Below are positions 1 through 64,000 of a stretch of 64,000 nucleotides of DNA, one piece after another. The position numbers and the translations under genes were made by a program. This DNA is from Candidatus Bathyarchaeota archaeon. GTDB taxonomy: Archaea > Thermoproteota > Bathyarchaeia > Bathyarchaeales > Bathycorpusculaceae. Numbering within the stretch: the first letter of the stretch is position 1; each line of letters starts with the position of its first letter. The stretch lies in NCBI GenBank assembly GCA_963760905.1, contig CAVXEQ010000005.1, positions 100,310 through 164,309 of the forward strand, read 5' to 3'. A model generated the notes under the pieces. That model did no database searches, was not told the origin of the DNA, and saw nothing but the letters and a program-made list of their open reading frames with translations.

Positions 1-112
1 TTAAAAATGGCTATATAAATCCGAGGCCACAGGTTTGCAACACCCAGACATGCTTGGTTCTAGAAAATATTGTTGGAAATAGTGAGGGACGTAAAAAACG
101 CTGGTTACCTAA

Positions 113-712
113 CTATTTCACTGCTACTTTGTGCTTTTTAGGCGCTGGTGCGATTGTCTTCTTTGGGATGCAGACTTCAAGTAATCCATCCTTAAATGTG
201 GATTCGGCTTTCTCAGGGACTACTTCTTGGGGGAACGCAAGTTGTTTGTATACATGCGAGTAAACGCGTTCTCTAACAACAAAACTCTTCCCTTTGTCTT
301 CCTTTTCAACATCTGTTTCAGCCGAGATTTCGATACCATCTTTCGTCAGGCTTACGTCAATCTTGTCTTTAGTTACGCCAGGCAATTCAGCATGCACTAC
401 AAACCTGTTTCCCTCGTCAACCAGATCAACAGTTGCTTCACGAACCGGAACAACAGGTTCAAGACTTATCCATTCGAATGGAAAAGCTATGCTTTCAATG
501 AAGTTTTTGCGAAAATTATCCATCAGATCGTCAAAGGTCGTCAGCACGTGGACTGCGGGAACTTGTTTGGCAGGAATTTGTTTGGCAATATGCTTTATGG
601 GTTTTACAGGTTTTGGGACCACTTCAGCTTTTGCGATCGCCTTCACCGGTGCCTTTTTTTCTTCTTTACTCATTTTTTTCACCTCGATTAACTTGTTATT
701 GGAATCCAACAT
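113..712 (-). CDS. hsp20: Small heat-shock protein, Hsp20/alpha-crystallin family
   Basis: 199-aa ORF with an alpha-crystallin domain (VDLVDEGNRFVVHAELPGVTKDKIDVSL...FKDGLLEVCIPKK). The more likely start is the ATG at 673 (MSKEEKK), preceded by GAGGTGA at 679-685. Confidence 0.9.
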   Translation of the reverse strand: MLDSNNKLIEVKKMSKEEKKAPVKAIAKAEVVPKPVKPIKHIAKQIPAKQVPAVHVLTTFDDLMDNFRKNFIESIAFPFEWISLEPVVPVREATVDLVDEGNRFVVHAELPGVTKDKIDVSLTKDGIEISAETDVEKEDKGKSFVVRERVYSHVYKQLAFPQEVVPEKAESTFKDGLLEVCIPKKTIAPAPKKHKVAVK

Positions 713-715
713 GCA

Positions 716-874
716 CTATCTCTGTTCTTTCTGCAACTGGAGTCTTGTCGCAATTTCTTTGGAGAGTTTTTCAAGTCCTCTAGCCAACTCTGCACTGTCA
801 ACCTCGGCTAGCGAGTAAAACTTGCCTTCTTTGTCGACGAATCCGAACTCCAAGTTTCTGTTTCGATCAACCAA
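716..874 (-). CDS. Hypothetical small protein (52 aa, TTG start) directly upstream of hsp20
   Basis: Hand-translated and absent from the ORF track (<60 aa): (M)VDRNRNLEFGFVDKEGKFYSLAEVDSAELARGLEKLSKEIATRLQLQKEQR. GGGGGTGA lies 4 nt upstream of the TTG. The stop is 3 nt before the longest hsp20 ORF. Confidence 0.3.
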   Translation of the reverse strand: MVDRNRNLEFGFVDKEGKFYSLAEVDSAELARGLEKLSKEIATRLQLQKEQR

Positions 875-1118
875 TGTTTCACCCCCATCAAAAATCTAAT
901 TATTTGATGGGACTTTCTCATGATGTACTGCTTTCGGTAATCACAGCAAGATTCAAAACCTCTTTTGCTCCAATTTCTAAAACGGGGGGACCTCAGCTAT
1001 TAGCCCCTCACGCAACCTTAATCTTCAAGTGTCCAGGGCTAGCTGGCTTCCCCTAATGCCTTTCCACGAAAGGCCACCAAAATGGAGTTATTAGGAGGCA
1101 ATATAGGGAGTGGGCGTA

Positions 1119-1259
1119 CTATTTTTTGTCAATCCACGTTTTTACTGCTTCTTCGACAGCACGGGAGAGGTCGCCTTTTTTCCCGCCAAATTTTTCTACG
1201 GTTTTCAATCTGAATTGCTTTTCCAAATCGTCCGGTAGATCAACGCTAATGCGACCCAT
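1119..1259 (-). CDS. Ribbon-helix-helix (CopG/Arc-like) small DNA-binding protein, 46 aa
   Basis: Hand-translated: MGRISVDLPDDLEKQFRLKTVEKFGGKKGDLSRAVEEAVKTWIDKK. It shows the typical RHH pattern of an N-terminal beta-strand followed by two helices. Not on the ORF track. Confidence 0.55.
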   Translation of the reverse strand: MGRISVDLPDDLEKQFRLKTVEKFGGKKGDLSRAVEEAVKTWIDKK

Positions 1260-1614
1260 ATTCAATCACTTGTTTTGTTAAGTATTTTATGCACGACTTT
1301 AAACGTGCTAGATGCCTTTCTGATACGTGGATTGCCAAGCACCCGATTTTGGCCGTACTTTTGGCATCATTTTTCATGTGCTCCAATTCGCTTATCCACA
1401 CAAACTACTATGTGCATACGCACTTATAAACATACGCATTTATACGCTTAATCGCTTAAGCTGGCAACTTTCCAAAGCTTTCAGACGCATCTAAAATCTC
1501 GAAATGTGAGTAAAATACAGTCCGTAATGCCCTTATTTTATGATCTTGCGCGCTCACTGGTTTGTCCCAAAATTATTATATTTGTGCGCGCTTAATTTCA
1601 ATTGGAGGTATTTT

Positions 1615-1950
1615 ATGGCACGCAGCATTAAACTTTTAGTCTATCCGGTTAAGGATGTAGAAAAAGCTAAGGCATTTTTTGGAAACTTTCTAGACATAGA
1701 GCCGTATGTCGCAAGCGCCTATTATGTAGGTTATAGGGTTGGCGAAATGGAAGTCGGCTTAGACCCTAACTCTAAGGTAGGACCTATTGCTTATACTGAT
1801 GTAGAGGATATCCAAAGCAGTCTTCAAGCACTGACCCAGGCCGGTGCTGAGATTGTCCAGGACGCTAAAAACGTTGGCGGGGGCTTGTTGATTGCACAAG
1901 TTAAAGACGCTAACGGTAACGTGGTTGGGCTAAGACAACAATCAAAGTAG
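1615..1950 (+). CDS. VOC (glyoxalase/bleomycin-resistance) family protein
   Basis: ATG at 1615 preceded by GGAGG (1604-1608). The protein MARSIKLLVYPVKDVEKAKAFF...GGGLLIAQVKDANGNVVGLRQ has a glyoxalase-fold pattern. Confidence 0.75.
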   Translation: MARSIKLLVYPVKDVEKAKAFFGNFLDIEPYVASAYYVGYRVGEMEVGLDPNSKVGPIAYTDVEDIQSSLQALTQAGAEIVQDAKNVGGGLLIAQVKDANGNVVGLRQQSK

Positions 1951-1995
1951 CTCGCACGCGCACTATATATGGGTCGAAGCATTCGCAGTTGCAGC

Positions 1996-2353
1996 TCAAT
2001 GAACAAGAGCAATTAGAACCTTCTCGTTAACTTCGTCGCCCTCATAGAAGCCAAGGGCACGCCTTGTATTACCTTCGAGGCACGAATTGAAAAGGTGAAA
2101 GGGGTCTTTCAACGACGCACCCTTGGCGAAGCTTATCCTCACGACGCTCTTGTACGTCTCGCCAGTGCAGAACAATCCATTATGAGACCATGTACTCGCC
2201 CTCTCCACTTCCAGTCTTCAACGATTTCGGGATCGGCTTGCTCGATGAGAGCGCGGAGGCATGAGAGCATCTTCCCTCGCCAGTCACCAAGCTCCTCGAT
2301 TCTAGCATCTATCAACTGAAACGAGGATTCGCCTTCGGCAAACGGTTTTCCAT
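1996..2353 (-). pseudogene. DUF1801 (YdhG-like) domain gene disrupted by frameshifts
   Basis: Three reading frames together give ME / KPFAEGESSFQLIDARIEELGDWRGKMLSCLRALIEQADPEIVEDWKWRG / TWSHNGLFCTGETYKSVVRISFAKGASLKDPFHLFNSCLEGNTRRALGFYEGDEVNEKVLIALV. One frame switch sits next to the A-run just after the ATG (2353). The other is near 2200-2210. Confidence 0.55.
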
Positions 2354-2581
2354 ACCTATTAAGATAACCTCAATTGTTTTAACGTCTTGAATACCTATCG
2401 TGCACTTTAACTGAATAAAGCTATTTTTAAAGCACCGTGCTGGTTCAGAACCTTCACCTAACAAAGCTTAAGGATTTGTGGAATCCATATTGGATGTTGT
2501 CAACTAGAAAACTACGAGTGATCTTAGAAATAAAAAGAAAAGGGGCTTCTGAGAACTTGCTGGTCATTAAAGTAATATTTA

Positions 2582-5173
2582 TCATTTATTGGTAAATACA
2601 AGTTTACCGTTCGTCTCATCGACAACAATTACCGAGTTTTTATCGACTTTTTCCTCCAAGATCATTTTTGACAATTCGTTCAACAAGTTTTTTTGGATAA
2701 CACGTTTTATTGGCCTCGCACCGAATTGAGGGTCAAAACCGATGGTGGCAATATAATCCACGGCTTTCTTAGTGATCGTCAGTTTGATGCTACCCTTTTC
2801 AAGCATCTTCTGGATGATTTTAAGCTGAAGTTCTACTATTCTCCGCACTTCCGCTCGCGTCAGCGATTGAAACATTATTATCTCATCGATACGATTCAGG
2901 AATTCGGGCTTAATGCTTTTCTTCAGCAAATCAAAGACTTGTCTTCGTGTTTGATTTAAGATTTCTTCACGGTTTTCCTCATTTACTTTTTCCAAGTTTT
3001 CTTGAATTATATGAGAACCGATATTAGAGGTCATTATTATTATTGTATTTTTGAAATCCACGGTCCGACCCTTGTTATCAGTCAATCTACCATCGTCAAG
3101 CACCTGAAGCAATATATTAAAAACATCCGGATGTGCTTTCTCAATCTCGTCGAGAAGCACAACGGAATAAGGTTTTCTCCTAATCGCTTCAGTTAGCTGT
3201 CCACTTTCCTCATAACCTACGTATCCTGGGGGCGCACCAATTAATCTTGAAACAGTATGCCGTTCTTGATATTCAGACATATCAATTCTAACTATACTAT
3301 TTTCGTTATTGAATAGGAATTCAGCTAAAGCTTTTGCTAACTCGGTTTTTCCAACCCCCGTAGTACCCAAGAAGATAAAAGATCCAATTGGACGTTTGGG
3401 ATCCTGCAAGCCTGCACGGTTTCTCCTAATAGCATCCGATACTGCATTGATTGCTTCATCCTGTCCGACAACCCGCATGTGAAGTTCTGTCTCTAAGTTG
3501 AGCAATTTCTGTTTCTCGCTTTGGAGCATTCGGCTAACTGGGATCCCTGTCCAGCGGCAAACTACTTCAGCAATCTCTTCAGCATCAACTTCTTCATTAA
3601 CCATGGCTGATTCTTTCTGCAACTCTGACAGTTTTTTCTTCAGAATCTTAATTGCTTTTTCTGCTTCTGGAATTTTTCCGTATCGAATTTCTGCGATCTT
3701 TCCCAGATCGCCATTTCGGTTTGCGCTTTCTTCTTCAAATTTAAGTTGTTCGATTTCATTCTTTTTTATCTGAATCTGGTCAACTACATCCTTTTCAGAC
3801 TGCCATTTAGCTCGAAGCTGATTACGTTCTTCGCTAAGATTCGCGATCTCTGTATTAAGAGATTTAAGTTTCGCCTCGTCTTTCTCAAGTTTAATGGCTT
3901 CACGTTCAATTTCTAGCTGGCGAATCTTACGGTCTATTGTCTCTAGTTCTTCAGGAGCCGAATTAATTTCCAATCGAAGTTTTGATGCAGCCTCATCAAT
4001 CAAGTCGATTGCTTTATCAGGAAGAAACCGGTCGGAAATATATCTCTGTGAAAGTTCGACAGCGGCAATTATAGCTTCATCCTTGATCCTAACATGATGG
4101 TATATTTCATAACGCTCTTTTAGACCTCGAAGAATAGAAATAGCATCTAACGTATCTGGTTCATTGACCATAACCGGTTGGAACCGTCTTTCAAGAGCTT
4201 TGTCTTTTTCAAAATACTTCTGGTATTCGTTTAAGGTAGTGGCACCTATTGCACGTAATTCTCCCTTAGCTAGAGCTGGTTTTAGAATGTTTGCTGCGTC
4301 CATTGCGCCTTCACCACCACCAGCTCCGACGAGCGTATGAATTTCGTCGATAAATAGTACTATTTCGCCTTCAGCTGAAACAACTTCCTTGACAACGCTT
4401 TTCAACCTCTCTTCAAATTCACCCTTATATTTTGCACCGGCAATAAGAGCGCTCATATCTAGTGAATAAATTTGCTTTGATTTCAGATTCTCGGGCACAT
4501 CTCCATTGATTATGCGGTGAGCTAGTCCCTCTGCGATTGCGGTTTTGCCAACACCAGGCTCTCCAATTAGAATTGGATTGTTTTTTGTTCTTCGGGAAAG
4601 TATCTGAAGGACTCTTCGGATCTCCTCATCGCGACCAATGACAGGATCGAGTTTTCCCTTTCTAGCCATATCATTTAGGTTCACCGCATATTTATTCAAT
4701 GAATTGTAGGTTTCTTCTGCAGTTTGAGAATTAACAGTTGATCCTTTCCTCAATTGTTTGATTGCTATCCTCAGGTCTTTTTCAGTGATGCCGTTATTTT
4801 TGAGCAATCTTGAAGTGGCATCATTTAGAGTTAAAATGCCCAGCAGTAGATGCTCGATAGAAATGAACTCATCCTTGAATTCTGAAGCTATCTCTGATGC
4901 CTTCTGGAGGGCTCGATTAGAATTAGATGATAGATATTGTTGCCCACCACTAACCTTAGGTAAGCAATCAATTAACTTATCAAGCTCCTTTGAAAAAACA
5001 TCAAGATTTACATTTAATTTCCTCAATAAATAGGGAGCTACATTTTCATCAACTATCAATATTCCTTTCAATAAATGTGATGGTTCAATTGATTGGTTCT
5101 GTTTTGCCGTAGCAATTTCTGTGGCTTTCTGAATGGCTTCTTGCGATTTAATGGTAAAATTGTCCAAGTTCAT
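2582..5173 (-). CDS. clpB: ATP-dependent chaperone/disaggregase ClpB
   Basis: 863 aa with an N-terminal Clp repeat domain and two AAA+ modules (Walker A GEPGVGKT and GTTGVGKT). A long coiled-coil middle domain separates them. Confidence 0.97.
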
Positions 5174-5514
5174 TTATGGCATCCACACTTATCGAGTATT
5201 TTCGAATATAAGTATACGCGGTATTCTAAATAAACAAATAATTTCATACTTTATATAGTATGATAGTTGACAAGTAAAATATTTGGTTACTGGTAGTCAT
5301 AGCGCATGCTGTATATTCTATTTTTACCAGTAAAAATTTTGCCCTGTTTTGCCTTGATTTCAGAAATATCTACAAATAACCCAATTACGCCTATTTAGAC
5401 AAAATGACTTCAAAAACTGTCTTAAAAAATGGCGTCGGGAGAGAAGTTGGTGTGACCTCACAGTCACACATCCTTAATTCTGCAAAGTATTACTTGGATT
5501 TAGAGGTGAAGTGA

Positions 5515-5652
5515 ATGCCTGACGAGAAGAAAAAAGTTGAAAATGCTGCTGAAAAAACTGGAGAAGCAGTCGGCAAAGGCATCAAGAAAGGCGCCAAAGC
5601 CGTAAGCGACTTCGGAAAGGGAATAAAAAAAGAAATAAAGAAGAAAGAATAG
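5515..5652 (+). CDS. Small lysine-rich hypothetical protein (45 aa)
   Basis: Hand-translated: MPDEKKKVENAAEKTGEAVGKGIKKGAKAVSDFGKGIKKEIKKKE. GAGGTGA lies 5 nt upstream of the ATG. The gene is divergent from clpB. Confidence 0.4.
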   Translation: MPDEKKKVENAAEKTGEAVGKGIKKGAKAVSDFGKGIKKEIKKKE

Positions 5653-6111
5653 CAAAGCAAAATCCCCCTTTCTCATCAATTAACATGACGGTAATGATTT
5701 GAGAATCTTCATGAAATCGAAGGCCTGATCAAACTGGCAAAAGAAAATGGATGCCAGGATATCAGCGGCAATAGCCCATGAATACTTTAATGTCAAAGCG
5801 TCCACACAGGCATCAAAAGAAAAGGCGTGGGTTCGCTGAAAAAATTGGTTGCTATGAAAAAGAAGGGGCACCCGCTTGTGAATTCAATCAGTTGTTTTAA
5901 AGTCGTGGCAAAGGAGAAGAAATGGAAATGCAAACCATGGGTCATGATTAATGGACAGGCACAAAACCTATCCATAACGGCTTCTCCATCTACACTCTCA
6001 AAGATACACTAAACTAACGGGGTATCTCCAATTCTGAAGACTCTAACTGCCCTTCAATTGGATGCCGTCCATAAAACGAAACGTCAGATGCTTATTTAAT
6101 CAACAATTTTC

Positions 6112-7713
6112 TTACGTTTTAGAATCGTTTTTATCTTTAGCCGCTTTTTCTCTAGAAACTTTTTTGTTCTGGAAATCTTTTTTATCTTTAGCCGCTTTTT
6201 CTCTAGAAACTTTTTTGTTCTGGAAATCTTTTTTATCTTTAGCCGCTTTTTGTTTAAAATCTTTTTTGTTCCTATCCCTTTGTTCGATGCGATCACTTTT
6301 GTCACTGTCAGTTTTTTGTTTAAAATCTTTTCTGTCACTGTCTCTTTGTTCTTTGTAATCACTTTCGTTACTATCACTTAGTTTCTCGAAGTCTTTTCGG
6401 TCACTGTCAGTTTTCTCCTCAAAATCTTTCCTGTTAGCATCCCTTTGTTCTTTGTAATCACTTTCGTTACTATCACTTAGTTTCTCGAAGTCTTTTCGGT
6501 CACTGTCAGTTTTCTCCTCAAAATCTTTCCTGTTAGCATCCCTTTGTTCTTTGTAATCACTTTCGTTACTATCACTTAGTTTCTCGAAGTCTTTTCGGTC
6601 ACTGTCAGTTTTCTCCTCAAAATCTCTTTGATTACTGTCAGTTTGTGCCTTGAAATCTTTTTTATCTTTTTTCGTTTTCTCCTTAAAAGCTCTATTCAAC
6701 AACTTTTCGGCAATAGTTCCTAATCCATACAACTGGAAAAAGACAAAAGAAACCACCAATCTGAACCAGAAATTGGCAAATCCAGCCAGCAAACTCGAAG
6801 CCTGCGCCAGCGAAATATTGATACCAAGAACTTGATAAAGCTGACTGGAAATTATTTGCGAAAACCCAGCAAGAGCCACACCTTGCCCCCTAATATTATT
6901 TACTATAGTATTTGTAATCACAATCCTATCTACGCCAACCATTGACCCTAAAGCTACGAAGACCACAAACAAAGCTATAATGTCGAAAATCCACGTTATG
7001 GTTTGAAAAACGAGCGGTTTCACCATGGCTCTTGGGTGGTTCTTCATCGACATTATTCCATCATGGAAGTCAGTTATTTTACTTTCAAGATCGGCAGAGT
7101 TGAAGGGCTTGGCCTTAACTCTTGCTACTAGCTTTACAACTACTTGAAGGAGTTTTTTAGTTGCTGAAACATTGGTGCTTAAATAAATTATTAGAAAAAG
7201 CGGCAATGCCAAAAAGACCAGCGTGAGTCCTATGGCGATCAACAAGACGCTATTTACACTGTAATTTAGAACAAGGAGAATCATACCAACAATCAAGGAA
7301 CCTAACACAACTACAAGCTCAAGAACGTCTTTAATTATTATTGAAGCAAATGCTTTAGATCCATCAACACCTTTGTCTTTGCTTATTAAGTAAGTTATGA
7401 AAACGTCTCCTGACCAACCTCCCGGGATAATACAATCAAGGAAAGCTCCAACCCAACTGAGATTAAAGACTCTTCTAAACGTAGTTTTTACTGAAACACT
7501 ATCAAGTGTGGCCTTCCAAGTTAACGCATTAAACACCGCTCCGCCTATCACGCATACAAAAGCTAGAAGATAGATTGGGACGTTAATGCCTTCAATAACT
7601 GCTGCAACCTGTCTTAAATCTGTGAAGAAAAGGAAGTAGAGTATAAAAATAACGAAACTAAGCACTGCTAATAGAGTGACCCACTTTTTGAATTCTGGCT
7701 TCTGCGTCAACAT
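6112..7713 (-). CDS. Flippase-like / lysylphosphatidylglycerol-synthase-TM (UPF0104) family membrane protein with a repetitive charged C-terminal tail
   Basis: 533 aa. The N-terminal ~330 aa are polytopic membrane segments of UPF0104 type. The C-terminal ~200 aa are K/D/E/S-rich tandem repeats with recurring KDF motifs. Confidence 0.75.
   Translation of the reverse strand: MLTQKPEFKKWVTLLAVLSFVIFILYFLFFTDLRQVAAVIEGINVPIYLLAFVCVIGGAVFNALTWKATLDSVSVKTTFRRVFNLSWVGAFLDCIIPGGWSGDVFITYLISKDKGVDGSKAFASIIIKDVLELVVVLGSLIVGMILLVLNYSVNSVLLIAIGLTLVFLALPLFLIIYLSTNVSATKKLLQVVVKLVARVKAKPFNSADLESKITDFHDGIMSMKNHPRAMVKPLVFQTITWIFDIIALFVVFVALGSMVGVDRIVITNTIVNNIRGQGVALAGFSQIISSQLYQVLGINISLAQASSLLAGFANFWFRLVVSFVFFQLYGLGTIAEKLLNRAFKEKTKKDKKDFKAQTDSNQRDFEEKTDSDRKDFEKLSDSNESDYKEQRDANRKDFEEKTDSDRKDFEKLSDSNESDYKEQRDANRKDFEEKTDSDRKDFEKLSDSNESDYKEQRDSDRKDFKQKTDSDKSDRIEQRDRNKKDFKQKAAKDKKDFQNKKVSREKAAKDKKDFQNKKVSREKAAKDKNDSKT
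6131..6255 (-). repeat. About 2.4 x 51-bp in-frame tandem repeat (17-aa unit KAAKDKKDFQNKKVSRE)
   Basis: The string ttatctttag recurs at 6131, 6182 and 6233, giving a 51-bp period. Confidence 0.85.
6331..6627 (-). repeat. 3 x 99-bp in-frame tandem repeat (33-aa unit KDFEEKTDSDRKDFEKLSDSNESDYKEQRDANR)
   Basis: The string actttcgtta recurs at 6361, 6460 and 6559, giving a 99-bp period. The copies are almost identical. Confidence 0.9.
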
Positions 7714-7782
7714 ACAGTTTTCCTTAATCTTGCCTAAGCTGTAATCTTTTTAACTTAATTTGATCAAGAGAGGAGGGTGTGG

Positions 7783-7941
7783 TTATTTCCAAAGCTTTTT
7801 GCCAGTCAGAAGCCAAACCAGTACCAAGACTACGGCTATCACAAGCAGTATGTGTATTAACGCACCTACGCCTGGCAAAGCAAAGAACCCAATCAACCAA
7901 AGTATTATAATAACAGCAGCAATCGTCAATAACGTATTCAT
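7783..7941 (-). CDS. lmo0937-family small membrane protein (52 aa)
   Basis: Hand-translated: MNTLLTIAAVIIILWLIGFFALPGVGALIHILLVIAVVLVLVWLLTGKKLWK. This matches the LGF...G.LIHILLVIA pattern of that family. The listed plus-strand ORF 7760..7969 is its shadow. Confidence 0.65.
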   Translation of the reverse strand: MNTLLTIAAVIIILWLIGFFALPGVGALIHILLVIAVVLVLVWLLTGKKLWK

Positions 7942-8063
7942 AACTAACTTCACTACCTTACAAACGTGATTGAGCGAGTTAAAGGTGCGTGACTGTTAGC
8001 CTACACCTACATTCTAACGGTTCTGATTTACAAACTAAAAAGAAGACGACCTGAGTTTTTGGG

Positions 8064-8849
8064 TTAGTTATCGGCTTTTTTCCAGTCCGATTCAAAACCT
8101 GTTCTTAATACGCCGATAAGGTTGCTGTTGTTTGTCCACAAAGAAGGGCTTTCACCTAAACCGCTTTCTTTGGAAGTGGTAATCAACGCTTCTTTATCGT
8201 CAGACATAATGAAGTGATTCAAAGCTTCACGATGAAACTTAACGTGAACTGAAGCGCCATTGACGAGTTTTTGGACTTTTTCTTTAAGCAAATTGTCTGG
8301 GCTTTCTCCTTCAAAAAGCAGCCGAATCTGCGCTCCTTTCTTTATTGCATGTTTATGTTCATCCGAAAACTGAGCCAAAACCTGTGTGATTATTCCTTTG
8401 TCTGCAATCAAAGCGACTTCTTTTCTCGAATTTCTAATCAGTTCTGACGTTTTTGCCAGAATTGCTTTCTTTTCCGCTATCAGTATGTAGATGCTTTCTT
8501 CTCTGGGAGGCGGCTGCTTCCAATCTTTGAGAGATAGCTTCTGGACCATGCTTCTCATACCCATCAATCGTTCCTCGGATTTCTTTTTTTCTTCCGCCAC
8601 CAAGAAGCTTAAGGAATCCGAAATAAGGGTAGCCCGGACCTCAGTTGGTTTGCCTAGCAATCTCTCAACCAAGCCCATTTTTTCCAGTACCGGCAGAATT
8701 CTGTAGACATCTTCCCTGCGCACTTTCGAAAACTTCGCTACCTGCCCCACCGTAGTTTTTTCAAGTTTAAGTACGGCTAAGTACACCCTTGCCTGGTTAA
8801 GACTCAAACCCAAACCCAGGAGTAAATCAGTGTTTTCGTCGTTGGACAT
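8064..8849 (-). CDS. TrmB-family transcriptional regulator
   Basis: N-terminal winged HTH (LGLSLNQARVYLAVLKLEKTTVGQVAKFSKVRREDVYRILPVLEKMGLVE) followed by a TrmB-type C-terminal domain. Confidence 0.8.
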   Translation of the reverse strand: MSNDENTDLLLGLGLSLNQARVYLAVLKLEKTTVGQVAKFSKVRREDVYRILPVLEKMGLVERLLGKPTEVRATLISDSLSFLVAEEKKKSEERLMGMRSMVQKLSLKDWKQPPPREESIYILIAEKKAILAKTSELIRNSRKEVALIADKGIITQVLAQFSDEHKHAIKKGAQIRLLFEGESPDNLLKEKVQKLVNGASVHVKFHREALNHFIMSDDKEALITTSKESGLGESPSLWTNNSNLIGVLRTGFESDWKKADN

Positions 8850-9161
8850 TCTCAGCCTCGAAACATTTGTGTAAGAATTTGTATTTAACTTTCACGCATC
8901 TCTTAGCAAGATACGTAACTATCTCCGCTTTTCGGACAGCTGTGTTGGTTTTATTTTGAAGATTTTCACTTGTCTCAAAAACGCAAAATAGACTTTTGGG
9001 AGAACATGCGCAAAGCTATTAGAAATACAGCCGGAAAAATTTTGAGGTGTACGCTAAGCAGTAATTTCACAATTAGTCCGAAACTATGAGGCGTTTCAGG
9101 GACCTACGGGTGGAGGCTGAAAATGAACTGCCTGTTGCTATAGACAGGTTACTTTGGTTGC

Positions 9162-9362
9162 TTATTCGTCCTTGGGCTTTATACCTAGCTTAACGTTGAT
9201 CTCAACTGTGTATTCTTTACCGAGTCTTCCAACAGAAAAATGACAGTTCTTCACTTCAACATCCATATCCTTGAAATGATTCATTACTGAGTCCTTATAT
9301 TCACTAACAGTTTGGCCTATTTTCTGCAACCGTTCATTTACATCAATATGTTTATCAGACAT
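9162..9362 (-). CDS. Hypothetical small protein (66 aa)
   Basis: ORF with balanced composition, on the same strand as the two genes upstream. No family recognised. Confidence 0.4.
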   Translation of the reverse strand: MSDKHIDVNERLQKIGQTVSEYKDSVMNHFKDMDVEVKNCHFSVGRLGKEYTVEINVKLGIKPKDE

Positions 9363-9474
9363 TCAATTGCATATCCAAGAGGCAATACATCTTAACGTTA
9401 ACCTGTATACAGTCCTTAAGGCTATGTGATGATTAACTGGGAGTTAACACCGACTAGACCTTGGGCTTGGCAAC

Positions 9475-9810
9475 TCAAGTTTGCTTTGTTCTTAATTGCT
9501 TCCTTATGAAGACGAAAAGCACCAATAACAGCAATGCGCCAATGACGCCTGAAGTTAATCCCATTACGTCCCAAGCCTGCCACACTGGCATGAAAGTGCT
9601 AAGATACTTCAGCTGCCCGATGAGCAAAAAGAGGGCAGCAGATCCGATTAATGAAATTACTATTGCTAATAAAACACTGACAATTATGCCTGAAATCAGA
9701 AGCCTTTGGAGACGTTTCTTAAGAGTAGCCTCCGTTTCATGTATATACTCGCTGAGAACAGCTTTTATCTCCTTGAACAATGTGTCGATAATTTCCCTTA
9801 TGAATGCCAA
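9475..9810 (-). CDS. Two-TM membrane protein, Holin-X/DUF1469-like
   Basis: 111 aa with an amphipathic N-terminus followed by two hydrophobic helices. The family assignment is from memory of the architecture only. Confidence 0.5.
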   Translation of the reverse strand: MAFIREIIDTLFKEIKAVLSEYIHETEATLKKRLQRLLISGIIVSVLLAIVISLIGSAALFLLIGQLKYLSTFMPVWQAWDVMGLTSGVIGALLLLVLFVFIRKQLRTKQT

Positions 9811-9955
9811 CTAGTTTTCACCCCTTCGCCCAAAGAGCAATCCGATCAAAACCAACCGCCAATGGATCAACTTTAAAGTCAAATTATACACCTGAAGTCT
9901 CTCAAAGAAAAGTTTGAGTAACTCTAACAAAGTTTCAAAAAGAGAGAGAGAGGGA

Positions 9956-10933
9956 TTAGGTTTCAATTGCCGCTTCCAATGTGAGGTCAACGACCTTTGC
10001 TGTTGGCGCATTATTTTTCACTGATGCGATGCCTGATTCGGCTGACTCTTTTGTTTGGTAGGATTGGCTTACAGCAATTATTTCCCCGTTGGCAGCTTTT
10101 AGGTGGAAACGCCACTTATCCGGACCATTGGTTTGAATTTCAAAAACTGGGTCTTGGGAAATTCCTTTTGCGTGCTTTGGCATAGCCCCTTCCAATGAGA
10201 GATCATCGACTCTAGCGATTGGCGCGTTCTTCTTAATTGAATCAATGCCGCTTATGGCCGACTCTTTTGCTCCGTAGGCCTGGCTTACAGCAACTATCTG
10301 CCCGTTGCCGGCTTTCAGATGGAAACGGAACTTCTTAGCAACGTCAAGTATGATCTCGAAGACTCCTTCGTTTTCTTTCGACGTTACAGGCACTTTAGCT
10401 ACTGGTATTTGTTCTGGAGTTTTCTCAACTACCGGCGCCACTTTTACGACCGGCATTGGTTCGAGCGCGATAAACTTCTTTCCCAGATCTATCGCCCAGT
10501 CCCTTACCCTATTCATATTTAGCTCGTCCATGACGGGTCTTCCCTGCCTAAGCATGCAGCCGCCAAAGGCAGCAACATAAACAGGCTTGAGAGACGTGTT
10601 CTTGGCCAGTACGCTCCTTGAATTGTCTTCAGTGCTTTGCGCCTTGGGGTTTTCCTCATCCTCACAACAGAAATAGACTGCAACGTTCCTACCCCCAAAG
10701 TCTTTCTCCAAAAAATTCACTGCTTCATTGTAAACATTTGCGCTTGCTACACCACCACCAACGATGATGTTTTGGAATGGTGCAATGTCTGGTTGGCCAT
10801 TCCTGAGGTCTGTGACGGTGACGTCCATGCTGTAGGTTGTTTTGAGTGTATCAGCTATGGCGTGTGCGGCGGCTTCATTTATTCCACTTTTTGTCGAATA
10901 TGCTATTAGAATTTTTCCTGTCATTGTTTTCAC
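9956..10933 (-). CDS. Flavodoxin-like domain fused to two tandem YegP/DUF1508 domains
   Basis: The N-terminus ILIAYSTKSGINEAAAHAIAD...IIVGGGV is flavodoxin-like. Two repeats follow, each with the pattern F(R)FHLKA(G/A)NGxI(V/I)AVSQ.Y..KESA.SGI.S(I/V)KKNAP.A.V.DL. Confidence 0.85.
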   Translation of the reverse strand: MKTMTGKILIAYSTKSGINEAAAHAIADTLKTTYSMDVTVTDLRNGQPDIAPFQNIIVGGGVASANVYNEAVNFLEKDFGGRNVAVYFCCEDEENPKAQSTEDNSRSVLAKNTSLKPVYVAAFGGCMLRQGRPVMDELNMNRVRDWAIDLGKKFIALEPMPVVKVAPVVEKTPEQIPVAKVPVTSKENEGVFEIILDVAKKFRFHLKAGNGQIVAVSQAYGAKESAISGIDSIKKNAPIARVDDLSLEGAMPKHAKGISQDPVFEIQTNGPDKWRFHLKAANGEIIAVSQSYQTKESAESGIASVKNNAPTAKVVDLTLEAAIET

Positions 10934-11638
10934 ATTCTTTACTATGTAGTTATATGTGGCGCCTAATTTTAGGGTGTGTGGGTGGGAATCAACAGCAACA
11001 ACTTATAGGGCATGACTTTTTCTATTTCATACTTCAGAAGCTTATACAAGAGTTTTTGAATTATTATTAGGTAAATTTTTACCAAACTTCAGCGCCCCAA
11101 TTTGTTAGTGATGTCATTGCTGAAGCATAATGAGCGAATATTTGGCAATTCCAAAGACATCTAGGAATGAGACGAAAAGATAAAGAATTTTTGAATCGTT
11201 TGGTCTGAAGAACAATACAGAGACTAACTGACAAAAAGTTAACAAATAGTAAATGCAGGTTTGCAAATATTTATTGGTCATAGGCTAATCCAACATTTTT
11301 TGCTGTATCCAGTGTCTCAACTTTCCGAGTTAAGCGTGAAACTGTAGCCACTACAACAATTAATATTAGAACTTGTTTTCGCTTGCTAATAAAAATGATT
11401 TGTACGAGCTGAAAAAAAGGGCCAATTAAACCGGCATCAGATTTTGCGGGATTAAATTTTGGCGATGTCAATTGGTAACGACGCTTTTTTGGCTACGACT
11501 GTAACGAGTCCAAGTAGTCCTCCGGCAGAATTCGGATAAAATATATTGTAAAAACCAATATTCTAGATTTAATTACATTTATATTCTCAAAATTGTTCAT
11601 ATTATGTTTGTCCTGTCAGAAAACGGCGGATTGTTCCC

Positions 11639-12559
11639 ATGAATCTTTCTACCCACATAATGTTTGGCATACTTGTTGGAGCCCTGTTTTTTGGCAAGCC
11701 CGAGATAGCGCTAATGATTGGTGTGGGTTCTGTAATTCCCGACCTAGACAGAGAATACGGTTTTTTTAGCAAGGAAACCTTTCGACTCCGACAAATACAC
11801 CGGGCATTATTCCACAATTTCTTGTTTATCGGAATAGTATATTTGATAAACCCGTTTTTTGGCATCGGAGCCTTTCTCCACTCGTTCCTAGATTCATTCA
11901 CCACAACAAGGGACCGAGGCGTCGAATGGCTCTACCCTTTTTCAAGAATTGTAACCGAAGCGGTGTATGACTCGGATGGCAACAAATTGCCTCTTGACCC
12001 AAAACATAAGATCTACTTTCTTTCTAACGATCTGCCTGGACTGACTCGCAGAACTACGAAAGATATTAAACCTGGCGAAGTACCCGTTCCAAATAGAAGA
12101 ACATATGGTCCAGCACTCTCAGGGAAGTATCTTGACCGATGCATCTTCGTTGGATCCATAGGTCTCGTTTTGCTTATGTTGCTCTTTTCTGTTCTTGGCT
12201 TGCAACAGTTCATTGATCTCAGCATGCATAAAGAAACACTTTCTCTTATCGTTCCGTTGATAGTTGGCTCTGTGGGAGTCTTTTTAAATTTTCTTGTTGG
12301 CGAACTTGACAGAAAAAAGCTTGTTAAGACAAAGTCAGATAGGCCTTACAAGTTTTCGTTTTTTGTGTCCGTTGGAATTATGATTTTCGCAATAGTTCTT
12401 GGTGGGATCATGAATCCGGAAGCTGTAGTTTCAACACTAAGCAAAATGCCCTACGTTGCCGCTGGGATAGTCGTCTTTGTTTTCGTCGCCTTTGGTGTAC
12501 TGGTTTATTCTACTCGAGGTTTTTCAGCAGAAAGCAAGAAAGAGCCACTTATCGTGTAA
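11639..12559 (+). CDS. Membrane-bound metal-dependent hydrolase, YdjM/DUF457-like
   Basis: N-terminal motifs THIMFG, IPDLD and HRALFHN, followed by C-terminal TM helices. Confidence 0.7.
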   Translation: MNLSTHIMFGILVGALFFGKPEIALMIGVGSVIPDLDREYGFFSKETFRLRQIHRALFHNFLFIGIVYLINPFFGIGAFLHSFLDSFTTTRDRGVEWLYPFSRIVTEAVYDSDGNKLPLDPKHKIYFLSNDLPGLTRRTTKDIKPGEVPVPNRRTYGPALSGKYLDRCIFVGSIGLVLLMLLFSVLGLQQFIDLSMHKETLSLIVPLIVGSVGVFLNFLVGELDRKKLVKTKSDRPYKFSFFVSVGIMIFAIVLGGIMNPEAVVSTLSKMPYVAAGIVVFVFVAFGVLVYSTRGFSAESKKEPLIV

Positions 12560-12617
12560 CAAAACGTGCGGCTATTCTGGGCGGTTGATTTTGCTAGCAA
12601 GCGGGTGTGATTGATTT

Positions 12618-12795
12618 CAAAAAATATTGCAGGAAAATGATTAGGGAGAATAAAAATGCTTATTACACCAACTATTTCACTGCCACTCTGAGCTTTTAGG
12701 TGGGAGTACAATCGTCTTCGTTGGTATTCAGGCTTCAAGCAACCCATCCTTGTATGTGAGTTCTAACCTGCAGTCTGCTTTGGCAAGAATCGTCC
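12618..12795 (-). pseudogene. Relic copy of the hsp20 3' end plus its downstream flank
   Basis: Aligns by eye with 60-240 of this window. Translation gives ...LELTYKDGLLEA*IPTKTIVLPPKSSEWQ*, compared with ...STFKDGLLEVCIPKKTIAPAPKKHKVAVK* in the intact hsp20. An in-frame stop is present. Confidence 0.6.
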
Positions 12796-12870
12796 CGACT
12801 TAAAAGCAACAGATAAATGAACCACAATTGCGCTCATTTAATTAGGATATGCTCAAACTGGCAAATTGAC

Positions 12871-12895
12871 GGCGGGAAGTAGATTTAAACCCACG
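12871..12895 (-). repeat. tRNA-Ser 3'-end-like copy (T-arm plus acceptor), class I, copy 1
   Basis: ggcgggaagtagatttaaacccacg compared with the tRNA sequence gcgccgggagggggatttgaacccccg. About 100 bp of flanking homology with the copy at 22983. Confidence 0.55.
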
Positions 12896-13052
12896 TTTAA
12901 ATTCAACACAAGAGAATCGTTTGAGTAGAGTAATAAAACAAGAGTGCTATATTCAAGTAGATGGACACTTGGAAACTATGAAGCATAGAAGGTGAAGTTT
13001 GGTCAACCTCACCCAAGACGGAACTGTGTGTAAATGGAACAAAGTGTTTCTG

Positions 13053-13499
13053 TTATTGAACAGGTTTTTTACTTGAACATTTTTGGCAAACGCCATAAAC
13101 GTCAAGACGTTGACTTGTAGGAATGAACTTAGTAGCCGTGACAACCCTTTTAATCAGTTCTTTAGCAATAGGATCGTCTAAATCGTGGATTTTTCCGCAT
13201 CGCGAGCAAACCAAGTTTATGTGTGGCTCAAGATAAGGATCATATCTAGTCTGATCGCAGGGAAAAACCAATTCTTGGATCGAACAGCTCTCCCTTAGAA
13301 TCTGAAGAGTCTTGTACACTGTAGCTAAACTTACCGTGGGGTGAGTCTTTCTGACTTCACTGTAGATTCTTTGCACACTAGGATGCTCTCGACTTAAAAG
13401 CGCAAATTTGCAAATTGCTATTCTTTGCGGAGTTGCCTTGTATCCTTTGCTGCGAAGAGTTTGAATTATCGACGCAACTGATTTCTTCGATTCTTGCAT
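13053..13499 (-). CDS. Fur-family metalloregulator (PerR-like by context)
   Basis: DNA-binding helix region KATPQRIAICKFAL and the Cys pairs CSRCGK and CQKC. The ATG at 13499 (MQESKK) is preferred over 13538 because AT-rich TATA-like sequence lies just upstream. The gene is divergent from the catalase relic and katG. Confidence 0.85.
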   Translation of the reverse strand: MQESKKSVASIIQTLRSKGYKATPQRIAICKFALLSREHPSVQRIYSEVRKTHPTVSLATVYKTLQILRESCSIQELVFPCDQTRYDPYLEPHINLVCSRCGKIHDLDDPIAKELIKRVVTATKFIPTSQRLDVYGVCQKCSSKKPVQ

Positions 13500-13512
13500 A
13501 CATAATATTAGG

Positions 13513-13527
13513 TAATAATAACTATTA
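13513..13527. promoter_or_regulatory. Fur/PerR-box-like 7-1-7 inverted repeat TAATAAT-A-ACTATTA
   Basis: The arms match in 6 of 7 positions. It resembles the TTATAATNATTATAA / TGATAATNATTATCA box class and lies in the fur / catalase-katG divergent region. Confidence 0.4.
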
Positions 13528-13557
13528 AATAAGTCCATCCTCTTAATATGCAGTAAG

Positions 13558-13575
13558 GTCTCGTGTGAACGAGAC
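13558..13575. promoter_or_regulatory. Perfect inverted repeat GTCTCG-N6-CGAGAC upstream of the catalase relic and katG
   Basis: Seen directly in the sequence, 15 nt upstream of the ATG at 13590. Confidence 0.3.
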
Positions 13576-13589
13576 AGGATGTTTACATT

Positions 13590-15943
<2,354 letters not shown>

Positions 15944-16048
15944 CAAGAGATAACGATAACAATACAGCAAAAGTTGCTCGCTTGGAACGAGAAGTTTGGG
16001 ACTAACAGAAGCAGGCTACGATTACGTTTGCGAAATGGAACATTTCAA

Positions 16049-16090
16049 GCACCGGAAGGGGGATACTAGCCAAATTTTACCAGCAAGAAG
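16049..16090 (-). repeat. tRNA-Ser 3'-end-like copy, class II, copy A0
   Basis: gcaccggaagggggatactagccaaattttaccagcaagaag compared with copy A, gcgccgggagggggataccagccccaatttaccagtaaaaag. Confidence 0.55.
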
Positions 16091-16122
16091 TAATTTTTAC
16101 TGTAGCCTTCCAGCGCGGGTTT

Positions 16123-16587
16123 CTATGTTAAAGCTGCTCCACAGTTAATGCATTTGGATGCGTCTGGTTTGTTTTTGGTTCCACAGTATGAGCAAATTAT
16201 CATTGCTGGCATTGTCTCTTCGGTTAAGGCCTGTGTTTGGGCTTTGCTGATGTTTTCTCTTATTGTTCTGTAGGCTTTTTCTGCGTCAGCTTTGGGTACA
16301 TCGGTTAGTAAAAGAGGAGGCGCCGTGGCTTTGAGGGTGCATTTGATTGTTGAGCGTAGTATTCCTTTGTCGATGTTTACGTCTTCGAAGTCGTTGTATT
16401 GGTAGTCGGTGTAGTCTTTTTTTAGCCCAAGCGCATGGGGATGGCGCAGAATTACCCGCTGGTTAGTTATGACAACCGAGTCGATGTCAACCGCGAGGTG
16501 ATAAAACTTCTGCTTTATGTAGAGCTCAACTGTCTCGTTTGGATCAAGAATGTCTTTCAAATCATCAGGAGTCATCATAAAAATCAA
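16123..16587 (-). CDS. Bacterial-type PH domain (bPH_2/YdbT-like) protein with a C-terminal zinc ribbon
   Basis: VVITNQRVILRHPHALGLKKDYTDYQYNDFEDVNIDKGILRSTI is a bPH_2-like pattern. The C-terminus carries CSYCGTKNKPDASKCINCG. Confidence 0.65.
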   Translation of the reverse strand: MIFMMTPDDLKDILDPNETVELYIKQKFYHLAVDIDSVVITNQRVILRHPHALGLKKDYTDYQYNDFEDVNIDKGILRSTIKCTLKATAPPLLLTDVPKADAEKAYRTIRENISKAQTQALTEETMPAMIICSYCGTKNKPDASKCINCGAALT

Positions 16588-16890
16588 CCACTAAAAGAGA
16601 GAGTGAACAATTATTTATCCCTTAACAGAAGAACATAAAAATGAACCGAAACACCGAATTGCACGCCATTATTGACTTTTGTCGCTGCAATTCTCCAACC
16701 TTATCTTAAAGTTGCGGTTTCCCAAGTTGATGATAATTTGAGATTGATTCAGATGCCTCCTTTACTTCATGGGCAGAATCATTGATGACTTTTCTTATTT
16801 ATTGTAAAATGCGTTGTGTATCTTTTGGAAAAGCAGTTATATATTCATCTATAGATCTGAATGATCTTCTCACGGAATTTGCTTCTTCGG

Positions 16891-17331
16891 TTAGAAGGCA
16901 CCAGCTGCATTGGGCATGTTGGGCATAATTTGTTGTGTCACATCCCAGTACTCGATGATCTTATCGCCGTTGAAACGGAAAAGATGAACTTGCCTTAAAC
17001 CTCCTGCACTCGGATTGGAAGCGGAGATTTGAGTATGTACTGCAACCAGATCGCCGTCAGCAAGAATCTGCCTGATAATAAGCTTAAAATCAGCCGTTGA
17101 CCCCTCAATTATTCCTTGCGCGCCTTGTTTTTGCACGGCAACCATAGCTTCTATTAATTCCTTAATGCCTCCAACGGTATATGGATTGTGAGTCTTACAT
17201 TCAGGCCAAAAGAACCGTAGCCCATCCAGCGGTCTTCCTAAACTAACTAAATTAAAAAACTCGACTGCAATATCCTTGTGGACTTTATTAACATCGTTTT
17301 TAGGTACTTCAAAAAATGTTTTGTTATTCAT
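16891..17331 (-). CDS. SnoaL/NTF2-like fold protein
   Basis: 146 aa with the pattern ...ADGDLVAVHTQI...HLFRFNGDKIIEYWDV, typical of SnoaL-like proteins. Confidence 0.6.
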   Translation of the reverse strand: MNNKTFFEVPKNDVNKVHKDIAVEFFNLVSLGRPLDGLRFFWPECKTHNPYTVGGIKELIEAMVAVQKQGAQGIIEGSTADFKLIIRQILADGDLVAVHTQISASNPSAGGLRQVHLFRFNGDKIIEYWDVTQQIMPNMPNAAGAF

Positions 17332-17616
17332 TTTTATACCTGAAAAAGGTTAAAAATTAACAATATTTAAGCGTTTTTGAAGACATTTTTCCGACAGAAG
17401 GGTATTAAATCGCTAACAATCAGCTAACCGCGAGAATTGTTGCAAAAGGTACATTCCAGAGATAACCATAAGGTATAGGTGGAGCAACTGAAATCATTTA
17501 TAGAAGCGGTAGGCATTGTCACACAAATCGGGATATGGTAAACAATTATGAGACTTTTGAACCTAAAAAGCTGGAAAAAGATGCTGAAAATAAAAGAAGA
17601 AAAAATTCAAAATTCA

Positions 17617-18060
17617 CTAAATTCCTTCTGTTCCACGTATCTCGAAATGTTCATCTGTGGCGGTATGGGTGAACAACATCTGAATAGAGTTGTGGGTGCC
17701 ATTATTAGACAGAGTGTAACGGTCAGGATTTTGTTCGTAGTATTTCCAGATTAATGAGATGTTTCCCCCGATTAAGTCAGTTGGAATTGTTATGTTAAAG
17801 TTGACAGTTTGCCTATTCGGCCCGATGAAATCACAGTTAACATATTTTGATTCTGTTTCAGGCAAGTAAACTCTTGGTGCTGAGGTCCAATTGGTTCTAA
17901 CGGTTATGATGTAGGTTTTCTCTCCAACCGAGACAGAATAGTTGTATAATTTAGTTTCTGCTTCTTTCTTCGCCAATAAATCAACCCATAGAAACCCAGC
18001 TATTAGGGCTATGATCAGGATTACTGACACAAGCGTTAATGTCAACGTTTTTCTCTTCAT
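17617..18060 (-). CDS. Hypothetical secreted or membrane-anchored protein
   Basis: N-terminal signal or anchor sequence MKRKTLTLTLVSVILIIALIAGFLWV. No family recognised. Confidence 0.5.
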   Translation of the reverse strand: MKRKTLTLTLVSVILIIALIAGFLWVDLLAKKEAETKLYNYSVSVGEKTYIITVRTNWTSAPRVYLPETESKYVNCDFIGPNRQTVNFNITIPTDLIGGNISLIWKYYEQNPDRYTLSNNGTHNSIQMLFTHTATDEHFEIRGTEGI

Positions 18061-18184
18061 AACACCGATTATGTTAGGTTATTCGTCTAAAAGGGCTTTT
18101 TGGTCACGTTTGTTTTCAAGTGTTTTGGTCGATTTGGCTGGAGTGGAACTTCAACCCCAGGCAAGTTGAGCAGTCGTTGCATCG

Positions 18185-18560
18185 AACCTTCTGAGCGTTG
18201 AGATATCACCCAAACCCCTCTCTTTTTTATGGTCTTAGAGAAAAAGCGATAACTGTTCTCTATTTTTGGGGACGGTTTTTGAGTTTAGGTTCGATTCCCT
18301 TCCTCTTTTTGGGTTCAAATAAGTACCTTGAATGGTTAATTATCTTGGATCCTTTTAATTACAGATGAATTGATAGTCCTTCTGCTTTTGCGAGATTTCA
18401 TATGCAGCAAATCATTAATTTTAAATGGCTTCAAACACGCCGATTTTAGACAAATTAAGCTCAAAAATAGTCATAACTTGTAAAATGGCGCCGGGAGGGG
18501 GATACCAGCCCCAATTTACCAGTAAAAAGATCTTAAAAGTGATCCCGGACAAGACTTCCC
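18185..18560 (-). repeat. Diverged intergenic repeat module of about 370 bp, copy A (contains tRNA-Ser-like core 18488-18503)
   Basis: Aligns over its length with 20826-21215, at roughly 65-75% identity by eye. The 16 nt gcgccgggagggggat are identical to 26291-26306 in the tRNA. Confidence 0.7.
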
Positions 18561-18678
18561 GAAAATGCTCTGGTCCCTTCCCTAAAATTTTAATATCTTG
18601 CTCTCTCATCTAGACATTTTATAGGAAAGGCAGCAAAGAGTCAATTATAAGCTTTGTTAAAGTTTTCGTTGCCTGACT

Positions 18679-18963
18679 CTATTGCTTTCTTTCTTCAAGG
18701 GCCAGTTGGTCGAGATAGTATTTTCCGTTGACTTCTACGAAGATTTTTGTTTGTTCTCTACGTCTTTCCATTATTCTTACAAATATCCGTGACAAACCCA
18801 GTTCTTTAGCTGTCAGGGCAGTTTGGGGGCTGATGGCACCTTTCTCCTGGAATTTCTGGATAATTTGCTGAATTTTCTCATCTCGCCAGCCTTGCGGCTC
18901 AGTTGGTTCTTGTGGGCTTGGTGGAGGAGAGGATACTGGGGCAGGTATCGGCGTAGTTTGCAC
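18679..18963 (-). CDS. Hypothetical protein with a Pro-rich N-terminus (GTG start)
   Basis: 94-aa ORF. The C-terminal part (ALTAKELGLSRIFVRIMERRREQ) could be a small HTH. Support is weak. Confidence 0.35.
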   Translation of the reverse strand: MQTTPIPAPVSSPPPSPQEPTEPQGWRDEKIQQIIQKFQEKGAISPQTALTAKELGLSRIFVRIMERRREQTKIFVEVNGKYYLDQLALEERKQ

Positions 18964-19043
18964 TGGGGTTTGGGTTTGTTGTGTTCCTTTGGCTACATTG
19001 AAAGTTGCTTTGTCTTCACTATCAGTGCCATTTCCACTTCTGT

Positions 19044-19739
19044 CTACTTTCGGTGCGTCAGAGGGTGTTGGGTTAGTTTCATGACAACTTCAGTTTTGTT
19101 TTTAACTGAAACAAACATCGGCATTGAAGCAATGTACCCTGTGGCACTGGCTTTAATTGAGTAATCGCCATCTTTGAAGTCGCCGAAAACAGCTTGTCCT
19201 TTGTTGTTGGTTGTGCCTGATAAGTCTTGTTGACCGCTAGCAGATACAGTTGCTCCAGAAATTGGCGATTGAGTTTGAGAGTTTTGCACTTTCACTACGA
19301 ATTTGCGTTGACGCTTGCGCCACAATAGAATTATGATAATCAGCAATACGATGGCTATGATCACTATTATCCAATAAATTGAGCTGAAACCGGGTGAACC
19401 TGAACTTGGGGTAGAGGAAGCAGACGAAGTTGGATTAGTGTTAGTGGAAGTAGAGGGGGTAGTGGAAGCAGACGTGCTTGAGGAATCTGAGATCACTGAA
19501 ACAGTGTTTAATACTTGATTAGTTACGAAGACCTCACCTTTAGCAGAATCGTAGGTTAAAAAGAAAGGTCCAGCAAAATGGTCGATTAAGGGCAAATTAA
19601 CTGTTGCAACTACGGTGTTTGTACTATCAGATATGATCGAGACATCGTTGCTGACAAAATTAGCAACAAACATCTCGCTCATGTTAGAATCATAAGCTAA
19701 ACCGTCAGGACTTACTGCGTGGTTAAGGTTCAAATCCAC
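19044..19739 (-). CDS. C-terminal fragment of the same YVTN gene: propeller repeats, S/T-rich linker, TM helix and a CarboxypepD_reg-like domain
   Basis: The repeat series continues (LAYDSNMSEMFVANFVSNDVSIISDSTNTVVATV). It is followed by STSASTTPSTSTNTNPTSSASSTPSS, the TM helix IYWIIVIIAIVLLIIIILLW, and GATVSASG...GDYSIKASATGY. Confidence 0.7.
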   Translation of the reverse strand: MDLNLNHAVSPDGLAYDSNMSEMFVANFVSNDVSIISDSTNTVVATVNLPLIDHFAGPFFLTYDSAKGEVFVTNQVLNTVSVISDSSSTSASTTPSTSTNTNPTSSASSTPSSGSPGFSSIYWIIVIIAIVLLIIIILLWRKRQRKFVVKVQNSQTQSPISGATVSASGQQDLSGTTNNKGQAVFGDFKDGDYSIKASATGYIASMPMFVSVKNKTEVVMKLTQHPLTHRK

Positions 19740-20506
19740 GGTTCAACCACGGCGTTTGTGCTATCAGATATGACGTAGACGTAATTTCCAGAATCGGTGA
19801 CGAAGATTTCGCCTTTGCCAGAATCATAAGCTACGTAATTGGGGCCGGTTCCCGCAGGTAAGGTTATTGTTGCAACTACGGTGTGAGTGCTATCTGAAAT
19901 TACAGAAACCGAATTGCTGTTTCCGTTGGTTACGAAGATCTCTCCCATAGCAGAATCATAGGCCGCGCCCTTTGGATTGGCTCCGACGGTTATGGTTGTG
20001 AGTACAGTATTAGTGCTATCTGATATTACAGAAACGTTACCGTCGCCACCATTGCACACATATATCTCACCTTTGGCAGAATCATAAGCTTCACCCATAG
20101 GGTAGGTACCAACTGTAACGTTTGCAACTATGGCGTTGGTGCTGTCTGATATTACATAAACCTTATTGCCACCATAAGCTGTAACGAAAATTTCCCCCTT
20201 GCCAGAATCATAAACCACATATCCAGCAGGAGCACCCAAGTCAATGCTGGCAATTACTTTGTTATTACTGTCCGATATTACCGAGACCGTGTTCGTGCCA
20301 GCTTGAGAGGTTACATTAAAACCCCCTGGGGATCCAGCATTGGCAACGAAGATTTCTCCTTTAGCAGAATCGTAAGCAATACCCAGCGGAGCGAATCCCA
20401 CCGTTATTGTATCTGTTAATCCTGCACCGTGAACTTCACAAGCAGTTGACAGAGCAAAAATTATAATGAATATTAAACTTAAAAACTTCCACACTTTAAC
20501 TTTCAT
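19730..20506 (-). CDS. YVTN-family beta-propeller repeat surface protein, N-terminal fragment (frameshifted gene)
   Basis: Signal peptide MKVKVWKFLSLIFIIIFALSTA, with GGGAGGG upstream of the ATG at 20506. It contains 6 repeats of AYDS.KGEIFV.N....VSVISDSTN.V. Confidence 0.8.
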   Translation of the reverse strand: MKVKVWKFLSLIFIIIFALSTACEVHGAGLTDTITVGFAPLGIAYDSAKGEIFVANAGSPGGFNVTSQAGTNTVSVISDSNNKVIASIDLGAPAGYVVYDSGKGEIFVTAYGGNKVYVISDSTNAIVANVTVGTYPMGEAYDSAKGEIYVCNGGDGNVSVISDSTNTVLTTITVGANPKGAAYDSAMGEIFVTNGNSNSVSVISDSTHTVVATITLPAGTGPNYVAYDSGKGEIFVTDSGNYVYVISDSTNAVVEPWI

Positions 20507-20825
20507 TGTAATCTTCCCTCCCCCCTGAATCGGGTGGGTCAAAGTAGATTTAAGGCTTTCGCTTGCTTGCTCAGGGTACCCTTCGATGAGTTGATTCTGT
20601 ATGTATATCCACAAGTTAACATTTGCATTAAACCAGAATGTCCATACCCCCCCGATTGGCTCTTTAATTTGGAAATTTCCTATGAAAGATTGTCTTTGAT
20701 TTTAATGAATTGCTCCATTCAGTTTTTCCAGTGCTGTTGAGATTACATATTTGGCGAGGCCATTCATTTTGTCGGCGAATAGGTCAATGGAATTTTGTCG
20801 CCAATAAGCGGCAGAATTAAAGGAA

Positions 20826-21215
20826 GAACGCTGAACCGAACTTACCCCCAAACGGTTATTATGCGCTTTCTGAAAAAACATGCTCTAAGGAGGAAAGGGA
20901 CCAACAGCGAATCTGGGGATGGCATCTGAGTTGAGGTGCGATTCCCTGCCCCCCGCTTAGGGTTCAAAGAAATGATTTGCAGGAATATTATTGGATTCAT
21001 CTAATTATTGATGAATTTATCCCTTCAGACCTTTGGAAGATTTCGGATGTAGCAAACTCCTAATCTGAATGTATTTCAACTATGCTGAGTTTAGACGAAT
21101 AGCTCTTTTGGTAAAATAACGCTGGAATTGAATCCCGTTCCAATTTACTGGTAGAAACTCTTGATATTGATCGGTTCACATACTTCTTAAATGACCTTTC
21201 AAATAAATGGTGAAA
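20826..21215 (-). repeat. Diverged intergenic repeat module, copy B (degenerate tRNA-Ser-like core about 21119-21158)
   Basis: Homologous to 18185-18560 in the same orientation. Together the two copies bracket the YVTN gene and ORF 18679..18963. Confidence 0.7.
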
Positions 21216-21328
21216 AATAATTGATTTTCAGATTGACAATATGTTTAGAAAAAACTAGGGTGTATCAACTAATAAAAAATAATGAATCAGAATAAGACTA
21301 TTTGAGCTAGTGGTCTCTTAGTTGATTT

Positions 21329-21736
21329 TTAAGTTTTTGGTGGCATGTCCGGCTGCAGAAGTCCAAAAGAGTTACCTTCTGGGTCCGCTGCTATTGCAAA
21401 CCATCCTATTGTGGGTATTTGTTTCTTTGGAATCAAGATCTTTCCGCCTTCTTTGGTAACCATATCTGTGTATTTGTCGATGTCTTCTACGCTGATGTAA
21501 TTGACTTGTGGAGCGCCTTGCATTCCTTGGGTACGCGGGTATAAGCCACCGTTTACGCCTGGTCGCTGAAGCATTCCTTTGTCGTCGGTAGGAACGGTAG
21601 CTATTATGTAGTATTCTACATCCGGCATGGGTGATTTCGTGATTTTCCATCCAAGGACACTCTCATAGAATTTTTGCAGTTTCTTAATATCATTTGCAGG
21701 AATTTCAAAATGAACAACTGTGTGATCCAATTTCAA
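21329..21736 (-). CDS. VOC/glyoxalase family protein
   Basis: HFEIPANDIKKLQKFYESVLGWKI...GWFAIAADPEGNSFGLLQ. TTG start with AGGAG upstream. Confidence 0.8.
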   Translation of the reverse strand: MKLDHTVVHFEIPANDIKKLQKFYESVLGWKITKSPMPDVEYYIIATVPTDDKGMLQRPGVNGGLYPRTQGMQGAPQVNYISVEDIDKYTDMVTKEGGKILIPKKQIPTIGWFAIAADPEGNSFGLLQPDMPPKT

Positions 21737-22120
21737 ACAGCTCCTTTGTTTAGGATTTCAAAGTCTGCTGTGAGTTAAAACTATGTGTTTGTTCTATGCC
21801 TACCACAAGTGGTTAAGCCCTTAAACATATAGAATTAAGAAAAGACATATGCATGTTAATAATTGGCTTGCGGGGGATATTAGTCTCAACTTGCGAGTGA
21901 AAAGATTTGATGGCTGAGGTTCTATGTTTTTGAAAAAAAGCGGCAAGGCAAAATACGGCTGGTTTCACTTTTTAGCACTGGTGTAAACTATGGAAATGTC
22001 CCTTAAACTAAAAGACGCTTTGTTTCAAGAATGAAACCTGAACTTAAAGGAAAGCGTCTTCTCTTTATTAATGCTAAAGTCGTTAAAACCTTAAATCTTA
22101 TATTGTGTCTTACATAACGT

Positions 22121-22345
22121 ATGACAATGAAGACTGTAAGCGTAAGAATATCCGAAGAAGAAAAGCATCAATTAAAGAAGTATGGCAAATTATCAGATGC
22201 ACTAAGGGAAGGCATGAAACTCTACCTAAACAAAAAGAAATCCGACGAGTTGCTATGCAAACTGGAAAAACTACAATTTGAAAGCCAAATAAAAACCTCA
22301 TTTGAGGAAGAAGTGAAACTGATTCGAGAGGATAGAGGACGTTGA
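22121..22345 (+). CDS. vapB: VapB-type antitoxin (RHH-like)
   Basis: 74 aa (TVSVRISEEEKHQLKKYGK). It overlaps the downstream PIN gene by 4 nt. Confidence 0.65.
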   Translation: MTMKTVSVRISEEEKHQLKKYGKLSDALREGMKLYLNKKKSDELLCKLEKLQFESQIKTSFEEEVKLIREDRGR

Positions 22346-22719
22346 TAGTTGCGGACAGCAGTTTCATAGTTGAAGGCCTCCTTAAGAATAAAGAATTACT
22401 TGCGAATGACCATATTGTGGCTCCTGAGTTAGTTGCCTACGAAGTTACAAACGCCATTTGGAAGCATGAAAATCTTTTGAAGGACTTAGAAAACGGCGAA
22501 CCATACGTATCGATTTTCTACGGCCTAGTAGAAGCTGGGAAAATAAAGATTCTAACTCCAAACGAAAAGTTGATGCAGGAATCATATTTGATTGCAAAAA
22601 GGCAAGGAATCACAATATACGACGCAGTTTTCGTTTCATTGGCGATTAAATTAGGATTGCCCTTAAAGAGTTACGACAGAACTCAAATTCAAGCTCTGGA
22701 ATCAGAGAAAAGCCACTGA
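22342..22719 (+). CDS. vapC: PIN-domain toxin VapC
   Basis: IVADSSFIVEGLL... with an acidic-residue pattern typical of PIN domains. TTG start inside GTTGA, overlapping the vapB stop. Confidence 0.8.
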   Translation: MIVADSSFIVEGLLKNKELLANDHIVAPELVAYEVTNAIWKHENLLKDLENGEPYVSIFYGLVEAGKIKILTPNEKLMQESYLIAKRQGITIYDAVFVSLAIKLGLPLKSYDRTQIQALESEKSH

Positions 22720-22982
22720 AAACTCAGTGTCAAGGCGCGCTAAATGTAAGGTATGTAAAAAGCCTCAGAATCATAAAACTGAATAGCTATCGGTATTCAG
22801 AATATGAATTCGTTTTAACCGAAGAAAAACTACCATCGCCGTATCGAAAGAAAGACTGAGTAAAGAGAGCGTGCACCATTCTGTTTAGGGAGCGAACGAG
22901 CCCCTTAACTTTTGAACAAAAATAAACCAAAATTGTTGTTATTCAGTCAAATTGACCTCAACATGCTACTAATTGCTGAAAT

Positions 22983-23009
22983 GGCGCGGGAGGTAGGTTT
23001 AAACCCACG
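22983..23009 (-). repeat. tRNA-Ser 3'-end-like copy, class I, copy 2 (with TGG = encoded CCA)
   Basis: ggcgcgggaggtaggtttaaacccacg matches 22 of 27 positions of the tRNA plus-strand sequence. Its flanks are homologous to those of the copy at 12871. Confidence 0.55.
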
Positions 23010-23245
23010 TTTAAATTTCACGCGACACAGTCTATGTAAAAACTAAAACAAATCCCTGTGTACGATTATATAAGCGTCAAATCCCTCAACTAATGAGGAA
23101 GGTCTACCCCATTTTGCGTTGGGTTCGGAAACAAAAAGCACTAAATCAAGAAAGGTTAGGGTCCGATGGGAACGTTGCTGTACAGACATCTTTTGTGATT
23201 TTTCCATCCTTTTTCACCTGTTGGGTTAGCGGTCAATTTATTGTG

Positions 23246-24064
23246 TTAAGTGAGGTCTCTTCTTTTAAAAATCAGGTAGCCAATTAGTAAGCTCACCACT
23301 AAGTATCCGACCATAATAGCAATGCTTTCAGGTATGGTTGCAAAGTATGTAGTTTCAGGTCCGCTTATAATAACATGTGGCGGATAAGGAACGGAGAAAA
23401 CATTTACAATGGATTGTCCTGCATAGCTTAAGATATACCATGTTTCTCCAGCCTGAAGCCGCTCTAATAATCGTTCTAGCAATGAGAAGCCAAAAAGTAG
23501 GGTAACGGCGCTGAAAAGTACAGAGATAGCGGCGTTTTTGAACAATGTGCTTAAAAGAAACGCAACTCCCAGAGAAGCAGTCATCATTAAAACTGTTAAG
23601 GCGAAGGATTCCCAAAACTGAATAGGCACCAAAAAGCCGAAGTAGTATAGACCATTTCCTAAAGTAATGAACTCAAAAATAGATAGCATACATAATGAAG
23701 CGACAAAGGCTGCAACTACTTTACCAATATACATTGACGACCTGAGAATTGGGTTGCCGATCATTGAATAAGCTGTTTTATTCTGAAATTCGCTTGAAAT
23801 AGCATCGCTCCCGAAGAAGACTGCCGGAAGAACAATGATGTAGGCAATTGTAAAGCCCAGCCAACCTCCGTAGAATGTTATAGGGCTGGATAACATCGAA
23901 GCTGGGTGAATATAAGCAATGAATGCCGTTGAGCCAATTCCAGCCGCCAATATAACAGCCACAAGTAGTAAAAAGCGTCTTGATCGAATATAATTTAACA
24001 ATTCATATCTTGCGATTATAACTATATGCGAAATGTTGCTCGGGGTGATAACTTTCGTGGTCAT
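23246..24064 (-). CDS. ABC-2 type transporter permease
   Basis: 272 aa with six predicted TM segments, immediately downstream of the ATPase gene. Confidence 0.8.
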   Translation of the reverse strand: MTTKVITPSNISHIVIIARYELLNYIRSRRFLLLVAVILAAGIGSTAFIAYIHPASMLSSPITFYGGWLGFTIAYIIVLPAVFFGSDAISSEFQNKTAYSMIGNPILRSSMYIGKVVAAFVASLCMLSIFEFITLGNGLYYFGFLVPIQFWESFALTVLMMTASLGVAFLLSTLFKNAAISVLFSAVTLLFGFSLLERLLERLQAGETWYILSYAGQSIVNVFSVPYPPHVIISGPETTYFATIPESIAIMVGYLVVSLLIGYLIFKRRDLT

Positions 24065-24997
24065 TTATTGAACCTCCTTGATTAAATTAAGATAGGTTTC
24101 TTCAAGCGCCATACTAGAATCCTTGAATGCAATAAGACCTGTATCCAGCGAAACAAGCAGCTTTACGATTTTTTCCTGAACCTCAAATCCACCAGAAAAA
24201 TGAAGTCTAAGGCTTCTAGAGTTAACCTTTTCAATTGAGCTTACCAAACCGGATAATTTTGGCTCCACATCAATGTAGTTTAGTGGTCGTGAGAACATAA
24301 GGTCAAAAATTGTATCTCCACCTATTGCCGCATTTAACTGCTCCATTGTTTCATAAACGAGAAGTTTTCCCTTGTTTACGATTGCGACTTCGTCGCATAA
24401 ATTTGAAACCTCTCCTAAAAGATGGGAACTCATGAAAATCAATCGGTCTTGTTTTAGGTCATTAAGAATGGTTCTAAATTCAGCCATTCCTCGTGGATCC
24501 AGACCGTTTGTAGGTTCATCAAGTAACAGTACATCTGGGTGGCCTATTATTGCTGCTGCAAGATTAATTCGTTGTTTCATGCCTCTAGAGAAAGTGCCAA
24601 CTTTGCTGTCTATCCATTCATTCATCTTAACAGAGGTAATTACCTTTTCAATTTGTTTTTGACGCTCTGAGGGCGGAACGCCTTTGATTTCTGCAAATAG
24701 AGACAGAGCCTCTCGAGATGTTAGAGCAGGGTAGATCTCTGGGCTCTCAATAAGTACGCCACAAGATGCCAATGCGTTTCTTTTATCCTTAGCAACATCC
24801 ACTCCATTGATCAGTGCCTTTCCTTGAAAACTTCTTATCATATCACAAAGGATTTTGAGCGTAGTCGTTTTTCCAGCACCGTTGGGTCCAAGAAAGCCGA
24901 CACATTTGGCACCCTCAATTTTAAGGTTCAAGTTTAACAGTGCTGTGAAGGAGCCGTATTTTTTTGAGAGGTTAATCGTTTCTATGGATGGCATCAT
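24065..24997 (-). CDS. ABC transporter ATP-binding protein
   Basis: Walker A GPNGAGKTT, signature-like FSRGMKQR and Walker B LLLDEPTNGLD. Confidence 0.95.
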   Translation of the reverse strand: MMPSIETINLSKKYGSFTALLNLNLKIEGAKCVGFLGPNGAGKTTTLKILCDMIRSFQGKALINGVDVAKDKRNALASCGVLIESPEIYPALTSREALSLFAEIKGVPPSERQKQIEKVITSVKMNEWIDSKVGTFSRGMKQRINLAAAIIGHPDVLLLDEPTNGLDPRGMAEFRTILNDLKQDRLIFMSSHLLGEVSNLCDEVAIVNKGKLLVYETMEQLNAAIGGDTIFDLMFSRPLNYIDVEPKLSGLVSSIEKVNSRSLRLHFSGGFEVQEKIVKLLVSLDTGLIAFKDSSMALEETYLNLIKEVQ

Positions 24998-25057
24998 GAT
25001 CAGCAGTATGATTAGTGTGAAAACTTAAAAGGTGAACTCATTCGGAGGGAGTGAACT

Positions 25058-25354
25058 TTATGTTCTTAGACGGAGCCTTGGAAACTTGAGTTGCCCTACA
25101 TATTTCATTATCCACTTTACGAGGTCATCGTATGCCTCGGAGCCTTCCTTAGTTAAAACAACCAAGCCATCATTGTCAATCATTATAAAGCCTTTCTCAG
25201 ACATCCAACTCAAGTATTTGACAAGTTTGTCATATGCCAAACCGGTAGAGGTGGCAAGCGCAGTTTTATTCATCTTGTTTTTCTCTTTTAGCGCCTTTAT
25301 GATGCGGGCGATGACATAGAGGTCTGGTTTAGAGCTGGGCGCTTCTGAGTTCAA
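25058..25354 (-). CDS. Winged-helix DNA-binding protein
   Basis: ARIIKALKEKNKMNKTALATSTGLAYDKLVKYLSWMSEKGFI is a wHTH pattern. The gene lies upstream of the ABC genes. Confidence 0.6.
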   Translation of the reverse strand: MNSEAPSSKPDLYVIARIIKALKEKNKMNKTALATSTGLAYDKLVKYLSWMSEKGFIMIDNDGLVVLTKEGSEAYDDLVKWIMKYVGQLKFPRLRLRT

Positions 25355-26006
25355 GGCTAAACCACCTTAGCTCTAAAAGGAGCATATCTAAATCATGAAT
25401 CTCTTTATAGCGTCTCAACAGGTCTCTACCTAAGACCAGAATGACTATAATTAGTGAAAACGCTATCCATATCAGACTGTCAAGTAATACTGTCCTATGC
25501 AAGAAATAAAGCGTTAAAATGTTAACTACAAGCTGTATACTGGAAAATGTAATCAGCCAGTACGCGGCTGTTTTAAGTAGTCCGTAAATCGCGTAACTTA
25601 GTTTTCCCTTAAAGATTTCATCAAGAATTTTGTCCCAATCGAGTTCGATCACCACTTCTAAGGCCCCAGGAAACCCTTGTGAAAGTTTCTCTTTCCACTC
25701 ACCGGTCCTGACCTTGTTTACTTGCTTTTTTACATAAATTACTCCTGATGCTAAACCGATTAGAGGAATTAGAAGTAACGAGAAACGGAAGATGGTGCTT
25801 AGAGGCCATATTGTGGAATAGTCAAATCCAGTTACATCCAGTAAAGCGTTTAAAGTGAGGTAGACGGCAATTGAACCGATTATTATTAGCGCGAACTTTT
25901 TTAGCGAGCGGGCAAGCGCATTGTATCTTTTAAGGTGATCTAGTGTTTCCATCAACTCTGAAACTTTAGTGATAACGTTGTTTTCATTTAATGCTGAATC
26001 TTTCAT
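25329..26006 (-). CDS. Hypothetical polytopic membrane protein
   Basis: 225 aa with several hydrophobic helices. Its 3' end overlaps the wHTH gene start by 26 nt. Confidence 0.55.
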   Translation of the reverse strand: MKDSALNENNVITKVSELMETLDHLKRYNALARSLKKFALIIIGSIAVYLTLNALLDVTGFDYSTIWPLSTIFRFSLLLIPLIGLASGVIYVKKQVNKVRTGEWKEKLSQGFPGALEVVIELDWDKILDEIFKGKLSYAIYGLLKTAAYWLITFSSIQLVVNILTLYFLHRTVLLDSLIWIAFSLIIVILVLGRDLLRRYKEIHDLDMLLLELRWFSLELRSAQL

Positions 26007-26291
26007 GGCTTGGCTCTTAACTAAATCGTTTAATGAAGCTAGTCAAACAATGCTCAGACTCTAAGGCAAATATAAAGCAAACTCCCCCCGGATGAGTCTT
26101 TTCAAAGGTCTCAGAAAGTACTCCAAGAACTGTTTATTTAAAAATCGGCTTTTAGAGCATTAAACGTTAAATTTAAACTCCGAATCGAAACAAGACGCCG
26201 GGCGGTAAAAGTTAAAACAGAAAAAAGCAAGTAAATTGCACAAAAGAGGCAGAGACCAATCAAGAAACAGGCAAAAATTAAGTAAGAAAAG

Positions 26292-26404
26292 CGCCGGGAG
26301 GGGGATTTGAACCCCCGAGGCCCGAAGACCACAAGCTATTCGGTGCTAGCTGGATAGCTGAGTCATTTCCAGACTTGCTCCCTGCCTGGCTAGGAGACCC
26401 CGGC
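26292..26404 (-). tRNA. tRNA-Ser (anticodon GGA) with a 29-nt intron after position 37
   Basis: Folded by hand. Acceptor stem GCCGGGG/TCCCGGC with discriminator G. D-arm TCCT-AGCCAGGCA-GGGA. Anticodon stem CAAGT/GCTTG with loop CTGGAA|A. Long variable arm TGGTCTTCGGGCCTC. T-arm GGGGG-TTCAAAT-CCCCC. The intron spans 26338-26366 and contains CCAG, which is complementary to the anticodon-loop CTGG. No CCA is encoded. Confidence 0.88.
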
Positions 26405-26534
26405 ACGTTTTTCTGTTAATCCATGGTTAAGCGGTTTTATTATAGTTTCGTAAGGCAACTTAAACCTTTACGGAAACCTGGCGGGACGGCTTTATAAACA
26501 GGAAAAACTAAATTGATAATTTGAACTAATTGGC

Positions 26535-26900
26535 TTGAGAGTAGCACTCAGATTGGATAGAGACAAAAAAGTAGATGCTTACATTAGCAAGCAAAAATCG
26601 CCCCAAAAAGAAGCCTGCCAGAAACTAAGAGAAATCATTCACAAAACGCTTCCGGAAATTAAAGAAGAAATGAAATGGGGTGTTCCCACATTTGGTGGGG
26701 GCAGATTTTACCTAGTTGCCTTAAAAGACCACGTCAACTTAGGGTTCTCATTAAATGGCCTTTCAGATGATGAAAAGGAGCTTTTACTTGGAAGCGGCAA
26801 AACCACGAAGCACCTCGAAATCAGCGACAGCATTGATATTGACGAAAAGAAAATAATTCACTTACTGAAGCTGGTTTACAATAAAAGTGATGCTTTCTGA
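26535..26900 (+). CDS. DUF1801 (YdhG-like) domain protein
   Basis: VDAYISKQKSPQKEACQKLREIIHKTLPEIKEEMKWGVPTF... The start is uncertain: TTG at 26535 or TTG at 26553. Confidence 0.7.
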   Translation: MRVALRLDRDKKVDAYISKQKSPQKEACQKLREIIHKTLPEIKEEMKWGVPTFGGGRFYLVALKDHVNLGFSLNGLSDDEKELLLGSGKTTKHLEISDSIDIDEKKIIHLLKLVYNKSDAF

Positions 26901-26989
26901 CCGATTTAAGCGCGAAAGTTCAATTTTCTCTAAGACTTATATTTTTACCGACAGTAAGTTAACTAACATAACTATTGGAATTGTTGCCT

Positions 26990-27739
26990 ATGAAAAAAAT
27001 AAGTCATCCGTGGCTTGATGAACTCAGCACAATAGAAGCAAAACAAGCAGCCGCTAATGGAACAGTTGTGATTTTTCCCATTGGAAGCGTCGAGGAACAC
27101 GGCGTGCACCTACCGCTTTGCACTGACAGCATTCAATCAGAATACATCGCCGTTGAGGTTGCCAAGAAAACGGGTTGCGTTGTGGCTCCCGCGTTTAGGC
27201 ATGGCATCTGCAATGCCGGTCACAATTTTCCAGGAACAATTTCCATCGAGTTTGAAACTCTCTACATGGTTGCTAGAGACGTGTTATCTGAATTGACACG
27301 TAACGGCTTCAATCGGATCATCGTGTTGACGGGTCACGCTGGTTCCTCACACATGACTGCACTGAAACTTGCGGCTCAAGAAGTTGTGCGAAGAAAACAG
27401 AATTTGAACGTTAAGAAAAAAACACGCATTATGGTTTTATCCGATTACGATTTCGCGGAGGAGCTTAGAGAGAGGATGGGCTTTCCTAAGGAAGATGGTC
27501 ATGCTGGCGCCATCGAAACCAGCCGCATAATGGCGATAAAACCGGATCTAATAAAAGGGAAAGGAGAGGCGAGTTTTCCGCAGATGCCACGATTCGAAGT
27601 CGTTGCTGACCCGGAACGGTATTTCCCTAACGGGGTTATGGGCGACCCAACTGTTGCGTCGGCGGACAAAGGCGAGATCATGAACGAGTACATAGTTGAA
27701 AAAGTTGCGAAACTCGTAGAAGAGCTGAAAAAGAACTAA
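26990..27739 (+). CDS. Creatininase-family amidohydrolase
   Basis: GSVEEHGVHLPLCTD, TGHAGS and HAGAIETS motifs. The ATG at 26990 is preferred over the TTG at 26975. Confidence 0.8.
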   Translation: MKKISHPWLDELSTIEAKQAAANGTVVIFPIGSVEEHGVHLPLCTDSIQSEYIAVEVAKKTGCVVAPAFRHGICNAGHNFPGTISIEFETLYMVARDVLSELTRNGFNRIIVLTGHAGSSHMTALKLAAQEVVRRKQNLNVKKKTRIMVLSDYDFAEELRERMGFPKEDGHAGAIETSRIMAIKPDLIKGKGEASFPQMPRFEVVADPERYFPNGVMGDPTVASADKGEIMNEYIVEKVAKLVEELKKN

Positions 27740-27751
27740 GCTTTTCTTTGG

Positions 27752-28369
27752 CTACTGTTTTTCTGCCATCAGCACGCGGTAGCCACTTTCTATCGCTAGA
27801 ACCTTAAAATTGCCAAATGCTTCTGTGAAGGTTTCTGGCAGGGTTTTTTTCCCGATTTTTGAGCGAACTACCATCTGGAAGATAGCTTTTTTCGCCATGA
27901 TTACTGGTGCTTCGCGGATGATTGCTTGGACCGTCTCCATTCCCGCGCTTACAGGCGGGTTTGATAGAATACTGTTGAAGCAGAAATCAAGCACTGGCGT
28001 GTATAGGTTGCCCTGTTTGACCTCGACATTAAGTGCACGATTTTTTTCTGCATTTTGTCTTGCTAAAAGAACTGCGCGCCTGTTAACGTCTGTCAGGATT
28101 ACGCGTAATTTGGGGTTAAATTTAGCGGCTGCTATGCCTACGGCGCCGTATCCGCAACCCACATCTAGTAAGCAGCCTTTTTCGGGCAGAATCATGTTTT
28201 CGATCAGAACGCGTGTTCCGAGGTCTACGCGTTTGACGCTAAATACGCTTGAAGCTGTTAAGAACTCGAAGAGTTTTCCGCGTAGACAGGTGCGTACTAA
28301 GCCGAATCGTGCCTGGCTTTTCGGAGTTTCGGCATAATAATGTTCGGGGCGGTCAAGGTTTTTGGGCAT
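27752..28369 (-). CDS. Class I SAM-dependent methyltransferase (small-domain, RsmC/MJ0882-like)
   Basis: Motif I LLDVGCGYGAVG and motif IV ILSNPPV. Confidence 0.8.
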   Translation of the reverse strand: MPKNLDRPEHYYAETPKSQARFGLVRTCLRGKLFEFLTASSVFSVKRVDLGTRVLIENMILPEKGCLLDVGCGYGAVGIAAAKFNPKLRVILTDVNRRAVLLARQNAEKNRALNVEVKQGNLYTPVLDFCFNSILSNPPVSAGMETVQAIIREAPVIMAKKAIFQMVVRSKIGKKTLPETFTEAFGNFKVLAIESGYRVLMAEKQ

Positions 28370-29381
28370 CTTTTTTGCCGCTGCCTGTTTTCCACGTTTT
28401 TGGATATGTACCTCTTTCCATTAGGACCCGTTCTAATTTGGCTACTGTTCCGTGGTTATTGTTCAGGATTTCCTGTGTGCTCATCTCTGCCTTCGCCAGC
28501 GCGATCGCTTCGCCTTTGAGAGTGAGGATGGCAACTATGGCGGTTTTGCCGATGTCGCTTTCAACTGACAAAACACCTGGAGCGGTGAGGTTTGCTCCGT
28601 GGCAAAGGGCGTCAACCGCTGAGTCGCGAACAACAATCTTGGGAATCAGATCAAGCGCGGTTTCCATGGGCTGAATAATCTTCTGTAGAATTTGGGGGTT
28701 TTTCTTTTCTTGCCATTCTCCAAAGTAGAAAGCAACATCATGAAGCGTTACGCAGGTTTTGCTTGTTTCACTGAAGGGTCCCGCGCGAGATCTACGCAGT
28801 TCCTGCATGTGGGCGCCGACACCTAGGATTTCCCCTATGTCGTAGCAGAGTTTACGAATATAGGTGCCGCCTTCGCAGCCGACGCGGAAAAGCACGTTTC
28901 GCCCATTCATTTCGATGAATTCATTATAGTAGATGCGTCTAGTGCGAATCTGACGTTTGACTGAGGAGCGTAGAGGTGGACGCTGGTAAATTTCGTCTTC
29001 GAATTCAGATAGCACTTTGCGGACGCGGCTTTCTTGGGCGTCGCCGTGGAGTTTCATAACGCAGATGTATTCTTTGCCGCTGTACAAGAGCGCTTGAACG
29101 ATCTTTGTGGAATCTTCCAGTGTAATTGGCAAAACGCCTGTTACTTTGGGGTCTAGGGTTCCGCCATGACCGATAACGTTTAGTTTGAGGATTTTTTTTG
29201 TCCATGCCGCGACTTCGTGGCTTGTTGGTCCCGCGGGTTTGTCCAGGTTAATCACGCCGTAGCGAATGTACTGTTCGCCTGGTCTTTCGAGGGGTTTGAA
29301 CCCATATTTGGAGTCTGTCTTGTCCTCATTCTTAATGAGGACTTCTCGTTTAGTTTCCCATGGCGGGGAGGTCCTAGGCAT
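28353..29381 (-). CDS. cbf5: H/ACA RNP pseudouridine synthase Cbf5 (TruB family with PUA domain)
   Basis: GHGGTLDPKVTGVLPI catalytic motif and a C-terminal PUA-like region. It sits in the conserved archaeal position next to rpl14e. Confidence 0.95.
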   Translation of the reverse strand: MPRTSPPWETKREVLIKNEDKTDSKYGFKPLERPGEQYIRYGVINLDKPAGPTSHEVAAWTKKILKLNVIGHGGTLDPKVTGVLPITLEDSTKIVQALLYSGKEYICVMKLHGDAQESRVRKVLSEFEDEIYQRPPLRSSVKRQIRTRRIYYNEFIEMNGRNVLFRVGCEGGTYIRKLCYDIGEILGVGAHMQELRRSRAGPFSETSKTCVTLHDVAFYFGEWQEKKNPQILQKIIQPMETALDLIPKIVVRDSAVDALCHGANLTAPGVLSVESDIGKTAIVAILTLKGEAIALAKAEMSTQEILNNNHGTVAKLERVLMERGTYPKTWKTGSGKKDAQKP

Positions 29382-29439
29382 AAATAACTTGTTCTCCTTG
29401 AACGTAGAAAAAGATGACGGGGAAGTATAAGAGTCTACT

Positions 29440-29724
29440 TTACTGCGCAGCTGATTTTGCTGGCTGTTTCATCTCTTCGAGTTTTCCTGCCGCCGTCAAC
29501 GTTGAGGTGACTTCCTCATCTGATGCTCCCTTTTTGAGGTCAAGTTTGTCTTGAAGGGGCATGATGTGGCTCAAGTTGACTCTTTTCCGTTTTACCCCAG
29601 TGACTGCTTTGGGTCCGGTTATGAGGGCGAAGCTTTTATCCATGACATCCACTATGACGCATTTCTTGCCAGTTTCGCGTCCAGCTGTTTTCATGCATAT
29701 TCTGCCGACTTCTACTGCGGGCAT
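29440..29724 (-). CDS. rpl14e: 50S ribosomal protein L14e
   Basis: MPAVEVGRICMKTAGRETGKKCVIVDVMDKSFALITGP... has a KOW-like L14e pattern. The start is taken at the internal ATG at 29724. Confidence 0.85.
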   Translation of the reverse strand: MPAVEVGRICMKTAGRETGKKCVIVDVMDKSFALITGPKAVTGVKRKRVNLSHIMPLQDKLDLKKGASDEEVTSTLTAAGKLEEMKQPAKSAAQ

Positions 29725-29916
29725 CCCATTCAAACTCCTATGTAAAATCTGTACAATACAGAATCCCAAGCAATATTTAAGCATGACACAACTGTAGGAA
29801 AGACAGCAGTCTTAAAAGATAAATCAAACACCTAAAGGATGATGACTATTTTGTTAGCAAAACTTAATTACGGAAAAAACGAAGTGTTTCAGCCATAAAC
29901 TTGAGCGAAACTTCAA

Positions 29917-30171
29917 ATGGGAAGGAAAATAGCAAACATGAAATCCGCCAGCAACCCAAACAAACCTAAGAAAACGCATCGGGTCAAGTTTTGCCCAAAA
30001 TGCGGCTCAACCGAAGTTTTCTGGGCGCAAGGCTTACCGCAACTCTGGTCGCTGTGGCAATGCAGCAACTGCGGTTACCGTGGTCCAGTAATTCTTGAAG
30101 ATGGCAAAACAGCTGAAAAGATTCAGGAAAAATGGAAAAAGCAGAACCAACCCACAAAACCTAAAAAATAG
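29917..30171 (+). CDS. Small zinc-ribbon protein
   Basis: CPKCGS...CSNCGY, with basic tails. Confidence 0.5.
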   Translation: MGRKIANMKSASNPNKPKKTHRVKFCPKCGSTEVFWAQGLPQLWSLWQCSNCGYRGPVILEDGKTAEKIQEKWKKQNQPTKPKK

Positions 30172-30199
30172 GGTTTGGGTGGCCGCTTTTCTGCCGATT

Positions 30200-30709
30200 T
30201 TATTTGCTTGTTTTAGCGAGGTACTTGAGGTGGAACGGTTTAATGAGTACTCCAGGTTTCAGATCTGCCTGGAAACTTTGCGTCTCAATAATTACATCCG
30301 AAAGCTCGGACCCTTGAGTTCTTAGGAACTCAGCAAAACCGGTATAGTTTTCGTGTAAAGATACGCAGACTGCATCCCAGCCCATTCCCTGACCATCCAA
30401 AACTGCAACAACGTTGGGTTGTTTTAAATACCATTCTTTTAGCTTGTTGAAAGCTGCTTCTTTGTCTGCACCTTTCTTGTGGTTAAGGTTTGTCTTCATG
30501 AAGGTGAAAGCTGCAATTTCGAAACCGATTTGTCCAAATTTCGGAATGACGGTGTACCCTTCGATTGTGTTGTCTTCAAGCATGGCTCTTCGTCGCGTAA
30601 CAGTCGGCTGAGAAATGCCTAAAGCCTTCGCAAGTTGCCTGTCGCTTCGATGAGAATCCTTCATGAGCTCAAAGAGAAGTTGATAATCTAATGGTTTCAG
30701 TTCTTTCAT
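30200..30709 (-). CDS. Lrp/AsnC-family transcriptional regulator
   Basis: MKELKPLDYQLLFELMKDSHRSDRQLAKALGISQPTVTRRRAMLE. The start is taken at 30709. Confidence 0.8.
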   Translation of the reverse strand: MKELKPLDYQLLFELMKDSHRSDRQLAKALGISQPTVTRRRAMLEDNTIEGYTVIPKFGQIGFEIAAFTFMKTNLNHKKGADKEAAFNKLKEWYLKQPNVVAVLDGQGMGWDAVCVSLHENYTGFAEFLRTQGSELSDVIIETQSFQADLKPGVLIKPFHLKYLAKTSK

Positions 30710-30900
30710 TTTGGTTCGCCTGATTCTAATTTTGTTCCGTTTCATATGCATTTTCACGTTCATATATAAACTTGGTTGTTAGAGTAAATTAATTTACTCC
30801 CTAATTTCACCTAAATCCCAAAAATCTACCAAGTTTTTGGAGAAAGAAAGTCTTAAGAGAACAACAAACCTTTCTACACGCGAATAATGGAGACAAAAAA

Positions 30901-32262
30901 ATGCCCCTCAAACTCCTCAGAGAAGTCGAAGAAGAAACAGCAAACCTCCTAAGCCAACTTATCCAAATAGACACTACCAACCCGCCCGGAAACGAAACCG
31001 ATGCGGCAAAATATCTTGCAGAAAACCTTGCCAACGAAGGGGTGAACTGTGAAATCGTCGAATCTGCACCAAAAAGAGGCAGTGTTATCACACGCCTTGA
31101 AGGCTCAGGGGAAAAACCCCGTTTACTGCTTTTGTCGCATCTGGACGTTGTTGCCGCTAATCAAGCAGAATGGACGGTGAACCCTTTTGCCGGGGAAATC
31201 AAAGACGGTTTTGTTTGGGGACGTGGAGCTTTAGACATGAAGGGTATGACTGCAGTAGAGGTCATAACTCTTAAGTTGCTGAAACGGAACGATGTGAAGC
31301 TTAAGGGGGATGTGATTTTGGCGGCAACGGCTGATGAGGAAATGGGCGGCGTTTGCGGAGCGGATTTTCTGCTACGGAATTATCCTGAGAAGCTTTTTGC
31401 TGAGTACGTTTTGAACGAGGGGGGTGGTTCATCTATTTCAACGCATGCGAAGAACGTGTTTACGGTGAATACTGCTGAAAAAGGCTTGCTCTGGTTTAGA
31501 GTTAAAGCCAAGGGGATTCCTGGTCATGGCTCTATGCCTGATGCAGCTGACAACGCCATTATGCGCATGAATAATGTAGTTGCTAAGATAGGGGCCTTCC
31601 GTAGCACGTCCGAGCTTGTTCCTACGATGAACCAGTTTCTATCTGAGCTCGCACTTGCGGATTCCAGCTTAAAAGAGCCTTTGACGCAGATTTTGACGAA
31701 TCCAGAAAAGAGCGATTTGTTGCTTGATGAGCTGGAGAAAACTGCTCCCGCAATCGCTGATGAAATTCGTCCAAGACTCAAAATGACCATCACGCCAACA
31801 ATAATCAATGGCGGTGTGAAGGAAAATGTGATACCTTCGGAGTGTACCGCGGTTTTTGATTGCCGGGTGCTTCCTGGGCACCCCATATCGGAAGCTCAAG
31901 CCAAAGTTAGGGAGTTGCTTGCGGATGTAGGTCTGGATAAGCTTTCGTTTGAGACCATTCAAGCGCAGGAACCTTCGGAGTCGCCTGTAGACACTCCTCT
32001 TTACGGCGTGATAAAGAGCGTTCTTGGCGAGATTGAGCCAAACTGCGCTGTGGCTCCTTCGCTTATGACTGGAGGAACAGATAGCCGTTTCTTCCGCCGA
32101 ATGGGTGCCGTGTGCTACGGTTTTCACCCGCTACGTAGCGAAACGCGTTTTGGAGAAAAGGCAACTAGACGGGAACATGGTATCGATGAGCGGATTTCGG
32201 TTGAAAACTTGGTTTTTGGGGTTAGCGTGTTGTATGAGACGGTTAGGCGATTCATGAGTTAA
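30901..32262 (+). CDS. M20-family metallopeptidase (ArgE/DapE/ACY1 type)
   Basis: LLSHLDVV, GRGALDMKG and ADEEMGG motifs. Confidence 0.9.
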   Translation: MPLKLLREVEEETANLLSQLIQIDTTNPPGNETDAAKYLAENLANEGVNCEIVESAPKRGSVITRLEGSGEKPRLLLLSHLDVVAANQAEWTVNPFAGEIKDGFVWGRGALDMKGMTAVEVITLKLLKRNDVKLKGDVILAATADEEMGGVCGADFLLRNYPEKLFAEYVLNEGGGSSISTHAKNVFTVNTAEKGLLWFRVKAKGIPGHGSMPDAADNAIMRMNNVVAKIGAFRSTSELVPTMNQFLSELALADSSLKEPLTQILTNPEKSDLLLDELEKTAPAIADEIRPRLKMTITPTIINGGVKENVIPSECTAVFDCRVLPGHPISEAQAKVRELLADVGLDKLSFETIQAQEPSESPVDTPLYGVIKSVLGEIEPNCAVAPSLMTGGTDSRFFRRMGAVCYGFHPLRSETRFGEKATRREHGIDERISVENLVFGVSVLYETVRRFMS

Positions 32263-32339
32263 TGGGCAGGTGCCTCTAACTCCAACTTTTTGTTTTATAT
32301 CTTATCGGCTTTACTCGGCATCTCGAATAAAACATAGAA

Positions 32340-32413
32340 GCGCATTTGTTATCTTAATGCTGATTGAGCATCCGTCTATTAATCGGCAGGGGTCAAATCC
32401 CATTCTATGCGCC
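32340..32413 (+). other. tRNA-like relic (acceptor-type pairing and T-loop-like GGGGTCAAATCCC; not a canonical cloverleaf)
   Basis: 5' GCGCATT pairs in 6 of 7 positions with 3' TATGCGC. The T-stem and anticodon stem do not form properly in my hand fold. Confidence 0.3.
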
Positions 32414-32449
32414 AAACAGAAGGTTTTGTAACGTTTAGTTTTTTTTCGC

Positions 32450-32680
32450 CTATTTTGCGTTTGATGCTGCAAGATGCTCTAATAACGCTTTGAGCCTGGG
32501 GCAATCTTTGAATTTTTCACCGTTTTCGCATAGCTCCTTCTTCTCCTCAGCACTTGGTGTAAACGTTAAATTAGAACTGCCCGAGTGGGCATAACACTTC
32601 TCGCCTGAAAAATAAATACATCGCATTTTCAAGTCTCCTGATCTCAGTATTTGATTTATTTCGGTTTTAAACTTTTTCAT
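32450..32680 (-). CDS. Hypothetical Cys-containing small protein (76 aa)
   Basis: ORF only. No family recognised. Confidence 0.4.
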   Translation of the reverse strand: MKKFKTEINQILRSGDLKMRCIYFSGEKCYAHSGSSNLTFTPSAEEKKELCENGEKFKDCPRLKALLEHLAASNAK

Positions 32681-32773
32681 CAGTTCTTTGTTGGGTAACT
32701 TAAGGTATCAGTCGCAGGCAAAGCTTTTATTTTCAATTTTATCTAGATTTTCAACTGTGCGGGTGAGGCTTTC

Positions 32774-33442
32774 TTGGAATCTGAGATGCTGCAAAGACTT
32801 GCTGACAAATCAATCACGAAAGAAACGCTTTATAGGGATATCTGCAAGAACTTTGAGTTGCTTCCAGAAGTGCTTAATGGAGTGCTTAATGGAGTCTCTT
32901 CTCCAAAAGCAAATGTTAGGTACGGTTGCAGCAGCATCTTGGTAGATTTAAGCGCCAAGTTCCCAGAGAAACTATATTCATATATGGACGCGTTTATTGC
33001 GCTCTTGGACAGCAAATATCGAATCCTCAAGTGGAACGCCATGGCGGTCCTCGCGAACCTCTGCACCGTAGATGTGAACCGAAAGTTTGACGCCATATTC
33101 GAGACGTATTTTGGCTTCCTAAGCGACGAGTACCTTGTCACCGTAGCCAACGTCGTCAGCAATTCGGGCAAAATCGCGAGGGCAAAACCCTACCTTGCCC
33201 CAAAAATCTCCACTGAACTCCTCAAAGTAGAAAACATTGCCACGTCACCCCATCTTACTGAAGAATGCAAACGAGTCATAGCTGAACACGCCATCAAATC
33301 CTTCAACATTTTCTTCGACACGCTTGGCAACAGTGATAAGGCTAAAGTGGTTTCTTTTGTGAAGCGGCAAGTTGATAGCCCAAGAAAAACTCTCAAGCGG
33401 GAAGCGGAAGCCTTTCTTGAGCAGTGGACTCTTAATAGGTGA
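32774..33442 (+). CDS. HEAT/ARM-like repeat protein
   Basis: 222 aa with a helical-repeat character (NVRYGCSSILVDLSAKFPEKL..., ILKWNAMAVLANL). The functional call is weak. Confidence 0.5.
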   Translation: MESEMLQRLADKSITKETLYRDICKNFELLPEVLNGVLNGVSSPKANVRYGCSSILVDLSAKFPEKLYSYMDAFIALLDSKYRILKWNAMAVLANLCTVDVNRKFDAIFETYFGFLSDEYLVTVANVVSNSGKIARAKPYLAPKISTELLKVENIATSPHLTEECKRVIAEHAIKSFNIFFDTLGNSDKAKVVSFVKRQVDSPRKTLKREAEAFLEQWTLNR

Positions 33443-33572
33443 TCCTGAAAAGCATCTGCCTAATCCCCGCTAGCATGCATTTGCTTGCAATTCTAATCAG
33501 GAAACCCCACTTTTAAACATCAAAACCAGAATTTTTGAAGCCCTTGGACGGAAACTGAATTCCGAAGCTTTC

Positions 33573-33860
33573 TCACAGAGGCTTCCAAATGCATTTTATT
33601 GCGCCTTTCGGGCAAGCCAAAACACACGGTGCCTTGTTTTCTTGTGGCTTACATTCTGCGCAGGTGTAACGGATTTTTTTCCGATGTGCTTCAGAAACGG
33701 CAGCGACATCTTTGTCTTCCAAATCGATGAATTCCGTGACCATCTCCAAAGCCGCCTGCGGGCATTTTTGGATGCATTCGCGGCAGCCGTTGCATTTGTC
33801 CGAGTCAATCACTATAAAGTATTCGCCTGAACCGTCTATGTAGCCGTAGTGCACAATCAC
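33573..33860 (-). CDS. 2x[4Fe-4S]-type ferredoxin
   Basis: CNGCRECIQKCP and CAEC...CVLACP motifs. It is the last gene of the seven-gene operon. Confidence 0.8.
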   Translation of the reverse strand: MIVHYGYIDGSGEYFIVIDSDKCNGCRECIQKCPQAALEMVTEFIDLEDKDVAAVSEAHRKKIRYTCAECKPQENKAPCVLACPKGAIKCIWKPL

Positions 33861-33870
33861 GCTTTGTGCC

Positions 33871-34776
33871 TCAGTTACCTTGAGACTTTAGGAGCAACGC
33901 TTTTCCCAAAAGCGCAGCACCTGTTGCCCCAGCAACCATCGGGTCTAAGCCGCCTTCCCGCCAATTCGGCGACGGAAGTGTCTTCACACCCAAGATGTTC
34001 TCGACTCTGTTAACTATGCCCATATTTTTGGATTGCCCACCAGTTATTACAAGTTCTTTTTCGAGGCCTACGCGGTTGATTAGGTTAGCCATCCTGACTG
34101 CCATAGCACGCGTATAAGCGGCGAGCACCTTTTCTCTCGACCACCCTTTACGCAGTAGCCCAACTGCTTCGGTTTTGGCGTATGCCACACAAGTGCAGCT
34201 TACAGGTTCGGGTTCCTCGTCAAGCGACAAGGAAACTCTGCCGATGTCTTCGATGGGAATCTGCAACAGGTCAGCAAAGACTTCCATGCCCCGGCCAGTG
34301 CCTGCCGCGCATTTGTCGTTCATGAGAAAAGAGGTAACTCTGCCTGTTTCGTCGCAGTGAATAGCTTTAATGTCTTGCCCGCCAACATCAAGGATAGTTC
34401 TAACGGATGGTCCCCAAATGTAGTTTGCGCCCTTCGCGTGGCAGGCAATCTCAGTGATGGCTTTGTTTGCCATGGGAACGTTTACCCTGCCGTAGCCAGT
34501 GCCTACGGTATATTTGATGTCTTCCTGTTTGAGTCCCGTGTCCTGCAGGACCATGCCCATGACTTTTTTGGCGCTGTCGGGGCTATTTGAACCGGTTCGT
34601 GTGACTGCCCATGCGTACAGGTCTCCATCAATCATAATTGCAGCTTTAGAACCCACTGACCCCACATCTACTCCTGCGGTGATTAGGTCTTTGTTTTTCC
34701 AGCTTTTGTCAGTGCGGACCCTGTGGTATTCCTGCCATCGCCAGTATTCTATTGGGTCCTTATGTTTCTCTGTCAT
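33871..34776 (-). CDS. BcrAD/BadFG-family ATPase (activase/reductase subunit), paralog 2
   Basis: Acetate/sugar-kinase (ASKHA) fold motifs DVGSVGSKA, NDKCAAGTGRG and GGQSKN. A 4-nt overlap with the upstream paralog. Confidence 0.9.
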   Translation of the reverse strand: MTEKHKDPIEYWRWQEYHRVRTDKSWKNKDLITAGVDVGSVGSKAAIMIDGDLYAWAVTRTGSNSPDSAKKVMGMVLQDTGLKQEDIKYTVGTGYGRVNVPMANKAITEIACHAKGANYIWGPSVRTILDVGGQDIKAIHCDETGRVTSFLMNDKCAAGTGRGMEVFADLLQIPIEDIGRVSLSLDEEPEPVSCTCVAYAKTEAVGLLRKGWSREKVLAAYTRAMAVRMANLINRVGLEKELVITGGQSKNMGIVNRVENILGVKTLPSPNWREGGLDPMVAGATGAALLGKALLLKSQGN

Positions 34777-35561
34777 TTTTGAACACCTTTCGCTCGGCTT
34801 GCGGCCGTAAGTGCTGCGCCCAATGCACCCGCGTACTCCGGATTCTCGGGAACAAGAATAGCTATTCCAAGCTTTCTTTTTAGTGATTCGATGAAACCGA
34901 CGTCTTTGGCCACGCCCCCAACGAGAACAATATCAGGGTTTATGCCCAGCCTGTGGACCATGGATGAGATGCGGTCGGCCATAGCGTCGAAAACGGCTCG
35001 GGCGATCTCTGGCTTCGATTCCTGCCGATGAATAAGTGAAACTACATCGGATTCCCCGAAGATTACGCAGCTTGCGTTGATTGGGCTGGCGCGTTCTGCC
35101 TTTAAGCTTAGGGGACCCATATCCTCCATTTTTACCTCTAGGGCTCTTGCCATGGCTTCGATGAAGGTACCTGCTCCTGCAGCGCACCGCTCGTTAACTA
35201 CGAAGTCAACCATAATGCCCCGTTCGTCGCATTTGACAGCCCGCGCCTCTTCAGCTCCAACGTCGATTACTGTTCGAGCGGAGGGAAACAAGTGAACTCC
35301 TGCTTTGGCATCAGCGCCCATCATGCTAACGTTGCCCTTCGAGTATGGTGCCATGTCCATGCCAGAGCCCGTAGCCAAGATTAAGCTTACTTCGTCTCTG
35401 GTCACTTTGGCAGCACCTAGAGCTTCAGCGAAGGCTTGCTCCGCTGCCTTGTTGGGTTCAAATCCTGAGAAAACTTTCGCCCGCGCAATAACCTCTCCGT
35501 CTTTGAGGACGACTACCTTTACGGTTTGTATACCCATGTCAAAGCCAACAGTTGTCACCAT
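34773..35561 (-). CDS. BcrAD/BadFG-family ATPase (activase/reductase subunit), paralog 1
   Basis: VGFDMGIQTVK, NERCAAGAGTF, NASCVIFGESD and VGGVAKD motifs. Confidence 0.9.
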   Translation of the reverse strand: MVTTVGFDMGIQTVKVVVLKDGEVIARAKVFSGFEPNKAAEQAFAEALGAAKVTRDEVSLILATGSGMDMAPYSKGNVSMMGADAKAGVHLFPSARTVIDVGAEEARAVKCDERGIMVDFVVNERCAAGAGTFIEAMARALEVKMEDMGPLSLKAERASPINASCVIFGESDVVSLIHRQESKPEIARAVFDAMADRISSMVHRLGINPDIVLVGGVAKDVGFIESLKRKLGIAILVPENPEYAGALGAALTAASRAKGVQK

Positions 35562-35573
35562 AAGAGTTCGCCT

Positions 35574-36905
35574 CTAAAAGTCCACTCTCGCCGCCAGCAT
35601 TTCAAGGAATGCTTCAACCCGCGTCTTCATTTGCCCCACATCTTCCCGAGTGTATTCTGTATCTAAGTAATAAACGGGGATGTTCAGTTTGTCCAACGCC
35701 TTCTTCACTCTGGTATACTCCATTGCGTAAAGCATGCAGCCGCGGACCACATAGTAGATGACGCCTTGCGCTTTGTTCTCTTTAACTTTGGTTATGAGCC
35801 AGTTTATGCGGTCTTCGTTGCCGTCTTTTGACGTGAAGCAGGGACAAGTAGAAGCCATAAGGTAGCGTTCAGCTATGCCGTTGATCATGTCGTCCATTGT
35901 CCACTCATCTATACCCACGGGATCATAGAGGACTCTGTCGCTGGAACATAACTCGTCACCAACTAACACACCCTGAGGAGTCGCCTCTTCAATGAGCGTG
36001 GGCAATTTCCAGTTATCAGGCCAAAACATCGGCGTTCCAGTCACAACGACTCGGGGCGTATCAAGCGGACAAGCCCACGCCTTCTGCGCTGCGCGCTTAT
36101 CCAACTCGTCGCAGAGGGCTTCAGTTTTCTCAGTCCACCGTTGAATGTTATCCCACATGCTTGCCTGATTAACCAGCATAGCATCCCTACCCATAATAAC
36201 TGGGTTACCTTTCCGGTGATCTTGAAGCCTACGGAAAGCTTTAGTCGCTTTCTGCATGGTTTCGACGGCTGCTTTCAACTTCTTAGCGGTAATCTTGTTA
36301 CCAGTAAGTTTTTCAATTTGAGTTTTGATTGATTTAATTTCTTCTTTCCATAGTTGTAAAGATTGGGCAGAGTCCTTCACTCTTGGCGGGGTCATCGTCC
36401 AAACGGGCTTGGCGTCGCTGAGAATTTCGCTGAGTTTAGTCATGCCGTCGCAAGTTAAAGTGCTTATCACAACATCGCTCAACTCCAAGTAAGGAGACAA
36501 ATCAATCATTTTGGCGCCTATCGTTGAACGGATAACTGGGCAAACTTCCACAGGCACGATGCGGTCGCCGAGCTTTGAGGTGTCATACCAGCCTGAGTTA
36601 ACGCGAACAGGAATGGCGTCTGCAGCCAAAATCAACTCGACCGGGGCGAATACGCAGAAGTATCCGATTACCTTTTTGCCCTTTGCTTTTTCTTCTCTGA
36701 TTTCTTGCTGGCGTTTCCCAAAGAAGTTTGAAATTTCATCAAAGTACTGCATGGCGGCGGGTCGGTTAGGATCGGTTTTCTTCATACGGGCAATGTTGTC
36801 GGCTATGATTTTGGCGGAAGCCGATTTGACGGTAGCGTTTAGTTCATCAATTTCTTTCTGGGGCATTTCAGGCATGTATTTTTTTTCTGCAGTTTGGCTT
36901 TTCAC
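35574..36905 (-). CDS. HGD-D family protein (2-hydroxyacyl-CoA dehydratase / benzoyl-CoA reductase B/C / double-cubane-cluster-protein superfamily)
   Basis: KKVIGYFCVFAPVELILAADAIPVRV is a typical N-terminal motif. About 10 Cys residues are present, including STCPCF. This is the only such subunit in the cluster. Confidence 0.85.
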   Translation of the reverse strand: MKSQTAEKKYMPEMPQKEIDELNATVKSASAKIIADNIARMKKTDPNRPAAMQYFDEISNFFGKRQQEIREEKAKGKKVIGYFCVFAPVELILAADAIPVRVNSGWYDTSKLGDRIVPVEVCPVIRSTIGAKMIDLSPYLELSDVVISTLTCDGMTKLSEILSDAKPVWTMTPPRVKDSAQSLQLWKEEIKSIKTQIEKLTGNKITAKKLKAAVETMQKATKAFRRLQDHRKGNPVIMGRDAMLVNQASMWDNIQRWTEKTEALCDELDKRAAQKAWACPLDTPRVVVTGTPMFWPDNWKLPTLIEEATPQGVLVGDELCSSDRVLYDPVGIDEWTMDDMINGIAERYLMASTCPCFTSKDGNEDRINWLITKVKENKAQGVIYYVVRGCMLYAMEYTRVKKALDKLNIPVYYLDTEYTREDVGQMKTRVEAFLEMLAARVDF

Positions 36906-36916
36906 TTTGAGTTCTC

Positions 36917-37900
36917 CTATTCACTATTTGATGGTTCTAACCAGTTACGAGATTTGAATATGGTTTTTCCTGCCAAATTCATTTTTAAGCATCCTTCATA
37001 TGGGCACATCTCGATGCATCGCATGCAGTTTAGACAGACTGATGTTGCGATGTCGCCTCCTTTCTGCTCGTAAACGTCGGTGACTTGCACGGGGCATACG
37101 CGTTTGCATATTCCGCACTTGGTACATTTCTCTTCAGTCTTGTTTATATGAAGTAGCGGTGCCCACTTGAACGCTTTGAATCTGTTTGCGGCGGCTAAAG
37201 ATATCCCGGTGGGGCAGAAACGGCACCAGAATCGTCTAAACATAAAGGTGCCTGCCAAGGTTAAGGCAATGAATACGTAAATAATTATGGATGTGAGGAG
37301 GGGCACGTTTATGTAATAAATTATGTCTCGGGCATAGGGGTAACTGATGCTCCATCCGATGAAGCCCAGACCTGCCACTGAACCTGCAAAGGGCACGATA
37401 AGTGGCTCAAGTGGACTTAAGAAGATATCTATGGGTCTAAAAGGACCTCTTAGAAATTCCGCTTGAATTTGAGATTGGGGAGCAACGGACAGCACGCCTA
37501 AGAACAACGGCGAAATCAGTATTATTGCTGCGATAACATATCTTAGTTTGTGTAGAATGCCGTTCACTCTTTCCGGAAGGGTCCAATATCTTATGCCTAT
37601 TTTCTTTCGAAGCAGAGCAATGAGGTCCATGTAGAATCCGAAGGGACATATCCAGCCGCAGAAGAACCTGCCGCTGAAAAGTGTCGCTGTTAAAATGACT
37701 AAGAAGAAAATCGAGAGCCATAGAGCCATTGTGAAAGAGTAAAAAACACCTACAAGAGAGACCACCTGGATGAAAATTCTGAGGTAACTCAGCTTCCTGG
37801 TTCGATCTTTTTTCCATATAAGAATGACTAATATTCCCGCCAGCGCTAAACCTACCGCTACCATCCCCGCAAATATCGTCCCCAATAGCGCTTCGTACAT
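36917..37900 (-). CDS. NapH/MauN-like polytopic membrane Fe-S protein
   Basis: CGWICPFG and WCRFCPTG membrane-proximal motifs. The C-terminus carries CTKCGICKRVCP and CLNCMRCIEMCP. Confidence 0.8.
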   Translation of the reverse strand: MYEALLGTIFAGMVAVGLALAGILVILIWKKDRTRKLSYLRIFIQVVSLVGVFYSFTMALWLSIFFLVILTATLFSGRFFCGWICPFGFYMDLIALLRKKIGIRYWTLPERVNGILHKLRYVIAAIILISPLFLGVLSVAPQSQIQAEFLRGPFRPIDIFLSPLEPLIVPFAGSVAGLGFIGWSISYPYARDIIYYINVPLLTSIIIYVFIALTLAGTFMFRRFWCRFCPTGISLAAANRFKAFKWAPLLHINKTEEKCTKCGICKRVCPVQVTDVYEQKGGDIATSVCLNCMRCIEMCPYEGCLKMNLAGKTIFKSRNWLEPSNSE

Positions 37901-37929
37901 TATGTTCAGCCTTAATGATTAGATGACCA

Positions 37930-38610
37930 TTAAATAATTATTGCGTTTATGAGGGTAACTATCCCCAATATGATGAGGGTAGCAGCGCCCAACCTTGATA
38001 TCCACTTCCTAAAGAGAGGTGCCTTATTCAGTAGCCATCCTGTTGCTCCGCCCAACAGAAGAATCGGAGATAGTGTTGTTCCTAAGCCGAATAGGACAGC
38101 TAACGCTAAGCTGTCAATTGGAGACGCAAATGTCACTGAATAGGCCAAAATCGCCAATAGCGGTGTGCATAATAATAGTCCTCTGGATAAGCCCAGTGTG
38201 TAAGCTCGAAAGTCAAAGCGGTCTCTGAGCCTTTTTGAACCCGCATTTAGGCTTCCGTTTGCGACGCAGTTGCATGAAGGCTGCTTGTTCCGAACAAGAA
38301 TCGTTACGCCAATTGCAATTGTAACTGCGCTGAATGCAAAAGAGGAGTAAGTTTGGAAGGCGTATCGAAAAGAGTCGTCCATCAGCAGTTTAAACATGCC
38401 GATGGCGGCGCCGATTATGGCGTATGCTGTCAAGCGTCCTGAATTGAAAATCAAGGTAACAAACATGCCTCGACGGAAATCTGCGTTTATTCCCGCTATG
38501 TAACTTGCCACGTATGGAAGACAGGTTGAAGTGCAAAAGACCAACCCGTACAAAAAGCCGCCTGCCAAAGCAGCAACGTACGGATTCGCAATCTCAGGCA
38601 GCAACGACAT
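37930..38610 (-). CDS. CcdA/DsbD_2-like transmembrane protein (thiol-disulfide or metal transfer)
   Basis: 226 aa with about six TM helices. Cys residues lie within TM segments (FCTSTCLPY, LLLCTPLL), and a loop carries CNC. The start overlaps the upstream gene by 17 nt. Confidence 0.6.
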   Translation of the reverse strand: MSLLPEIANPYVAALAGGFLYGLVFCTSTCLPYVASYIAGINADFRRGMFVTLIFNSGRLTAYAIIGAAIGMFKLLMDDSFRYAFQTYSSFAFSAVTIAIGVTILVRNKQPSCNCVANGSLNAGSKRLRDRFDFRAYTLGLSRGLLLCTPLLAILAYSVTFASPIDSLALAVLFGLGTTLSPILLLGGATGWLLNKAPLFRKWISRLGAATLIILGIVTLINAIII

Positions 38611-41524
38611 GTTTAGTTACTCTTTTCCCTCGTTTGAAAGCTGATGCAAACACGCCAAATTTGAAATTTACGTAAACCAAAGCCGCTAAGACCCCAACGG
38701 CTGGAAAAGCCACAATGGGAAAACTGTTTTGGCTTGAAAGGACGTCTTGAGGTGTAGCAGGGGCATCAATGACTCGGGTGTTCCAATCTTGCAGGTAGTT
38801 CTGGTGAGCCGTATCATTTGGGTAACTCTCTGAGGGCAAATAGGGGAATCCGCTCATGTTTTGGAATGGCAATGGGTCCACGGTGAAGCCGAAGCCGAAA
38901 CCCCAATTTCCGTTTGCGTCTTTGAACCAGGATGCCTCATAGAGGAAGTAATCGCGAACCATGCCTGGGGCTGGAGCAGAAAGGTTAGCTATTGGGAACT
39001 GCAGAGAGACTGCGTCGCCTTGTCTTCCGATAACGAACATATCGTCTTCGCTGAGAACCAATTGGGTTACGTTTCCGTATCTTGTCAGGTTGCCTGAGGC
39101 AGCGTCTGTCCCGGGGGTAAAATCAGGGTAAAGGTAGGCTTGCGGATCGACTTTTTGGATGGTTATGTTTTGCTGGGGGGTTGTGTCCACCGCGATGTAG
39201 TCGAATGTTACGTTCCAGAAGTTGTTGATCCTGAGCGAGTAATCGTTTGTAGGGAACAAACCTGTCAAATCAATCACGTATGTTCTGGCTGCTCCGTCGG
39301 AAGGCAGCGGGAAATCTCTGCTTTGTGGAACGGGCACCCAGTTGCCGTTTCCATCCTTCACCTCCATGTATGGAGGTGGAGTCACTTGGGTTCCGTTGGG
39401 TACTGGCTGGGCGAAGAACATGTTTAGCCAAGTGTTGTAGTCGTCGCCTGAACCCCAATCGACTATCGCACGAACAACCAGCTTAATTTGGGGGGCACCA
39501 GTCAGGTTTCCCAGGTTCAGAGTTATTGTGTTCCAAGTTATGTTGTCCCATGCAGGGCTTTGAATGCCATTTCCGCCGGAGGTGAAAACATCATCAATTT
39601 GGGAGATCTGAGGTAACACATTCTCGCCTTTCTCGTTAACGGCAGAAACTGGAGTTAGGGGTCTGTTGCTGACTGTATATATGTTGCCCATGTAGGCTGG
39701 GTCAAGATACTGCTCTTCCATTGTTGAGTAAACGCTTACGTTTGCGGGATGATCAACTACCATCATGTAAGCTTGGTCTAAGTAGAATATTTCATTCCAT
39801 TTTTGTATAAGCGTCAGGTTAAAGTTGCCGTCGGTAGATTGCATTTGACTGCTGTTTAGCGGCACGTAATCCCATGGATTATTTCTGTAGTAGGTTATGG
39901 AGCCGTCATCGTTGATGTAGTTGATGTATCCCAGCCAGCCGTGGTTGGAAACGTCTGTGACGTAAACGTAGTCGGTTCCGTTCCACATGTAAAGTGCGGG
40001 ACATGACGAGCCTCCGGTGTAAGTTGCTGTTATGCTCATGCGTTGTGTGAGGTCAAATGTTCTAGCGAGATTTGTGCTACCGTCGTCCCACTGCAGGAAT
40101 GTAATTACGCCAGTTGGGTCAGTTAACGGCATCGTAACGGTGTACTTTCCCTCTGGTAAGAGGGCTGTCCAAAATGTTGTATGCTTCTCAGTTACGCCGC
40201 TGGGCAAGGTTATGGTGAAATCTGCATCGCCACGGGGAGAAATTGCAACGCTTAGCGAGTGATAACCGTTTTTAACAACTAGGAAACCACCCTGCACCCC
40301 GTTTACATCAACCAAGTACGTTAATGAGTCTCCTCCTGGAAGAGGATCAGCAGTGACAATGAAATCTACACTTCCATCTGCGCCAGCCGCCGCCGTTAGA
40401 GTTTTAGTTTGGACTGTTTGAAGGTTATCTAAGGTTGTGCCAACTTTGAGTTTTAGTGAAAGGCTGCTGACATCGGTTCCTTGGTTAGTGCCTTTAACTG
40501 TTACCGTCACTGTTTGCCCGGCCCACACTTCGTATGGCTTAACAATCATCCCAGTTAACTTAATCGTTGAGGGATTTTGAACGCTAAGTGTTCCTGTCGC
40601 GTTACCTATCATAACTGCGTAGTTACCGTTGGCAGCTTCCGTCAAAGTAAATGCTACAGAAGTCGTTTCTCCGCCAGATAACTGAACGGTTTTGCTTCCT
40701 TTCACCTCGCCATTTACGCTGAAATCAACCGAGTAGCTACCGCTGGTTTCCCCGACGTTAGTCACTTTAGCAGTAACGCTTACGGACATTCCAGGTTCAG
40801 CGACTTCCGGGTCTATCGTTAGATTACCAACTAGGAATTCAGCGGGTTTAGGCGGTGCAGCTGCAGTGGTAATTACAAAAGTTCCATTCAAATCACCTAT
40901 CTTGAAGCTGTAAGTTCCTTCGGTCTGTTCCACAACTTCGAACAGAACGCTGGTGCTTGCTCCCAAGTCCAACTGACCCGTTTTGGTCCCTATTGCCGAG
41001 TCATTAATTGAGAGCGTTACTGAGTAGTCTGAAGTTTCTTGAGCTTTGTTAGTTACCTTGACTGTGATGCCGATGGGTTCGCCGACTTTGGCTTCAGTTC
41101 GGTTAACAGCAAGGTCAGATAACTCGAATGTGCTTGTGAGAGTAAAGGTTCCCTCCAAGGTGCCTATTCCCACTATATGGGTTCCGCTTTCTACTCCAGA
41201 AATTGTAAATTGAACCGTTTTTGTTTCTCCAGCTGCAAGCTTGATTGTTTGGGCCTGGTTTTGCGTTCCATCAAGAACTAAATTAACGGGGTAGGTTCCA
41301 GTTTCCCCTCCGGTGTTAGTTACATTAACTGACACAGTAATGGGCTGGCCTACTATTCCTGCTGGCGGATTTACATCTAAACCAACCAGTTGGATTTGAG
41401 ATGGAGAAAGGGTGGGTCCAGGCAATGAAGTAACGTAGAAGTATCCTGCTGCTGCAGAAGCAACTATTATTATGTCGATAATTAGGATAGCTTGAAGCTT
41501 ACTTATGGCAGATTTGGAGAGCAT
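38594..41524 (-). CDS. Large surface protein: N-terminal anchor, about 5 CARDB-like Ig-fold repeats, an unassigned C-terminal half and a C-terminal TM anchor
   Basis: The repeats follow the pattern V.V.VTN.G...G.Y.V.L..(N/D)G......(V/L)..GE(T/S).(T/S)V.F. The C-terminal helix is FPIVAFPAVGVLAALVYV, followed by basic residues. Confidence 0.8.
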   Translation of the reverse strand: MLSKSAISKLQAILIIDIIIVASAAAGYFYVTSLPGPTLSPSQIQLVGLDVNPPAGIVGQPITVSVNVTNTGGETGTYPVNLVLDGTQNQAQTIKLAAGETKTVQFTISGVESGTHIVGIGTLEGTFTLTSTFELSDLAVNRTEAKVGEPIGITVKVTNKAQETSDYSVTLSINDSAIGTKTGQLDLGASTSVLFEVVEQTEGTYSFKIGDLNGTFVITTAAAPPKPAEFLVGNLTIDPEVAEPGMSVSVTAKVTNVGETSGSYSVDFSVNGEVKGSKTVQLSGGETTSVAFTLTEAANGNYAVMIGNATGTLSVQNPSTIKLTGMIVKPYEVWAGQTVTVTVKGTNQGTDVSSLSLKLKVGTTLDNLQTVQTKTLTAAAGADGSVDFIVTADPLPGGDSLTYLVDVNGVQGGFLVVKNGYHSLSVAISPRGDADFTITLPSGVTEKHTTFWTALLPEGKYTVTMPLTDPTGVITFLQWDDGSTNLARTFDLTQRMSITATYTGGSSCPALYMWNGTDYVYVTDVSNHGWLGYINYINDDGSITYYRNNPWDYVPLNSSQMQSTDGNFNLTLIQKWNEIFYLDQAYMMVVDHPANVSVYSTMEEQYLDPAYMGNIYTVSNRPLTPVSAVNEKGENVLPQISQIDDVFTSGGNGIQSPAWDNITWNTITLNLGNLTGAPQIKLVVRAIVDWGSGDDYNTWLNMFFAQPVPNGTQVTPPPYMEVKDGNGNWVPVPQSRDFPLPSDGAARTYVIDLTGLFPTNDYSLRINNFWNVTFDYIAVDTTPQQNITIQKVDPQAYLYPDFTPGTDAASGNLTRYGNVTQLVLSEDDMFVIGRQGDAVSLQFPIANLSAPAPGMVRDYFLYEASWFKDANGNWGFGFGFTVDPLPFQNMSGFPYLPSESYPNDTAHQNYLQDWNTRVIDAPATPQDVLSSQNSFPIVAFPAVGVLAALVYVNFKFGVFASAFKRGKRVTKHVVAA

Positions 41525-41848
41525 GCCATGAATAGAAGGGATAGTCCTTATATAATTATACCCGAATTGAACGAACTAAAATTGTTTTGAACATAATGCT
41601 ATTTCTTCTGGCCCTCTCTAAGAAGCAAAGAGGAGACTACTCGTTTCTTCTGTGAATTTGAGGCAATTGCTTCTGGATAGCATTACAAAGTTTTTGTGTT
41701 GACTTTTCAATTTTTGCCCCAATCGTTTTCCAGGTCAACTTAAACATATGTCAACCTAACTGCCGCATTGCCTGCAAATATGCACACAACATTTTCACTT
41801 TTACTCGGGAATGTTTATATTTACTTCACCTATTTCAACATCTGTAAT

Positions 41849-42376
41849 ATGGACAAAGTGAGCACTGTGAGGCGCCAACCTTTGGAAGGAAACGAACAGC
41901 AAGCCAGTTTCGCGGATAAAATGGACGACATGGATTTCCGTATTCTTTGCCTACTGCAACAAGACTCTAGGCTGAGCTTCAATAAAATAGCAAGCAAGTT
42001 GGGGATATCAGTGGGCACGGCGTTTAACCATGTCAAAAACTTGGAGAAGAAAGGTGTTCTGAAAGGTTACACTATAATTCTGGATTCAGAGAAAGTAGGC
42101 TATGGTTTGACCACTTTAATATTGATTCAAACGGATGGTGGTCACCTCCCAGAGGTTGAAAAAGAAATCTCCAAAGCATCAAACGTTGTTGCCGTTTACG
42201 ACATAACTGGAGAGTACGATGCTGCTATAATCACTAAATTTAGAGATAGAGCAAGCCTAAGCGCTTTCTTGAAGAATTTGATGGCGACTCCTCACGTCAA
42301 ACGAACCGTGACAAGCGTTGCACTTGACATTATCAAAGAAGATCTCAGAGTCACGTTGATGGAAAGAACAAAATAA
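41849..42376 (+). CDS. Lrp/AsnC-family transcriptional regulator
   Basis: DFRILCLLQQDSRLSFNKIASKLGISVGTAFNHVKNLEKKGVL plus a RAM-type C-terminal domain. TATA-like TTTATATTT lies about 30 nt upstream of the ATG at 41849. The gene is divergent from the operon. Confidence 0.85.
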   Translation: MDKVSTVRRQPLEGNEQQASFADKMDDMDFRILCLLQQDSRLSFNKIASKLGISVGTAFNHVKNLEKKGVLKGYTIILDSEKVGYGLTTLILIQTDGGHLPEVEKEISKASNVVAVYDITGEYDAAIITKFRDRASLSAFLKNLMATPHVKRTVTSVALDIIKEDLRVTLMERTK

Positions 42377-42570
42377 TCTGACAAGAGGTTAAGGCAAAAC
42401 AATGGAACAATAACGATTGTTTTGTCATAGGTACGGTTTGATTTTTCTTCCTTTTCCTGCAAAATTTTGAAGAAGATTGAGGCATAGATATTGGTTATTT
42501 CTTCTATTGCGTGAAAACTTATTTTGAAATAAATTGTGAAAAAAGAAAGAAAAAAGGTTGCTAATTTTGG

Positions 42571-45363
42571 TTATTTTGTGCCTTTTCTTCTTCTCCATGC
42601 GATGTATTTGCCGATTTCCAGCGAGCTAAAAACGATAGCCGTAAACAGTATGGCGAATGCCCAATCCAAAGGTTCAGGAGCGTGTACACCAAATACAGCC
42701 TGAATGGGCGGCACGTAAAGCACAACTAACTGCAGCACAAACGACGAAAGTATTGCGTACCAGAGGAACTTGTTCTTGAAGACGCCAACTTTGAACACTG
42801 GATACTTCAGCGAGCGAGCGGATACAGCGTTAGCTAACTCCATCAGAATCATCGCTGTTAACAGCTGGGTTCTAGCTTCAGTGAGTTGGTAGGCACCTTC
42901 CCATGGTTTATAGAAGAAGAAGCCGAACAACAAAAGAACAGTCATCAAGATTGGCGCAAACGTGAGGTAAGCTTTCACTTCTCTGCTGAATATGCTTTCC
43001 TTTGGCTTTCGCGGTTTCTGTTCCATCAAGTCTGGGTCGCCTGGGTCTACGCCTAACGCGATGGCGGGCAAACCGTCAGTCGTGAGGTTAACCCACAGCA
43101 GTTGCACAGCCGTTAAAGCCACGGTCGCTTCGCTTATGGTGGCCGATGTTGAGCCAGGAGAGAAAATGGCCGCTAAAGTTGGAACAGAGATGACGACGAT
43201 GAACATGACGAGGATTTCCATAATGTTGCATCGGAGCAAGTACGTAAGGTATTTCTTGATGTTACCATAGATTTCGCGGCCCTCCTTCACGGCTTTCACA
43301 ATGGAGGCAAAGTTATCATCAGCCAAAACCATGTCTGCAGATTCCTTTGTAACCTCGGTCCCGGTGACACCCATAGCCACCCCTATGTCACTCATCTTCA
43401 ACGCAGGAGCATCGTTAACTCCATCGCCAGTCATGGCAACTATGTGTCCTCTGGATTTCCATGCTTGAACTATGCGCATCTTGTGCTCAGGGGAAACTCT
43501 AGCGTAAATAGCTACGTTTTCCACTTTTTCCTCCAGCTCTTGTTGGCTGAGTTTTTCAAGTTCTGGACCTGTGAGGACTCTGTCTTCTGAGTCGTTTTCG
43601 CCCAGCAGGTTAAGTTCTTTAGCTACAGCCGTTGCGGTCAGTTTATGGTCACCTGTAACCATGACCACGTTGATTCCAGCTCTCTTGCACACATTTATGG
43701 CGTCTTTTACTTCTTTTCGGGGTGGATCAATCATGCCCATAACGCCAGCAAATGTAAGGCCTTTCTCGATTTTCTCATCGAATTCTTCAAGATTCTTAGG
43801 CAACGTAGTATAAGCAAAACCTAAGTTTCGAAGCGCTTGGTTAGCCATAGCTTCAGTAACTTTGAGAACGTCTGCCCGTTTTTCTTCGGTTAATTCTTGA
43901 ACTTTTCCATCCAAGAGGATCCGGGTGCACTTTTCAAGAACTATTTCAGGGGCGCCTTTCATATAAGCGAATTTCGTATTGCCAGTCAAGTGAATAGTGG
44001 TCATGCATTTCCGTTCCGAACTGAAAGGGATTTCCGCTATGCGAGGCTCTTGGGATTCCAGAGTCTCTTTCCAGAGGTCAGCTTTCGCCGCCACTACCAC
44101 AAGCGCGCCCTCGGTTGGATCACCCTTAATTATCCACCGTTCAGTTTCGGTGTCCCTTTCGAGTTTAGCATCATTGCATAACGTTGCGATTTTCAGAAGA
44201 GTCGTAAGTTGTGGGTTAGAAGAGTATTCCTTGTTTTCCAGTTGGAATTTACCTTCTGGATCATAGCCTACCCCTGTAACTTTTATTGCTTTGTCCCCAG
44301 TGTAGATTCTCTGGACCGTCATTTCGCCCTTGGTCATGGTTCCCGTTTTGTCACTGCAAATGACGCTTGTGCAGCCCAAAGTTTCAACCGCAGGCAGTCG
44401 CTTTACTATGGTGTTGACTTTTGCCATGCGGAACATCCCTACTGCCAAGGCACCAGTAACAATAGCTGGAAGCGCTTCAGGAACAGCGGCTACTGCTAGG
44501 CTAACGGCCCAAAGAAGCATACTTATCGGGTTGCGCCCGTCAATGATACCTATTGCACCAACGCCGACGCACACTACAATTGAGAGGATACCAATCCATT
44601 TGCCGACAGTTGCCATTCGTTTCTCCAACGGAGTAGATTCTGTGTTTGCAGTTTGGACGAGTTTCGCAATTTTTCCAAATTCGGTGTTCATGCCTGTTGA
44701 CGCGACAAGCGCTTTGGCTCTGCCGTAGGCCACGATTGTGCCTGTGTAAATCATGTTTTTGCGATCGTTAAGCTGAGTATCTTCGGGAAGCGGGTTTGTA
44801 TTCTTGTTAACAGGGGCGGATTCGCCAGTTAACGCTGCTTCCTCAAGTTTAAGATTATGAGCCTCAAGCAGCCGTGCATCAGCAGCAACTTTATCGCCGG
44901 TGTAGACAAGAATTATGTCGCCTGGAACTAGTTGCGAAGCGGGAATTTTGGTTTCCTTCCCATCTCGTATTACTATTGCGCTTGGCGCAGTCATTCGTTT
45001 TAGAGCTTCAACGGCCTTTTCGCTGCGATACTCTTCAAAGAAACCCAGCGTTGCGGTTGCAATAACTATGGCGAGAATTATGAGGGCATCAATAGTTTCC
45101 CCAATGGCAACTGAAAGTCCCGTTGCAATGAGTAAGATAATCATAAGGATGTCAGTAAATTGTCCAAGAAACAACTTTATTGGGGAGGTTCCTTTTTCCT
45201 TGGTTAACTCGTTTGCTCCGTAGGTGCCAAGGCGGTTTTGTGCTTCTTGGGAGTCTAATCCTTTCTCTTCGACTTTGAGTTCTTGCATTGCTTCTTCAGG
45301 ATTTAATGCATGTAGGGATTTTGCCAAGTTGCTTTTACTCCTGTTTGCCGATAAGTTCCACAT
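42571..45363 (-). CDS. Cation-transporting P-type ATPase (type II, Ca2+/SERCA-PMCA-like)
   Basis: TGES, CSDKTGTMT and MTGDGVNDAPAL motifs, with 10 TM helices predicted. Confidence 0.93.
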   Translation of the reverse strand: MWNLSANRSKSNLAKSLHALNPEEAMQELKVEEKGLDSQEAQNRLGTYGANELTKEKGTSPIKLFLGQFTDILMIILLIATGLSVAIGETIDALIILAIVIATATLGFFEEYRSEKAVEALKRMTAPSAIVIRDGKETKIPASQLVPGDIILVYTGDKVAADARLLEAHNLKLEEAALTGESAPVNKNTNPLPEDTQLNDRKNMIYTGTIVAYGRAKALVASTGMNTEFGKIAKLVQTANTESTPLEKRMATVGKWIGILSIVVCVGVGAIGIIDGRNPISMLLWAVSLAVAAVPEALPAIVTGALAVGMFRMAKVNTIVKRLPAVETLGCTSVICSDKTGTMTKGEMTVQRIYTGDKAIKVTGVGYDPEGKFQLENKEYSSNPQLTTLLKIATLCNDAKLERDTETERWIIKGDPTEGALVVVAAKADLWKETLESQEPRIAEIPFSSERKCMTTIHLTGNTKFAYMKGAPEIVLEKCTRILLDGKVQELTEEKRADVLKVTEAMANQALRNLGFAYTTLPKNLEEFDEKIEKGLTFAGVMGMIDPPRKEVKDAINVCKRAGINVVMVTGDHKLTATAVAKELNLLGENDSEDRVLTGPELEKLSQQELEEKVENVAIYARVSPEHKMRIVQAWKSRGHIVAMTGDGVNDAPALKMSDIGVAMGVTGTEVTKESADMVLADDNFASIVKAVKEGREIYGNIKKYLTYLLRCNIMEILVMFIVVISVPTLAAIFSPGSTSATISEATVALTAVQLLWVNLTTDGLPAIALGVDPGDPDLMEQKPRKPKESIFSREVKAYLTFAPILMTVLLLFGFFFYKPWEGAYQLTEARTQLLTAMILMELANAVSARSLKYPVFKVGVFKNKFLWYAILSSFVLQLVVLYVPPIQAVFGVHAPEPLDWAFAILFTAIVFSSLEIGKYIAWRRRKGTK

Positions 45364-45622
45364 AGACAGTTATAGACTTTTCTGATTAAACACATAAAAT
45401 ATGCACAGTATTATGTAAAAAAGTTGAGCATTTGAATTTAGAATGCCGATTAATCTGCGCACATGCGTCTTAGATCTCGCAGCAGGGTCATGAGGCCGGC
45501 TTTTGATTTCTCCCAAAGTCTTCTCAGTTTCGATATCGCCGAGCTTTGATCAAATGTACCTCAACTAGCCAATTTACTGGCTTCATGTCCAGTTTTTTTA
45601 CTTTTTTATGTAAATTTTTTCT

Positions 45623-45670
45623 GTTTTTCATAAAATGTATTAACAAATCATAAATACGCTTATATTGGCA
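45623..45670 (+). promoter_or_regulatory. Conserved 48-nt promoter block (includes TATA-like CTTATATT), copy upstream of amt-1
   Basis: GTTTTTCATAAAATGTATTAACAAATCATAAATACGCTTATATTGGCA is about 85% identical to 47437-47484. Confidence 0.5.
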
Positions 45671-45695
45671 GACAACCGTTCAAAGCTAAGAAAAA

Positions 45696-47252
45696 ATGGT
45701 GAACAAAATGAAAAAGGGCAGAGTACTTAACAAAATATCGCAGACAGCAGATAAAGTGATAGCAAAGCATTCATCGGTTTTCATGAAGAAAAAATGGTTC
45801 ATACTCGCAGGCATTCTCGCAACTTGCTTAGCAATGAGCGTAGGCAGAGCCTTTGCACAAACAGGCGATCCATTGACAGATGTTGGCACTGCAGTAAGCA
45901 TGGCCTGGACTCTTGCCATGGGCGCATTAGTCTGGTTTATGCAGCTTGGTTTCGCCTTCCTAGGCGCTGGCTACATTAGACATAAAAACCAAGTCAACTA
46001 TTGGTCAAAAAGCTACATAGACTTCAGCATCGGTGTAGTTATATTTGCATTAGTCGGCTTTGCGCTCATGTTCGGTGGGTCCGGTGCAGCTTTTCCAACA
46101 GGATTTGACGGAGCAGGCAACGTAATTTACACCCCCCTCGCAGGAATAGGAAGCGGTAACTCTATCATAGGCTGGAGTGGCTTCGCTTTAACAGGGGACG
46201 CCTACAACGGCTTGACATTAACGTACTTCTTCTGGCAAGCAGTCTTCGCAGCTACCTCAGTCACAATCGTCGCGGGTATGGTCGCAGAAAGAATGAAGTT
46301 CCAAGCGTACCTCATCTACACTTTACTAATTAACATCCTTATTTACCCCGTATACGGCCACTGGGTCTGGGGTGGCGGATGGCTAGCAACATTACCTCTC
46401 GGTGTCGGTGTGAGAGACTTCGCAGGATCAGGGGTGGTTCACGCAGTCGGTGGCTTCACAGGTTTAGCTGGTGCATTTCTGATAGGCCCGAGAATAGGGA
46501 AGTTTGGCAAAGATGGCAAACCACGATCTTTCGGATACACCAACGTACCCTACATAGTCATTGGCACAATGATTCTTTTCCTTGGCTGGTTCGGCTTTAA
46601 CCCTGGAAGCACCCTAAGCACATTAGACTTCAGAACACCCGTAGTCGCAGTAAACACATACCTTGCGGGTGGCGCAGCTGCAGCCTTAGCGGTTTTCATA
46701 AGCTACTTTGACAAGAAGAACTTTAAAGGCGCCGACATCTCGGCAGTCTGTTGCGCAGCTTTGGGCGGTCTCGTAGCTATCACAGCACCCTGCGCATATG
46801 TACCTCCATGGGCGGCAATAATCATAGGCCTTGTAGCAGCTCCGATAACGATCTACGGCAACTTCTTCGTAGAGCGGAAACTGAAAATTGACGACCCTGT
46901 AGGTGCATTCGGTGTCCACGGACTCAACGGTGTCTTCGGGTTGCTTGCAGTAGGTCTCTTTGCGGACGGAACATACGGCGGAGTGCAAGGCCTCTTCATA
47001 AACGGAACTGCTGGTCTTGGACAGTTAGCTGCACAGTTGGTGGACGTATTGGTCGTTGCTGGGTTTGCGTTCGGTATGGGTCTGTTAATCTTCGGTGGAA
47101 TCAAATACACCATTGGTCTACGGGCATCAGTCAAAGATGAAACGGAAGGTCTGGACATAACAGAACACGGATTCTCTGCGTACCCCGAAGTCGTCATGAA
47201 GCCGGAAGATCCAGAGTGGCTCGGAGAAGATGCGAAAGACAAGAAGAAATAG
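45696..47252 (+). CDS. amt: Ammonium transporter (Amt family), long form
   Basis: VHAVGGFTGLAGAFLIGPR and DDPVGAFGVHGLNGVFG motifs. An alternative start at 45783 (MKKKWFIL) would give a signal-peptide-like N-terminus. Confidence 0.93.
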   Translation: MVNKMKKGRVLNKISQTADKVIAKHSSVFMKKKWFILAGILATCLAMSVGRAFAQTGDPLTDVGTAVSMAWTLAMGALVWFMQLGFAFLGAGYIRHKNQVNYWSKSYIDFSIGVVIFALVGFALMFGGSGAAFPTGFDGAGNVIYTPLAGIGSGNSIIGWSGFALTGDAYNGLTLTYFFWQAVFAATSVTIVAGMVAERMKFQAYLIYTLLINILIYPVYGHWVWGGGWLATLPLGVGVRDFAGSGVVHAVGGFTGLAGAFLIGPRIGKFGKDGKPRSFGYTNVPYIVIGTMILFLGWFGFNPGSTLSTLDFRTPVVAVNTYLAGGAAAALAVFISYFDKKNFKGADISAVCCAALGGLVAITAPCAYVPPWAAIIIGLVAAPITIYGNFFVERKLKIDDPVGAFGVHGLNGVFGLLAVGLFADGTYGGVQGLFINGTAGLGQLAAQLVDVLVVAGFAFGMGLLIFGGIKYTIGLRASVKDETEGLDITEHGFSAYPEVVMKPEDPEWLGEDAKDKKK

Positions 47253-47260
47253 CTGAAATA

Positions 47261-47299
47261 GTTGCCTTGAAAAGGCGACTTTCCCTTTTTATTTTTTTG
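47261..47299 (+). terminator. Hairpin (GTTGCCTT-GAA-AAGGCGAC) followed by a T-rich tract
   Basis: Seen directly, 9 nt after the amt-1 stop. A T-run of this kind is compatible with archaeal termination. Confidence 0.45.
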
Positions 47300-47436
47300 T
47301 TCAACTGTTTTGTGGATTTAACTGGATCTTCTTTTCTGGATGTTTTGCTGATTACTTAAATGAAATTTGTCAACAGTAAACTAGGCACAGCACTACATGT
47401 GTTCTGCATTTAGACATTTTTCTTTAAACTCTTCCA

Positions 47437-47484
47437 GTTTTTCATAAAAATTATGCACAAATCACAAACAAGCTTATATTGGCT
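47437..47484 (+). promoter_or_regulatory. Conserved 48-nt promoter block, copy upstream of the ArsB/NhaD-type permease
   Basis: GTTTTTCATAAAAATTATGCACAAATCACAAACAAGCTTATATTGGCT. Confidence 0.5.
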
Positions 47485-47559
47485 GCAGTTTCCTTTGAAG
47501 GAAACGTTCAAGGATGTTGATGAAACCTGCCGCTTGATAATCAAATCATAATCCTTCCT

Positions 47560-48783
47560 GTGTTCATAGCGTGTTATGCTCTTGCTCTGAGCCGAAAAGT
47601 AAAGCTTGCATACGTATCAGTCGGCGCGTTAGTATCGTTAATCATTCTTGGGATTGTATCGTGGCAAGACACATTATTCAAAGCAATACAGTGGGATGTA
47701 CTGGCAGTTATTTGGGGATTTATGATGGTTTCTTTCATATTCTCCGAAAGCAAAATGCCTGAACTCATTGCCAACAAGATTTTAACCCACATTCAGACAG
47801 AGAAGTACGCCCTTATAGCGATTTGTGCGGTTGCCGCTTTTCTGTCAGCATTCATGGCAAACGTAGCGGTGCTTTTCCTCATGGCTCCCGTAGCCATCCA
47901 TATGGCGAGAAAACTGGGTTCGCCGCTCTTCCCCTATATTGTTTCGGTAGGTGTGTGCGCCAACATGGTAACAACAACCACCATGATAGCCGATCCCCCC
48001 GCGCTTATCTTGGCAATCCAAACGGGCCTGAAACCTTTGGATTTCTACTGGTTCCAGGGCAGAATCGGGCTAGGCGCAATTACCACAATAGGCGTAGTCG
48101 CAGCTTTGCTCACACTTCTGATTATATTCCGAAAAATGAACAAAAAAATAGAAATCGAGCCTGAAAAAATCAAAGTTGCCAAACTGCCAAGCATATTGTT
48201 CCTCGCAGGCGTCATAGTGTTATCTCTGGCTCCTGAAATTGGACTTAGCTTAGGTGTTGTAGGTTTAGCAGTCGGCGTAATAGCGCTTATCATAGGTGGC
48301 AAGGACGCGAAGAAAATGATGATAGAATTCGACTGGAACTCCCTGATATTTTTAGCTGCAATCTTCGGGGTGATATACACGGTAACGGCCTCAGGAATTT
48401 TAGCAGATGCTGCCCAAGCCCTAATCGCGAACGGCGCCAGCAACCCTACACTGCTGCTCGTAATCTTAACGTGGATGTCTGTGGGTTTATCAACTTTTAT
48501 TGATCCAAACGCCTACACCGTTCTGATGATTCCCATAGGTCAACAGCTCGGTGTCTTGGCGAACGTAAGTTCATGGCCTCTGCTTTTCGGTGTCCTCATC
48601 GGGACTGGGAGCGGAGCAAACATTCTTCCTATGGGAGCCGCTACGAACGTGTTTGCCTGTGGTCTCCTTGAAAAACAAGGTTGCTTGGTAAGCACAAAAG
48701 AATACATAAAGATTGGGCTACCCTTATCCGTGGTTGCAGTGGCGACGTCAAACTTGTTGCTCTGGATATTCTGGATGCGGTAA
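47560..48783 (+). CDS. ArsB/NhaD-superfamily (CitMHS/SLC13-like) anion or ion permease
   Basis: 407 aa, polytopic, with a two-half architecture. GTG is the first canonical start in frame. Confidence 0.75.
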   Translation: MFIACYALALSRKVKLAYVSVGALVSLIILGIVSWQDTLFKAIQWDVLAVIWGFMMVSFIFSESKMPELIANKILTHIQTEKYALIAICAVAAFLSAFMANVAVLFLMAPVAIHMARKLGSPLFPYIVSVGVCANMVTTTTMIADPPALILAIQTGLKPLDFYWFQGRIGLGAITTIGVVAALLTLLIIFRKMNKKIEIEPEKIKVAKLPSILFLAGVIVLSLAPEIGLSLGVVGLAVGVIALIIGGKDAKKMMIEFDWNSLIFLAAIFGVIYTVTASGILADAAQALIANGASNPTLLLVILTWMSVGLSTFIDPNAYTVLMIPIGQQLGVLANVSSWPLLFGVLIGTGSGANILPMGAATNVFACGLLEKQGCLVSTKEYIKIGLPLSVVAVATSNLLLWIFWMR

Positions 48784-48785
48784 AA

Positions 48786-48799
48786 TGAACAAACATTCA
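48786..48799. promoter_or_regulatory. Palindrome TGAA-CAAACA-TTCA (candidate operator)
   Basis: The same motif recurs at 49433-49446 and 50963-50976. Confidence 0.4.
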
Positions 48800-48840
48800 A
48801 CTTTTTTGCCGCCCATTTTTTATGCTGAAGGTGACTTATA

Positions 48841-49152
48841 ATGTCTGAAAAACATATGCCCTCTAAAAAAGGTAAGAACTTCAAAGAAGTAATCGAGCAA
48901 GAGAAAAACAAGGGAAAAACCCGCAAAAAAATAATGAAGCAGCTTACACATATCAACGCAGAGGTTATGTACGGAGGCTCGTTTCTATTGGTATTTGTAG
49001 TCTTGGACATTTTGATTTACTATCTCATAACGCCAAGCGTCTTCATTTGGGCAGGCGTCCTCATAGGGACTGCATTATTGAGCTCAATCTTTGCGTCACG
49101 TCTAACAAATACCCTCAAGAAGCAACAATGGAAATATGCTTCAAGCCAATAA
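48841..49152 (+). CDS. Hypothetical two-TM small protein with a basic N-terminus
   Basis: 103-aa ORF with GAAGGTGA upstream of the ATG. Confidence 0.45.
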   Translation: MSEKHMPSKKGKNFKEVIEQEKNKGKTRKKIMKQLTHINAEVMYGGSFLLVFVVLDILIYYLITPSVFIWAGVLIGTALLSSIFASRLTNTLKKQQWKYASSQ

Positions 49153-49432
49153 CCAATTCAATGTCACCGCTTCAAACAAATACAGCGTGAAAATTTAATC
49201 CTTAATTAAACGTTCAATTTACAGGCGTGACAATTTCAGCTATTTCCTGCTTTCAGGTTTGTTGCAACTTGATAATTTTTTGAACAGACATCAAAAAAAC
49301 CGTTAATTTATTGGATAACAATGAAAAATAACGCAGAGAGTGACGGGGTTTAAAAACAGCCGTTCAAGTTCAAGCTATTTAACGCTGCAAACGGATAGTT
49401 TTAAATACATGAATGGTCTATTTGCACAGAAA

Positions 49433-49446
49433 AGAACAAACATTCA
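49433..49446. promoter_or_regulatory. aGAA-CAAACA-TTCA candidate operator upstream of amt-2
   Basis: Lies about 30 nt downstream of TATA-like TTTTAAATA and 27 nt upstream of the ATG at 49473. Confidence 0.4.
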
Positions 49447-49472
49447 ATTACATCTGTCAAAAGGTGAATAAA

Positions 49473-50765
49473 ATGAGCGTTGTTATACCAACAAACTCTG
49501 GAGATATTTCATGGGTAATAGTTGCGACAGCATTAGTCATGCTAATGACACCCGCGCTGGGCTTCTTTTACGGTGGCCTAGTTCGGAGGAAAAACCTAGT
49601 ATCTACGATAGTTCAATGCTTCGCGATATTCGCCGTAATTAGCATAGTATGGGCGCTTTGGGGATACAGCTTAGTATTCGGAACAAGCTTTCACGGCATC
49701 ATAGGCTTCAGTCCAAATCTGCTGGCTTTGAGCGGCATAGATATTAACCATGTAACCCCGACCCTCGCGCCAACGATACCAACACTGCTTTACTTTGCAT
49801 TTCAGCTAAAATTCGCCGCCATCACACCGGCATTAATCATAGGTGCATGTGCAGAAAGAATCCGGTTCCGTTCACTATTAATTTTCATCATACTCTGGTC
49901 TACGATAATCTACATGCCAATCGCCCACTGGGTATGGAACCCCGAGGGTTGGCTACGCAGCTTAGGCGCTATAGACTTCGCAGGAGGAATAGTCGTTCAC
50001 GTCTCAGCAGGCTTATCCGCACTTGCCGCAGCGCTGGTGGTCGGAAGAAGAGCGGGTTGCGCTACTCCCTGGAAAGAACATATGAGAGCCATAGACAAAA
50101 AAGCTCGCGAAGTCGAGTTTAAACCAACTAACATCCCTTACGTGCTCCTCGGAGCAGCGCTTTTGTGGTTTGGATGGTTCGGTTTCAACGCCGGAAGCGC
50201 CCTTGCTGCAAATAACCAAGCAGTAAGTGCCTTGGTCACCACAAACTTAGCAGCTGCTGGAGCTGCAGTTAGCTGGATGCTTACCGACTGGGCAATCAAA
50301 GGGAAACCGTCAGCTGTGGGCATAGCCGTTGGCGCAGTAGTTGGTCTCGTTGCCATAACGCCAGCTGCGGGATATGTCAGCGTGAGCTCGGCGATCATTA
50401 TCGGGTTAGCTGCAGGCGTAATTAGCAACCTTGTTGCTAACTGGAGAGCAGGCAGAAGCCGAGTTGACGACTCGTTGGATGTCTTTGCCTGCCACGGCAT
50501 AGGCGGATTGTGGGGTTCAATTGCCACTGGACTATTTGCTTCAGCAGCGGTGGTCCCAGGCGTAAGCGGTTTGCTGTTTGGAAACGTACATCAGTTCCTT
50601 GCTCAGTTGGCAGCCATTGCAGTTGTGGTACCATTCGCGTTCTTTGGCTCCTACCTGCTGCTCAAGCTGGTCAACTTGTTTAGCCCATTGCGCGTTAGCC
50701 CCGAAGCTGAAGATGCAGGTCTGGACTTGAGCGAACACGGTGAAGAAGCCTACCATCTGGATTGA
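49473..50765 (+). CDS. amt: Ammonium transporter (Amt family)
   Basis: MTPALGFFYGGLVRRKN, AGGIVVHVSAGLSALAAALVVGRR and DVFACHGIGGLWGS motifs. AGGTGA lies upstream of the ATG at 49473. Confidence 0.95.
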   Translation: MSVVIPTNSGDISWVIVATALVMLMTPALGFFYGGLVRRKNLVSTIVQCFAIFAVISIVWALWGYSLVFGTSFHGIIGFSPNLLALSGIDINHVTPTLAPTIPTLLYFAFQLKFAAITPALIIGACAERIRFRSLLIFIILWSTIIYMPIAHWVWNPEGWLRSLGAIDFAGGIVVHVSAGLSALAAALVVGRRAGCATPWKEHMRAIDKKAREVEFKPTNIPYVLLGAALLWFGWFGFNAGSALAANNQAVSALVTTNLAAAGAAVSWMLTDWAIKGKPSAVGIAVGAVVGLVAITPAAGYVSVSSAIIIGLAAGVISNLVANWRAGRSRVDDSLDVFACHGIGGLWGSIATGLFASAAVVPGVSGLLFGNVHQFLAQLAAIAVVVPFAFFGSYLLLKLVNLFSPLRVSPEAEDAGLDLSEHGEEAYHLD

Positions 50766-50962
50766 ATAAGCGTTCAAGAGCTGACGCCCCCTTTTCCTTT
50801 TTTGTTGCGCATGCATTTTTTGAATGTTTTTCCGATTTCTTCTAAAATTGACTTTGGGAATTACGTTTTTGTCTGATGCTGGCTCTTTGTTTTGAACACT
50901 TGTCTTACATTCAGTTTTGAAGCGATGTAAATGAATAGTTTAAATATTTCTTCAATCATGAA

Positions 50963-50976
50963 TGAATAAACATTCA
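50963..50976. promoter_or_regulatory. Palindrome TGAA-TAAACA-TTCA candidate operator upstream of amt-3
   Basis: Lies about 20 nt downstream of TATA-like TTTAAATAT and 19 nt upstream of the ATG at 50995. Confidence 0.4.
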
Positions 50977-50994
50977 ACTTGGAAGTAGCTGGAG

Positions 50995-52302
50995 ATGTCG
51001 GCAGCCCCAAACTTCGGAGCAGGAGATATCGCGTGGGTACTTATGTCCACAGCCCTCGTGATGCTGATGACTCCGGCGTTAAGTTTTTTCTACGGTGGCT
51101 TAGTACGCAGAAAAAATCTGGTTTCCACGTTGGTTCAGTGCCTGATTATTTTCGCCGTAGTGAGCCTCATTTGGCTCTTCTGGGGCTACAGCCTCGTTTA
51201 TGGACCCAGCTTCCACGGCATTATAGGCAACCTGTCCTTAGCAGGTCTTTTCAATATCGGCGTAAATAGCGTCAGTCCTTACGCGCCAAAAATTCCTGAG
51301 TTATTGTTCTTTGCGTTCCAGCTCAAGTTCGCTGCAATCACACCCGCCCTAATCATCGGTGCCTGTGCGGAAAGAATCCGTTTTCGTTCTCTCTTAATTT
51401 TTGTTGTTTTGTGGTCTACCTTGATTTATTCGCCAATTGCTCATTGGATGTGGAATGTTAACGGTTGGCTACATGTTCTTGGCGCCGTGGATTTTGCGGG
51501 CGGTATTGTTGTGCATATTGCTGCGGGCTTAAGTGCGTTGGCAGCTGCCTTAATCGTGGGAAGACGGAAAGGCTGTGTCTACTGGAAAGATTATTCAAAA
51601 GTGTTAAATAGCAAAAGTGGAGCTGCATCGATTCCGCAAGCAACTGAGTTCAAGCCCACAAATATTCCGTATGTTATCTTGGGCGCAGGCTTGCTCTGGT
51701 TTGGTTGGTTTGGCTTTAATGGGGGTAGCGCTTTAGCAGCCGATAGCGTTGCGGTTTCAGCTGTTGTAGTTACTAACTTGGCAGCCGCGGCTGCAGCCGT
51801 AAGTTGGATGCTTCTAGACTGGATAATCAAAGGAAAACCGTCGGCAATCGGCATCTCAGTAGGTGCAGTTTGTGGATTGGCCGCAATTACTGCTGCTTCA
51901 GGCTACGTAACTGTCTCAGCTGCCGTAATTATTGGCTTAGCGGCAGGCATAATATCTAACTTGGTTGCTAATTGGCGCTCTGGCAGGTCCAGAATAGACG
52001 ATACTCTTGACGTATTCGCGTGCCACGGAATCGGTGGTATCATTGGAGCTATAGCGGTTGGATTGTTTGCGACCTTGATGGTTAATGACATTAACGGTGT
52101 GAACGGCTTATTCTACGGCAACGCATACCAGCTTGAAGTCCAGGTTTTGGCTGTGGGGGTTGTGGCGGCTTTCTCGTTTGTTGGCTCTTATCTGCTGTTG
52201 AGACTTGTTAATGTGTTCTCGCCGTTGCGGGTTAGTGCTGAAGAGGAAGATGCGGGTCTGGACATTAGCCAGCATGGGGAAGAAGCCTACCATCTCGACT
52301 AG
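50995..52302 (+). CDS. amt: Ammonium transporter (Amt family), close paralog of 49473..50765
   Basis: It carries the same motifs as amt-2 and is roughly three-quarters identical to it by eye. Confidence 0.95.
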   Translation: MSAAPNFGAGDIAWVLMSTALVMLMTPALSFFYGGLVRRKNLVSTLVQCLIIFAVVSLIWLFWGYSLVYGPSFHGIIGNLSLAGLFNIGVNSVSPYAPKIPELLFFAFQLKFAAITPALIIGACAERIRFRSLLIFVVLWSTLIYSPIAHWMWNVNGWLHVLGAVDFAGGIVVHIAAGLSALAAALIVGRRKGCVYWKDYSKVLNSKSGAASIPQATEFKPTNIPYVILGAGLLWFGWFGFNGGSALAADSVAVSAVVVTNLAAAAAAVSWMLLDWIIKGKPSAIGISVGAVCGLAAITAASGYVTVSAAVIIGLAAGIISNLVANWRSGRSRIDDTLDVFACHGIGGIIGAIAVGLFATLMVNDINGVNGLFYGNAYQLEVQVLAVGVVAAFSFVGSYLLLRLVNVFSPLRVSAEEEDAGLDISQHGEEAYHLD

Positions 52303-52341
52303 ATTAATTTTCAGGAAATTTGGGTTTTCTCTTTCTTCCAT

Positions 52342-53040
52342 TTAGAGTCCAGCGAGGAGCACTGCGATTATGCCGCTTAAGAAGACGCCGTCGAACGTGC
52401 CGGCTCCGCCGATGCTTGCAACGGGCGCGCCAAGCTTGGGAATTGCACGGAGATTTAGCAAGTCAGCACCGATTAACGTGCCGAGAACGCCTGCTACATA
52501 GGCGATTGTTCGGGGTTGAGCTGGGGAAAGTATTAGGGCTGCTACGGCGGCGGCTATGGGCGGGATTAATGCTGGCGTAACGATGCCCACTCCTTTTACG
52601 GGTCTGGCTACAGCTTGGGTTACAAGCGTAACGGCGGCTACGCCTACAATGCTGAGGAGAATAGTTGCTGGCGTTGATTTGGTGAGTAAGTAGATGCTGA
52701 CTGCTGTGGGTATTAGTGCGCCTCCAACGTTGACCGCGATTGTTGTAGTGATTTGGCCGTACTCGACTCGTGGAATTCGGTAGGTCATGCCAAAGGAACT
52801 TACGTATTCCTCTTTTATCATGGGACCTGTTGTTTTGACTCTCCACACTGGAATGTTGATTGTACTCCCAAGCAATGTCGCAATCAGAATTGTGAAGATG
52901 ATTGCGGGAGTGAAGCCGACGTTGGCAAAAGCAACGCCTACCACGCCGACGAAAACCAAACCTACAACGGCGACCAATAGGAACAGCAAGATTGCGAAAA
53001 CAAGAAAGCTGTGATGGATGTAGATTGTTTTTCGGCTCAT
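52342..53040 (-). CDS. DUF1614-like polytopic membrane protein
   Basis: 232 aa with INIPV... and VNVGGALIP motifs, as I recall them for DUF1614. The overlapping 52463..53092 ORF is an alternative-frame artefact. Confidence 0.55.
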   Translation of the reverse strand: MSRKTIYIHHSFLVFAILLFLLVAVVGLVFVGVVGVAFANVGFTPAIIFTILIATLLGSTINIPVWRVKTTGPMIKEEYVSSFGMTYRIPRVEYGQITTTIAVNVGGALIPTAVSIYLLTKSTPATILLSIVGVAAVTLVTQAVARPVKGVGIVTPALIPPIAAAVAALILSPAQPRTIAYVAGVLGTLIGADLLNLRAIPKLGAPVASIGGAGTFDGVFLSGIIAVLLAGL

Positions 53041-53440
53041 CTCGATTCCGCCTGCTGGGCACTTTTTTAACTAAATTGGAATATTTGGACAAATATTTGT
53101 TTTGGCTATTCGAAATGCAAATTCGCCTTTTCTAAGCGAAACAAACTCACGAAACATGAAGGTTTTGCATATCGTGTTGAAAGATGACGAGGGTACCCAA
53201 TTTTACTCCATCATCTTTGGGATTGAGCTGCAAGGAGATTATATTCTGCCCCTTTCACTTCAATTTCCTGCTGACTGAGTTTTGCCTTCTCCATGTAGGA
53301 TTCGGGTCTGTCCTTAAATTAAGAAGAAAATTCTTCTGAAGCTATTAGCTCCCTGTGCCCGGAACTTAGAACCTTAGATGAGATTCCTGTGAAAGGCTTT
53401 CTGGCAAATTTTAAATATTAAACGCAGTAACCCAATTTCT

Positions 53441-53962
53441 ATGGATGCCAAAGATTTAGTTCGGTACAATTTGGTTGTTCGCGGTTTGTATTTTGAGGCT
53501 TTGGCAAAATTAACTTGGAAACAAGCTAGTGAGCCTCGCGGGTTGAGTTTTGATTCGGCAAAAAACGTTTTCGTCCACCTTACACTTGTCGAAGATAGGT
53601 GGATAAACTTCATTTTGCAAAACCGCTTTAGCCAATGGAGAGACCCTGATTTTGAATCCTGCCAAGACTTCGCATCGCTTAAAGAATATATGCTGCATGT
53701 TAGGAACTGCACTGAAAAATTCTTGGAGAAACTTGAGCCTCATGATCTGAAGAAGAAGGTGATTATTCCATGGGGCAACAAACCGGACACACGAATAACC
53801 CTCGAAACCGCACTTACCCACATGGTCATGGAAGACATGGTTCACTACGGCGAATTATCTGCATTTCTTTGGCAGATGAAGATGGAAGCACCTTACTTTG
53901 CGTTTTGGCGTTACAAATACAATTTTGGTGAAAAAAAGAAAACTAACAGGAATGCAGTTTAG
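53441..53962 (+). CDS. DinB-superfamily protein
   Basis: Four-helix-bundle pattern with His positions (VHLTLVEDRW, THMVMEDMVHYGE). Confidence 0.7.
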   Translation: MDAKDLVRYNLVVRGLYFEALAKLTWKQASEPRGLSFDSAKNVFVHLTLVEDRWINFILQNRFSQWRDPDFESCQDFASLKEYMLHVRNCTEKFLEKLEPHDLKKKVIIPWGNKPDTRITLETALTHMVMEDMVHYGELSAFLWQMKMEAPYFAFWRYKYNFGEKKKTNRNAV

Positions 53963-54711
53963 AAAGGCCAGCGAGAGTTCCCGAATCGGAAAATGGGGTC
54001 CAACTCAGCTTTAATCGGAGAAATTACGTTATCCACTCGTTGAATGACTTCGCCCAGTTTTTCGTCCCCGTCAAAGTGCACTCTGACTTGGACTTCGCAG
54101 CCTAATCTTCGGTGCGCAAGCTCCACGTAGCCGCATTCGTCATCCCAGAAGTACTCATCCGCAAACTTACCGACTTCCTTCTCTGTTATAAAGTCAATAA
54201 CATCAAATCTGGACTCAATCTCTTCAATGATTTTGCCGTTTTTTCTTTTGAGGTTTCTGCGCGTGAAAACATCCAGTTTCTCAAGCCGCTGCGCGTACGT
54301 TTTAAGCGCTTTCGCTGCATCTGCAACGGTTGCCTGCTTAAGCTTTGGGGCAATTATGCCTAAGTGCGTTTCGACGTGTCCTTCACCGATAACGTCAGGG
54401 TGATCTCTGACTATGGAAAAAAGAAAGTCGCTAATCTGATCCTGAATTTTCTGGGTGGAATCCTGTCTTTTTCCTTTTTTGATTTCCTTAACTTTTTCTT
54501 TGGGAACATAAGCAGGGTAATATTTGGATAGAGCTTTTTTGTTTAGCCATCCGTACCAGAAGAAGACGTAGCCAAAGTTGGTTGGCACGGATTTTAGGCA
54601 GCCTTTGCCATTTTCTTCAGCGGTTATATCTACCAAGTCTAGGAAAAAGTCACGCATTGATCGATCAAGGGATGCCGCAGGGACATTTTGAAGCTCAAAT
54701 TTCGCCATCAT
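53959..54711 (-). CDS. Hypothetical protein (250 aa)
   Basis: Long ORF with balanced composition. No family recognised. Confidence 0.5.
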   Translation of the reverse strand: MMAKFELQNVPAASLDRSMRDFFLDLVDITAEENGKGCLKSVPTNFGYVFFWYGWLNKKALSKYYPAYVPKEKVKEIKKGKRQDSTQKIQDQISDFLFSIVRDHPDVIGEGHVETHLGIIAPKLKQATVADAAKALKTYAQRLEKLDVFTRRNLKRKNGKIIEEIESRFDVIDFITEKEVGKFADEYFWDDECGYVELAHRRLGCEVQVRVHFDGDEKLGEVIQRVDNVISPIKAELDPIFRFGNSRWPF

Positions 54712-54910
54712 GAATCTTCATAGCAGTAACCTTGAGACATTTATCCTGATTGGTTCCGCGACACCATAATATCTTGTGAAAATTGGGGTTTCGCAATATT
54801 TTGACGGTTAAAACCTGCAAGTTGTTAGCCGTAGCTATACCTCCATGTTACAAACCATTATTAGGTTATTTGACGAACAGGGAAGGTTACTGGAGATGTG
54901 AAAAAGCAAA

Positions 54911-55039
54911 ATGCTAAGCCGAGATTGTGATGGATGCGAACTCCTTGAACCCTGCGTCAAACGGTACCATATGGTTACCAAAGGAGAAAAAGTCTACTGC
55001 CCAGATGGAACTGCGCACTTAGTAGACCACAAACAATAG
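54911..55039 (+). CDS. Possible small Cys-rich protein (42 aa)
   Basis: Hand-translated: MLSRDCDGCELLEPCVKRYHMVTKGEKVYCPDGTAHLVDHKQ. The RBS is weak. Confidence 0.2.
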   Translation: MLSRDCDGCELLEPCVKRYHMVTKGEKVYCPDGTAHLVDHKQ

Positions 55040-55340
55040 CACATTTCATATCTTTTCCATTTTCTTGTGTCAAGTTGACAGTTCGTGATCTGCTAACGAG
55101 TCATTCTTTGCTTCACAGCTTTACCCGTACCGCCCGAAGTTAACAAATGACAACAAACCCAAGGTTAAAGACACAAAACTTTCACCAAAACTATCATTAT
55201 TGCAGCTATAGCAACATCAAAGGATTTCCACCACTTCATTAAGAAAGGAGAAAGACCAATAGTTGGCAAGAGCGCTACTTGAGTCTCTTAAGGCTTAAAT
55301 TACTCAAAGAGAATAAAATAACAGTACTGAAGGTTTTTTT

Positions 55341-56501
55341 ATGGTTAAGATTGTGGAAGATGTCTTTTCAAAAGGTTTCTTAGAAGTACAGGAAAATGAC
55401 ACGCTTTCTTCGTGTCTATCACATTTCAAAGAAGAGGGTCCGCCTGTTTTAGCAGTCTTCGATAATGAGGGCAGTTACAAAGGGGTTATTTCCAGAAAAT
55501 CGATAAAACGGTCCAGTTTTGATGCGTCTGGAACCAAAGTTAAAACTTTGACGCGGCCAGCGCCTGCCGTTGCACTGCAAGACTCTCTCAGCAAAGTCGC
55601 TAAGTTAATGATCGAAAGCGAAATCAGGCAACTTCCAGTCTACAGTGATGAGAAGCTCTTAGGTTTTGTAACAGATGAGGATGTTATCCATGGTGCTGTA
55701 ATGGAGCAGTGGGGTAACACTCATGTTGAAGAAATAATGACCAAGAAGCCGTTCATCATTGAAGAGGACGAATCATTGGGGGCGGTGCTAAGCCTTTTAA
55801 GAAGTGAGGGAATCTCTCACATCCCGATAGTTAAAGATGGAAAACTCGTCGGAATTGTGAGCATTTTCGATATTATTAAAAATATATTTCAGCCCAGACA
55901 TGTGCAAAGGTTTGGCGAAAGAGTAGGTGAGAAAGTTTCTGTTCTAAGTATTCCCGCGAAGGGCATAATGGTTAAGCCTGTGGTCACCGTTTTGCCTGAA
56001 ACCAAATTGCGAGATGCTGAAGAGCAAATGCACAAATTCGACATTTCCTCTTTGGTGATCGTCAGCAGAGGAAGACCTGTCGGAATCGTTACCAAAAGGG
56101 ACTTTCTTGAACCTCTAGCTCAAATGGAAAAACCAGTAGAAAGGCTCACTGTGCAGTTTTCAGTTAAAGACGTGGAAATTGATGAAATCCAACGAGGCGC
56201 CATTGTGGACGACTTCGAATCTTTCACCCACAGATACGGAGGAACCCTAGAGGCGGGCACACTATTTGTCTACATGAAGACGCATGGCACAAACTTCAAG
56301 GGTGATCAGTTAATTCACTGCCGACTGCAATTTAGAACAAAGAAGGGCGCATTTTTCAGTTCAGGCGAGGGTTATGGTGTCGAGCAAACGTTTAGGATAG
56401 CTTTAGATAGACTTGAGGGTCAAATTGTAAAAAGCACAGAATTAGCAAATGATCATGAATTTCTAAAGGGCTATTTGAGACGAAGATTTCCGTTGACATA
56501 A
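55341..56501 (+). CDS. Four-CBS-domain protein fused to a C-terminal HPF/RaiA (ribosomal S30AE)-like domain
   Basis: Two CBS pairs span aa 1-260. The C-terminal ~110 aa (LTVQFSVKDVEIDEIQRGAIVDDFESF...IHCRLQFRTKKGAFFSSGEGYGVEQTFRIALDRLEGQIVK) align by eye with the E. coli HPF pattern. Confidence 0.8.
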   Translation: MVKIVEDVFSKGFLEVQENDTLSSCLSHFKEEGPPVLAVFDNEGSYKGVISRKSIKRSSFDASGTKVKTLTRPAPAVALQDSLSKVAKLMIESEIRQLPVYSDEKLLGFVTDEDVIHGAVMEQWGNTHVEEIMTKKPFIIEEDESLGAVLSLLRSEGISHIPIVKDGKLVGIVSIFDIIKNIFQPRHVQRFGERVGEKVSVLSIPAKGIMVKPVVTVLPETKLRDAEEQMHKFDISSLVIVSRGRPVGIVTKRDFLEPLAQMEKPVERLTVQFSVKDVEIDEIQRGAIVDDFESFTHRYGGTLEAGTLFVYMKTHGTNFKGDQLIHCRLQFRTKKGAFFSSGEGYGVEQTFRIALDRLEGQIVKSTELANDHEFLKGYLRRRFPLT

Positions 56502-56530
56502 CGGTGAACTAAGCGAGTAAAGGTGAGCTA

Positions 56531-57796
56531 TTGTCTAAGATAACAAAGATCGGTGCAAGGGAAATTCTTGATTCAAGAGGCAATCCAACCGTCGAAGTTG
56601 ATGTATTCACAAACAGAGGGTTGTCAAGGGCTTCTGTCCCTTCTGGTGCAAGTACAGGCAAATATGAAGCTTTTGAACTCAGGGATGGCGGGCGACGGTA
56701 TCTAGGAGAGGGTGTCTTGAAAGCTGTTAACAATGTTAACAATGTCATAGCAAAGAAGATCATTGGACAGGATTGCACTAAGCAGAGAGAGGCGGATGAG
56801 TTGATGATTGAGTTGGATGGCACTCCTAACAAGTCCAACTTAGGTGCCAATGCTATTCTCGCGGTCAGTATGGCCGTCTGCAAAGCAGGAGCATCGGAAA
56901 TGAACTTGCCTCTTTACGAATACGTTGCCGAGGTTTCTGATTCAAGAGGCGTGACTTTGCCCATTCCACAGATGAACGTGATCAACGGTGGTATGCACGC
57001 TGGTATAACAAATGATTTTCAAGAACATATGATCGTTCCATTCGGAGCTAAAACTTTCTCTGACGCTCTTAGAATGTGCTCAGAAACTTACCACACCTTA
57101 AAGAAAAACCTGAAAGAAAAATTTGGAAATTCAGCGATATTAGTCGGTGATGAAGGTGGTTTTGTGCCTCCTTTGAAAAGCGTCGATGAAAGGCTAAAAT
57201 TCATATCCGAAGCGATAGCAGAACTGGGCTACACCAAAGAATTCGGTCTGGCAATAGACGCTGCAGCATCAGAATTCTATGACAACGGGCGCTATAAGAT
57301 CATGGGAAACGAATACTCTTCTGAAGGATTAACGGAATTCTATTCTGAGATGAGTGAAAAATTCAGGATAATCTCAATCGAAGACGGCTTGAGCGAAGAT
57401 GACTGGGATGGTTGGATTAAGTTGAAATCCAAGCTGGGGGAAAAAATTCAGCTTGTCGGAGATGACCTTCTGGTTACTAACACTGAGAGAATTCGGAAAG
57501 CAATTAAATTAGATGCTTGCAATGCCTTGCTGCTTAAGCTCAATCAGATCGGAACAGTTACCGAAGCCTTAGACGCTTTTAAATCAGCCAGAGAAGCAGG
57601 GTGGAACGTTATTGTTTCTCACAGATCAGGAAGCACAGAAGAAACTTTCTTTGCGGATTTGGTTGTTGGCTTAGATGCTGGACAATTCAAGTATGGCGCG
57701 CCCGCAAGAAGTGAACGGACTTGTAATTATAATCAACTGCTGAGAATTGAAGAAGAATTAGGTGGAAAGGCGAAGTACTCAGAGATTTTTGGGTAA
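56531..57796 (+). CDS. eno: Enolase
   Basis: ILDSRGNPTVEVDV and SHRSGSTEETFFADL motifs. TTG start with AGGTGA upstream. Confidence 0.97.
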   Translation: MSKITKIGAREILDSRGNPTVEVDVFTNRGLSRASVPSGASTGKYEAFELRDGGRRYLGEGVLKAVNNVNNVIAKKIIGQDCTKQREADELMIELDGTPNKSNLGANAILAVSMAVCKAGASEMNLPLYEYVAEVSDSRGVTLPIPQMNVINGGMHAGITNDFQEHMIVPFGAKTFSDALRMCSETYHTLKKNLKEKFGNSAILVGDEGGFVPPLKSVDERLKFISEAIAELGYTKEFGLAIDAAASEFYDNGRYKIMGNEYSSEGLTEFYSEMSEKFRIISIEDGLSEDDWDGWIKLKSKLGEKIQLVGDDLLVTNTERIRKAIKLDACNALLLKLNQIGTVTEALDAFKSAREAGWNVIVSHRSGSTEETFFADLVVGLDAGQFKYGAPARSERTCNYNQLLRIEEELGGKAKYSEIFG

Positions 57797-57838
57797 TAGA
57801 TTGTGGAGATGCAATGGTTCCTCGAAATGGCAGAAAGG

Positions 57839-59107
57839 TTAGCTTGAGTTAAGTGCAATAAGTGATTTGTAAATATCTATTGTTTGTTCGGCGGCTTTTC
57901 TCCAAGTAAAATACTCAAGTACTCGTTTGCGACCGTTTTCGCCCCAGATTTTTGCTCTTTGCGGATCCTTAAGTACCTCTTTGATTCCCCACGCTATGTC
58001 GACTGGGTTTCCCCCATCTACGTGAACTCCGTTTTGTATAGGGCCGGCTGGCATGACTTGCTCGCGGAATCCAACCACTCCCTTGGCGCCTACCACTATG
58101 GGTTTTCCCATAGACATGGCTTCCAAGCTAACTATACCAAAAGGCTCATAAACAGAAGGGAAAACGCACAAATCAGCAGCTGCATAATGCAAAATTCTCT
58201 CTTCTTCAGGAACAAATTCGAGGCAGTACACCAAGTTTTTGCTTATTCCAAGTCGGTCAGCAAGTTCAGTAATATCTCGCTGCTCTTCGCCCTTTCCAAG
58301 TATCACCAGTTTTGCCTTTGGATATTCAGCTAAGACCAGAGGCATAGCTTGAACAAGGTTCCTAACACCTTTCACCCACGTCAAACGGCCTAGAAAAAGA
58401 ATCATGGTTTCATCGGAGGCTATTCCATATTTTTGCCTTAGCTTCTGCACATCCTCTGACTTGTCTTTCCGAGGAGCATATTTTTCTGGATCGACGCCGT
58501 TCCAAACCACGTGTATTTTTGATTCTGGCCAACCGTGCTTAGCTAAATCTTCTTTCATTGCGTGACTTACTGTTATTATTCCATCGGCCTTTTCCGCCAT
58601 CACTGACTCCAGATGGTTTACAGTAGCTGAGCCTTCTCCGCCACTTCGTCCCCACTCGGTTGAGTGCACGTGAAAAATTACTGGTATTTTCAATTCATTC
58701 TTGCAGATTATTCCCGCTATGCTACTCAACCAGTCGTTAATGGAAACAATGGCGTAATCGTAATTCTCCTGCTTAATGACAGTGTTTATCATTTCTGCAG
58801 CTGCCAACATATTGTACGCGAATATGTCGGTGAAGAATTTTATGTTTGTTCCCCAACGTTTAAGGTCGTCTGCCACAAACAATGGAAATACGTTGCTAGC
58901 TTCCAAGAGGAGTGGCCTATGAATATCAACACCGCCCAAAATTTCTCTTGTTTTCAGGTTTCCAGGGTTAACTGTGTAAACAGATACATCCCAGCCTAAG
59001 TCCACAAACTCCTTCGTCATGTACTCAGCGTAGGTCCCCAATCCACCGACTATTGCAGGTGGATATTCAATTACAAAAAACGCAATTCTCAAATAATTCA
59101 CCATCAT
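57839..59107 (-). CDS. GT4-family glycosyltransferase (glycogen-synthase-like)
   Basis: N-terminal GGLGTYAEY and C-terminal EPFGIVSLEAMSMGKPIV motifs. Confidence 0.85.
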   Translation of the reverse strand: MMVNYLRIAFFVIEYPPAIVGGLGTYAEYMTKEFVDLGWDVSVYTVNPGNLKTREILGGVDIHRPLLLEASNVFPLFVADDLKRWGTNIKFFTDIFAYNMLAAAEMINTVIKQENYDYAIVSINDWLSSIAGIICKNELKIPVIFHVHSTEWGRSGGEGSATVNHLESVMAEKADGIITVSHAMKEDLAKHGWPESKIHVVWNGVDPEKYAPRKDKSEDVQKLRQKYGIASDETMILFLGRLTWVKGVRNLVQAMPLVLAEYPKAKLVILGKGEEQRDITELADRLGISKNLVYCLEFVPEEERILHYAAADLCVFPSVYEPFGIVSLEAMSMGKPIVVGAKGVVGFREQVMPAGPIQNGVHVDGGNPVDIAWGIKEVLKDPQRAKIWGENGRKRVLEYFTWRKAAEQTIDIYKSLIALNSS

Positions 59108-59129
59108 AATTAAACATTTTTTTATTTCG

Positions 59130-60179
59130 CTATGTCACAAACGGACAAAATTTCAATGATTGCCCAGCAGCAATGCCGGTTGGTAAAACAACATTCTGCG
59201 TTTTCCCCGAAACGAAGGCAACTATGTTCTCCACTGTTGTTTCAAGTATTCTTTCTAGGGCTTCTTTGCTGTAGAAGGCTATGTGGGGAGTAAAAACGAC
59301 GTTGTCTTTGCTCAGCAGAATGTGATCCTTAACTAAGCTGGTTAAGACTTCGAGATTTTTAGGGTCATATAAAAGTTGCTTTTCCTCTTTTATAACTTCT
59401 TCACCTTCAAAGACGTCAAGTCCAGCTCCGGACAAAATTTTCTTGTCAAGGGCATCAATTAATGCTTCAGTATCCACGATGCTGCCTCTTGCAGTGTTTA
59501 TCAGAATGGCGCCTTTCTTTACAAGTTTGAATGTATCTTTGTTCATGAGGTGATGTGTAGCTTTCATGTATGGCACATGCAGCGTAATTACGTCCGATCT
59601 AGCTAAAAGGTCCTCCAGCGTAACATATTCAAACCCTAAGACCTCAGATAGGAGTTTGTTTTGGCGGACATCATAGGCTACAACGTTCATGCCAAAGCCC
59701 TTTGCAATTCTGATAACGTGCAAACCGATTTGACCAGTTCCGATGACGCCTATAGTTTTTCCTTTCAAATCGAACCCCTCTAAGCCCTCTATTGAGAAAT
59801 CCTGTTCAAAACGTCTAATACAAGACTTGCACATGTTTCTCGACAAGGACAGAATCAAAGCAAACGTGTGCTCGGCAACAGTGTTCTCCCCGTATGATGG
59901 AACATTGCAGATTGTGATCCCCTGTTTTTTACATTTTTCTATATCGATATGGTCAAAGCCGGTGGATCTTGTTGTTATTAATTTCAAATTTGGAATTTCC
60001 CGAATGATTTGTTCATCTATTTTAGAGTAGATGAAGACTGAAACGGCATCAAAATCTTTTATTTCTGAGGTTTTTTCCAAACTTAGTTTTTCATTTGAGA
60101 ACTTAAGTACGTGATTGGTCAGTTTCTTTTTGAGGTATTCTTCTTCCCAGTCTTCTACTTCGAAAAATGCTATTTTCAT
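59130..60179 (-). CDS. D-isomer-specific 2-hydroxyacid dehydrogenase (D-lactate dehydrogenase-like)
   Basis: GVIGTGQIGLHV NAD-binding motif and the catalytic region ...NTARG...TPHIAF. Confidence 0.9.
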   Translation of the reverse strand: MKIAFFEVEDWEEEYLKKKLTNHVLKFSNEKLSLEKTSEIKDFDAVSVFIYSKIDEQIIREIPNLKLITTRSTGFDHIDIEKCKKQGITICNVPSYGENTVAEHTFALILSLSRNMCKSCIRRFEQDFSIEGLEGFDLKGKTIGVIGTGQIGLHVIRIAKGFGMNVVAYDVRQNKLLSEVLGFEYVTLEDLLARSDVITLHVPYMKATHHLMNKDTFKLVKKGAILINTARGSIVDTEALIDALDKKILSGAGLDVFEGEEVIKEEKQLLYDPKNLEVLTSLVKDHILLSKDNVVFTPHIAFYSKEALERILETTVENIVAFVSGKTQNVVLPTGIAAGQSLKFCPFVT

Positions 60180-60261
60180 CTTTTCCCACTTACTTAATGT
60201 TGAAGATATTACATCTCGTTTTCAAGGGAAAGTGCACGTTATTATTTTGTCGAGAAGATAT

Positions 60262-60621
60262 TTAGGAATGTTGTTGTAATTGGGCAATACGATTTTGAAC
60301 TGTTTTGGAAAGCTCTATCCTCAAATTTTCACCTTGGTCAACTGCTTTAATCTGGTCAATTCTCTTGGCTAATTCTTCATCGCCAATAGTGTTTTTGAGC
60401 CATTTTTGAAAGTCTTGACGTTTAAAATGGAATGTTACGGATTGAATGGGTACTGTTTGAAGTTTTTGGGCAAACTCCACAGTGCTAGTTGCTGTAATTC
60501 CAGTGGATTTACCGAGTTCTGTGAAAAAATGAAAGCCGTTTTCAAATGGAACGATGTTGAGCAGGTTTAGATTTTTTTGTTTTCCTATAGGCTGCTTTTC
60601 GGTTATGGCTGTCTTGGACAA
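60262..60621 (-). CDS. Small hypothetical protein (possibly DUF5752-like)
   Basis: 119-aa ORF with a TTG start. The family assignment rests on recollection of FHF...F..WL-type small proteins next to glycosyltransferases and is unverified. Confidence 0.45.
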   Translation of the reverse strand: MSKTAITEKQPIGKQKNLNLLNIVPFENGFHFFTELGKSTGITATSTVEFAQKLQTVPIQSVTFHFKRQDFQKWLKNTIGDEELAKRIDQIKAVDQGENLRIELSKTVQNRIAQLQQHS

Positions 60622-60893
60622 AATATGTGCACGACCTGAAATAGAGAGTGATAGGTGTAGAGACTTATAACAAGTTGTGAGTGTGAGAGCACTGCTACAT
60701 TTTCAAGGTGAATCAGGAAGGAGTCGTTAAAATCATAATGAGCAAATCTGTATGAATTTTGGCGATACTTTCACTTTTAAGAATCTTGAAGGGTTTACTC
60801 TAACTGTTTCTTGAAGTACGAGTTCGCGTGCAGTGCAAATACTCGCCGTTAACCTTAACTTGGAATAAGCTGTATTCTATATGCAACGAGAAG

Positions 60894-62294
60894 ATGTTTT
60901 TGAAGAAAACAAAGATAATATGTACTCTCGGTCCAGCCAGCTTTTCAAAACAAGCGATTGAAAAAATGTTCCAAGCGGGCATGAACGGCGTAAGGATAAA
61001 CACCGCTTATGGGAATCTCGCTCAATACCAATCCGTTATAGAAACAGTTCGGGAAATTGCCGATATTCCCATAATTATTGACCTCAAGGGACCAGAAATC
61101 AGAATCAGGACAGTTCAACAAAAGGTCTTTAGCAAAGGAGACGTTTTGGAAATAGGCTTCGATGGAGAAGAAATCAGTTTCAATCATGATTTCTATGACG
61201 AAATGGGTGTTGAAGACGAAGTATACATTGACAATGGAAAAATTAGAACCCGAGTAGTTGAAAAGAAAGATCGAAAACTTCGGCTTCTGACTTTGAATAG
61301 CGGTTCCATTGAAAATGGAAAAGGCGTTAACATCCCCAATAAGCATCTTTCAGTTCCAACTTTTCCCGAGAAGGACTTGGAAATCATTCGGTTTGCAAAA
61401 AAACATGATGTCGAATACATCGCGCTTTCATTCACAAGAAATGCAGAAGACGTAAAAAACTTGTCTCAAACTAATAGTTTTGGAGGTGGAATAATCGCAA
61501 AGATTGAGAGCTCAGAGGGTGTTCAAAACGCCGAAGAGATTTTAGACGTCGCTAGTGGATTAATGGTTGCAAGAGGTGATTTGGCAGTTGAAATTGAACC
61601 TGAAAGGGTCCCTTTGGTTCAGAAATCCCTCATAAAATTATGCAATCAGAAAGGTAAGCTTGTTGTCACGGCAACAGAGATGCTTGAGTCTATGATTAAC
61701 CAGCCTAATCCAACAAGAGCTGAAGTAAGTGATGTTGCAAACGCTATCCTTGATGGGTCAGATGCCATTATGCTCTCAGGTGAAACAGCGGTAGGTCAGT
61801 ACTCTGTGGAATCCGTTGAGATGATGACTCGGATTGCGAATGAAACAGAGAAAGCCGTCAAAAGCAATGTTGAAGATAACGCGTTCATCAACATCTCGGA
61901 CACTGTAAGCCGGGCAATTCAGAGAATAAGCCAAAGCATGCCGATTCATAAAGTCATCACTTTAACTCGGTCAGGCTACACAGCAAAGATGATAGCTCGC
62001 TTCAAGATTTCACAGCTGATAATTGCTGTTACTCCTGAAATCAAGGTAAAAAACCAACTTGAACTTATATTCGGTGTGTACCCCGTTCTGATAAATTACC
62101 GTGAAGAAAAAGACAGGTTATTGACAGTTGCAAACAGACTTCATGAAATGCATCTGGTTGATGATGAAGAGACTGTCTTATTCACCGAGGGCGTCAGAAC
62201 CGCTATGGAACACGCCAGCAACTTAATAGAGATACATAAAATAAAAGAGTTAAGAGAATTTGCATCTTCCTCAGCGCTGACAACATTTTGGTGA
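60894..62294 (+). CDS. pyk: Pyruvate kinase
   Basis: KTKIICTLGPAS, MVARGDLAVEI and LSGETA motifs. The start is taken at the ATG at 60894. Confidence 0.95.
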   Translation: MFLKKTKIICTLGPASFSKQAIEKMFQAGMNGVRINTAYGNLAQYQSVIETVREIADIPIIIDLKGPEIRIRTVQQKVFSKGDVLEIGFDGEEISFNHDFYDEMGVEDEVYIDNGKIRTRVVEKKDRKLRLLTLNSGSIENGKGVNIPNKHLSVPTFPEKDLEIIRFAKKHDVEYIALSFTRNAEDVKNLSQTNSFGGGIIAKIESSEGVQNAEEILDVASGLMVARGDLAVEIEPERVPLVQKSLIKLCNQKGKLVVTATEMLESMINQPNPTRAEVSDVANAILDGSDAIMLSGETAVGQYSVESVEMMTRIANETEKAVKSNVEDNAFINISDTVSRAIQRISQSMPIHKVITLTRSGYTAKMIARFKISQLIIAVTPEIKVKNQLELIFGVYPVLINYREEKDRLLTVANRLHEMHLVDDEETVLFTEGVRTAMEHASNLIEIHKIKELREFASSSALTTFW

Positions 62295-62303
62295 AGATAG
62301 ATT

Positions 62304-62993
62304 ATGATTTGCAATCTGTTCGTCTTTAGACACGCTGAGACTACCGATAACAGCCATCAAATATTCTCAGGCTGGCGTGACCCAGACTTAACTCCAAAAG
62401 GACTTTTACAAGCCCAAGAGATCGCTCAACAACTAGAACAAGAAAAAATTGACTTTGCGTTTACATCGCACCTATTGAGAGCCAAAAGAACCCTTAATAT
62501 TGTCCTTAAATCGCATCTTAACGTTCCCGTTTTCATAGATGATCGCCTGATAGAGCGTTGTTATGGCACGTTGCAGGGGAAAAGTAAGATCGAGGTAGCA
62601 GCCGAAAAACCTGAGTGGTTTGCCAAGGTTCATCGAGGCTACGATTTTTCGCCTCCTGAAGGTGAAAGCCTCAAGATGGTTGAAAGTCGCACTTTGCCCT
62701 TTGTTATGCAGCTTGAAAGTTGGCTTAAACAGAATCCGGGTAATGTGGCTATCTCGTGCCATGGCAACTCGATGCGCCCGATTAGGCGAGTCTTTGAACA
62801 TTTAAGTCTAAAGCAGATGCTTCAGCTTGAGAACCCGCAGGATAAAGCGATGGAATATGCTCTACACATTCACCGAGTTAATGTTTCTGGTGTTGAAGCA
62901 CACATATTCGAACCAGATTGGAGCAGCATTATAATTCCGTCGTCTGTAAAGTTGGCAACGGACCCGCTAAACCCGTTGAAGAAATGTTATTAA
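62304..62993 (+). CDS. gpmA: Histidine-phosphatase family protein, cofactor-dependent phosphoglycerate mutase-like
   Basis: FRHAETTDN...FSGWRDPDLTPKGLLQA and SCHGNSMR motifs. Confidence 0.8.
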   Translation: MICNLFVFRHAETTDNSHQIFSGWRDPDLTPKGLLQAQEIAQQLEQEKIDFAFTSHLLRAKRTLNIVLKSHLNVPVFIDDRLIERCYGTLQGKSKIEVAAEKPEWFAKVHRGYDFSPPEGESLKMVESRTLPFVMQLESWLKQNPGNVAISCHGNSMRPIRRVFEHLSLKQMLQLENPQDKAMEYALHIHRVNVSGVEAHIFEPDWSSIIIPSSVKLATDPLNPLKKCY

Positions 62994-63223
62994 GTCCAGT
63001 TAAGCTCGCTGCACTGGGTTATTCTTTCGACGGTGGCATACTTTAAGAAAAGAAGGTTGCTGCACGTGCGTTTCTTCTATCAATTGACTGGTAGCTTCTG
63101 ATTTGATCGGTATAACAACAACAATTCGCTGCCCATCTGTTGTTGTTCTTTTGTTAATCGCAGGAGTTAAATTGGAAGAAGAAAAAATCGCTATTAGGGA
63201 AAAATCGATTTTTTCGTCTACCC

Positions 63224-63460
63224 TTGAAAGAATATAGCGCTGTGTACAGGCAATTGTATTCTTCAGTGAATAGTGGGTTTGTATTTTGTTTGAAAAAAGA
63301 AAAACGGGCTTCGCCGTTGGTCACGACCAAAGCCAAGAGTCAAGGTTTTGGCTTATATGTGGAAAAAGGGGTCACCGAAGCATTGGGTGGAACGGTCACG
63401 TTTGAAAGTGAGGTTGAGAAAAGGAACCAAATTCATAATCGAACTGCCAATTTGATTTAG
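63224..63460 (+). pseudogene. C-terminal relic of a sensor histidine kinase (HATPase_c G2 box), frameshifted
   Basis: ...SQGFGLYVEKGVTEALGGTVTFESEV is followed in the +1 frame by LRKGTKFIIELPI* (stop at 63453-63455). No upstream kinase core is present. Confidence 0.6.
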
Positions 63461-63787
63461 CAATATCTATCGAAAAAGAGAAGCCACACATAAATGCGCG
63501 TTCGCTTGTAAACAGGAGCAGGCTGCAAAAGCTAACGTTTAGCCGTTCAAAACAAAAGCACTTCTAAATCTGTGGCGTATTTGTGTTTTTTGCCTGCCCC
63601 AGCCAAAAGGGATTTCTATTTATTATTTAAGACCAATACAGACCTGCTTCTAAGATAAGTAAAGGCATATGGTTCTTGAAGATGAAATAAACAGAAGAAT
63701 GAAGCCTTAACTGTGATTGCATATTCACAGTCACATTTTGTTATTAACAATTGAATCAGATAAAACATAGTAAAGAAAGTGAAAAGC

Positions 63788-64000
63788 ATGACGGAAAAAA
63801 CGTTAATAGTTTATTCGACTAAAACTGGAATAAATTCAGATGCGGCGCATGCCATTGCTGAAGTGCTCGAAAACACGTATAATATGGATGTGACTGTTGC
63901 AGATCTCAAAGATGGTAAACCAGACATTGCACCCTTCCGAAACGTCATCGTTGGCGGTGGCGTAGATAACAAAAGCGTTTATGATGAAGCAGTAGATTTC
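63788..64000 (+). CDS. Flavodoxin-like protein, paralog of the N-terminus of 9956..10933 (partial, runs off the window)
   Basis: MTEKTLIVYSTKTGINSDAAHAIAEVLENTYNMDVTVADLKDGKPDIAPFRNVIVGGGV... is about 70% identical by eye to MTGKILIAYSTKSGINEAAAHAIADTLKTTYSMDVTVTDLRNGQPDIAPFQNIIVGGGV. Confidence 0.7.
   Translation, partial: MTEKTLIVYSTKTGINSDAAHAIAEVLENTYNMDVTVADLKDGKPDIAPFRNVIVGGGVDNKSVYDEAVDF

Follow-up and report, generated by a model that had tools for sequence, protein, structure and literature searches.

A tRNA-Ser(GGA) gene, with a 29-nt intron in its anticodon loop, is located in the 64-kb stretch of Bathyarchaeota DNA that was analysed here (the window; Table 1). Its placement at 26292..26404 on the minus strand, made previously in a sequence-only reading of this DNA, is upheld by both the Rfam tRNA model (32.8 bits on 26292-26404, minus strand) and ARAGORN with introns allowed (tRNA-Ser(gga), 85 nt plus the 29-nt intron), while the gene is missed by default ARAGORN and by a whole-window Rfam scan. 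The last 15 nt of the tRNA (CGCCGGGAGGGGGAT) constitute the core of a repeat, the att unit, which spans up to ~280 nt and comprises a 235-nt left arm, the core and a 27-nt right arm. Copies of this unit delimit a series of cargo modules, the distal end of the array being found just upstream of clpB (2582-5173, minus strand).

Table 1. Features of the tRNA-Ser(GGA)-linked array, listed from the distal end to the tRNA.
Feature	Position	Strand	Evidence
Distal array end	5284..5443	+	nhmmer (5348-5441, E 2e-13; also E 1.9e-7); blastn
Outermost segment, candidate module	5444..12796	.	att copies at both ends
45-aa ORF	within 5444..12796		
LPG-synthase-like membrane protein, repeat tail	6112-7713	-	Pfam
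TrmB regulator	8064-8849	-	Pfam
Flavodoxin-DUF1508 protein	9956-10933	-	Pfam
YdjM	11639-12559	+	Pfam
att copy A1 (12871): short-type left arm, decayed core, T-arm-like extension	12797..12903	+	nhmmer (12797-12888, E 6e-5)
Module 5 cargo	12904..15951	.	Pfam
fur	13053-13538	-	Pfam
katG	13766-15943	+	Pfam
Frameshifted tyrosine-integrase 3' remnant, NNTAKVARLEREVWD / LTEAGYDYVCEMEHFK	15952..16049	+	tblastn
att copy B1 (16049): core CACCGGAAGGGGGAT, right arm	16049..16090	+	nhmmer (16049-16086, E 2e-6; also E 1.7e-4)
Module 4 cargo	16091..18264	.	Pfam
PH/zinc-ribbon protein	16123-16587	-	Pfam
SnoaL-like protein	16891-17331	-	Pfam
147-aa protein, no family assigned	17617-18060	-	
att copy B2 (18488): ~225-nt left arm, intact core 18488-18503, right arm ACCAGCCCCAATTTACCAGTAAAAAG	18265..18530	+	nhmmer (18265-18530, E 9e-65)
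Module 3 cargo (secreted or surface proteins)	18531..20904	.	Pfam
CarboxypepD_reg	19044-19739	-	Pfam
NHL/YVTN propeller	19730-20614	-	Pfam
att copy B3 (21119): full left arm, decayed core CGCTGGAATTGAAT, right arm	20905..21158	+	nhmmer (20905-21158, E 2e-33)
Module 2 cargo	21159..22908	.	Pfam
VOC/glyoxalase	21329-21736	-	Pfam
VapBC-like genes	22121-22345 and 22342-22719 (PIN)	both +	Pfam
att copy A2 (22983): short-type left arm, core GGCGC-GGGAGG, T-arm-like extension TAGGTTTAAACCCACG	22909..23017	+	nhmmer (22909-22993, E 4e-6)
Module 1 cargo	23018..26264	.	Pfam
ABC-2 permease	23246-24064	-	Pfam
ABC ATPase	24065-24997	-	Pfam
225-aa membrane protein	25329-26006	-	
Strongly diverged short left (P) arm	26265..26291	+	nhmmer (26265-26315, E 0.07; 26283-26315, E 9e-4)
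att core, last 15 nt of tRNA	26292-26306	read on +	
tRNA-Ser(GGA)	26291..26404	-	Rfam; ARAGORN -i

The sequence-only reading had described five degenerate direct copies of the tRNA 3' end over 13.5 kb. The sequences are indeed present at 12871, 16049, 18488, 21119 and 22983, and the 16/16 identity of 18488-18503 to the tRNA end was confirmed, but all five sites match the composite att unit and, less so, the tRNA 3' end. When the last 45 nt of the tRNA were locally aligned to the window, with 60 dinucleotide-preserving shuffles as control (maxima: mean 12.15; SD 0.81; top 14), the copy at 18488 (score 16) exceeded all 60 shuffles and that at 12871 (score 14) equalled the best of them, while those at 22983 (13), 16049 (11) and 21119 (9) fell within the chance range. 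Four of the five sites thus do not surpass the shuffle maximum, and only 18488 is individually significant as a copy of the tRNA end. As members of one repeat family, however, all five stand: profile HMMs (nhmmer) of the att unit, trained solely on copies from other genomes, recover every one of them (E 6e-5 to 9e-65), together with a copy at 5348-5441 that was absent from the initial list, and all matches are on the plus strand. The array therefore extends over positions ~5284-26404, that is ~21 kb with at least seven att copies, and is larger than had been proposed. Weak additional candidates are found at 5284-5337 and 21864-21906 (nhmmer 21872-21906, E 0.27), the latter a decayed copy which may split module 2 in two.

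Homology around the att copies reaches 100-250 nt into their flanks. The copies had been grouped into two classes, and the pairing of A1 with A2 holds, as these agree at 30/32 nt (12872-12903; blastn-short E 2.5e-8); both retain a T-arm-like extension and share a short-type left arm with the new copy at 5348. The second class is heterogeneous, with B2 and B3 forming full units of ~265 nt but B1 consisting of the core and right arm only, its left arm having been deleted. B2 is the best-preserved full unit, B3 shares 70-80% identity with the units of a dozen other loci (blastn), and the left flank of A2 is homologous to positions 10294-10505 of locus L046o. The distal end of the array comprises a decayed minimal att (5284-5337), containing TTACTGGTA and TTTTTACCAGTAAAAA, followed by a short-type left arm and degenerate core (5345-5443), with blastn matches to short units of L024o, L017o and L046o. 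The diverged arm that directly follows the tRNA 3' end delimits the presumptive youngest module on its tRNA side and is unlike the well-conserved arm found behind the tRNA in L002, L017, L023, L027 and L029.

The absence of an intact integrase gene from the window had been correctly noted, but a stump of ~35 C-terminal integrase codons, fused straight to the B1 core, had escaped detection. It matches the intact L029 version (tblastn; summed E 6.7e-11) and protein P0139 (E 4.8e-4). The box II/catalytic-Tyr motif LGHxSIxNTLxYxxL is present in its homologues, which terminate in ..FRKRK. Full-length family members match PF00589, placing them in the tyrosine recombinase family, and their nearest solved structures are those of XerA-type recombinases (4a8e, 5hxy). 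They resemble XerA-like archaeal tyrosine recombinases in these respects, but differ from these and from pNOB8-type integrases in a distinctive C-terminal extension past the catalytic Tyr (..YTAKVA..E..LIEAGFEYVC....K.FRKRK), for which no Pfam match was found. Longer integrase 3' remnants are found in L050o (99 aa), L029o, L043o and L034o, where they lie 17-45 nt ahead of the left arm. Intact (L062, L063) and near-intact (L057) family members also occur, those of L062 and L057 adjoining a tRNA or tRNA 3' fragment, while the best 120 relatives are all 5'-truncated fragments. No intact integrase was found beside this particular att unit in the window or at ~25 related loci, which counts against a decayed array of integrative elements.

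Archaeal integrases that are left intact on integration are often called pNOB8-type. The present family is likened to these by att position rather than by clade, since the att site is situated outside the integrase ORF and the gene is therefore not split by integration. For the same reason an SSV-type integrase was rejected: in these 'suicidal' enzymes (Badel et al. 2020, PMC7253208), the att site lies within the integrase gene, whereas here the att arm lies beyond the integrase stop codon, every reading frame across the unit contains conserved stop codons, and 5' truncations fall at variable points with no fixed Int(N)/Int(C) split. Such archaeal elements are nonetheless alike in targeting tRNA genes, in becoming trapped and in leaving many integrase pseudogene fragments beside tRNAs.

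The att unit is common to many Bathyarchaeia genomes: more than 20 further loci contain arrays of it, all copies in one orientation, at tRNA-Ser(GGA) or tRNA-Ser(TGA). It is located directly downstream of tRNA-Ser(GGA) in L002, L017, L023, L027, L029 and L043 and downstream of tRNA-Ser(TGA) in L038/L049, while arrays of two to six copies are found in L046o, L024o, L029o, L017o, L010o, L055o and L045o. Units share 75-95% identity between loci of different genomes and metagenome contigs, and 11/13 metagenome matches are complete arm-core-arm junctions. An orthologous tRNA-Ser occupies the equivalent position in L002 and L004-L006. To its right, L004-L006 share 72-74% nucleotide identity and gene order with the window, whereas to its left they contain no repeats and their genes are unrelated to those of the window. 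Only one side being shared, gene order breaks at the tRNA, and the 13.5 kb are not conserved core sequence, which the sequence-only reading had named as an alternative. No precise empty site that includes the clpB-side (left) flank of the window itself was recovered, which weighs against the array reading; we therefore infer the outer boundary.

Among the cargo, the region from 13749 to 16050 (katG and integrase stump) shares 90.2% identity with L029o 1732-4036 and 85% with L034o. The window and L029, a Bathyarchaeota MAG, have no common gene order beside the tRNA, and in all three loci the katG-stump module shows an identical deletion junction with differing neighbours on both sides. A fragment of this module is also found at tRNA-Ser(TGA). 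The earlier view of the elements as fixed and decayed fits the degenerate cores and arms of many copies, but less so an integrase-less module with the same junction in three genomes. The GC profile per segment, proposed in the same reading, marks katG as foreign (55% versus ~40% in neighbouring segments), but the remaining segments do not differ from the surrounding genome, which counts against the array reading. Furthermore, the B2 unit and first 0.9 kb of module 3 are collinear with metagenome contig L053 (78% identity), and the SnoaL gene of module 4 recurs, inverted, in the L002 array. The ABC-2 operon in equivalent position in L002 shows no nucleotide homology to module 1.

We suggest that the locus is probably a decayed tandem array of small integrative elements, inserted successively into the 3' end of tRNA-Ser(GGA), which is the integration target (attB). 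The att-site interpretation of the earlier reading is supported by the occurrence of the unit at tRNA-Ser in more than 20 loci, the break in gene order and the integrase remnants preceding the arm. The ancestral attP would have comprised a ~235-nt left arm, a 15-nt core with the same sequence as the tRNA 3' end and a ~27-nt right arm, with a tyrosine-integrase gene ending 17-45 nt before the left arm and reading towards the tRNA; from this layout, the integrated order would be core, right arm, cargo, integrase, left arm and core/tRNA. Recombination between attP and the tRNA end would rebuild the tRNA and leave the element with a core copy at its far end, and each new arrival at the intact tRNA would displace older elements outward, giving rise to same-orientation att copies and internal junctions resembling complete attP sites. 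We infer both the direction and order of insertion and the position of the crossover. Integrase genes would later have been deleted from their 5' side, with one stump remaining in the window, while the cores and arms of older copies degenerated; any ability of a copy still to recombine is presumptive. Three further observations sit poorly with a decayed array. The spacer between the T-stem-like repeats is CTGGTAT in attP-like copies versus TTCAAAT in the tRNA, in the outermost copy (5345-5443) a left arm is present and a right arm missing where a simple model predicts the reverse for the oldest junction, and module sizes (~0.1-7 kb, mid-range ~2 kb) are below those of typical self-sufficient elements.

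Cis-mobilizable elements (CIMEs), which accrete at streptococcal ICE att sites, and integron cassette arrays and CALINs likewise comprise integrase-less modules in arrays. A live platform of this kind, at which an integrase supplied by another part of the genome or by a passing element inserts, excises and shuffles integrase-less modules at tRNA-Ser, is unlikely but would account for the cassette-like module size, for units that are so similar without an intact integrase at ~25 loci, for the recurrence of the katG-stump junction among differing neighbours and at tRNA-Ser(TGA), and for the uniform 5' truncation of the best 120 integrase relatives. However, neither an integrase acting in trans nor a circular or excised form was detected, and many cores, including most of those in the window, are too decayed to recombine. 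The 3' end of an integrase gene beside an essential tRNA is, moreover, expected to be deleted last, which provides a neutral explanation for the excess of such ends; the unit and its adjoining cargo show the same degree of conservation between the window and L053, which fits block inheritance; and homologous recombination between 280-nt repeats would offer another route to module shuffling. Small integrase-less modules between one-orientation sites are shared with CIMEs, integron cassettes and CALINs, but here a module comprises several genes that do not all point the same way, decay has affected many sites, an integrase that would mobilise the modules was not identified, and the sites are sequence-conserved, tRNA-anchored att units rather than structured attC hairpins.

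It is improbable that the left arm is native post-tRNA-Ser sequence (a terminator, regulatory region or unrecognised RNA) duplicated segmentally and spread by homologous recombination rather than site-specific integration. Its position right behind the intact tRNA in six genomes, the T-runs directly after the tRNA end and the near-palindromic TTTACCrGTAAA motifs, which could bind a regulator, are in keeping with such an origin. The arm, however, occurs in several copies per locus, is present on a tRNA-less contig of the same MAG (L012 versus L027), is missing from the syntenic L004-L006 yet present in the non-syntenic L017, L024 and L029, and always lies just behind integrase 3' remnants; non-tRNA copies also share a second conserved arm across the core, and no conserved RNA structure (alifold -6.5 and -2.7), Rfam match or conserved ORF was found in the arm. 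Chance matches of a GC-rich tRNA end in an AT-rich window, compatible with the four sites inside the shuffle range when the tRNA 45-mer is used alone, are refuted by the single-strand matches of the other-genome profiles and the flanking homology.

As a probable decayed tandem array, the locus resembles those formed by tyrosine-recombinase elements of archaea and bacteria when a single att site is used repeatedly (Krupovic et al. 2019, PMC6563490), in that the tRNA 3' end is targeted and copied in direct repeats, elements accrete at a single site, att scars persist after decay, and the cargo is accessory (stress, toxin-antitoxin and transporter genes). It differs in the size of its modules (~2 kb versus a median of 17 kb for thaumarchaeal cryptic elements), in the lack of an intact integrase in any module, and in a long-arm att unit that recurs in conserved form in many MAGs and is used at two tRNA-Ser isoacceptors. 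As such, this tRNA-linked stack of foreign gene modules is a known kind of genomic island.

The repeats of the tRNA-Ser(GGA) array are copies of a composite, attP-like unit of up to ~280 nt, which comprises a left arm of ~235 nt with the 3′ end ...TTTAGACAAAATAAGCTCAAAAAcaaccc.aac.GGTAAAATGG, a core (CGCCGGGAGGGGGAT) corresponding to the 15 nt at the 3′ end of the tRNA, and a right arm (ACCAGCCCCAATTTACCAGTAAAAAG). Homology around the repeat sites between the window and L002, a locus of another genome, reaches far past the 15 tRNA-derived nucleotides. The sequence-only reading had proposed at least five degenerate copies of the tRNA 3′ end over 13.5 kb. The repeat sequences it quoted are present at the positions it gave, and the core of the copy at 18488 is identical to the tRNA 3′ end (16/16). 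The 45 nt at the tRNA 3′ end were locally aligned with the window and with 60 shuffled versions of preserved dinucleotide content, the maximum scores of which average 12.15 and never exceed 14. As a tRNA-end copy alone, only 18488 scores above all shuffles, while 12871 ties with the best of them and 22983, 16049 and 21119 are within chance. All five are nevertheless recognized as genuine copies of the unit by profile HMMs made solely from copies of other genomes, by which the array extends from ~5284 to 26404, and thus over 21 kb rather than 13.5 kb. There are seven direct repeats of the tRNA 3′ end, on the + strand only and oriented as the tRNA copy, and weak candidates occur at 21864-21906 and 5284-5337, while the HMMs detected no significant copies in the other 38 kb of the window.

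Features of the tRNA-Ser(GGA) array, with profile HMM E-values for unit copies and local alignment scores of the 45-nt tRNA 3′ end (modules are numbered outward from the tRNA)
Feature	Position	Strand	Evidence or content	tRNA 45-nt score
Unit copy new relative to the sequence-only reading	5348-5441	+	E 2e-13	
Short-type arm (site 12871)	12797-12888	+	E 6e-5	14, equals best shuffle
fur	13053-13538			
Tyrosine-integrase 3′ stump	15952-16049		~35 codons, frameshifted small ORF between katG and copy 16049	
Core and right arm (site 16049)	16049-16086	+	E 2e-6	11, within chance
Full unit (site 18488)	18265-18530	+	E 9e-65	16, above all shuffles
Full unit, core decayed (site 21119)	20905-21158	+	E 2e-33	9, within chance
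Short-type arm (site 22983)	22909-22993	+	E 4e-6	13, within chance
tRNA end	26283-26315	+	E 9e-4	
tRNA-Ser(GGA)	26291-26404	-	Rfam tRNA, 32.8 bits (local scan); ARAGORN -i	
Module 1 (nearest tRNA)			ABC-2 exporter operon	
Module 2			VOC and VapBC	
Module 3			Surface proteins	
Module 4			PH/Zn-ribbon protein and SnoaL	
Module 5			fur-katG with integrase stump	
Segment 6			7-kb outer segment, module status uncertain; ends beside clpB	

On either side of the core stands a near-palindromic motif of 10-12 nt, TTTACCrGTAAA, which is present again at 5284-5337. This arrangement is found at 18474-18530 and in all attP-like copies in the compared loci L010-L055, where a third half-site, TACCAG, stands in place of the tRNA T-loop and the spacer at the T-loop position reads CTGGTAT, as opposed to TTCAAAT in the tRNA. 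We infer that these motifs represent putative protein-binding sites, as expected of a recombination site. The outermost copy of the array has a left arm and no right arm. The outermost att remnants fall inside the clpB upstream region, 110-270 nt from the clpB start codon, and heat-shock genes adjoin this end of the array (Hsp20, 113-709; ClpB, 2582-5173), where a 45-amino-acid lysine-rich ORF is also located (5515-5652).

The target tRNA-Ser(GGA) has a mature length of 85 nt and carries a 29-nt intron in its anticodon loop (ARAGORN -i), because of which the gene is missed by default ARAGORN and by a whole-window Rfam scan, and is found only by a local Rfam scan and ARAGORN -i. Adjacent genes include those coding for Cbf5 with a DKCLD domain and a creatininase-family protein, and the nearest database matches to these genes bear the names Bathyarchaeota or Bathyarchaeia, which places the window in a Bathyarchaeia MAG. 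Four loci (L002, L004, L005 and L006) share gene order with the window on the right side of the tRNA at 72-76% nucleotide identity, with the creatininase, methyltransferase and Cbf5 genes shared by all four, DUF1801 called in L004 and L006, and the creatininase of L002 being 83% identical to that of the window. To the left, the same loci carry genes unrelated to those of the window (NikR-ZnuABC or folate-synthesis genes), so that the region is not conserved core sequence, and the tRNA marks a break in gene order. No repeats of their own tRNA end occur within 9 kb in L004-L006, while the unit is present in L017, L024 and L029, yet the right-side gene order of these three loci differs wholly from that of the window. 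The distribution of the unit thus does not track genome relatedness.

The left-arm pattern was identified in 10 Bathyarchaeota loci among species-representative genomes, and a longer pattern, with the left arm extended to the GTAAANTGG motif at the arm end, in 13 metagenome contigs. In the genome scan, 22/33 matches were attributed to chance, these being in genomes outside the Bathyarchaeia, mostly those of AT-rich bacteria. The left-arm pattern gave no matches in viral contigs, where two matches to a core-plus-right-arm pattern lie inside a coding region and were likewise considered chance. The unit is located directly 3′ of an intact tRNA-Ser(GGA) in L002, L017, L023, L027, L029 and L043, and downstream of tRNA-Ser(TGA) in L038 and L049, where the same left arm is fused to this tRNA (L038, 3494-3574; L049, 2756-2836). 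Integration within the element family thus involves two isoacceptor genes and, as these have only the acceptor 3′ end in common, the putative crossover should fall either within the final 9-10 nt of the tRNA or within the arm. The most frequent setting, observed in 11/13 metagenome contigs, is that of an entire arm-core-arm junction located apart from the tRNA body. Same-orientation arrays of two to six copies are common, such as that of L046o, where five or six copies span 12 kb with the tRNA at the end, and copy spacing across the loci ranges from ~0.1 to 7 kb, typically ~2 kb. Full and short forms of the unit occur, the short form having a left-arm variant of its own, and two short inverted copies were observed among the other Bathyarchaeia loci (L010o and L045o). 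A tRNA-Ser gene is present in eleven loci, the remainder being 8-kb tiles or short contigs without one, such as L012. The latter, which harbors a complete arm-core-arm unit, and L027, which harbors a tRNA-Ser with its own unit, are different contigs of the same MAG (MFD02416.bin.1.250); either the array was divided by the assembly, or some att copies are located elsewhere than at the tRNA. One module of the L046 array encodes a 1,183-amino-acid AAA_16-TPR-KaiC STAND-like ATPase (4687-8235, - strand) and an AAA_14/DUF4143 ATPase (3361-4578, - strand), adjoined by a hybrid-cluster protein gene, and these look like defense and stress cargo. No account of this att unit, or of such arrays in Bathyarchaeia, was found in the literature.

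According to the sequence-only reading no recombinase was visible. This holds for intact genes in the window, where none was identified by Pfam comparison of the ORFs or by tblastn with five integrase queries; the stretch at 15952-16049 does, however, retain the ~35-codon 3′ stump of a tyrosine integrase. This stump reads ..NNTAKVARLEREVWD / LTEAGYDYVCEMEHFK across the frameshift and is homologous to an intact version of the small ORF in L029, which ends in ..DNNTAKVAHSEQEVCELIEAGYEYVCEMDHFKLFRKRK and a stop. Database relatives of the stump peptide are fragments of 33-88 amino acids starting with ..ILGHRSIQNTLVYAQL.., which represents the box II motif, including the catalytic tyrosine, of tyrosine recombinases. 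No intact integrase was observed beside the unit in ~25 related loci by means of Pfam, PHROGs and tblastn, the Pfam and PHROGs comparison covering 52 ORFs from 10 loci and the top 25 families listed, beneath which weak matches are possibly hidden; Pfam likewise showed none next to the unit in L046 and other loci. Fuller members of the family are a near-complete gene with one frameshift (L057) and intact genes on two IMG/VR contigs (L062 and L063). The fuller integrases match PF00589, and archaeal XerA proteins are the nearest to them among solved structures. A distance of 20-60 nt separates the 3′ end of the gene or fragment from a following tRNA gene or tRNA 3′ fragment in L056, L057, L060, L062, L068 and L069; where a tRNA was recognized next to an intact member, it was a different one from the tRNA-Ser of the unit. 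At the unit itself, 3′ stumps of 38-99 amino acids precede the left arm by 17-45 nt in L029o, L043o, L034o and L050o, the stump of the latter measuring 99 amino acids. The position of these remnants indicates the layout core, right arm, cargo, integrase, left arm, and core or tRNA.

When a 98-amino-acid fragment from L050 (reverse-complement 895-1191) was used as query, 543 relatives were retrieved, the best 120 of which are all 73-171 amino acids in length and include no full-length integrase of the tRNA-Ser clade. Fourteen sequences retrieved from these best 120 of 543 show variable 5′ truncation points, some with unrelated N-termini. Among publicly available Bathyarchaeia sequences, complete genes of this integrase clade seem to be very scarce. 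P0154 and P0168 are fragments that lie beside another tRNA, where the unit is absent. In L068, beside another tRNA, N-terminal (1114-1380, - strand) and C-terminal (10028-10330, + strand) integrase fragments point in opposite directions at a distance of 8.7 kb, with defense-like genes (GIY-YIG, DUF6884 and Dev_Cell_Death) between them, an arrangement which may represent an inversion within an island.

The katG gene (13766-15943) has a GC content of 55% compared to ~40% in the segments neighboring it, and the GC content of the other segments is ordinary. The stretch comprising katG and the integrase stump (13749-16050) shares 90.2% nucleotide identity with L029o (1732-4036), where its neighbors are a short att copy on one side and the left arm next to the tRNA on the other, and 85% with L034o, while L029, a Bathyarchaeota MAG (CAWDYC010000005.1), shares no gene order with the window beside the tRNA. 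At the tRNA-Ser(TGA) of L038 and L049, the unit is joined to a truncated katG fragment (86% identity), which immediately precedes the left arm. The gene has the appearance of a catalase-peroxidase, probably bacterial in type, that was acquired recently and is spreading among members of an anaerobic lineage. In the outer segment, an LPG-synthase-like membrane protein (6112-7713, - strand) carries a C-terminal tail of ~200 amino acids made up of near-perfect tandem repeats of ~33 amino acids (..DSDRKDFEKLSDSNESDYKEQRDANRKDFEEKT..).

The model put forward by the sequence-only reading, of successive integrations of related elements at one tRNA, is retained as the best supported, and we consider it probable that the region is a decayed array of such tRNA-inserted integrative elements. 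Related elements would have inserted one after another at the same tRNA, each arrival pushing older elements outward, and the integrases would subsequently have been lost and the att sites have decayed. Like known tRNA-targeting integrative elements, the region combines direct repeats of the tRNA end in one orientation, here seven copies with a 16/16 core match at 18488, with a variable region for which the tRNA forms the gene-order boundary (L002 and L004-L006). The excess of truncated integrases may be explained neutrally, in that deletions within an island cannot enter the essential tRNA and the adjacent 3′ end of the integrase is thus lost last. Alternatively, integrase-less modules may be kept and mobilized in trans. 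The window, L029 and L034 have an identical junction between katG and the stump but different neighbors on either side, suggesting that the module moved after integrase loss or that recombination between att copies reshuffled the arrays; module size is also uniformly small. In its furthest form, which we regard as unlikely, tRNA-Ser 3′ ends would serve the Bathyarchaeia of this lineage as an integron-like cassette platform, with a trans-acting tyrosine integrase exchanging modules. Integrase-less modules of ~1-3 kb, bounded by a conserved 280-nt att unit and carrying katG, hcp, toxin-antitoxin pairs, exporters and defense-like ATPases, would then be captured, swapped between distant lineages and reshuffled by way of att sites defined by their sequence. 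True integrons differ in possessing IntI and attI, while neither IntI nor any other intact integrase was found beside the unit in the window and ~25 related loci; their attC sites are conserved as imperfect hairpins, whereas the present unit is conserved in sequence with a negligible consensus fold; and, in contrast to a cassette array, the modules are multi-gene and of mixed orientation.

Other identities for the unit were rejected. SSV-type elements carry the att core within the integrase ORF and are flanked by Int(N) and Int(C) once integrated, whereas here the integrase stop codon precedes the left arm, ~250-280 nt from the core, placing the att site outside the ORF and arguing against a split integrase with a self-partitioning arrangement. 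A dispersed MITE or REP-like repeat, which would be expected to show terminal inverted repeats, target-site duplications and copies in both orientations at unrelated loci, is contradicted by the significant window copies, which are on one strand and all inside the tRNA-Ser array. A structured RNA was dismissed on RNAalifold energies of -6.5 and -2.7 for 11 copies, with no stable fold on either strand, and no Rfam family besides tRNA was found by whole-window and local scans; a tRNA-like minihelix, since the possible acceptor-like pairing in copy B2 (18265-18530) is not conserved in other copies; and a coding sequence, since stop codons are conserved in all frames and the frame is lost between copies.

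As a probable decayed array of successive integrations, the region is a well-documented example of a familiar kind, arrays formed by att-site re-use having already been documented for tyrosine-recombinase elements (PMC6563490). What is new is the att unit, its spread over Bathyarchaeia at two tRNA-Ser genes, the FRKRK-tail integrase clade and the shared katG module. For the Bathyarchaeia, which are abundant but scarcely represented in culture, this defines a concrete hotspot of integration together with its arm-core-arm att site, and ties the latter to a lineage-specific tyrosine-integrase clade with a distinctive C-terminal tail. The array suggests a route by which katG, an oxygen-stress gene of putatively foreign composition, entered the genome together with fur, and the near-identical katG module in a MAG lacking shared gene order beside the tRNA represents a concrete candidate case of gene flow between Bathyarchaeia. 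We know of no genetic tools for this group. If modules are mobilized in trans, the arrays would represent a new type of gene-capture platform, and the att unit and its integrase would be candidates from which to build tools for site-specific integration in this group.

Follow-up and report, generated by a model that had tools for sequence, protein, structure and literature searches.

A conserved gene cluster of Bathyarchaeia linking a predicted ATP-driven double-cubane reductase to membrane and surface proteins

In the window analysed here (a stretch of 64,000 nucleotides), seven genes are packed on the minus strand over 33573–41524. They combine a reductase-like soluble set of proteins with two membrane proteins and a large surface protein. 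The locus raises the question of whether the seven genes form one system, and, if so, in which direction electrons would pass between the cytoplasm and the membrane.

Organization and conservation of the cluster

The ORF coordinates are exactly as the initial annotation gave. From the first gene, the cluster encodes a surface protein, a DsbD_2-family protein, a NapH-like protein, an HGD-D-family protein (assigned below to the double-cubane cluster proteins, DCCPs), ATPase 1, ATPase 2 and a ferredoxin. The first two genes overlap by 17 nt and the two ATPase genes by 4 nt; the other junctions are gaps of 29, 11, 12 and 10 nt, in gene order. The Pfam and NCBIfam domains (in gene order, CARDB, DsbD_2, two Fer4_5 domains with two ferredoxin motifs, HGD-D, two BcrAD_BadFG and 2[4Fe-4S] ferredoxin) agree with those proposed initially, as do the strand and spacings. 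A TATA-like run, TATAATTATATAA, is found on the minus strand at 41548–41560, where such an element had been described, with its centre some 30 nt before the start codon (ATG at 41524). It is a putative archaeal promoter of the operon and would give a near-leaderless transcript. The gene downstream of the ferredoxin is convergent. The divergent gene at 41768–42376 (plus strand) matches AsnC_trans_reg and HTH_24, in agreement with its earlier designation as Lrp/AsnC. Only three related loci (L001, L006 and L009) have it beside the cluster, and we regard it as a neighbour and a candidate regulator.

The same gene order and strand are observed in 80 species-level Bathyarchaeia genomes in which the flanking genes differ, and thus the arrangement is far beyond chance. 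The seven genes form one conserved unit, as their order is kept and the intergenic spaces leave no room for internal archaeal promoters. Presence was counted over 75 loci (63 for the surface protein). The NapH-like gene is directly upstream of the DCCP gene in 69 of the 75; DsbD_2 is present in 59/75, so that roughly one locus in five lacks it, and 53/63 have the surface protein. Four loci carry DsbD_2-DCCP without the NapH-like gene (L015–L017 and L020), and one (L075) has the DCCP, ATPases and ferredoxin without all three upstream genes. The reverse link, from the NapH-like gene to DCCP, is looser. When metagenome loci with enough downstream sequence were anchored on the NapH-like gene (n = 58), DCCP adjoined it in 41 and did not in 17. 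A clade of NapH-like paralogues adjoins the surface protein without any DCCP (L103, L104, L130 and others), and some paralogues stand alone, with neither partner. The membrane module is therefore not confined to loci with the reductase.

The outgroup consists of ten loci, on contigs labelled Thermoplasmata, Thermoplasmatota or Altiarchaeales and on unlabelled metagenome contigs. The DCCPs of these loci are 37–39% identical to the query, and nine of the ten have the same design. The NapH-like gene is directly upstream of DCCP in 9/10, often with a 4-nt overlap. A DsbD_2 homologue is present in six of nine and absent from three, and three loci have NapH-DCCP without adjacent ATPases. Upstream of NapH-DCCP, all nine such loci encode signal-peptide, TM-anchored beta-propeller proteins; this surface component, of three proteins, is non-homologous to that of Bathyarchaeia. 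By sequence comparison, the design is conserved across Bathyarchaeia and recurs in the outgroup contigs with genes assigned as orthologous for the NapH-like, DsbD_2-like, DCCP and ATPase proteins. The linkage of membrane and surface genes to the reductase, whose absence from related genomes had been named as a refutation, is thus present in them, and also in other phyla.

The double-cubane protein and its ATPases

The HGD-D protein (35574–36905, minus strand, 443 aa, GTG start) was compared with solved structures and curated families. According to the PDB search, the solved structure nearest to it is that of C. hydrogenoformans DCCP (6ENO/7YYL, E = 3e-81), and the BzdN match (2e-21) is about 60 orders of magnitude poorer; a benzoyl-CoA reductase (BCR) or dehydratase subunit was rejected on this ground. 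The DCCP alignment covers query residues 45–437 with about 45% identity, as estimated from the printed alignment. The score against NF040772 is 336.8 bits, just under the curated cut-off of 350, and lesser scores were obtained for HadC (110 bits), BzdN (87 bits; equivalog cut-off 454) and BcrC (71 bits; equivalog cut-off 421). Using the cysteine motif from PMC7317905, all six predicted [8Fe-9S] ligand cysteines were located (C84, C122, C152, C320, C354/356 and C390), and Asn103 stands where the seventh, non-ligand cysteine would be. Also kept is the N-terminal extension, which in C. hydrogenoformans DCCP makes the channels narrower. On these matches, the catalytic protein is a DCCP, in a six-Cys variant, and not a BCR or dehydratase subunit. 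The earlier view of a single HGD-D subunit closer to double-cubane proteins thus stands; no second HGD-D gene was found in the cluster, the 64-kb window or the 80 related loci. Grouping with a dehydratase or BCR subunit had been set beforehand as a refutation. The protein groups instead with the homodimeric DCCP, and therefore no missing partner is required.

ATPase 1 (34773–35561, minus strand, 262 aa) and ATPase 2 (33871–34776, minus strand, 301 aa) are archerase-type proteins with about 28% identity to each other. The best solved matches of ATPase 1 are MbdQ (9GAI_D, 5e-51) and HadI (4EHT). ATPase 2 is BzdQ-like (376.7 bits against TIGR03192, cut-off 380.2), matches HgdC (1HUX, 2e-54) and carries an N-terminal extension. 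Both cysteines that bridge the [4Fe-4S] cluster are present in each protein, and the motifs NERCAAGAG and NDKCAAGTG are found in the two ATPases. The profile and PDB matches bear out the proposal of two different ATPases resembling BcrA/BcrD, and a heterodimer-like pair, as in BCR, is supported. In a sister clade, DCCP::ATPase fusions are followed by a second ATPase, which supports a complex of DCCP with the heterodimer. The last gene (33573–33860, minus strand, GTG start) encodes a 95-aa 2[4Fe-4S] ferredoxin whose eight cysteines are invariant.

The C. hydrogenoformans DCCP/DCCP-R system (6ENO, 7YYL; Jeoung & Dobbek) shares the catalytic family, the six ligand cysteines and the N-terminal extension with the protein described here. 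It needs an ASKHA ATPase, an 'archerase', that carries a bridging [4Fe-4S] cluster, and the same is predicted here from the genes. However, its DCCP-R is homodimeric, whereas the present cluster has two different ATPases, a dedicated ferredoxin, the Asn substitution and the conserved operon link to NapH-like, DsbD_2 and surface proteins. PMC7317905 and PMC9351452 mention none of these features. The Bzd/Mbd class I BCRs (BzdNOPQ with ferredoxin; 8S02, 9GAI) are similar in the heterodimeric ATPase pair, to which ATPase 2 would contribute a near BzdQ equivalog, and in the ferredoxin, and BzdN too carries an [8Fe-9S] double cubane. In contrast to these enzymes, the cluster has membrane partners, no BzdO/BcrB-type catalytic subunit and no aromatic-CoA pathway genes, and its HGD-D protein is far nearer DCCP than BzdN.

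The membrane and surface proteins

The NapH-like polyferredoxin (36917–37900, minus strand, 327 aa) contains CX3CP (C81/C85), CX2CP (C226/C229) and two CX2CX2CX3CP ferredoxin motifs. The motifs CGWICPFG and WCRFCPTG and the two ferredoxin motifs had been recognized initially and are all found, but the second is C-X2-C-P rather than the C-X3-C-P of the NapH type. Its 12 cysteines are invariant in 69 orthologues, and the motif pattern recurs in the outgroup proteins. To judge by eye from where hydrophobic segments and basic residues lie in the translation, all the predicted Fe-S sites would face the cytoplasm. As in NapH, NosR and CcoG, the protein is polytopic, Cys motifs lie beside its TM helices, and its C-terminal domain is a 2[4Fe-4S] ferredoxin. 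Unlike those proteins, it scores 75.9 bits against NapH (TIGR02163), far under the cut-off of 213, and it is partnered by the DCCP system and a distinct surface protein, in a cluster without NapG/NapA, Nos or cbb3 genes. CcoG joins a polyferredoxin core to an Ig-like extracytoplasmic domain. By sequence, the NapH-like protein is a subfamily of its own, common to Thermoplasmatota-type clusters.

The DsbD_2-family protein (37930–38610, minus strand, 226 aa) is a polytopic, CcdA-like membrane protein, as expected (PF13386, 85 bits). C26, C30 and C148 are invariant in 57 orthologues, and we place C26 and C30 in TM1 and C148 in TM4, as in the CcdA/DsbD thiol-disulfide transporters. It is homologous to a membrane protein of about 250 aa in the outgroup clusters (hhalign probability 97.3%), which has exactly one TM1 Cys and one TM4 Cys. 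Unlike in CcdA/DsbD systems, no thioredoxin-like donor or acceptor gene was detected in the seven-gene cluster by ORF and Pfam analyses. A thiol relay is a candidate function; the DsbD_2 family also holds a putative permease family (ArsG), whose model gives a weak match of 31 bits.

The surface protein (38594–41524, minus strand, 976 aa) begins with a signal/anchor helix, followed by CARDB repeats at residues about 40–320, and ends with a TM helix and a basic tail. The initial description as a 976-aa CARDB surface protein is correct in size and in the CARDB assignment. It undersells the protein, since the conserved part is a C-terminal all-beta region of about 500 aa without a Pfam family (residues about 420–940; conservation among relatives spans about 222–925). 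The single invariant cysteine lies within an SCPxLxxWNG motif of this region. The AlphaFold2 model (pLDDT 80) is all-beta. Structure comparison gave only weak jelly-roll matches and no recognizable binding or catalytic fold, and no redox-cofactor motif was seen in the surface proteins by Pfam or structure comparison.

Proposed electron flow and alternatives

We propose, with a confidence somewhat above even for the whole explanation including its mechanism, that the region is a single operon of Bathyarchaeia (Bathy-6-type) for a membrane-associated, ATP-driven double-cubane reductase system. A DCCP homodimer would bind the ATP1/ATP2 heterodimer with its bridging [4Fe-4S] cluster. Ferredoxin-type clusters would reduce this cluster, and ATP-energised electrons would enter the double cubane. 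Judging from gene adjacency only, the complex may dock on the ferredoxin domain that the NapH-like protein would expose to the cytoplasm, and this protein would be a hub between the reductase and whatever the DsbD_2 and surface proteins handle at or across the membrane. An inward reading, with this domain as the donor to the ATPases, and an outward conduit fit equally well. The outgroup clusters have no separate ferredoxin gene, so that their sole ferredoxin-like module is the NapH-like C-terminal domain, which favours the NapH-like protein as the donor. We consider it slightly more likely that the ATPases are fed by this domain, joined in Bathyarchaeia by the soluble ferredoxin, and that DCCP acts as terminal catalyst on a small, hard-to-reduce and probably thiophilic substrate, which would be captured outside and passed inward through the Cys-lined DsbD_2 protein.

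In the outward alternative, a sharpened form of the conduit suggested in the initial annotation, which we consider rather unlikely, electrons would pass from the ferredoxin through ATP1/ATP2 to the double cubane as a low-potential relay and store, then through the NapH-like clusters and across the membrane, for example by the DsbD_2 TM1/TM4 Cys pair, and would reach a substrate that the surface protein holds. Several characterised NapH-family proteins (NapH, NosR, PceC/RdhC and CcoG) serve extracytoplasmic or metal acceptors. The pairing of NapH-like paralogues with the surface protein independently of DCCP suggests that the NapH-like protein serves the surface protein. The DsbD_2 Cys pattern, which agrees with CcdA-type thiol relays, the invariant surface-protein cysteine and the lack of a thioredoxin gene in the cluster are also consistent with this route, and the BzdN double cubane does relay and store electrons (PMC11971306). 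However, the DCCP that has been characterised acts as a terminal catalyst (PMC9351452). Energy would also be wasted if electrons brought by ATP to a very low potential were handed on to ordinary ferredoxin-type clusters and then to a thiol relay. The loci without DsbD_2 and the surface proteins without a visible redox cofactor motif also argue against this route.

The genes might instead form two modules that are co-transcribed without direct electron exchange, namely surface/DsbD_2/NapH-like proteins for surface-protein maturation or metal/thiol handling, and a soluble DCCP/ATPase/ferredoxin reductase. The loci in which either set, or part of it, occurs without the other point in this direction, including the three outgroup loci without adjacent ATPases. 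We nevertheless judge it improbable, because the NapH-like gene adjoins DCCP, often so closely that stop and start codons overlap, under three phylum-level labels at 30–39% protein identity, and synteny that deep rarely persists without functional coupling. An incomplete or atypical class I BCR (or 2-hydroxyacyl-CoA dehydratase) with aromatic or acyl-CoA compounds as substrates, as the JGI annotation and the 'BcrACD' of Bathyarchaeum tardum imply, is very improbable: the source annotations ('BcrC/BadD/HgdB'), the BzdQ score, the two ATPases with ferredoxin as in BCR operons and the BcrACD reported without BcrB (PMC10477458) favour it, but the single HGD-D gene, its BzdN and BcrC scores, its DCCP match and channel-narrowing extension, the absence of CoA ligase and dienoyl-CoA pathway genes from the cluster and the inhibition of B. 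tardum growth by benzoate (PMC10477458) oppose it.

A parallel to the preferred reading, import followed by reduction in a membrane-associated system, is a bioinformatic study that ties DCCPs to Cys/Sec-lined transport systems, the selenocysteine-assisted organometallic (SAO) loci (Haft & Gwadz, bioRxiv 10.1101/2022.07.06.499078). The logic suggested there is 'import then reduce at the double cubane', and in those loci, as here, DCCP and activase genes are joined to Cys-rich transport proteins. The SAO loci belong to bacterial anaerobes, whereas the present cluster is archaeal, has other membrane components and no noted selenoproteins, and none of the seven proteins matched the SAO family models in the NCBIfam scan. 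In agreement with the initial annotation, no described coupling of a DCCP system to NapH-like, DsbD_2 and surface proteins was found in the literature searched.

Operon layout and assignment of the catalytic subunit

Seven open reading frames lie on the minus strand at 33573-41524. Their coordinates are identical to those in the initial annotation, and the spacings (17-nt overlap; 29-, 11- and 12-nt gaps; 4-nt overlap; 10-nt gap) were reproduced. Profile searches against Pfam and NCBIfam were run, and each domain call was upheld. The first gene encodes the 976-aa surface protein with CARDB repeats, followed by the DsbD_2 protein (PF13386, 85 bits), a NapH-like, 327-aa membrane protein with two Fer4_5 motifs and two ferredoxin motifs, and the HGD-D protein (35574-36905; PF06050, 318 bits). 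Two BcrAD_BadFG ATPases, ATP1 and ATP2, are encoded directly downstream of the HGD-D gene, and a 2[4Fe-4S] ferredoxin (33573-33860, minus strand) is the last product. The sequence motifs quoted previously were found, as were the TATA-like run about 30 nt 5' of the first ATG and the divergent Lrp/AsnC gene. The gene beyond the 3' end of the operon is convergent. Since the spaces between the genes leave no room for internal archaeal promoters, a single transcript of all seven genes is the simplest reading. An Rfam scan of the window gave no match.

The Lrp/AsnC gene was considered as a conserved dedicated regulator, but this role finds no support, as it adjoins the cluster in only 3 of 81 loci. 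Just beyond it, a 930-aa cation-transporting P-type ATPase is encoded at 42571-45363 on the minus strand (E1-E2_ATPase, Cation_ATPase N- and C-terminal domains). Across the operon, the stretch 30200-32262 contains a gene for another AsnC-type HTH protein with a 453-aa ORF beside it; in many related loci the homologues of both (ORF families c9 and c13) again occur as a pair close to the cluster.

The single catalytic subunit had been placed nearer to double-cubane cluster proteins (DCCPs) than to the subunits of benzoyl-CoA reductase (BCR) or 2-hydroxyacyl-CoA dehydratase, and the NCBIfam and PDB scores agree with this placement. The model NF040772 (double_cubane) scores 336.8 bits against the HGD-D protein, 13 bits short of its curated equivalog cut-off of 350. 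The rival models HadC, BzdN, BcrC and BzdO score 110, 87.4, 71.5 and 16.5 bits, with cut-offs of 700, 453.8, 421 and 448.6 bits, respectively. Among solved structures, the DCCP of Carboxydothermus hydrogenoformans (DCCP_Ch; 6ENO/7YYL) is matched at 3e-81, BzdN at 2e-21 and HadC at 1.5e-18. The published 7-Cys motif (PMC7317905) was projected onto the alignment with DCCP_Ch, and the six [8Fe-9S] ligand cysteines are kept (C84, C122, C152, C320, C354/C356 and C390). Judged from these sequence features, the HGD-D protein of the window is assigned as a DCCP. The seventh, non-ligand cysteine (Cys94 of DCCP_Ch) is replaced by Asn103; it is retained in archaeal DCCPs outside Bathyarchaeia (the outgroup), and it is conserved in DCCP classes I and II and absent from class III (PMC7317905). 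The window DCCP also has the N-terminal extension by which the substrate channels of the C. hydrogenoformans enzyme are narrowed, which suggests a small substrate.

The identical DCCP protein was found on a Logan contig with the gene order unchanged. Its closest relatives (74-90% identity) are all from Bathyarchaeia MAGs, with labels including Bathy-6 and Candidatus Bathycorpusculum. Sampling sites of several related MAGs are palsa, bog and fen at Stordalen and the SPRUCE sites (L036, L040, L068, L072 and L039). Among library sequences clustered at 50% identity, the Bathyarchaeia DCCPs stand on an isolated branch, and no full-length relative beyond it exceeds 46% identity.

ATP1 and ATP2 are archerases, and each retains both [4Fe-4S]-bridging cysteines. 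They differ from each other as annotated initially (about 28% identity), and ATP2 scores 376.7 bits with the BzdQ model, whose cut-off is 380.2. Every component of the system retains its cofactor-binding residues. As also claimed, the cluster has only one HGD-D catalytic gene; a second was found neither in the 64-kb window nor beside the cluster in the 80 related genomes/loci. An apparent second HGD-D gene upstream of the surface-protein gene, obtained by single-linkage clustering in about 30 loci, was a spurious link to a cation-diffusion-facilitator (CDF) transporter.

Class I BCRs (Bcr/Bzd) have two different ATPase subunits and a ferredoxin, as does the window cluster, but they contain two paralogous HGD-D subunits (BcrB/C, BzdN/O). 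The class I BCR reading is therefore rejected on the subunit count and on the BzdN, BzdO and BcrC scores, which are below the cut-offs. The Hgd/Had/Fld dehydratases are heterodimeric (alpha/beta) with a homodimeric activator, and this reading is rejected because of the single HGD-D gene, the two different ATPases and the HadC score (110 versus 700 bits). According to the DCCP, ATPase and HGD-D-count results, the catalytic component of the soluble module is of the DCCP type and its heterodimeric ATPase pair is of the BCR type, with a ferredoxin of its own. In the cited DCCP papers the only DCCP-R described is homodimeric, whereas two different ATPases are present here.

Conservation of the gene linkage

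One genome per GTDB species was scanned, and 80 Bathyarchaeia loci were obtained. Their neighbours were identified by tblastn with all seven proteins and the flanking genes of the window, and by de novo ORF clustering. The linkage of the membrane and surface genes to the reductase genes, for which the initial annotation proposed a neighbourhood check, is present in related genomes. The one-strand order surface protein-DsbD_2-NapH-like-DCCP-ATPase-ATPase-ferredoxin recurs, and the flanking genes differ widely. Among loci with enough upstream sequence, the NapH-like gene is directly upstream of the DCCP gene in 69 of 75, DsbD_2 is present in 59 of 75, and the surface protein in 53 of 63. The exceptions are four loci with DsbD_2-DCCP and no NapH-like gene, about 14 loci without DsbD_2, and one locus (L075) without all three upstream genes. 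Conservation across the cluster is graded: by tblastn, the identity to the window proteins is 74-89% for DCCP, 71-91% for the ATPases, 42-81% for the NapH-like protein, 46-79% for DsbD_2 and 40-73% for the surface protein.

The DCCP/ATPase part is the most conserved portion of the cluster, and it is locally the most GC-rich (51% GC at 34001-36000 versus 44-48% around it). At 13766-15943 on the plus strand, a gene for a 725-aa protein with two haem peroxidase domain matches (catalase-peroxidase KatG-like) fills the one GC-rich block that the window has (55.5% GC versus about 40-45% elsewhere), and this composition suggests horizontal acquisition of the gene by an anaerobic archaeon.

About 30 more distant Bathyarchaeia loci (e.g. 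L036, L047 and L061) carry a CDF cation-efflux gene upstream of the surface-protein gene and, 3' of the ferredoxin gene, a gene for a secreted TM-anchored Oxidored_molyb (MsrP-like) protein. Two uncharacterised ORF families, c8 (334 aa) and c6 (189 aa, 38 loci), are also found 3' of the ferredoxin gene in distant loci. The CDF gene, the MsrP-like gene, c8 and c6 are all absent from this window. An equivalence of c6 with 189-aa ORFs near the outgroup clusters was rejected, as no similarity was detected.

Three ammonium-transporter (Amt) paralogues are encoded at 45696-52302 on the plus strand, 4-11 kb upstream of the operon. Many close relatives (L003, L007, L011, L013-L017 and L019-L021) likewise have Amt genes immediately upstream of the cluster. 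In L015-L017 and L020, Amt is directly upstream of DsbD_2-DCCP on the same strand, and the surface and NapH-like genes are missing there. As DCCP_Ch reduces hydrazine and azide, a nitrogen link of the cluster is conceivable.

For the outgroup, a search was performed with the nearest outgroup DCCP (P0244), and the contigs of ten relatives were inspected. The source labels include Thermoplasmata, for a complete chromosome (CP070672), and, for MAGs, Thermoplasmatota and Altiarchaeales (one MAG); the MAG labels may be wrong. A Fer4_5 NapH-like gene is directly upstream of the DCCP gene in 9 of the 10 loci, frequently with a 4-nt overlap. Two ATPases are encoded downstream in 5 of nine loci, in one of which DCCP and the first ATPase form a single fusion protein. 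Six of nine loci contain, between the surface genes and the NapH-like gene, a 235-258-aa membrane protein without a Pfam match, which is homologous to the Bathyarchaeia DsbD_2 protein (hhalign probability 97.3%, E 1.7e-11). Beta-propeller proteins of the PQQ_2, WD40 and FG-GAP types are encoded upstream in all nine (9/9), and they have signal peptides and C-terminal TM anchors wherever the ends are readable. The identities to the window proteins are 37-39% for the DCCPs, 30-34% for the NapH-like proteins and 38-39% for the second ATPase (to ATP2). The NapH-like motif series is the same as in the window (CX3CP, CX2CP, CTKC..C...CP and a second ferredoxin motif). Thus, surface-anchored beta-rich proteins, a DsbD_2-like and a NapH-like protein, DCCP and two ATPases make up a design that occurs under no fewer than three phylum-level labels. 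Compared with this shared design, as sampled in the ten outgroup loci, the soluble ferredoxin is a Bathyarchaeia-specific addition, and the surface component of the outgroup clusters is replaced by non-homologous proteins.

Natural fusions of DCCP with an archerase ATPase (about 730-765 aa) were observed in L091 (DCCP relative P0412) and about a dozen related clusters. Another ATPase gene comes after the fusion gene, and the DsbD_2-like, NapH-like and three beta-propeller genes remain in place before it. In a contig labelled [Eubacterium] cellulosolvens (L088, GCA_975970955.1), the cluster and its flanks (radical SAM, bactofilin, iPGM and DUF92) match an unlabelled metagenome contig (L086), and its DCCP groups with archaeal DCCPs. 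This contig may be mis-binned or mislabelled.

Membrane and surface proteins

The initial annotation described the membrane Fe-S protein as NapH-type. Its first motif (CGWICP) is the expected CX3CP; the second (CRFCP) is CX2CP, not CX3CP, and does not vary among 69 orthologues or in the outgroup. The protein contains both ferredoxin motifs. The NapH quinol dehydrogenase subunit has two CX3CP motifs and a C-terminal 2[4Fe-4S] domain, whereas the NapH-like protein has one CX3CP and one CX2CP. The NapH models TIGR02163 and NF007013 score 75.9 and 71.3 bits versus cut-offs of 213 and 234, and no nap genes (NapG, NapA) are present in the cluster.

In the DsbD_2 protein, C26/C30 (placed in TM1) and C148 (placed in TM4) are invariant, and the outgroup homologues have one invariant cysteine in TM1 and one in TM4; the TM placement and the topology were read by eye from hydrophobic stretches and positive-inside residues. 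CcdA/DsbD-type transporters likewise have a membrane domain with cysteines in TM1 and TM4. No thioredoxin-fold protein, as donor or acceptor for DsbD_2, is encoded among the seven genes or their immediate neighbours.

Metagenome contigs were also scanned with the NapH-like protein, and 58 loci with at least 300 nt downstream were counted. DCCP is encoded directly downstream in 41 of the 58 (38 loci plus L158, L159 and L162, in which the genes overlap), and not in the other 17. In a neighbour-joining tree of 154 NapH-like copies, 119 are DCCP-linked, a coherent clade of about a dozen copies is located beside a surface-protein gene without DCCP, and two small clades stand alone. In several loci, the NapH-like protein of the DCCP-less clade is an extra copy (surface protein, NapH, DsbD_2, NapH, DCCP). 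Members of this paralogous clade lie directly after the surface-protein gene in L008, L077, L105, L123, L124 and L163, and also in L103, L104 and L130, either as the extra copy or at loci lacking a DCCP. The membrane module can thus exist without the reductase. As the pairing of the NapH-like protein with the surface protein is independent of its pairing with the DCCP module, it would be the hub of the system.

The conserved portion of the surface protein is located at residues about 222-925, not in the N-terminal CARDB repeats. Its C-terminal 521 aa have no Pfam family. Homologues of this region are at least 59% identical in the 120 best clusters, where all source names are Bathyarchaeia/Bathyarchaeota. 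The AlphaFold2 model of the 521 aa (pLDDT 80, pTM 0.76) is all-beta with several sandwiches, and Foldseek against the PDB gave weak local jelly-roll matches only (Eph ligand-binding domain and reelin repeats; query-normalised TM-score at most 0.18). One cysteine is invariant, in the motif SCPxLxxWNG. From Pfam, the model and Foldseek against the PDB, neither a function nor a catalytic or cofactor site could be named.

Proposed mechanism and significance

Archerase dimers accept an electron from ferredoxin or flavodoxin, and ATP hydrolysis leads to its injection into the Fe-S cluster of the partner; in DCCP, the double cubane is the site where acetylene, hydrazine and azide are reduced, whereas in BzdNO it is an electron store feeding the catalytic subunit (PMC9351452, PMC7317905, PMC11971306). 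The gene linkage shown here is deep. We presume that a DCCP2-ATP1/ATP2 complex docks on the NapH-like protein at its ferredoxin domain, which is predicted to be cytoplasmic. Because this C-terminal domain is the sole ferredoxin-like module in the outgroup clusters, it would be the natural electron donor to the ATPases. In an inward version, the domain would donate electrons to the ATPases, the surface proteins would capture a small substrate, the Cys-lined DsbD_2 protein would deliver it, and DCCP would be the terminal catalyst. A similar 'import then reduce' scheme was proposed bioinformatically for SAO loci with adjacent DCCPs (bioRxiv 10.1101/2022.07.06.499078).

Alternatively, as the initial annotation proposed, low-potential electrons may flow outward: the double cubane would relay into the NapH-like protein, and the reducing equivalents would exit via the DsbD_2 cysteine pair. 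NapH, NosR, PceC and CcoG serve extracytoplasmic functions, and the outward version fits these roles as well as the independent pairing of the NapH-like protein with the surface protein. However, it is energetically awkward because the ATP-boosted electrons would be dissipated. The inward version with DCCP as the terminal catalyst is slightly preferred.

In its most novel form, which we consider unlikely, the outward version takes the double cubane not as the catalytic end point but, as in BzdN, as an ATP-charged, very low-potential electron store. This store would supply the NapH-like hub, from which reducing power would reach a substrate bound by the surface proteins, in part via the cysteines of DsbD_2. 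If true, Bathyarchaeia, Thermoplasmatota and Altiarchaeota would share an ATP-driven system that needs neither cytochromes nor quinones for reductions at the cell membrane or beyond it, and DCCPs would gain their first physiological role.

No description of a linkage between DCCP and NapH-like, membrane and surface genes was found in the open-access literature, and within it the earlier claim that no such coupled system has been described holds. All parts are from known families; it is their combination that this literature does not describe, with a heterodimeric ATPase in a DCCP/archerase system and with membrane and surface partners that are conserved.

Bathyarchaeia are among the most abundant sediment lineages, and their genes of this kind are routinely annotated as 'benzoyl-CoA reductase subunits'. 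Source annotations name the window-type HGD-D protein 'BcrC/BadD/HgdB'. According to the evidence here, such genes do not encode BCRs. 'BcrACD without BcrB' was reported as an incomplete BCR in Bathyarchaeum tardum (PMC10477458), and a DCCP system would explain this pattern. The mis-annotation affects environmental genomics, where these genes are taken as (incomplete) capacity for aromatic-ring reduction.

DCCPs are reductases that resemble nitrogenase and are driven by ATP, and the groups that solved the structures state that the natural substrate and role of these proteins are unknown (PMC9351452, PMC11971306). The cluster provides a conserved multi-phylum genomic context for DCCP, with a dedicated membrane polyferredoxin, a Cys-lined membrane protein and cell-surface proteins. 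This context makes the role of DCCP experimentally approachable, as it shows which partners to co-express and where to seek the substrate.
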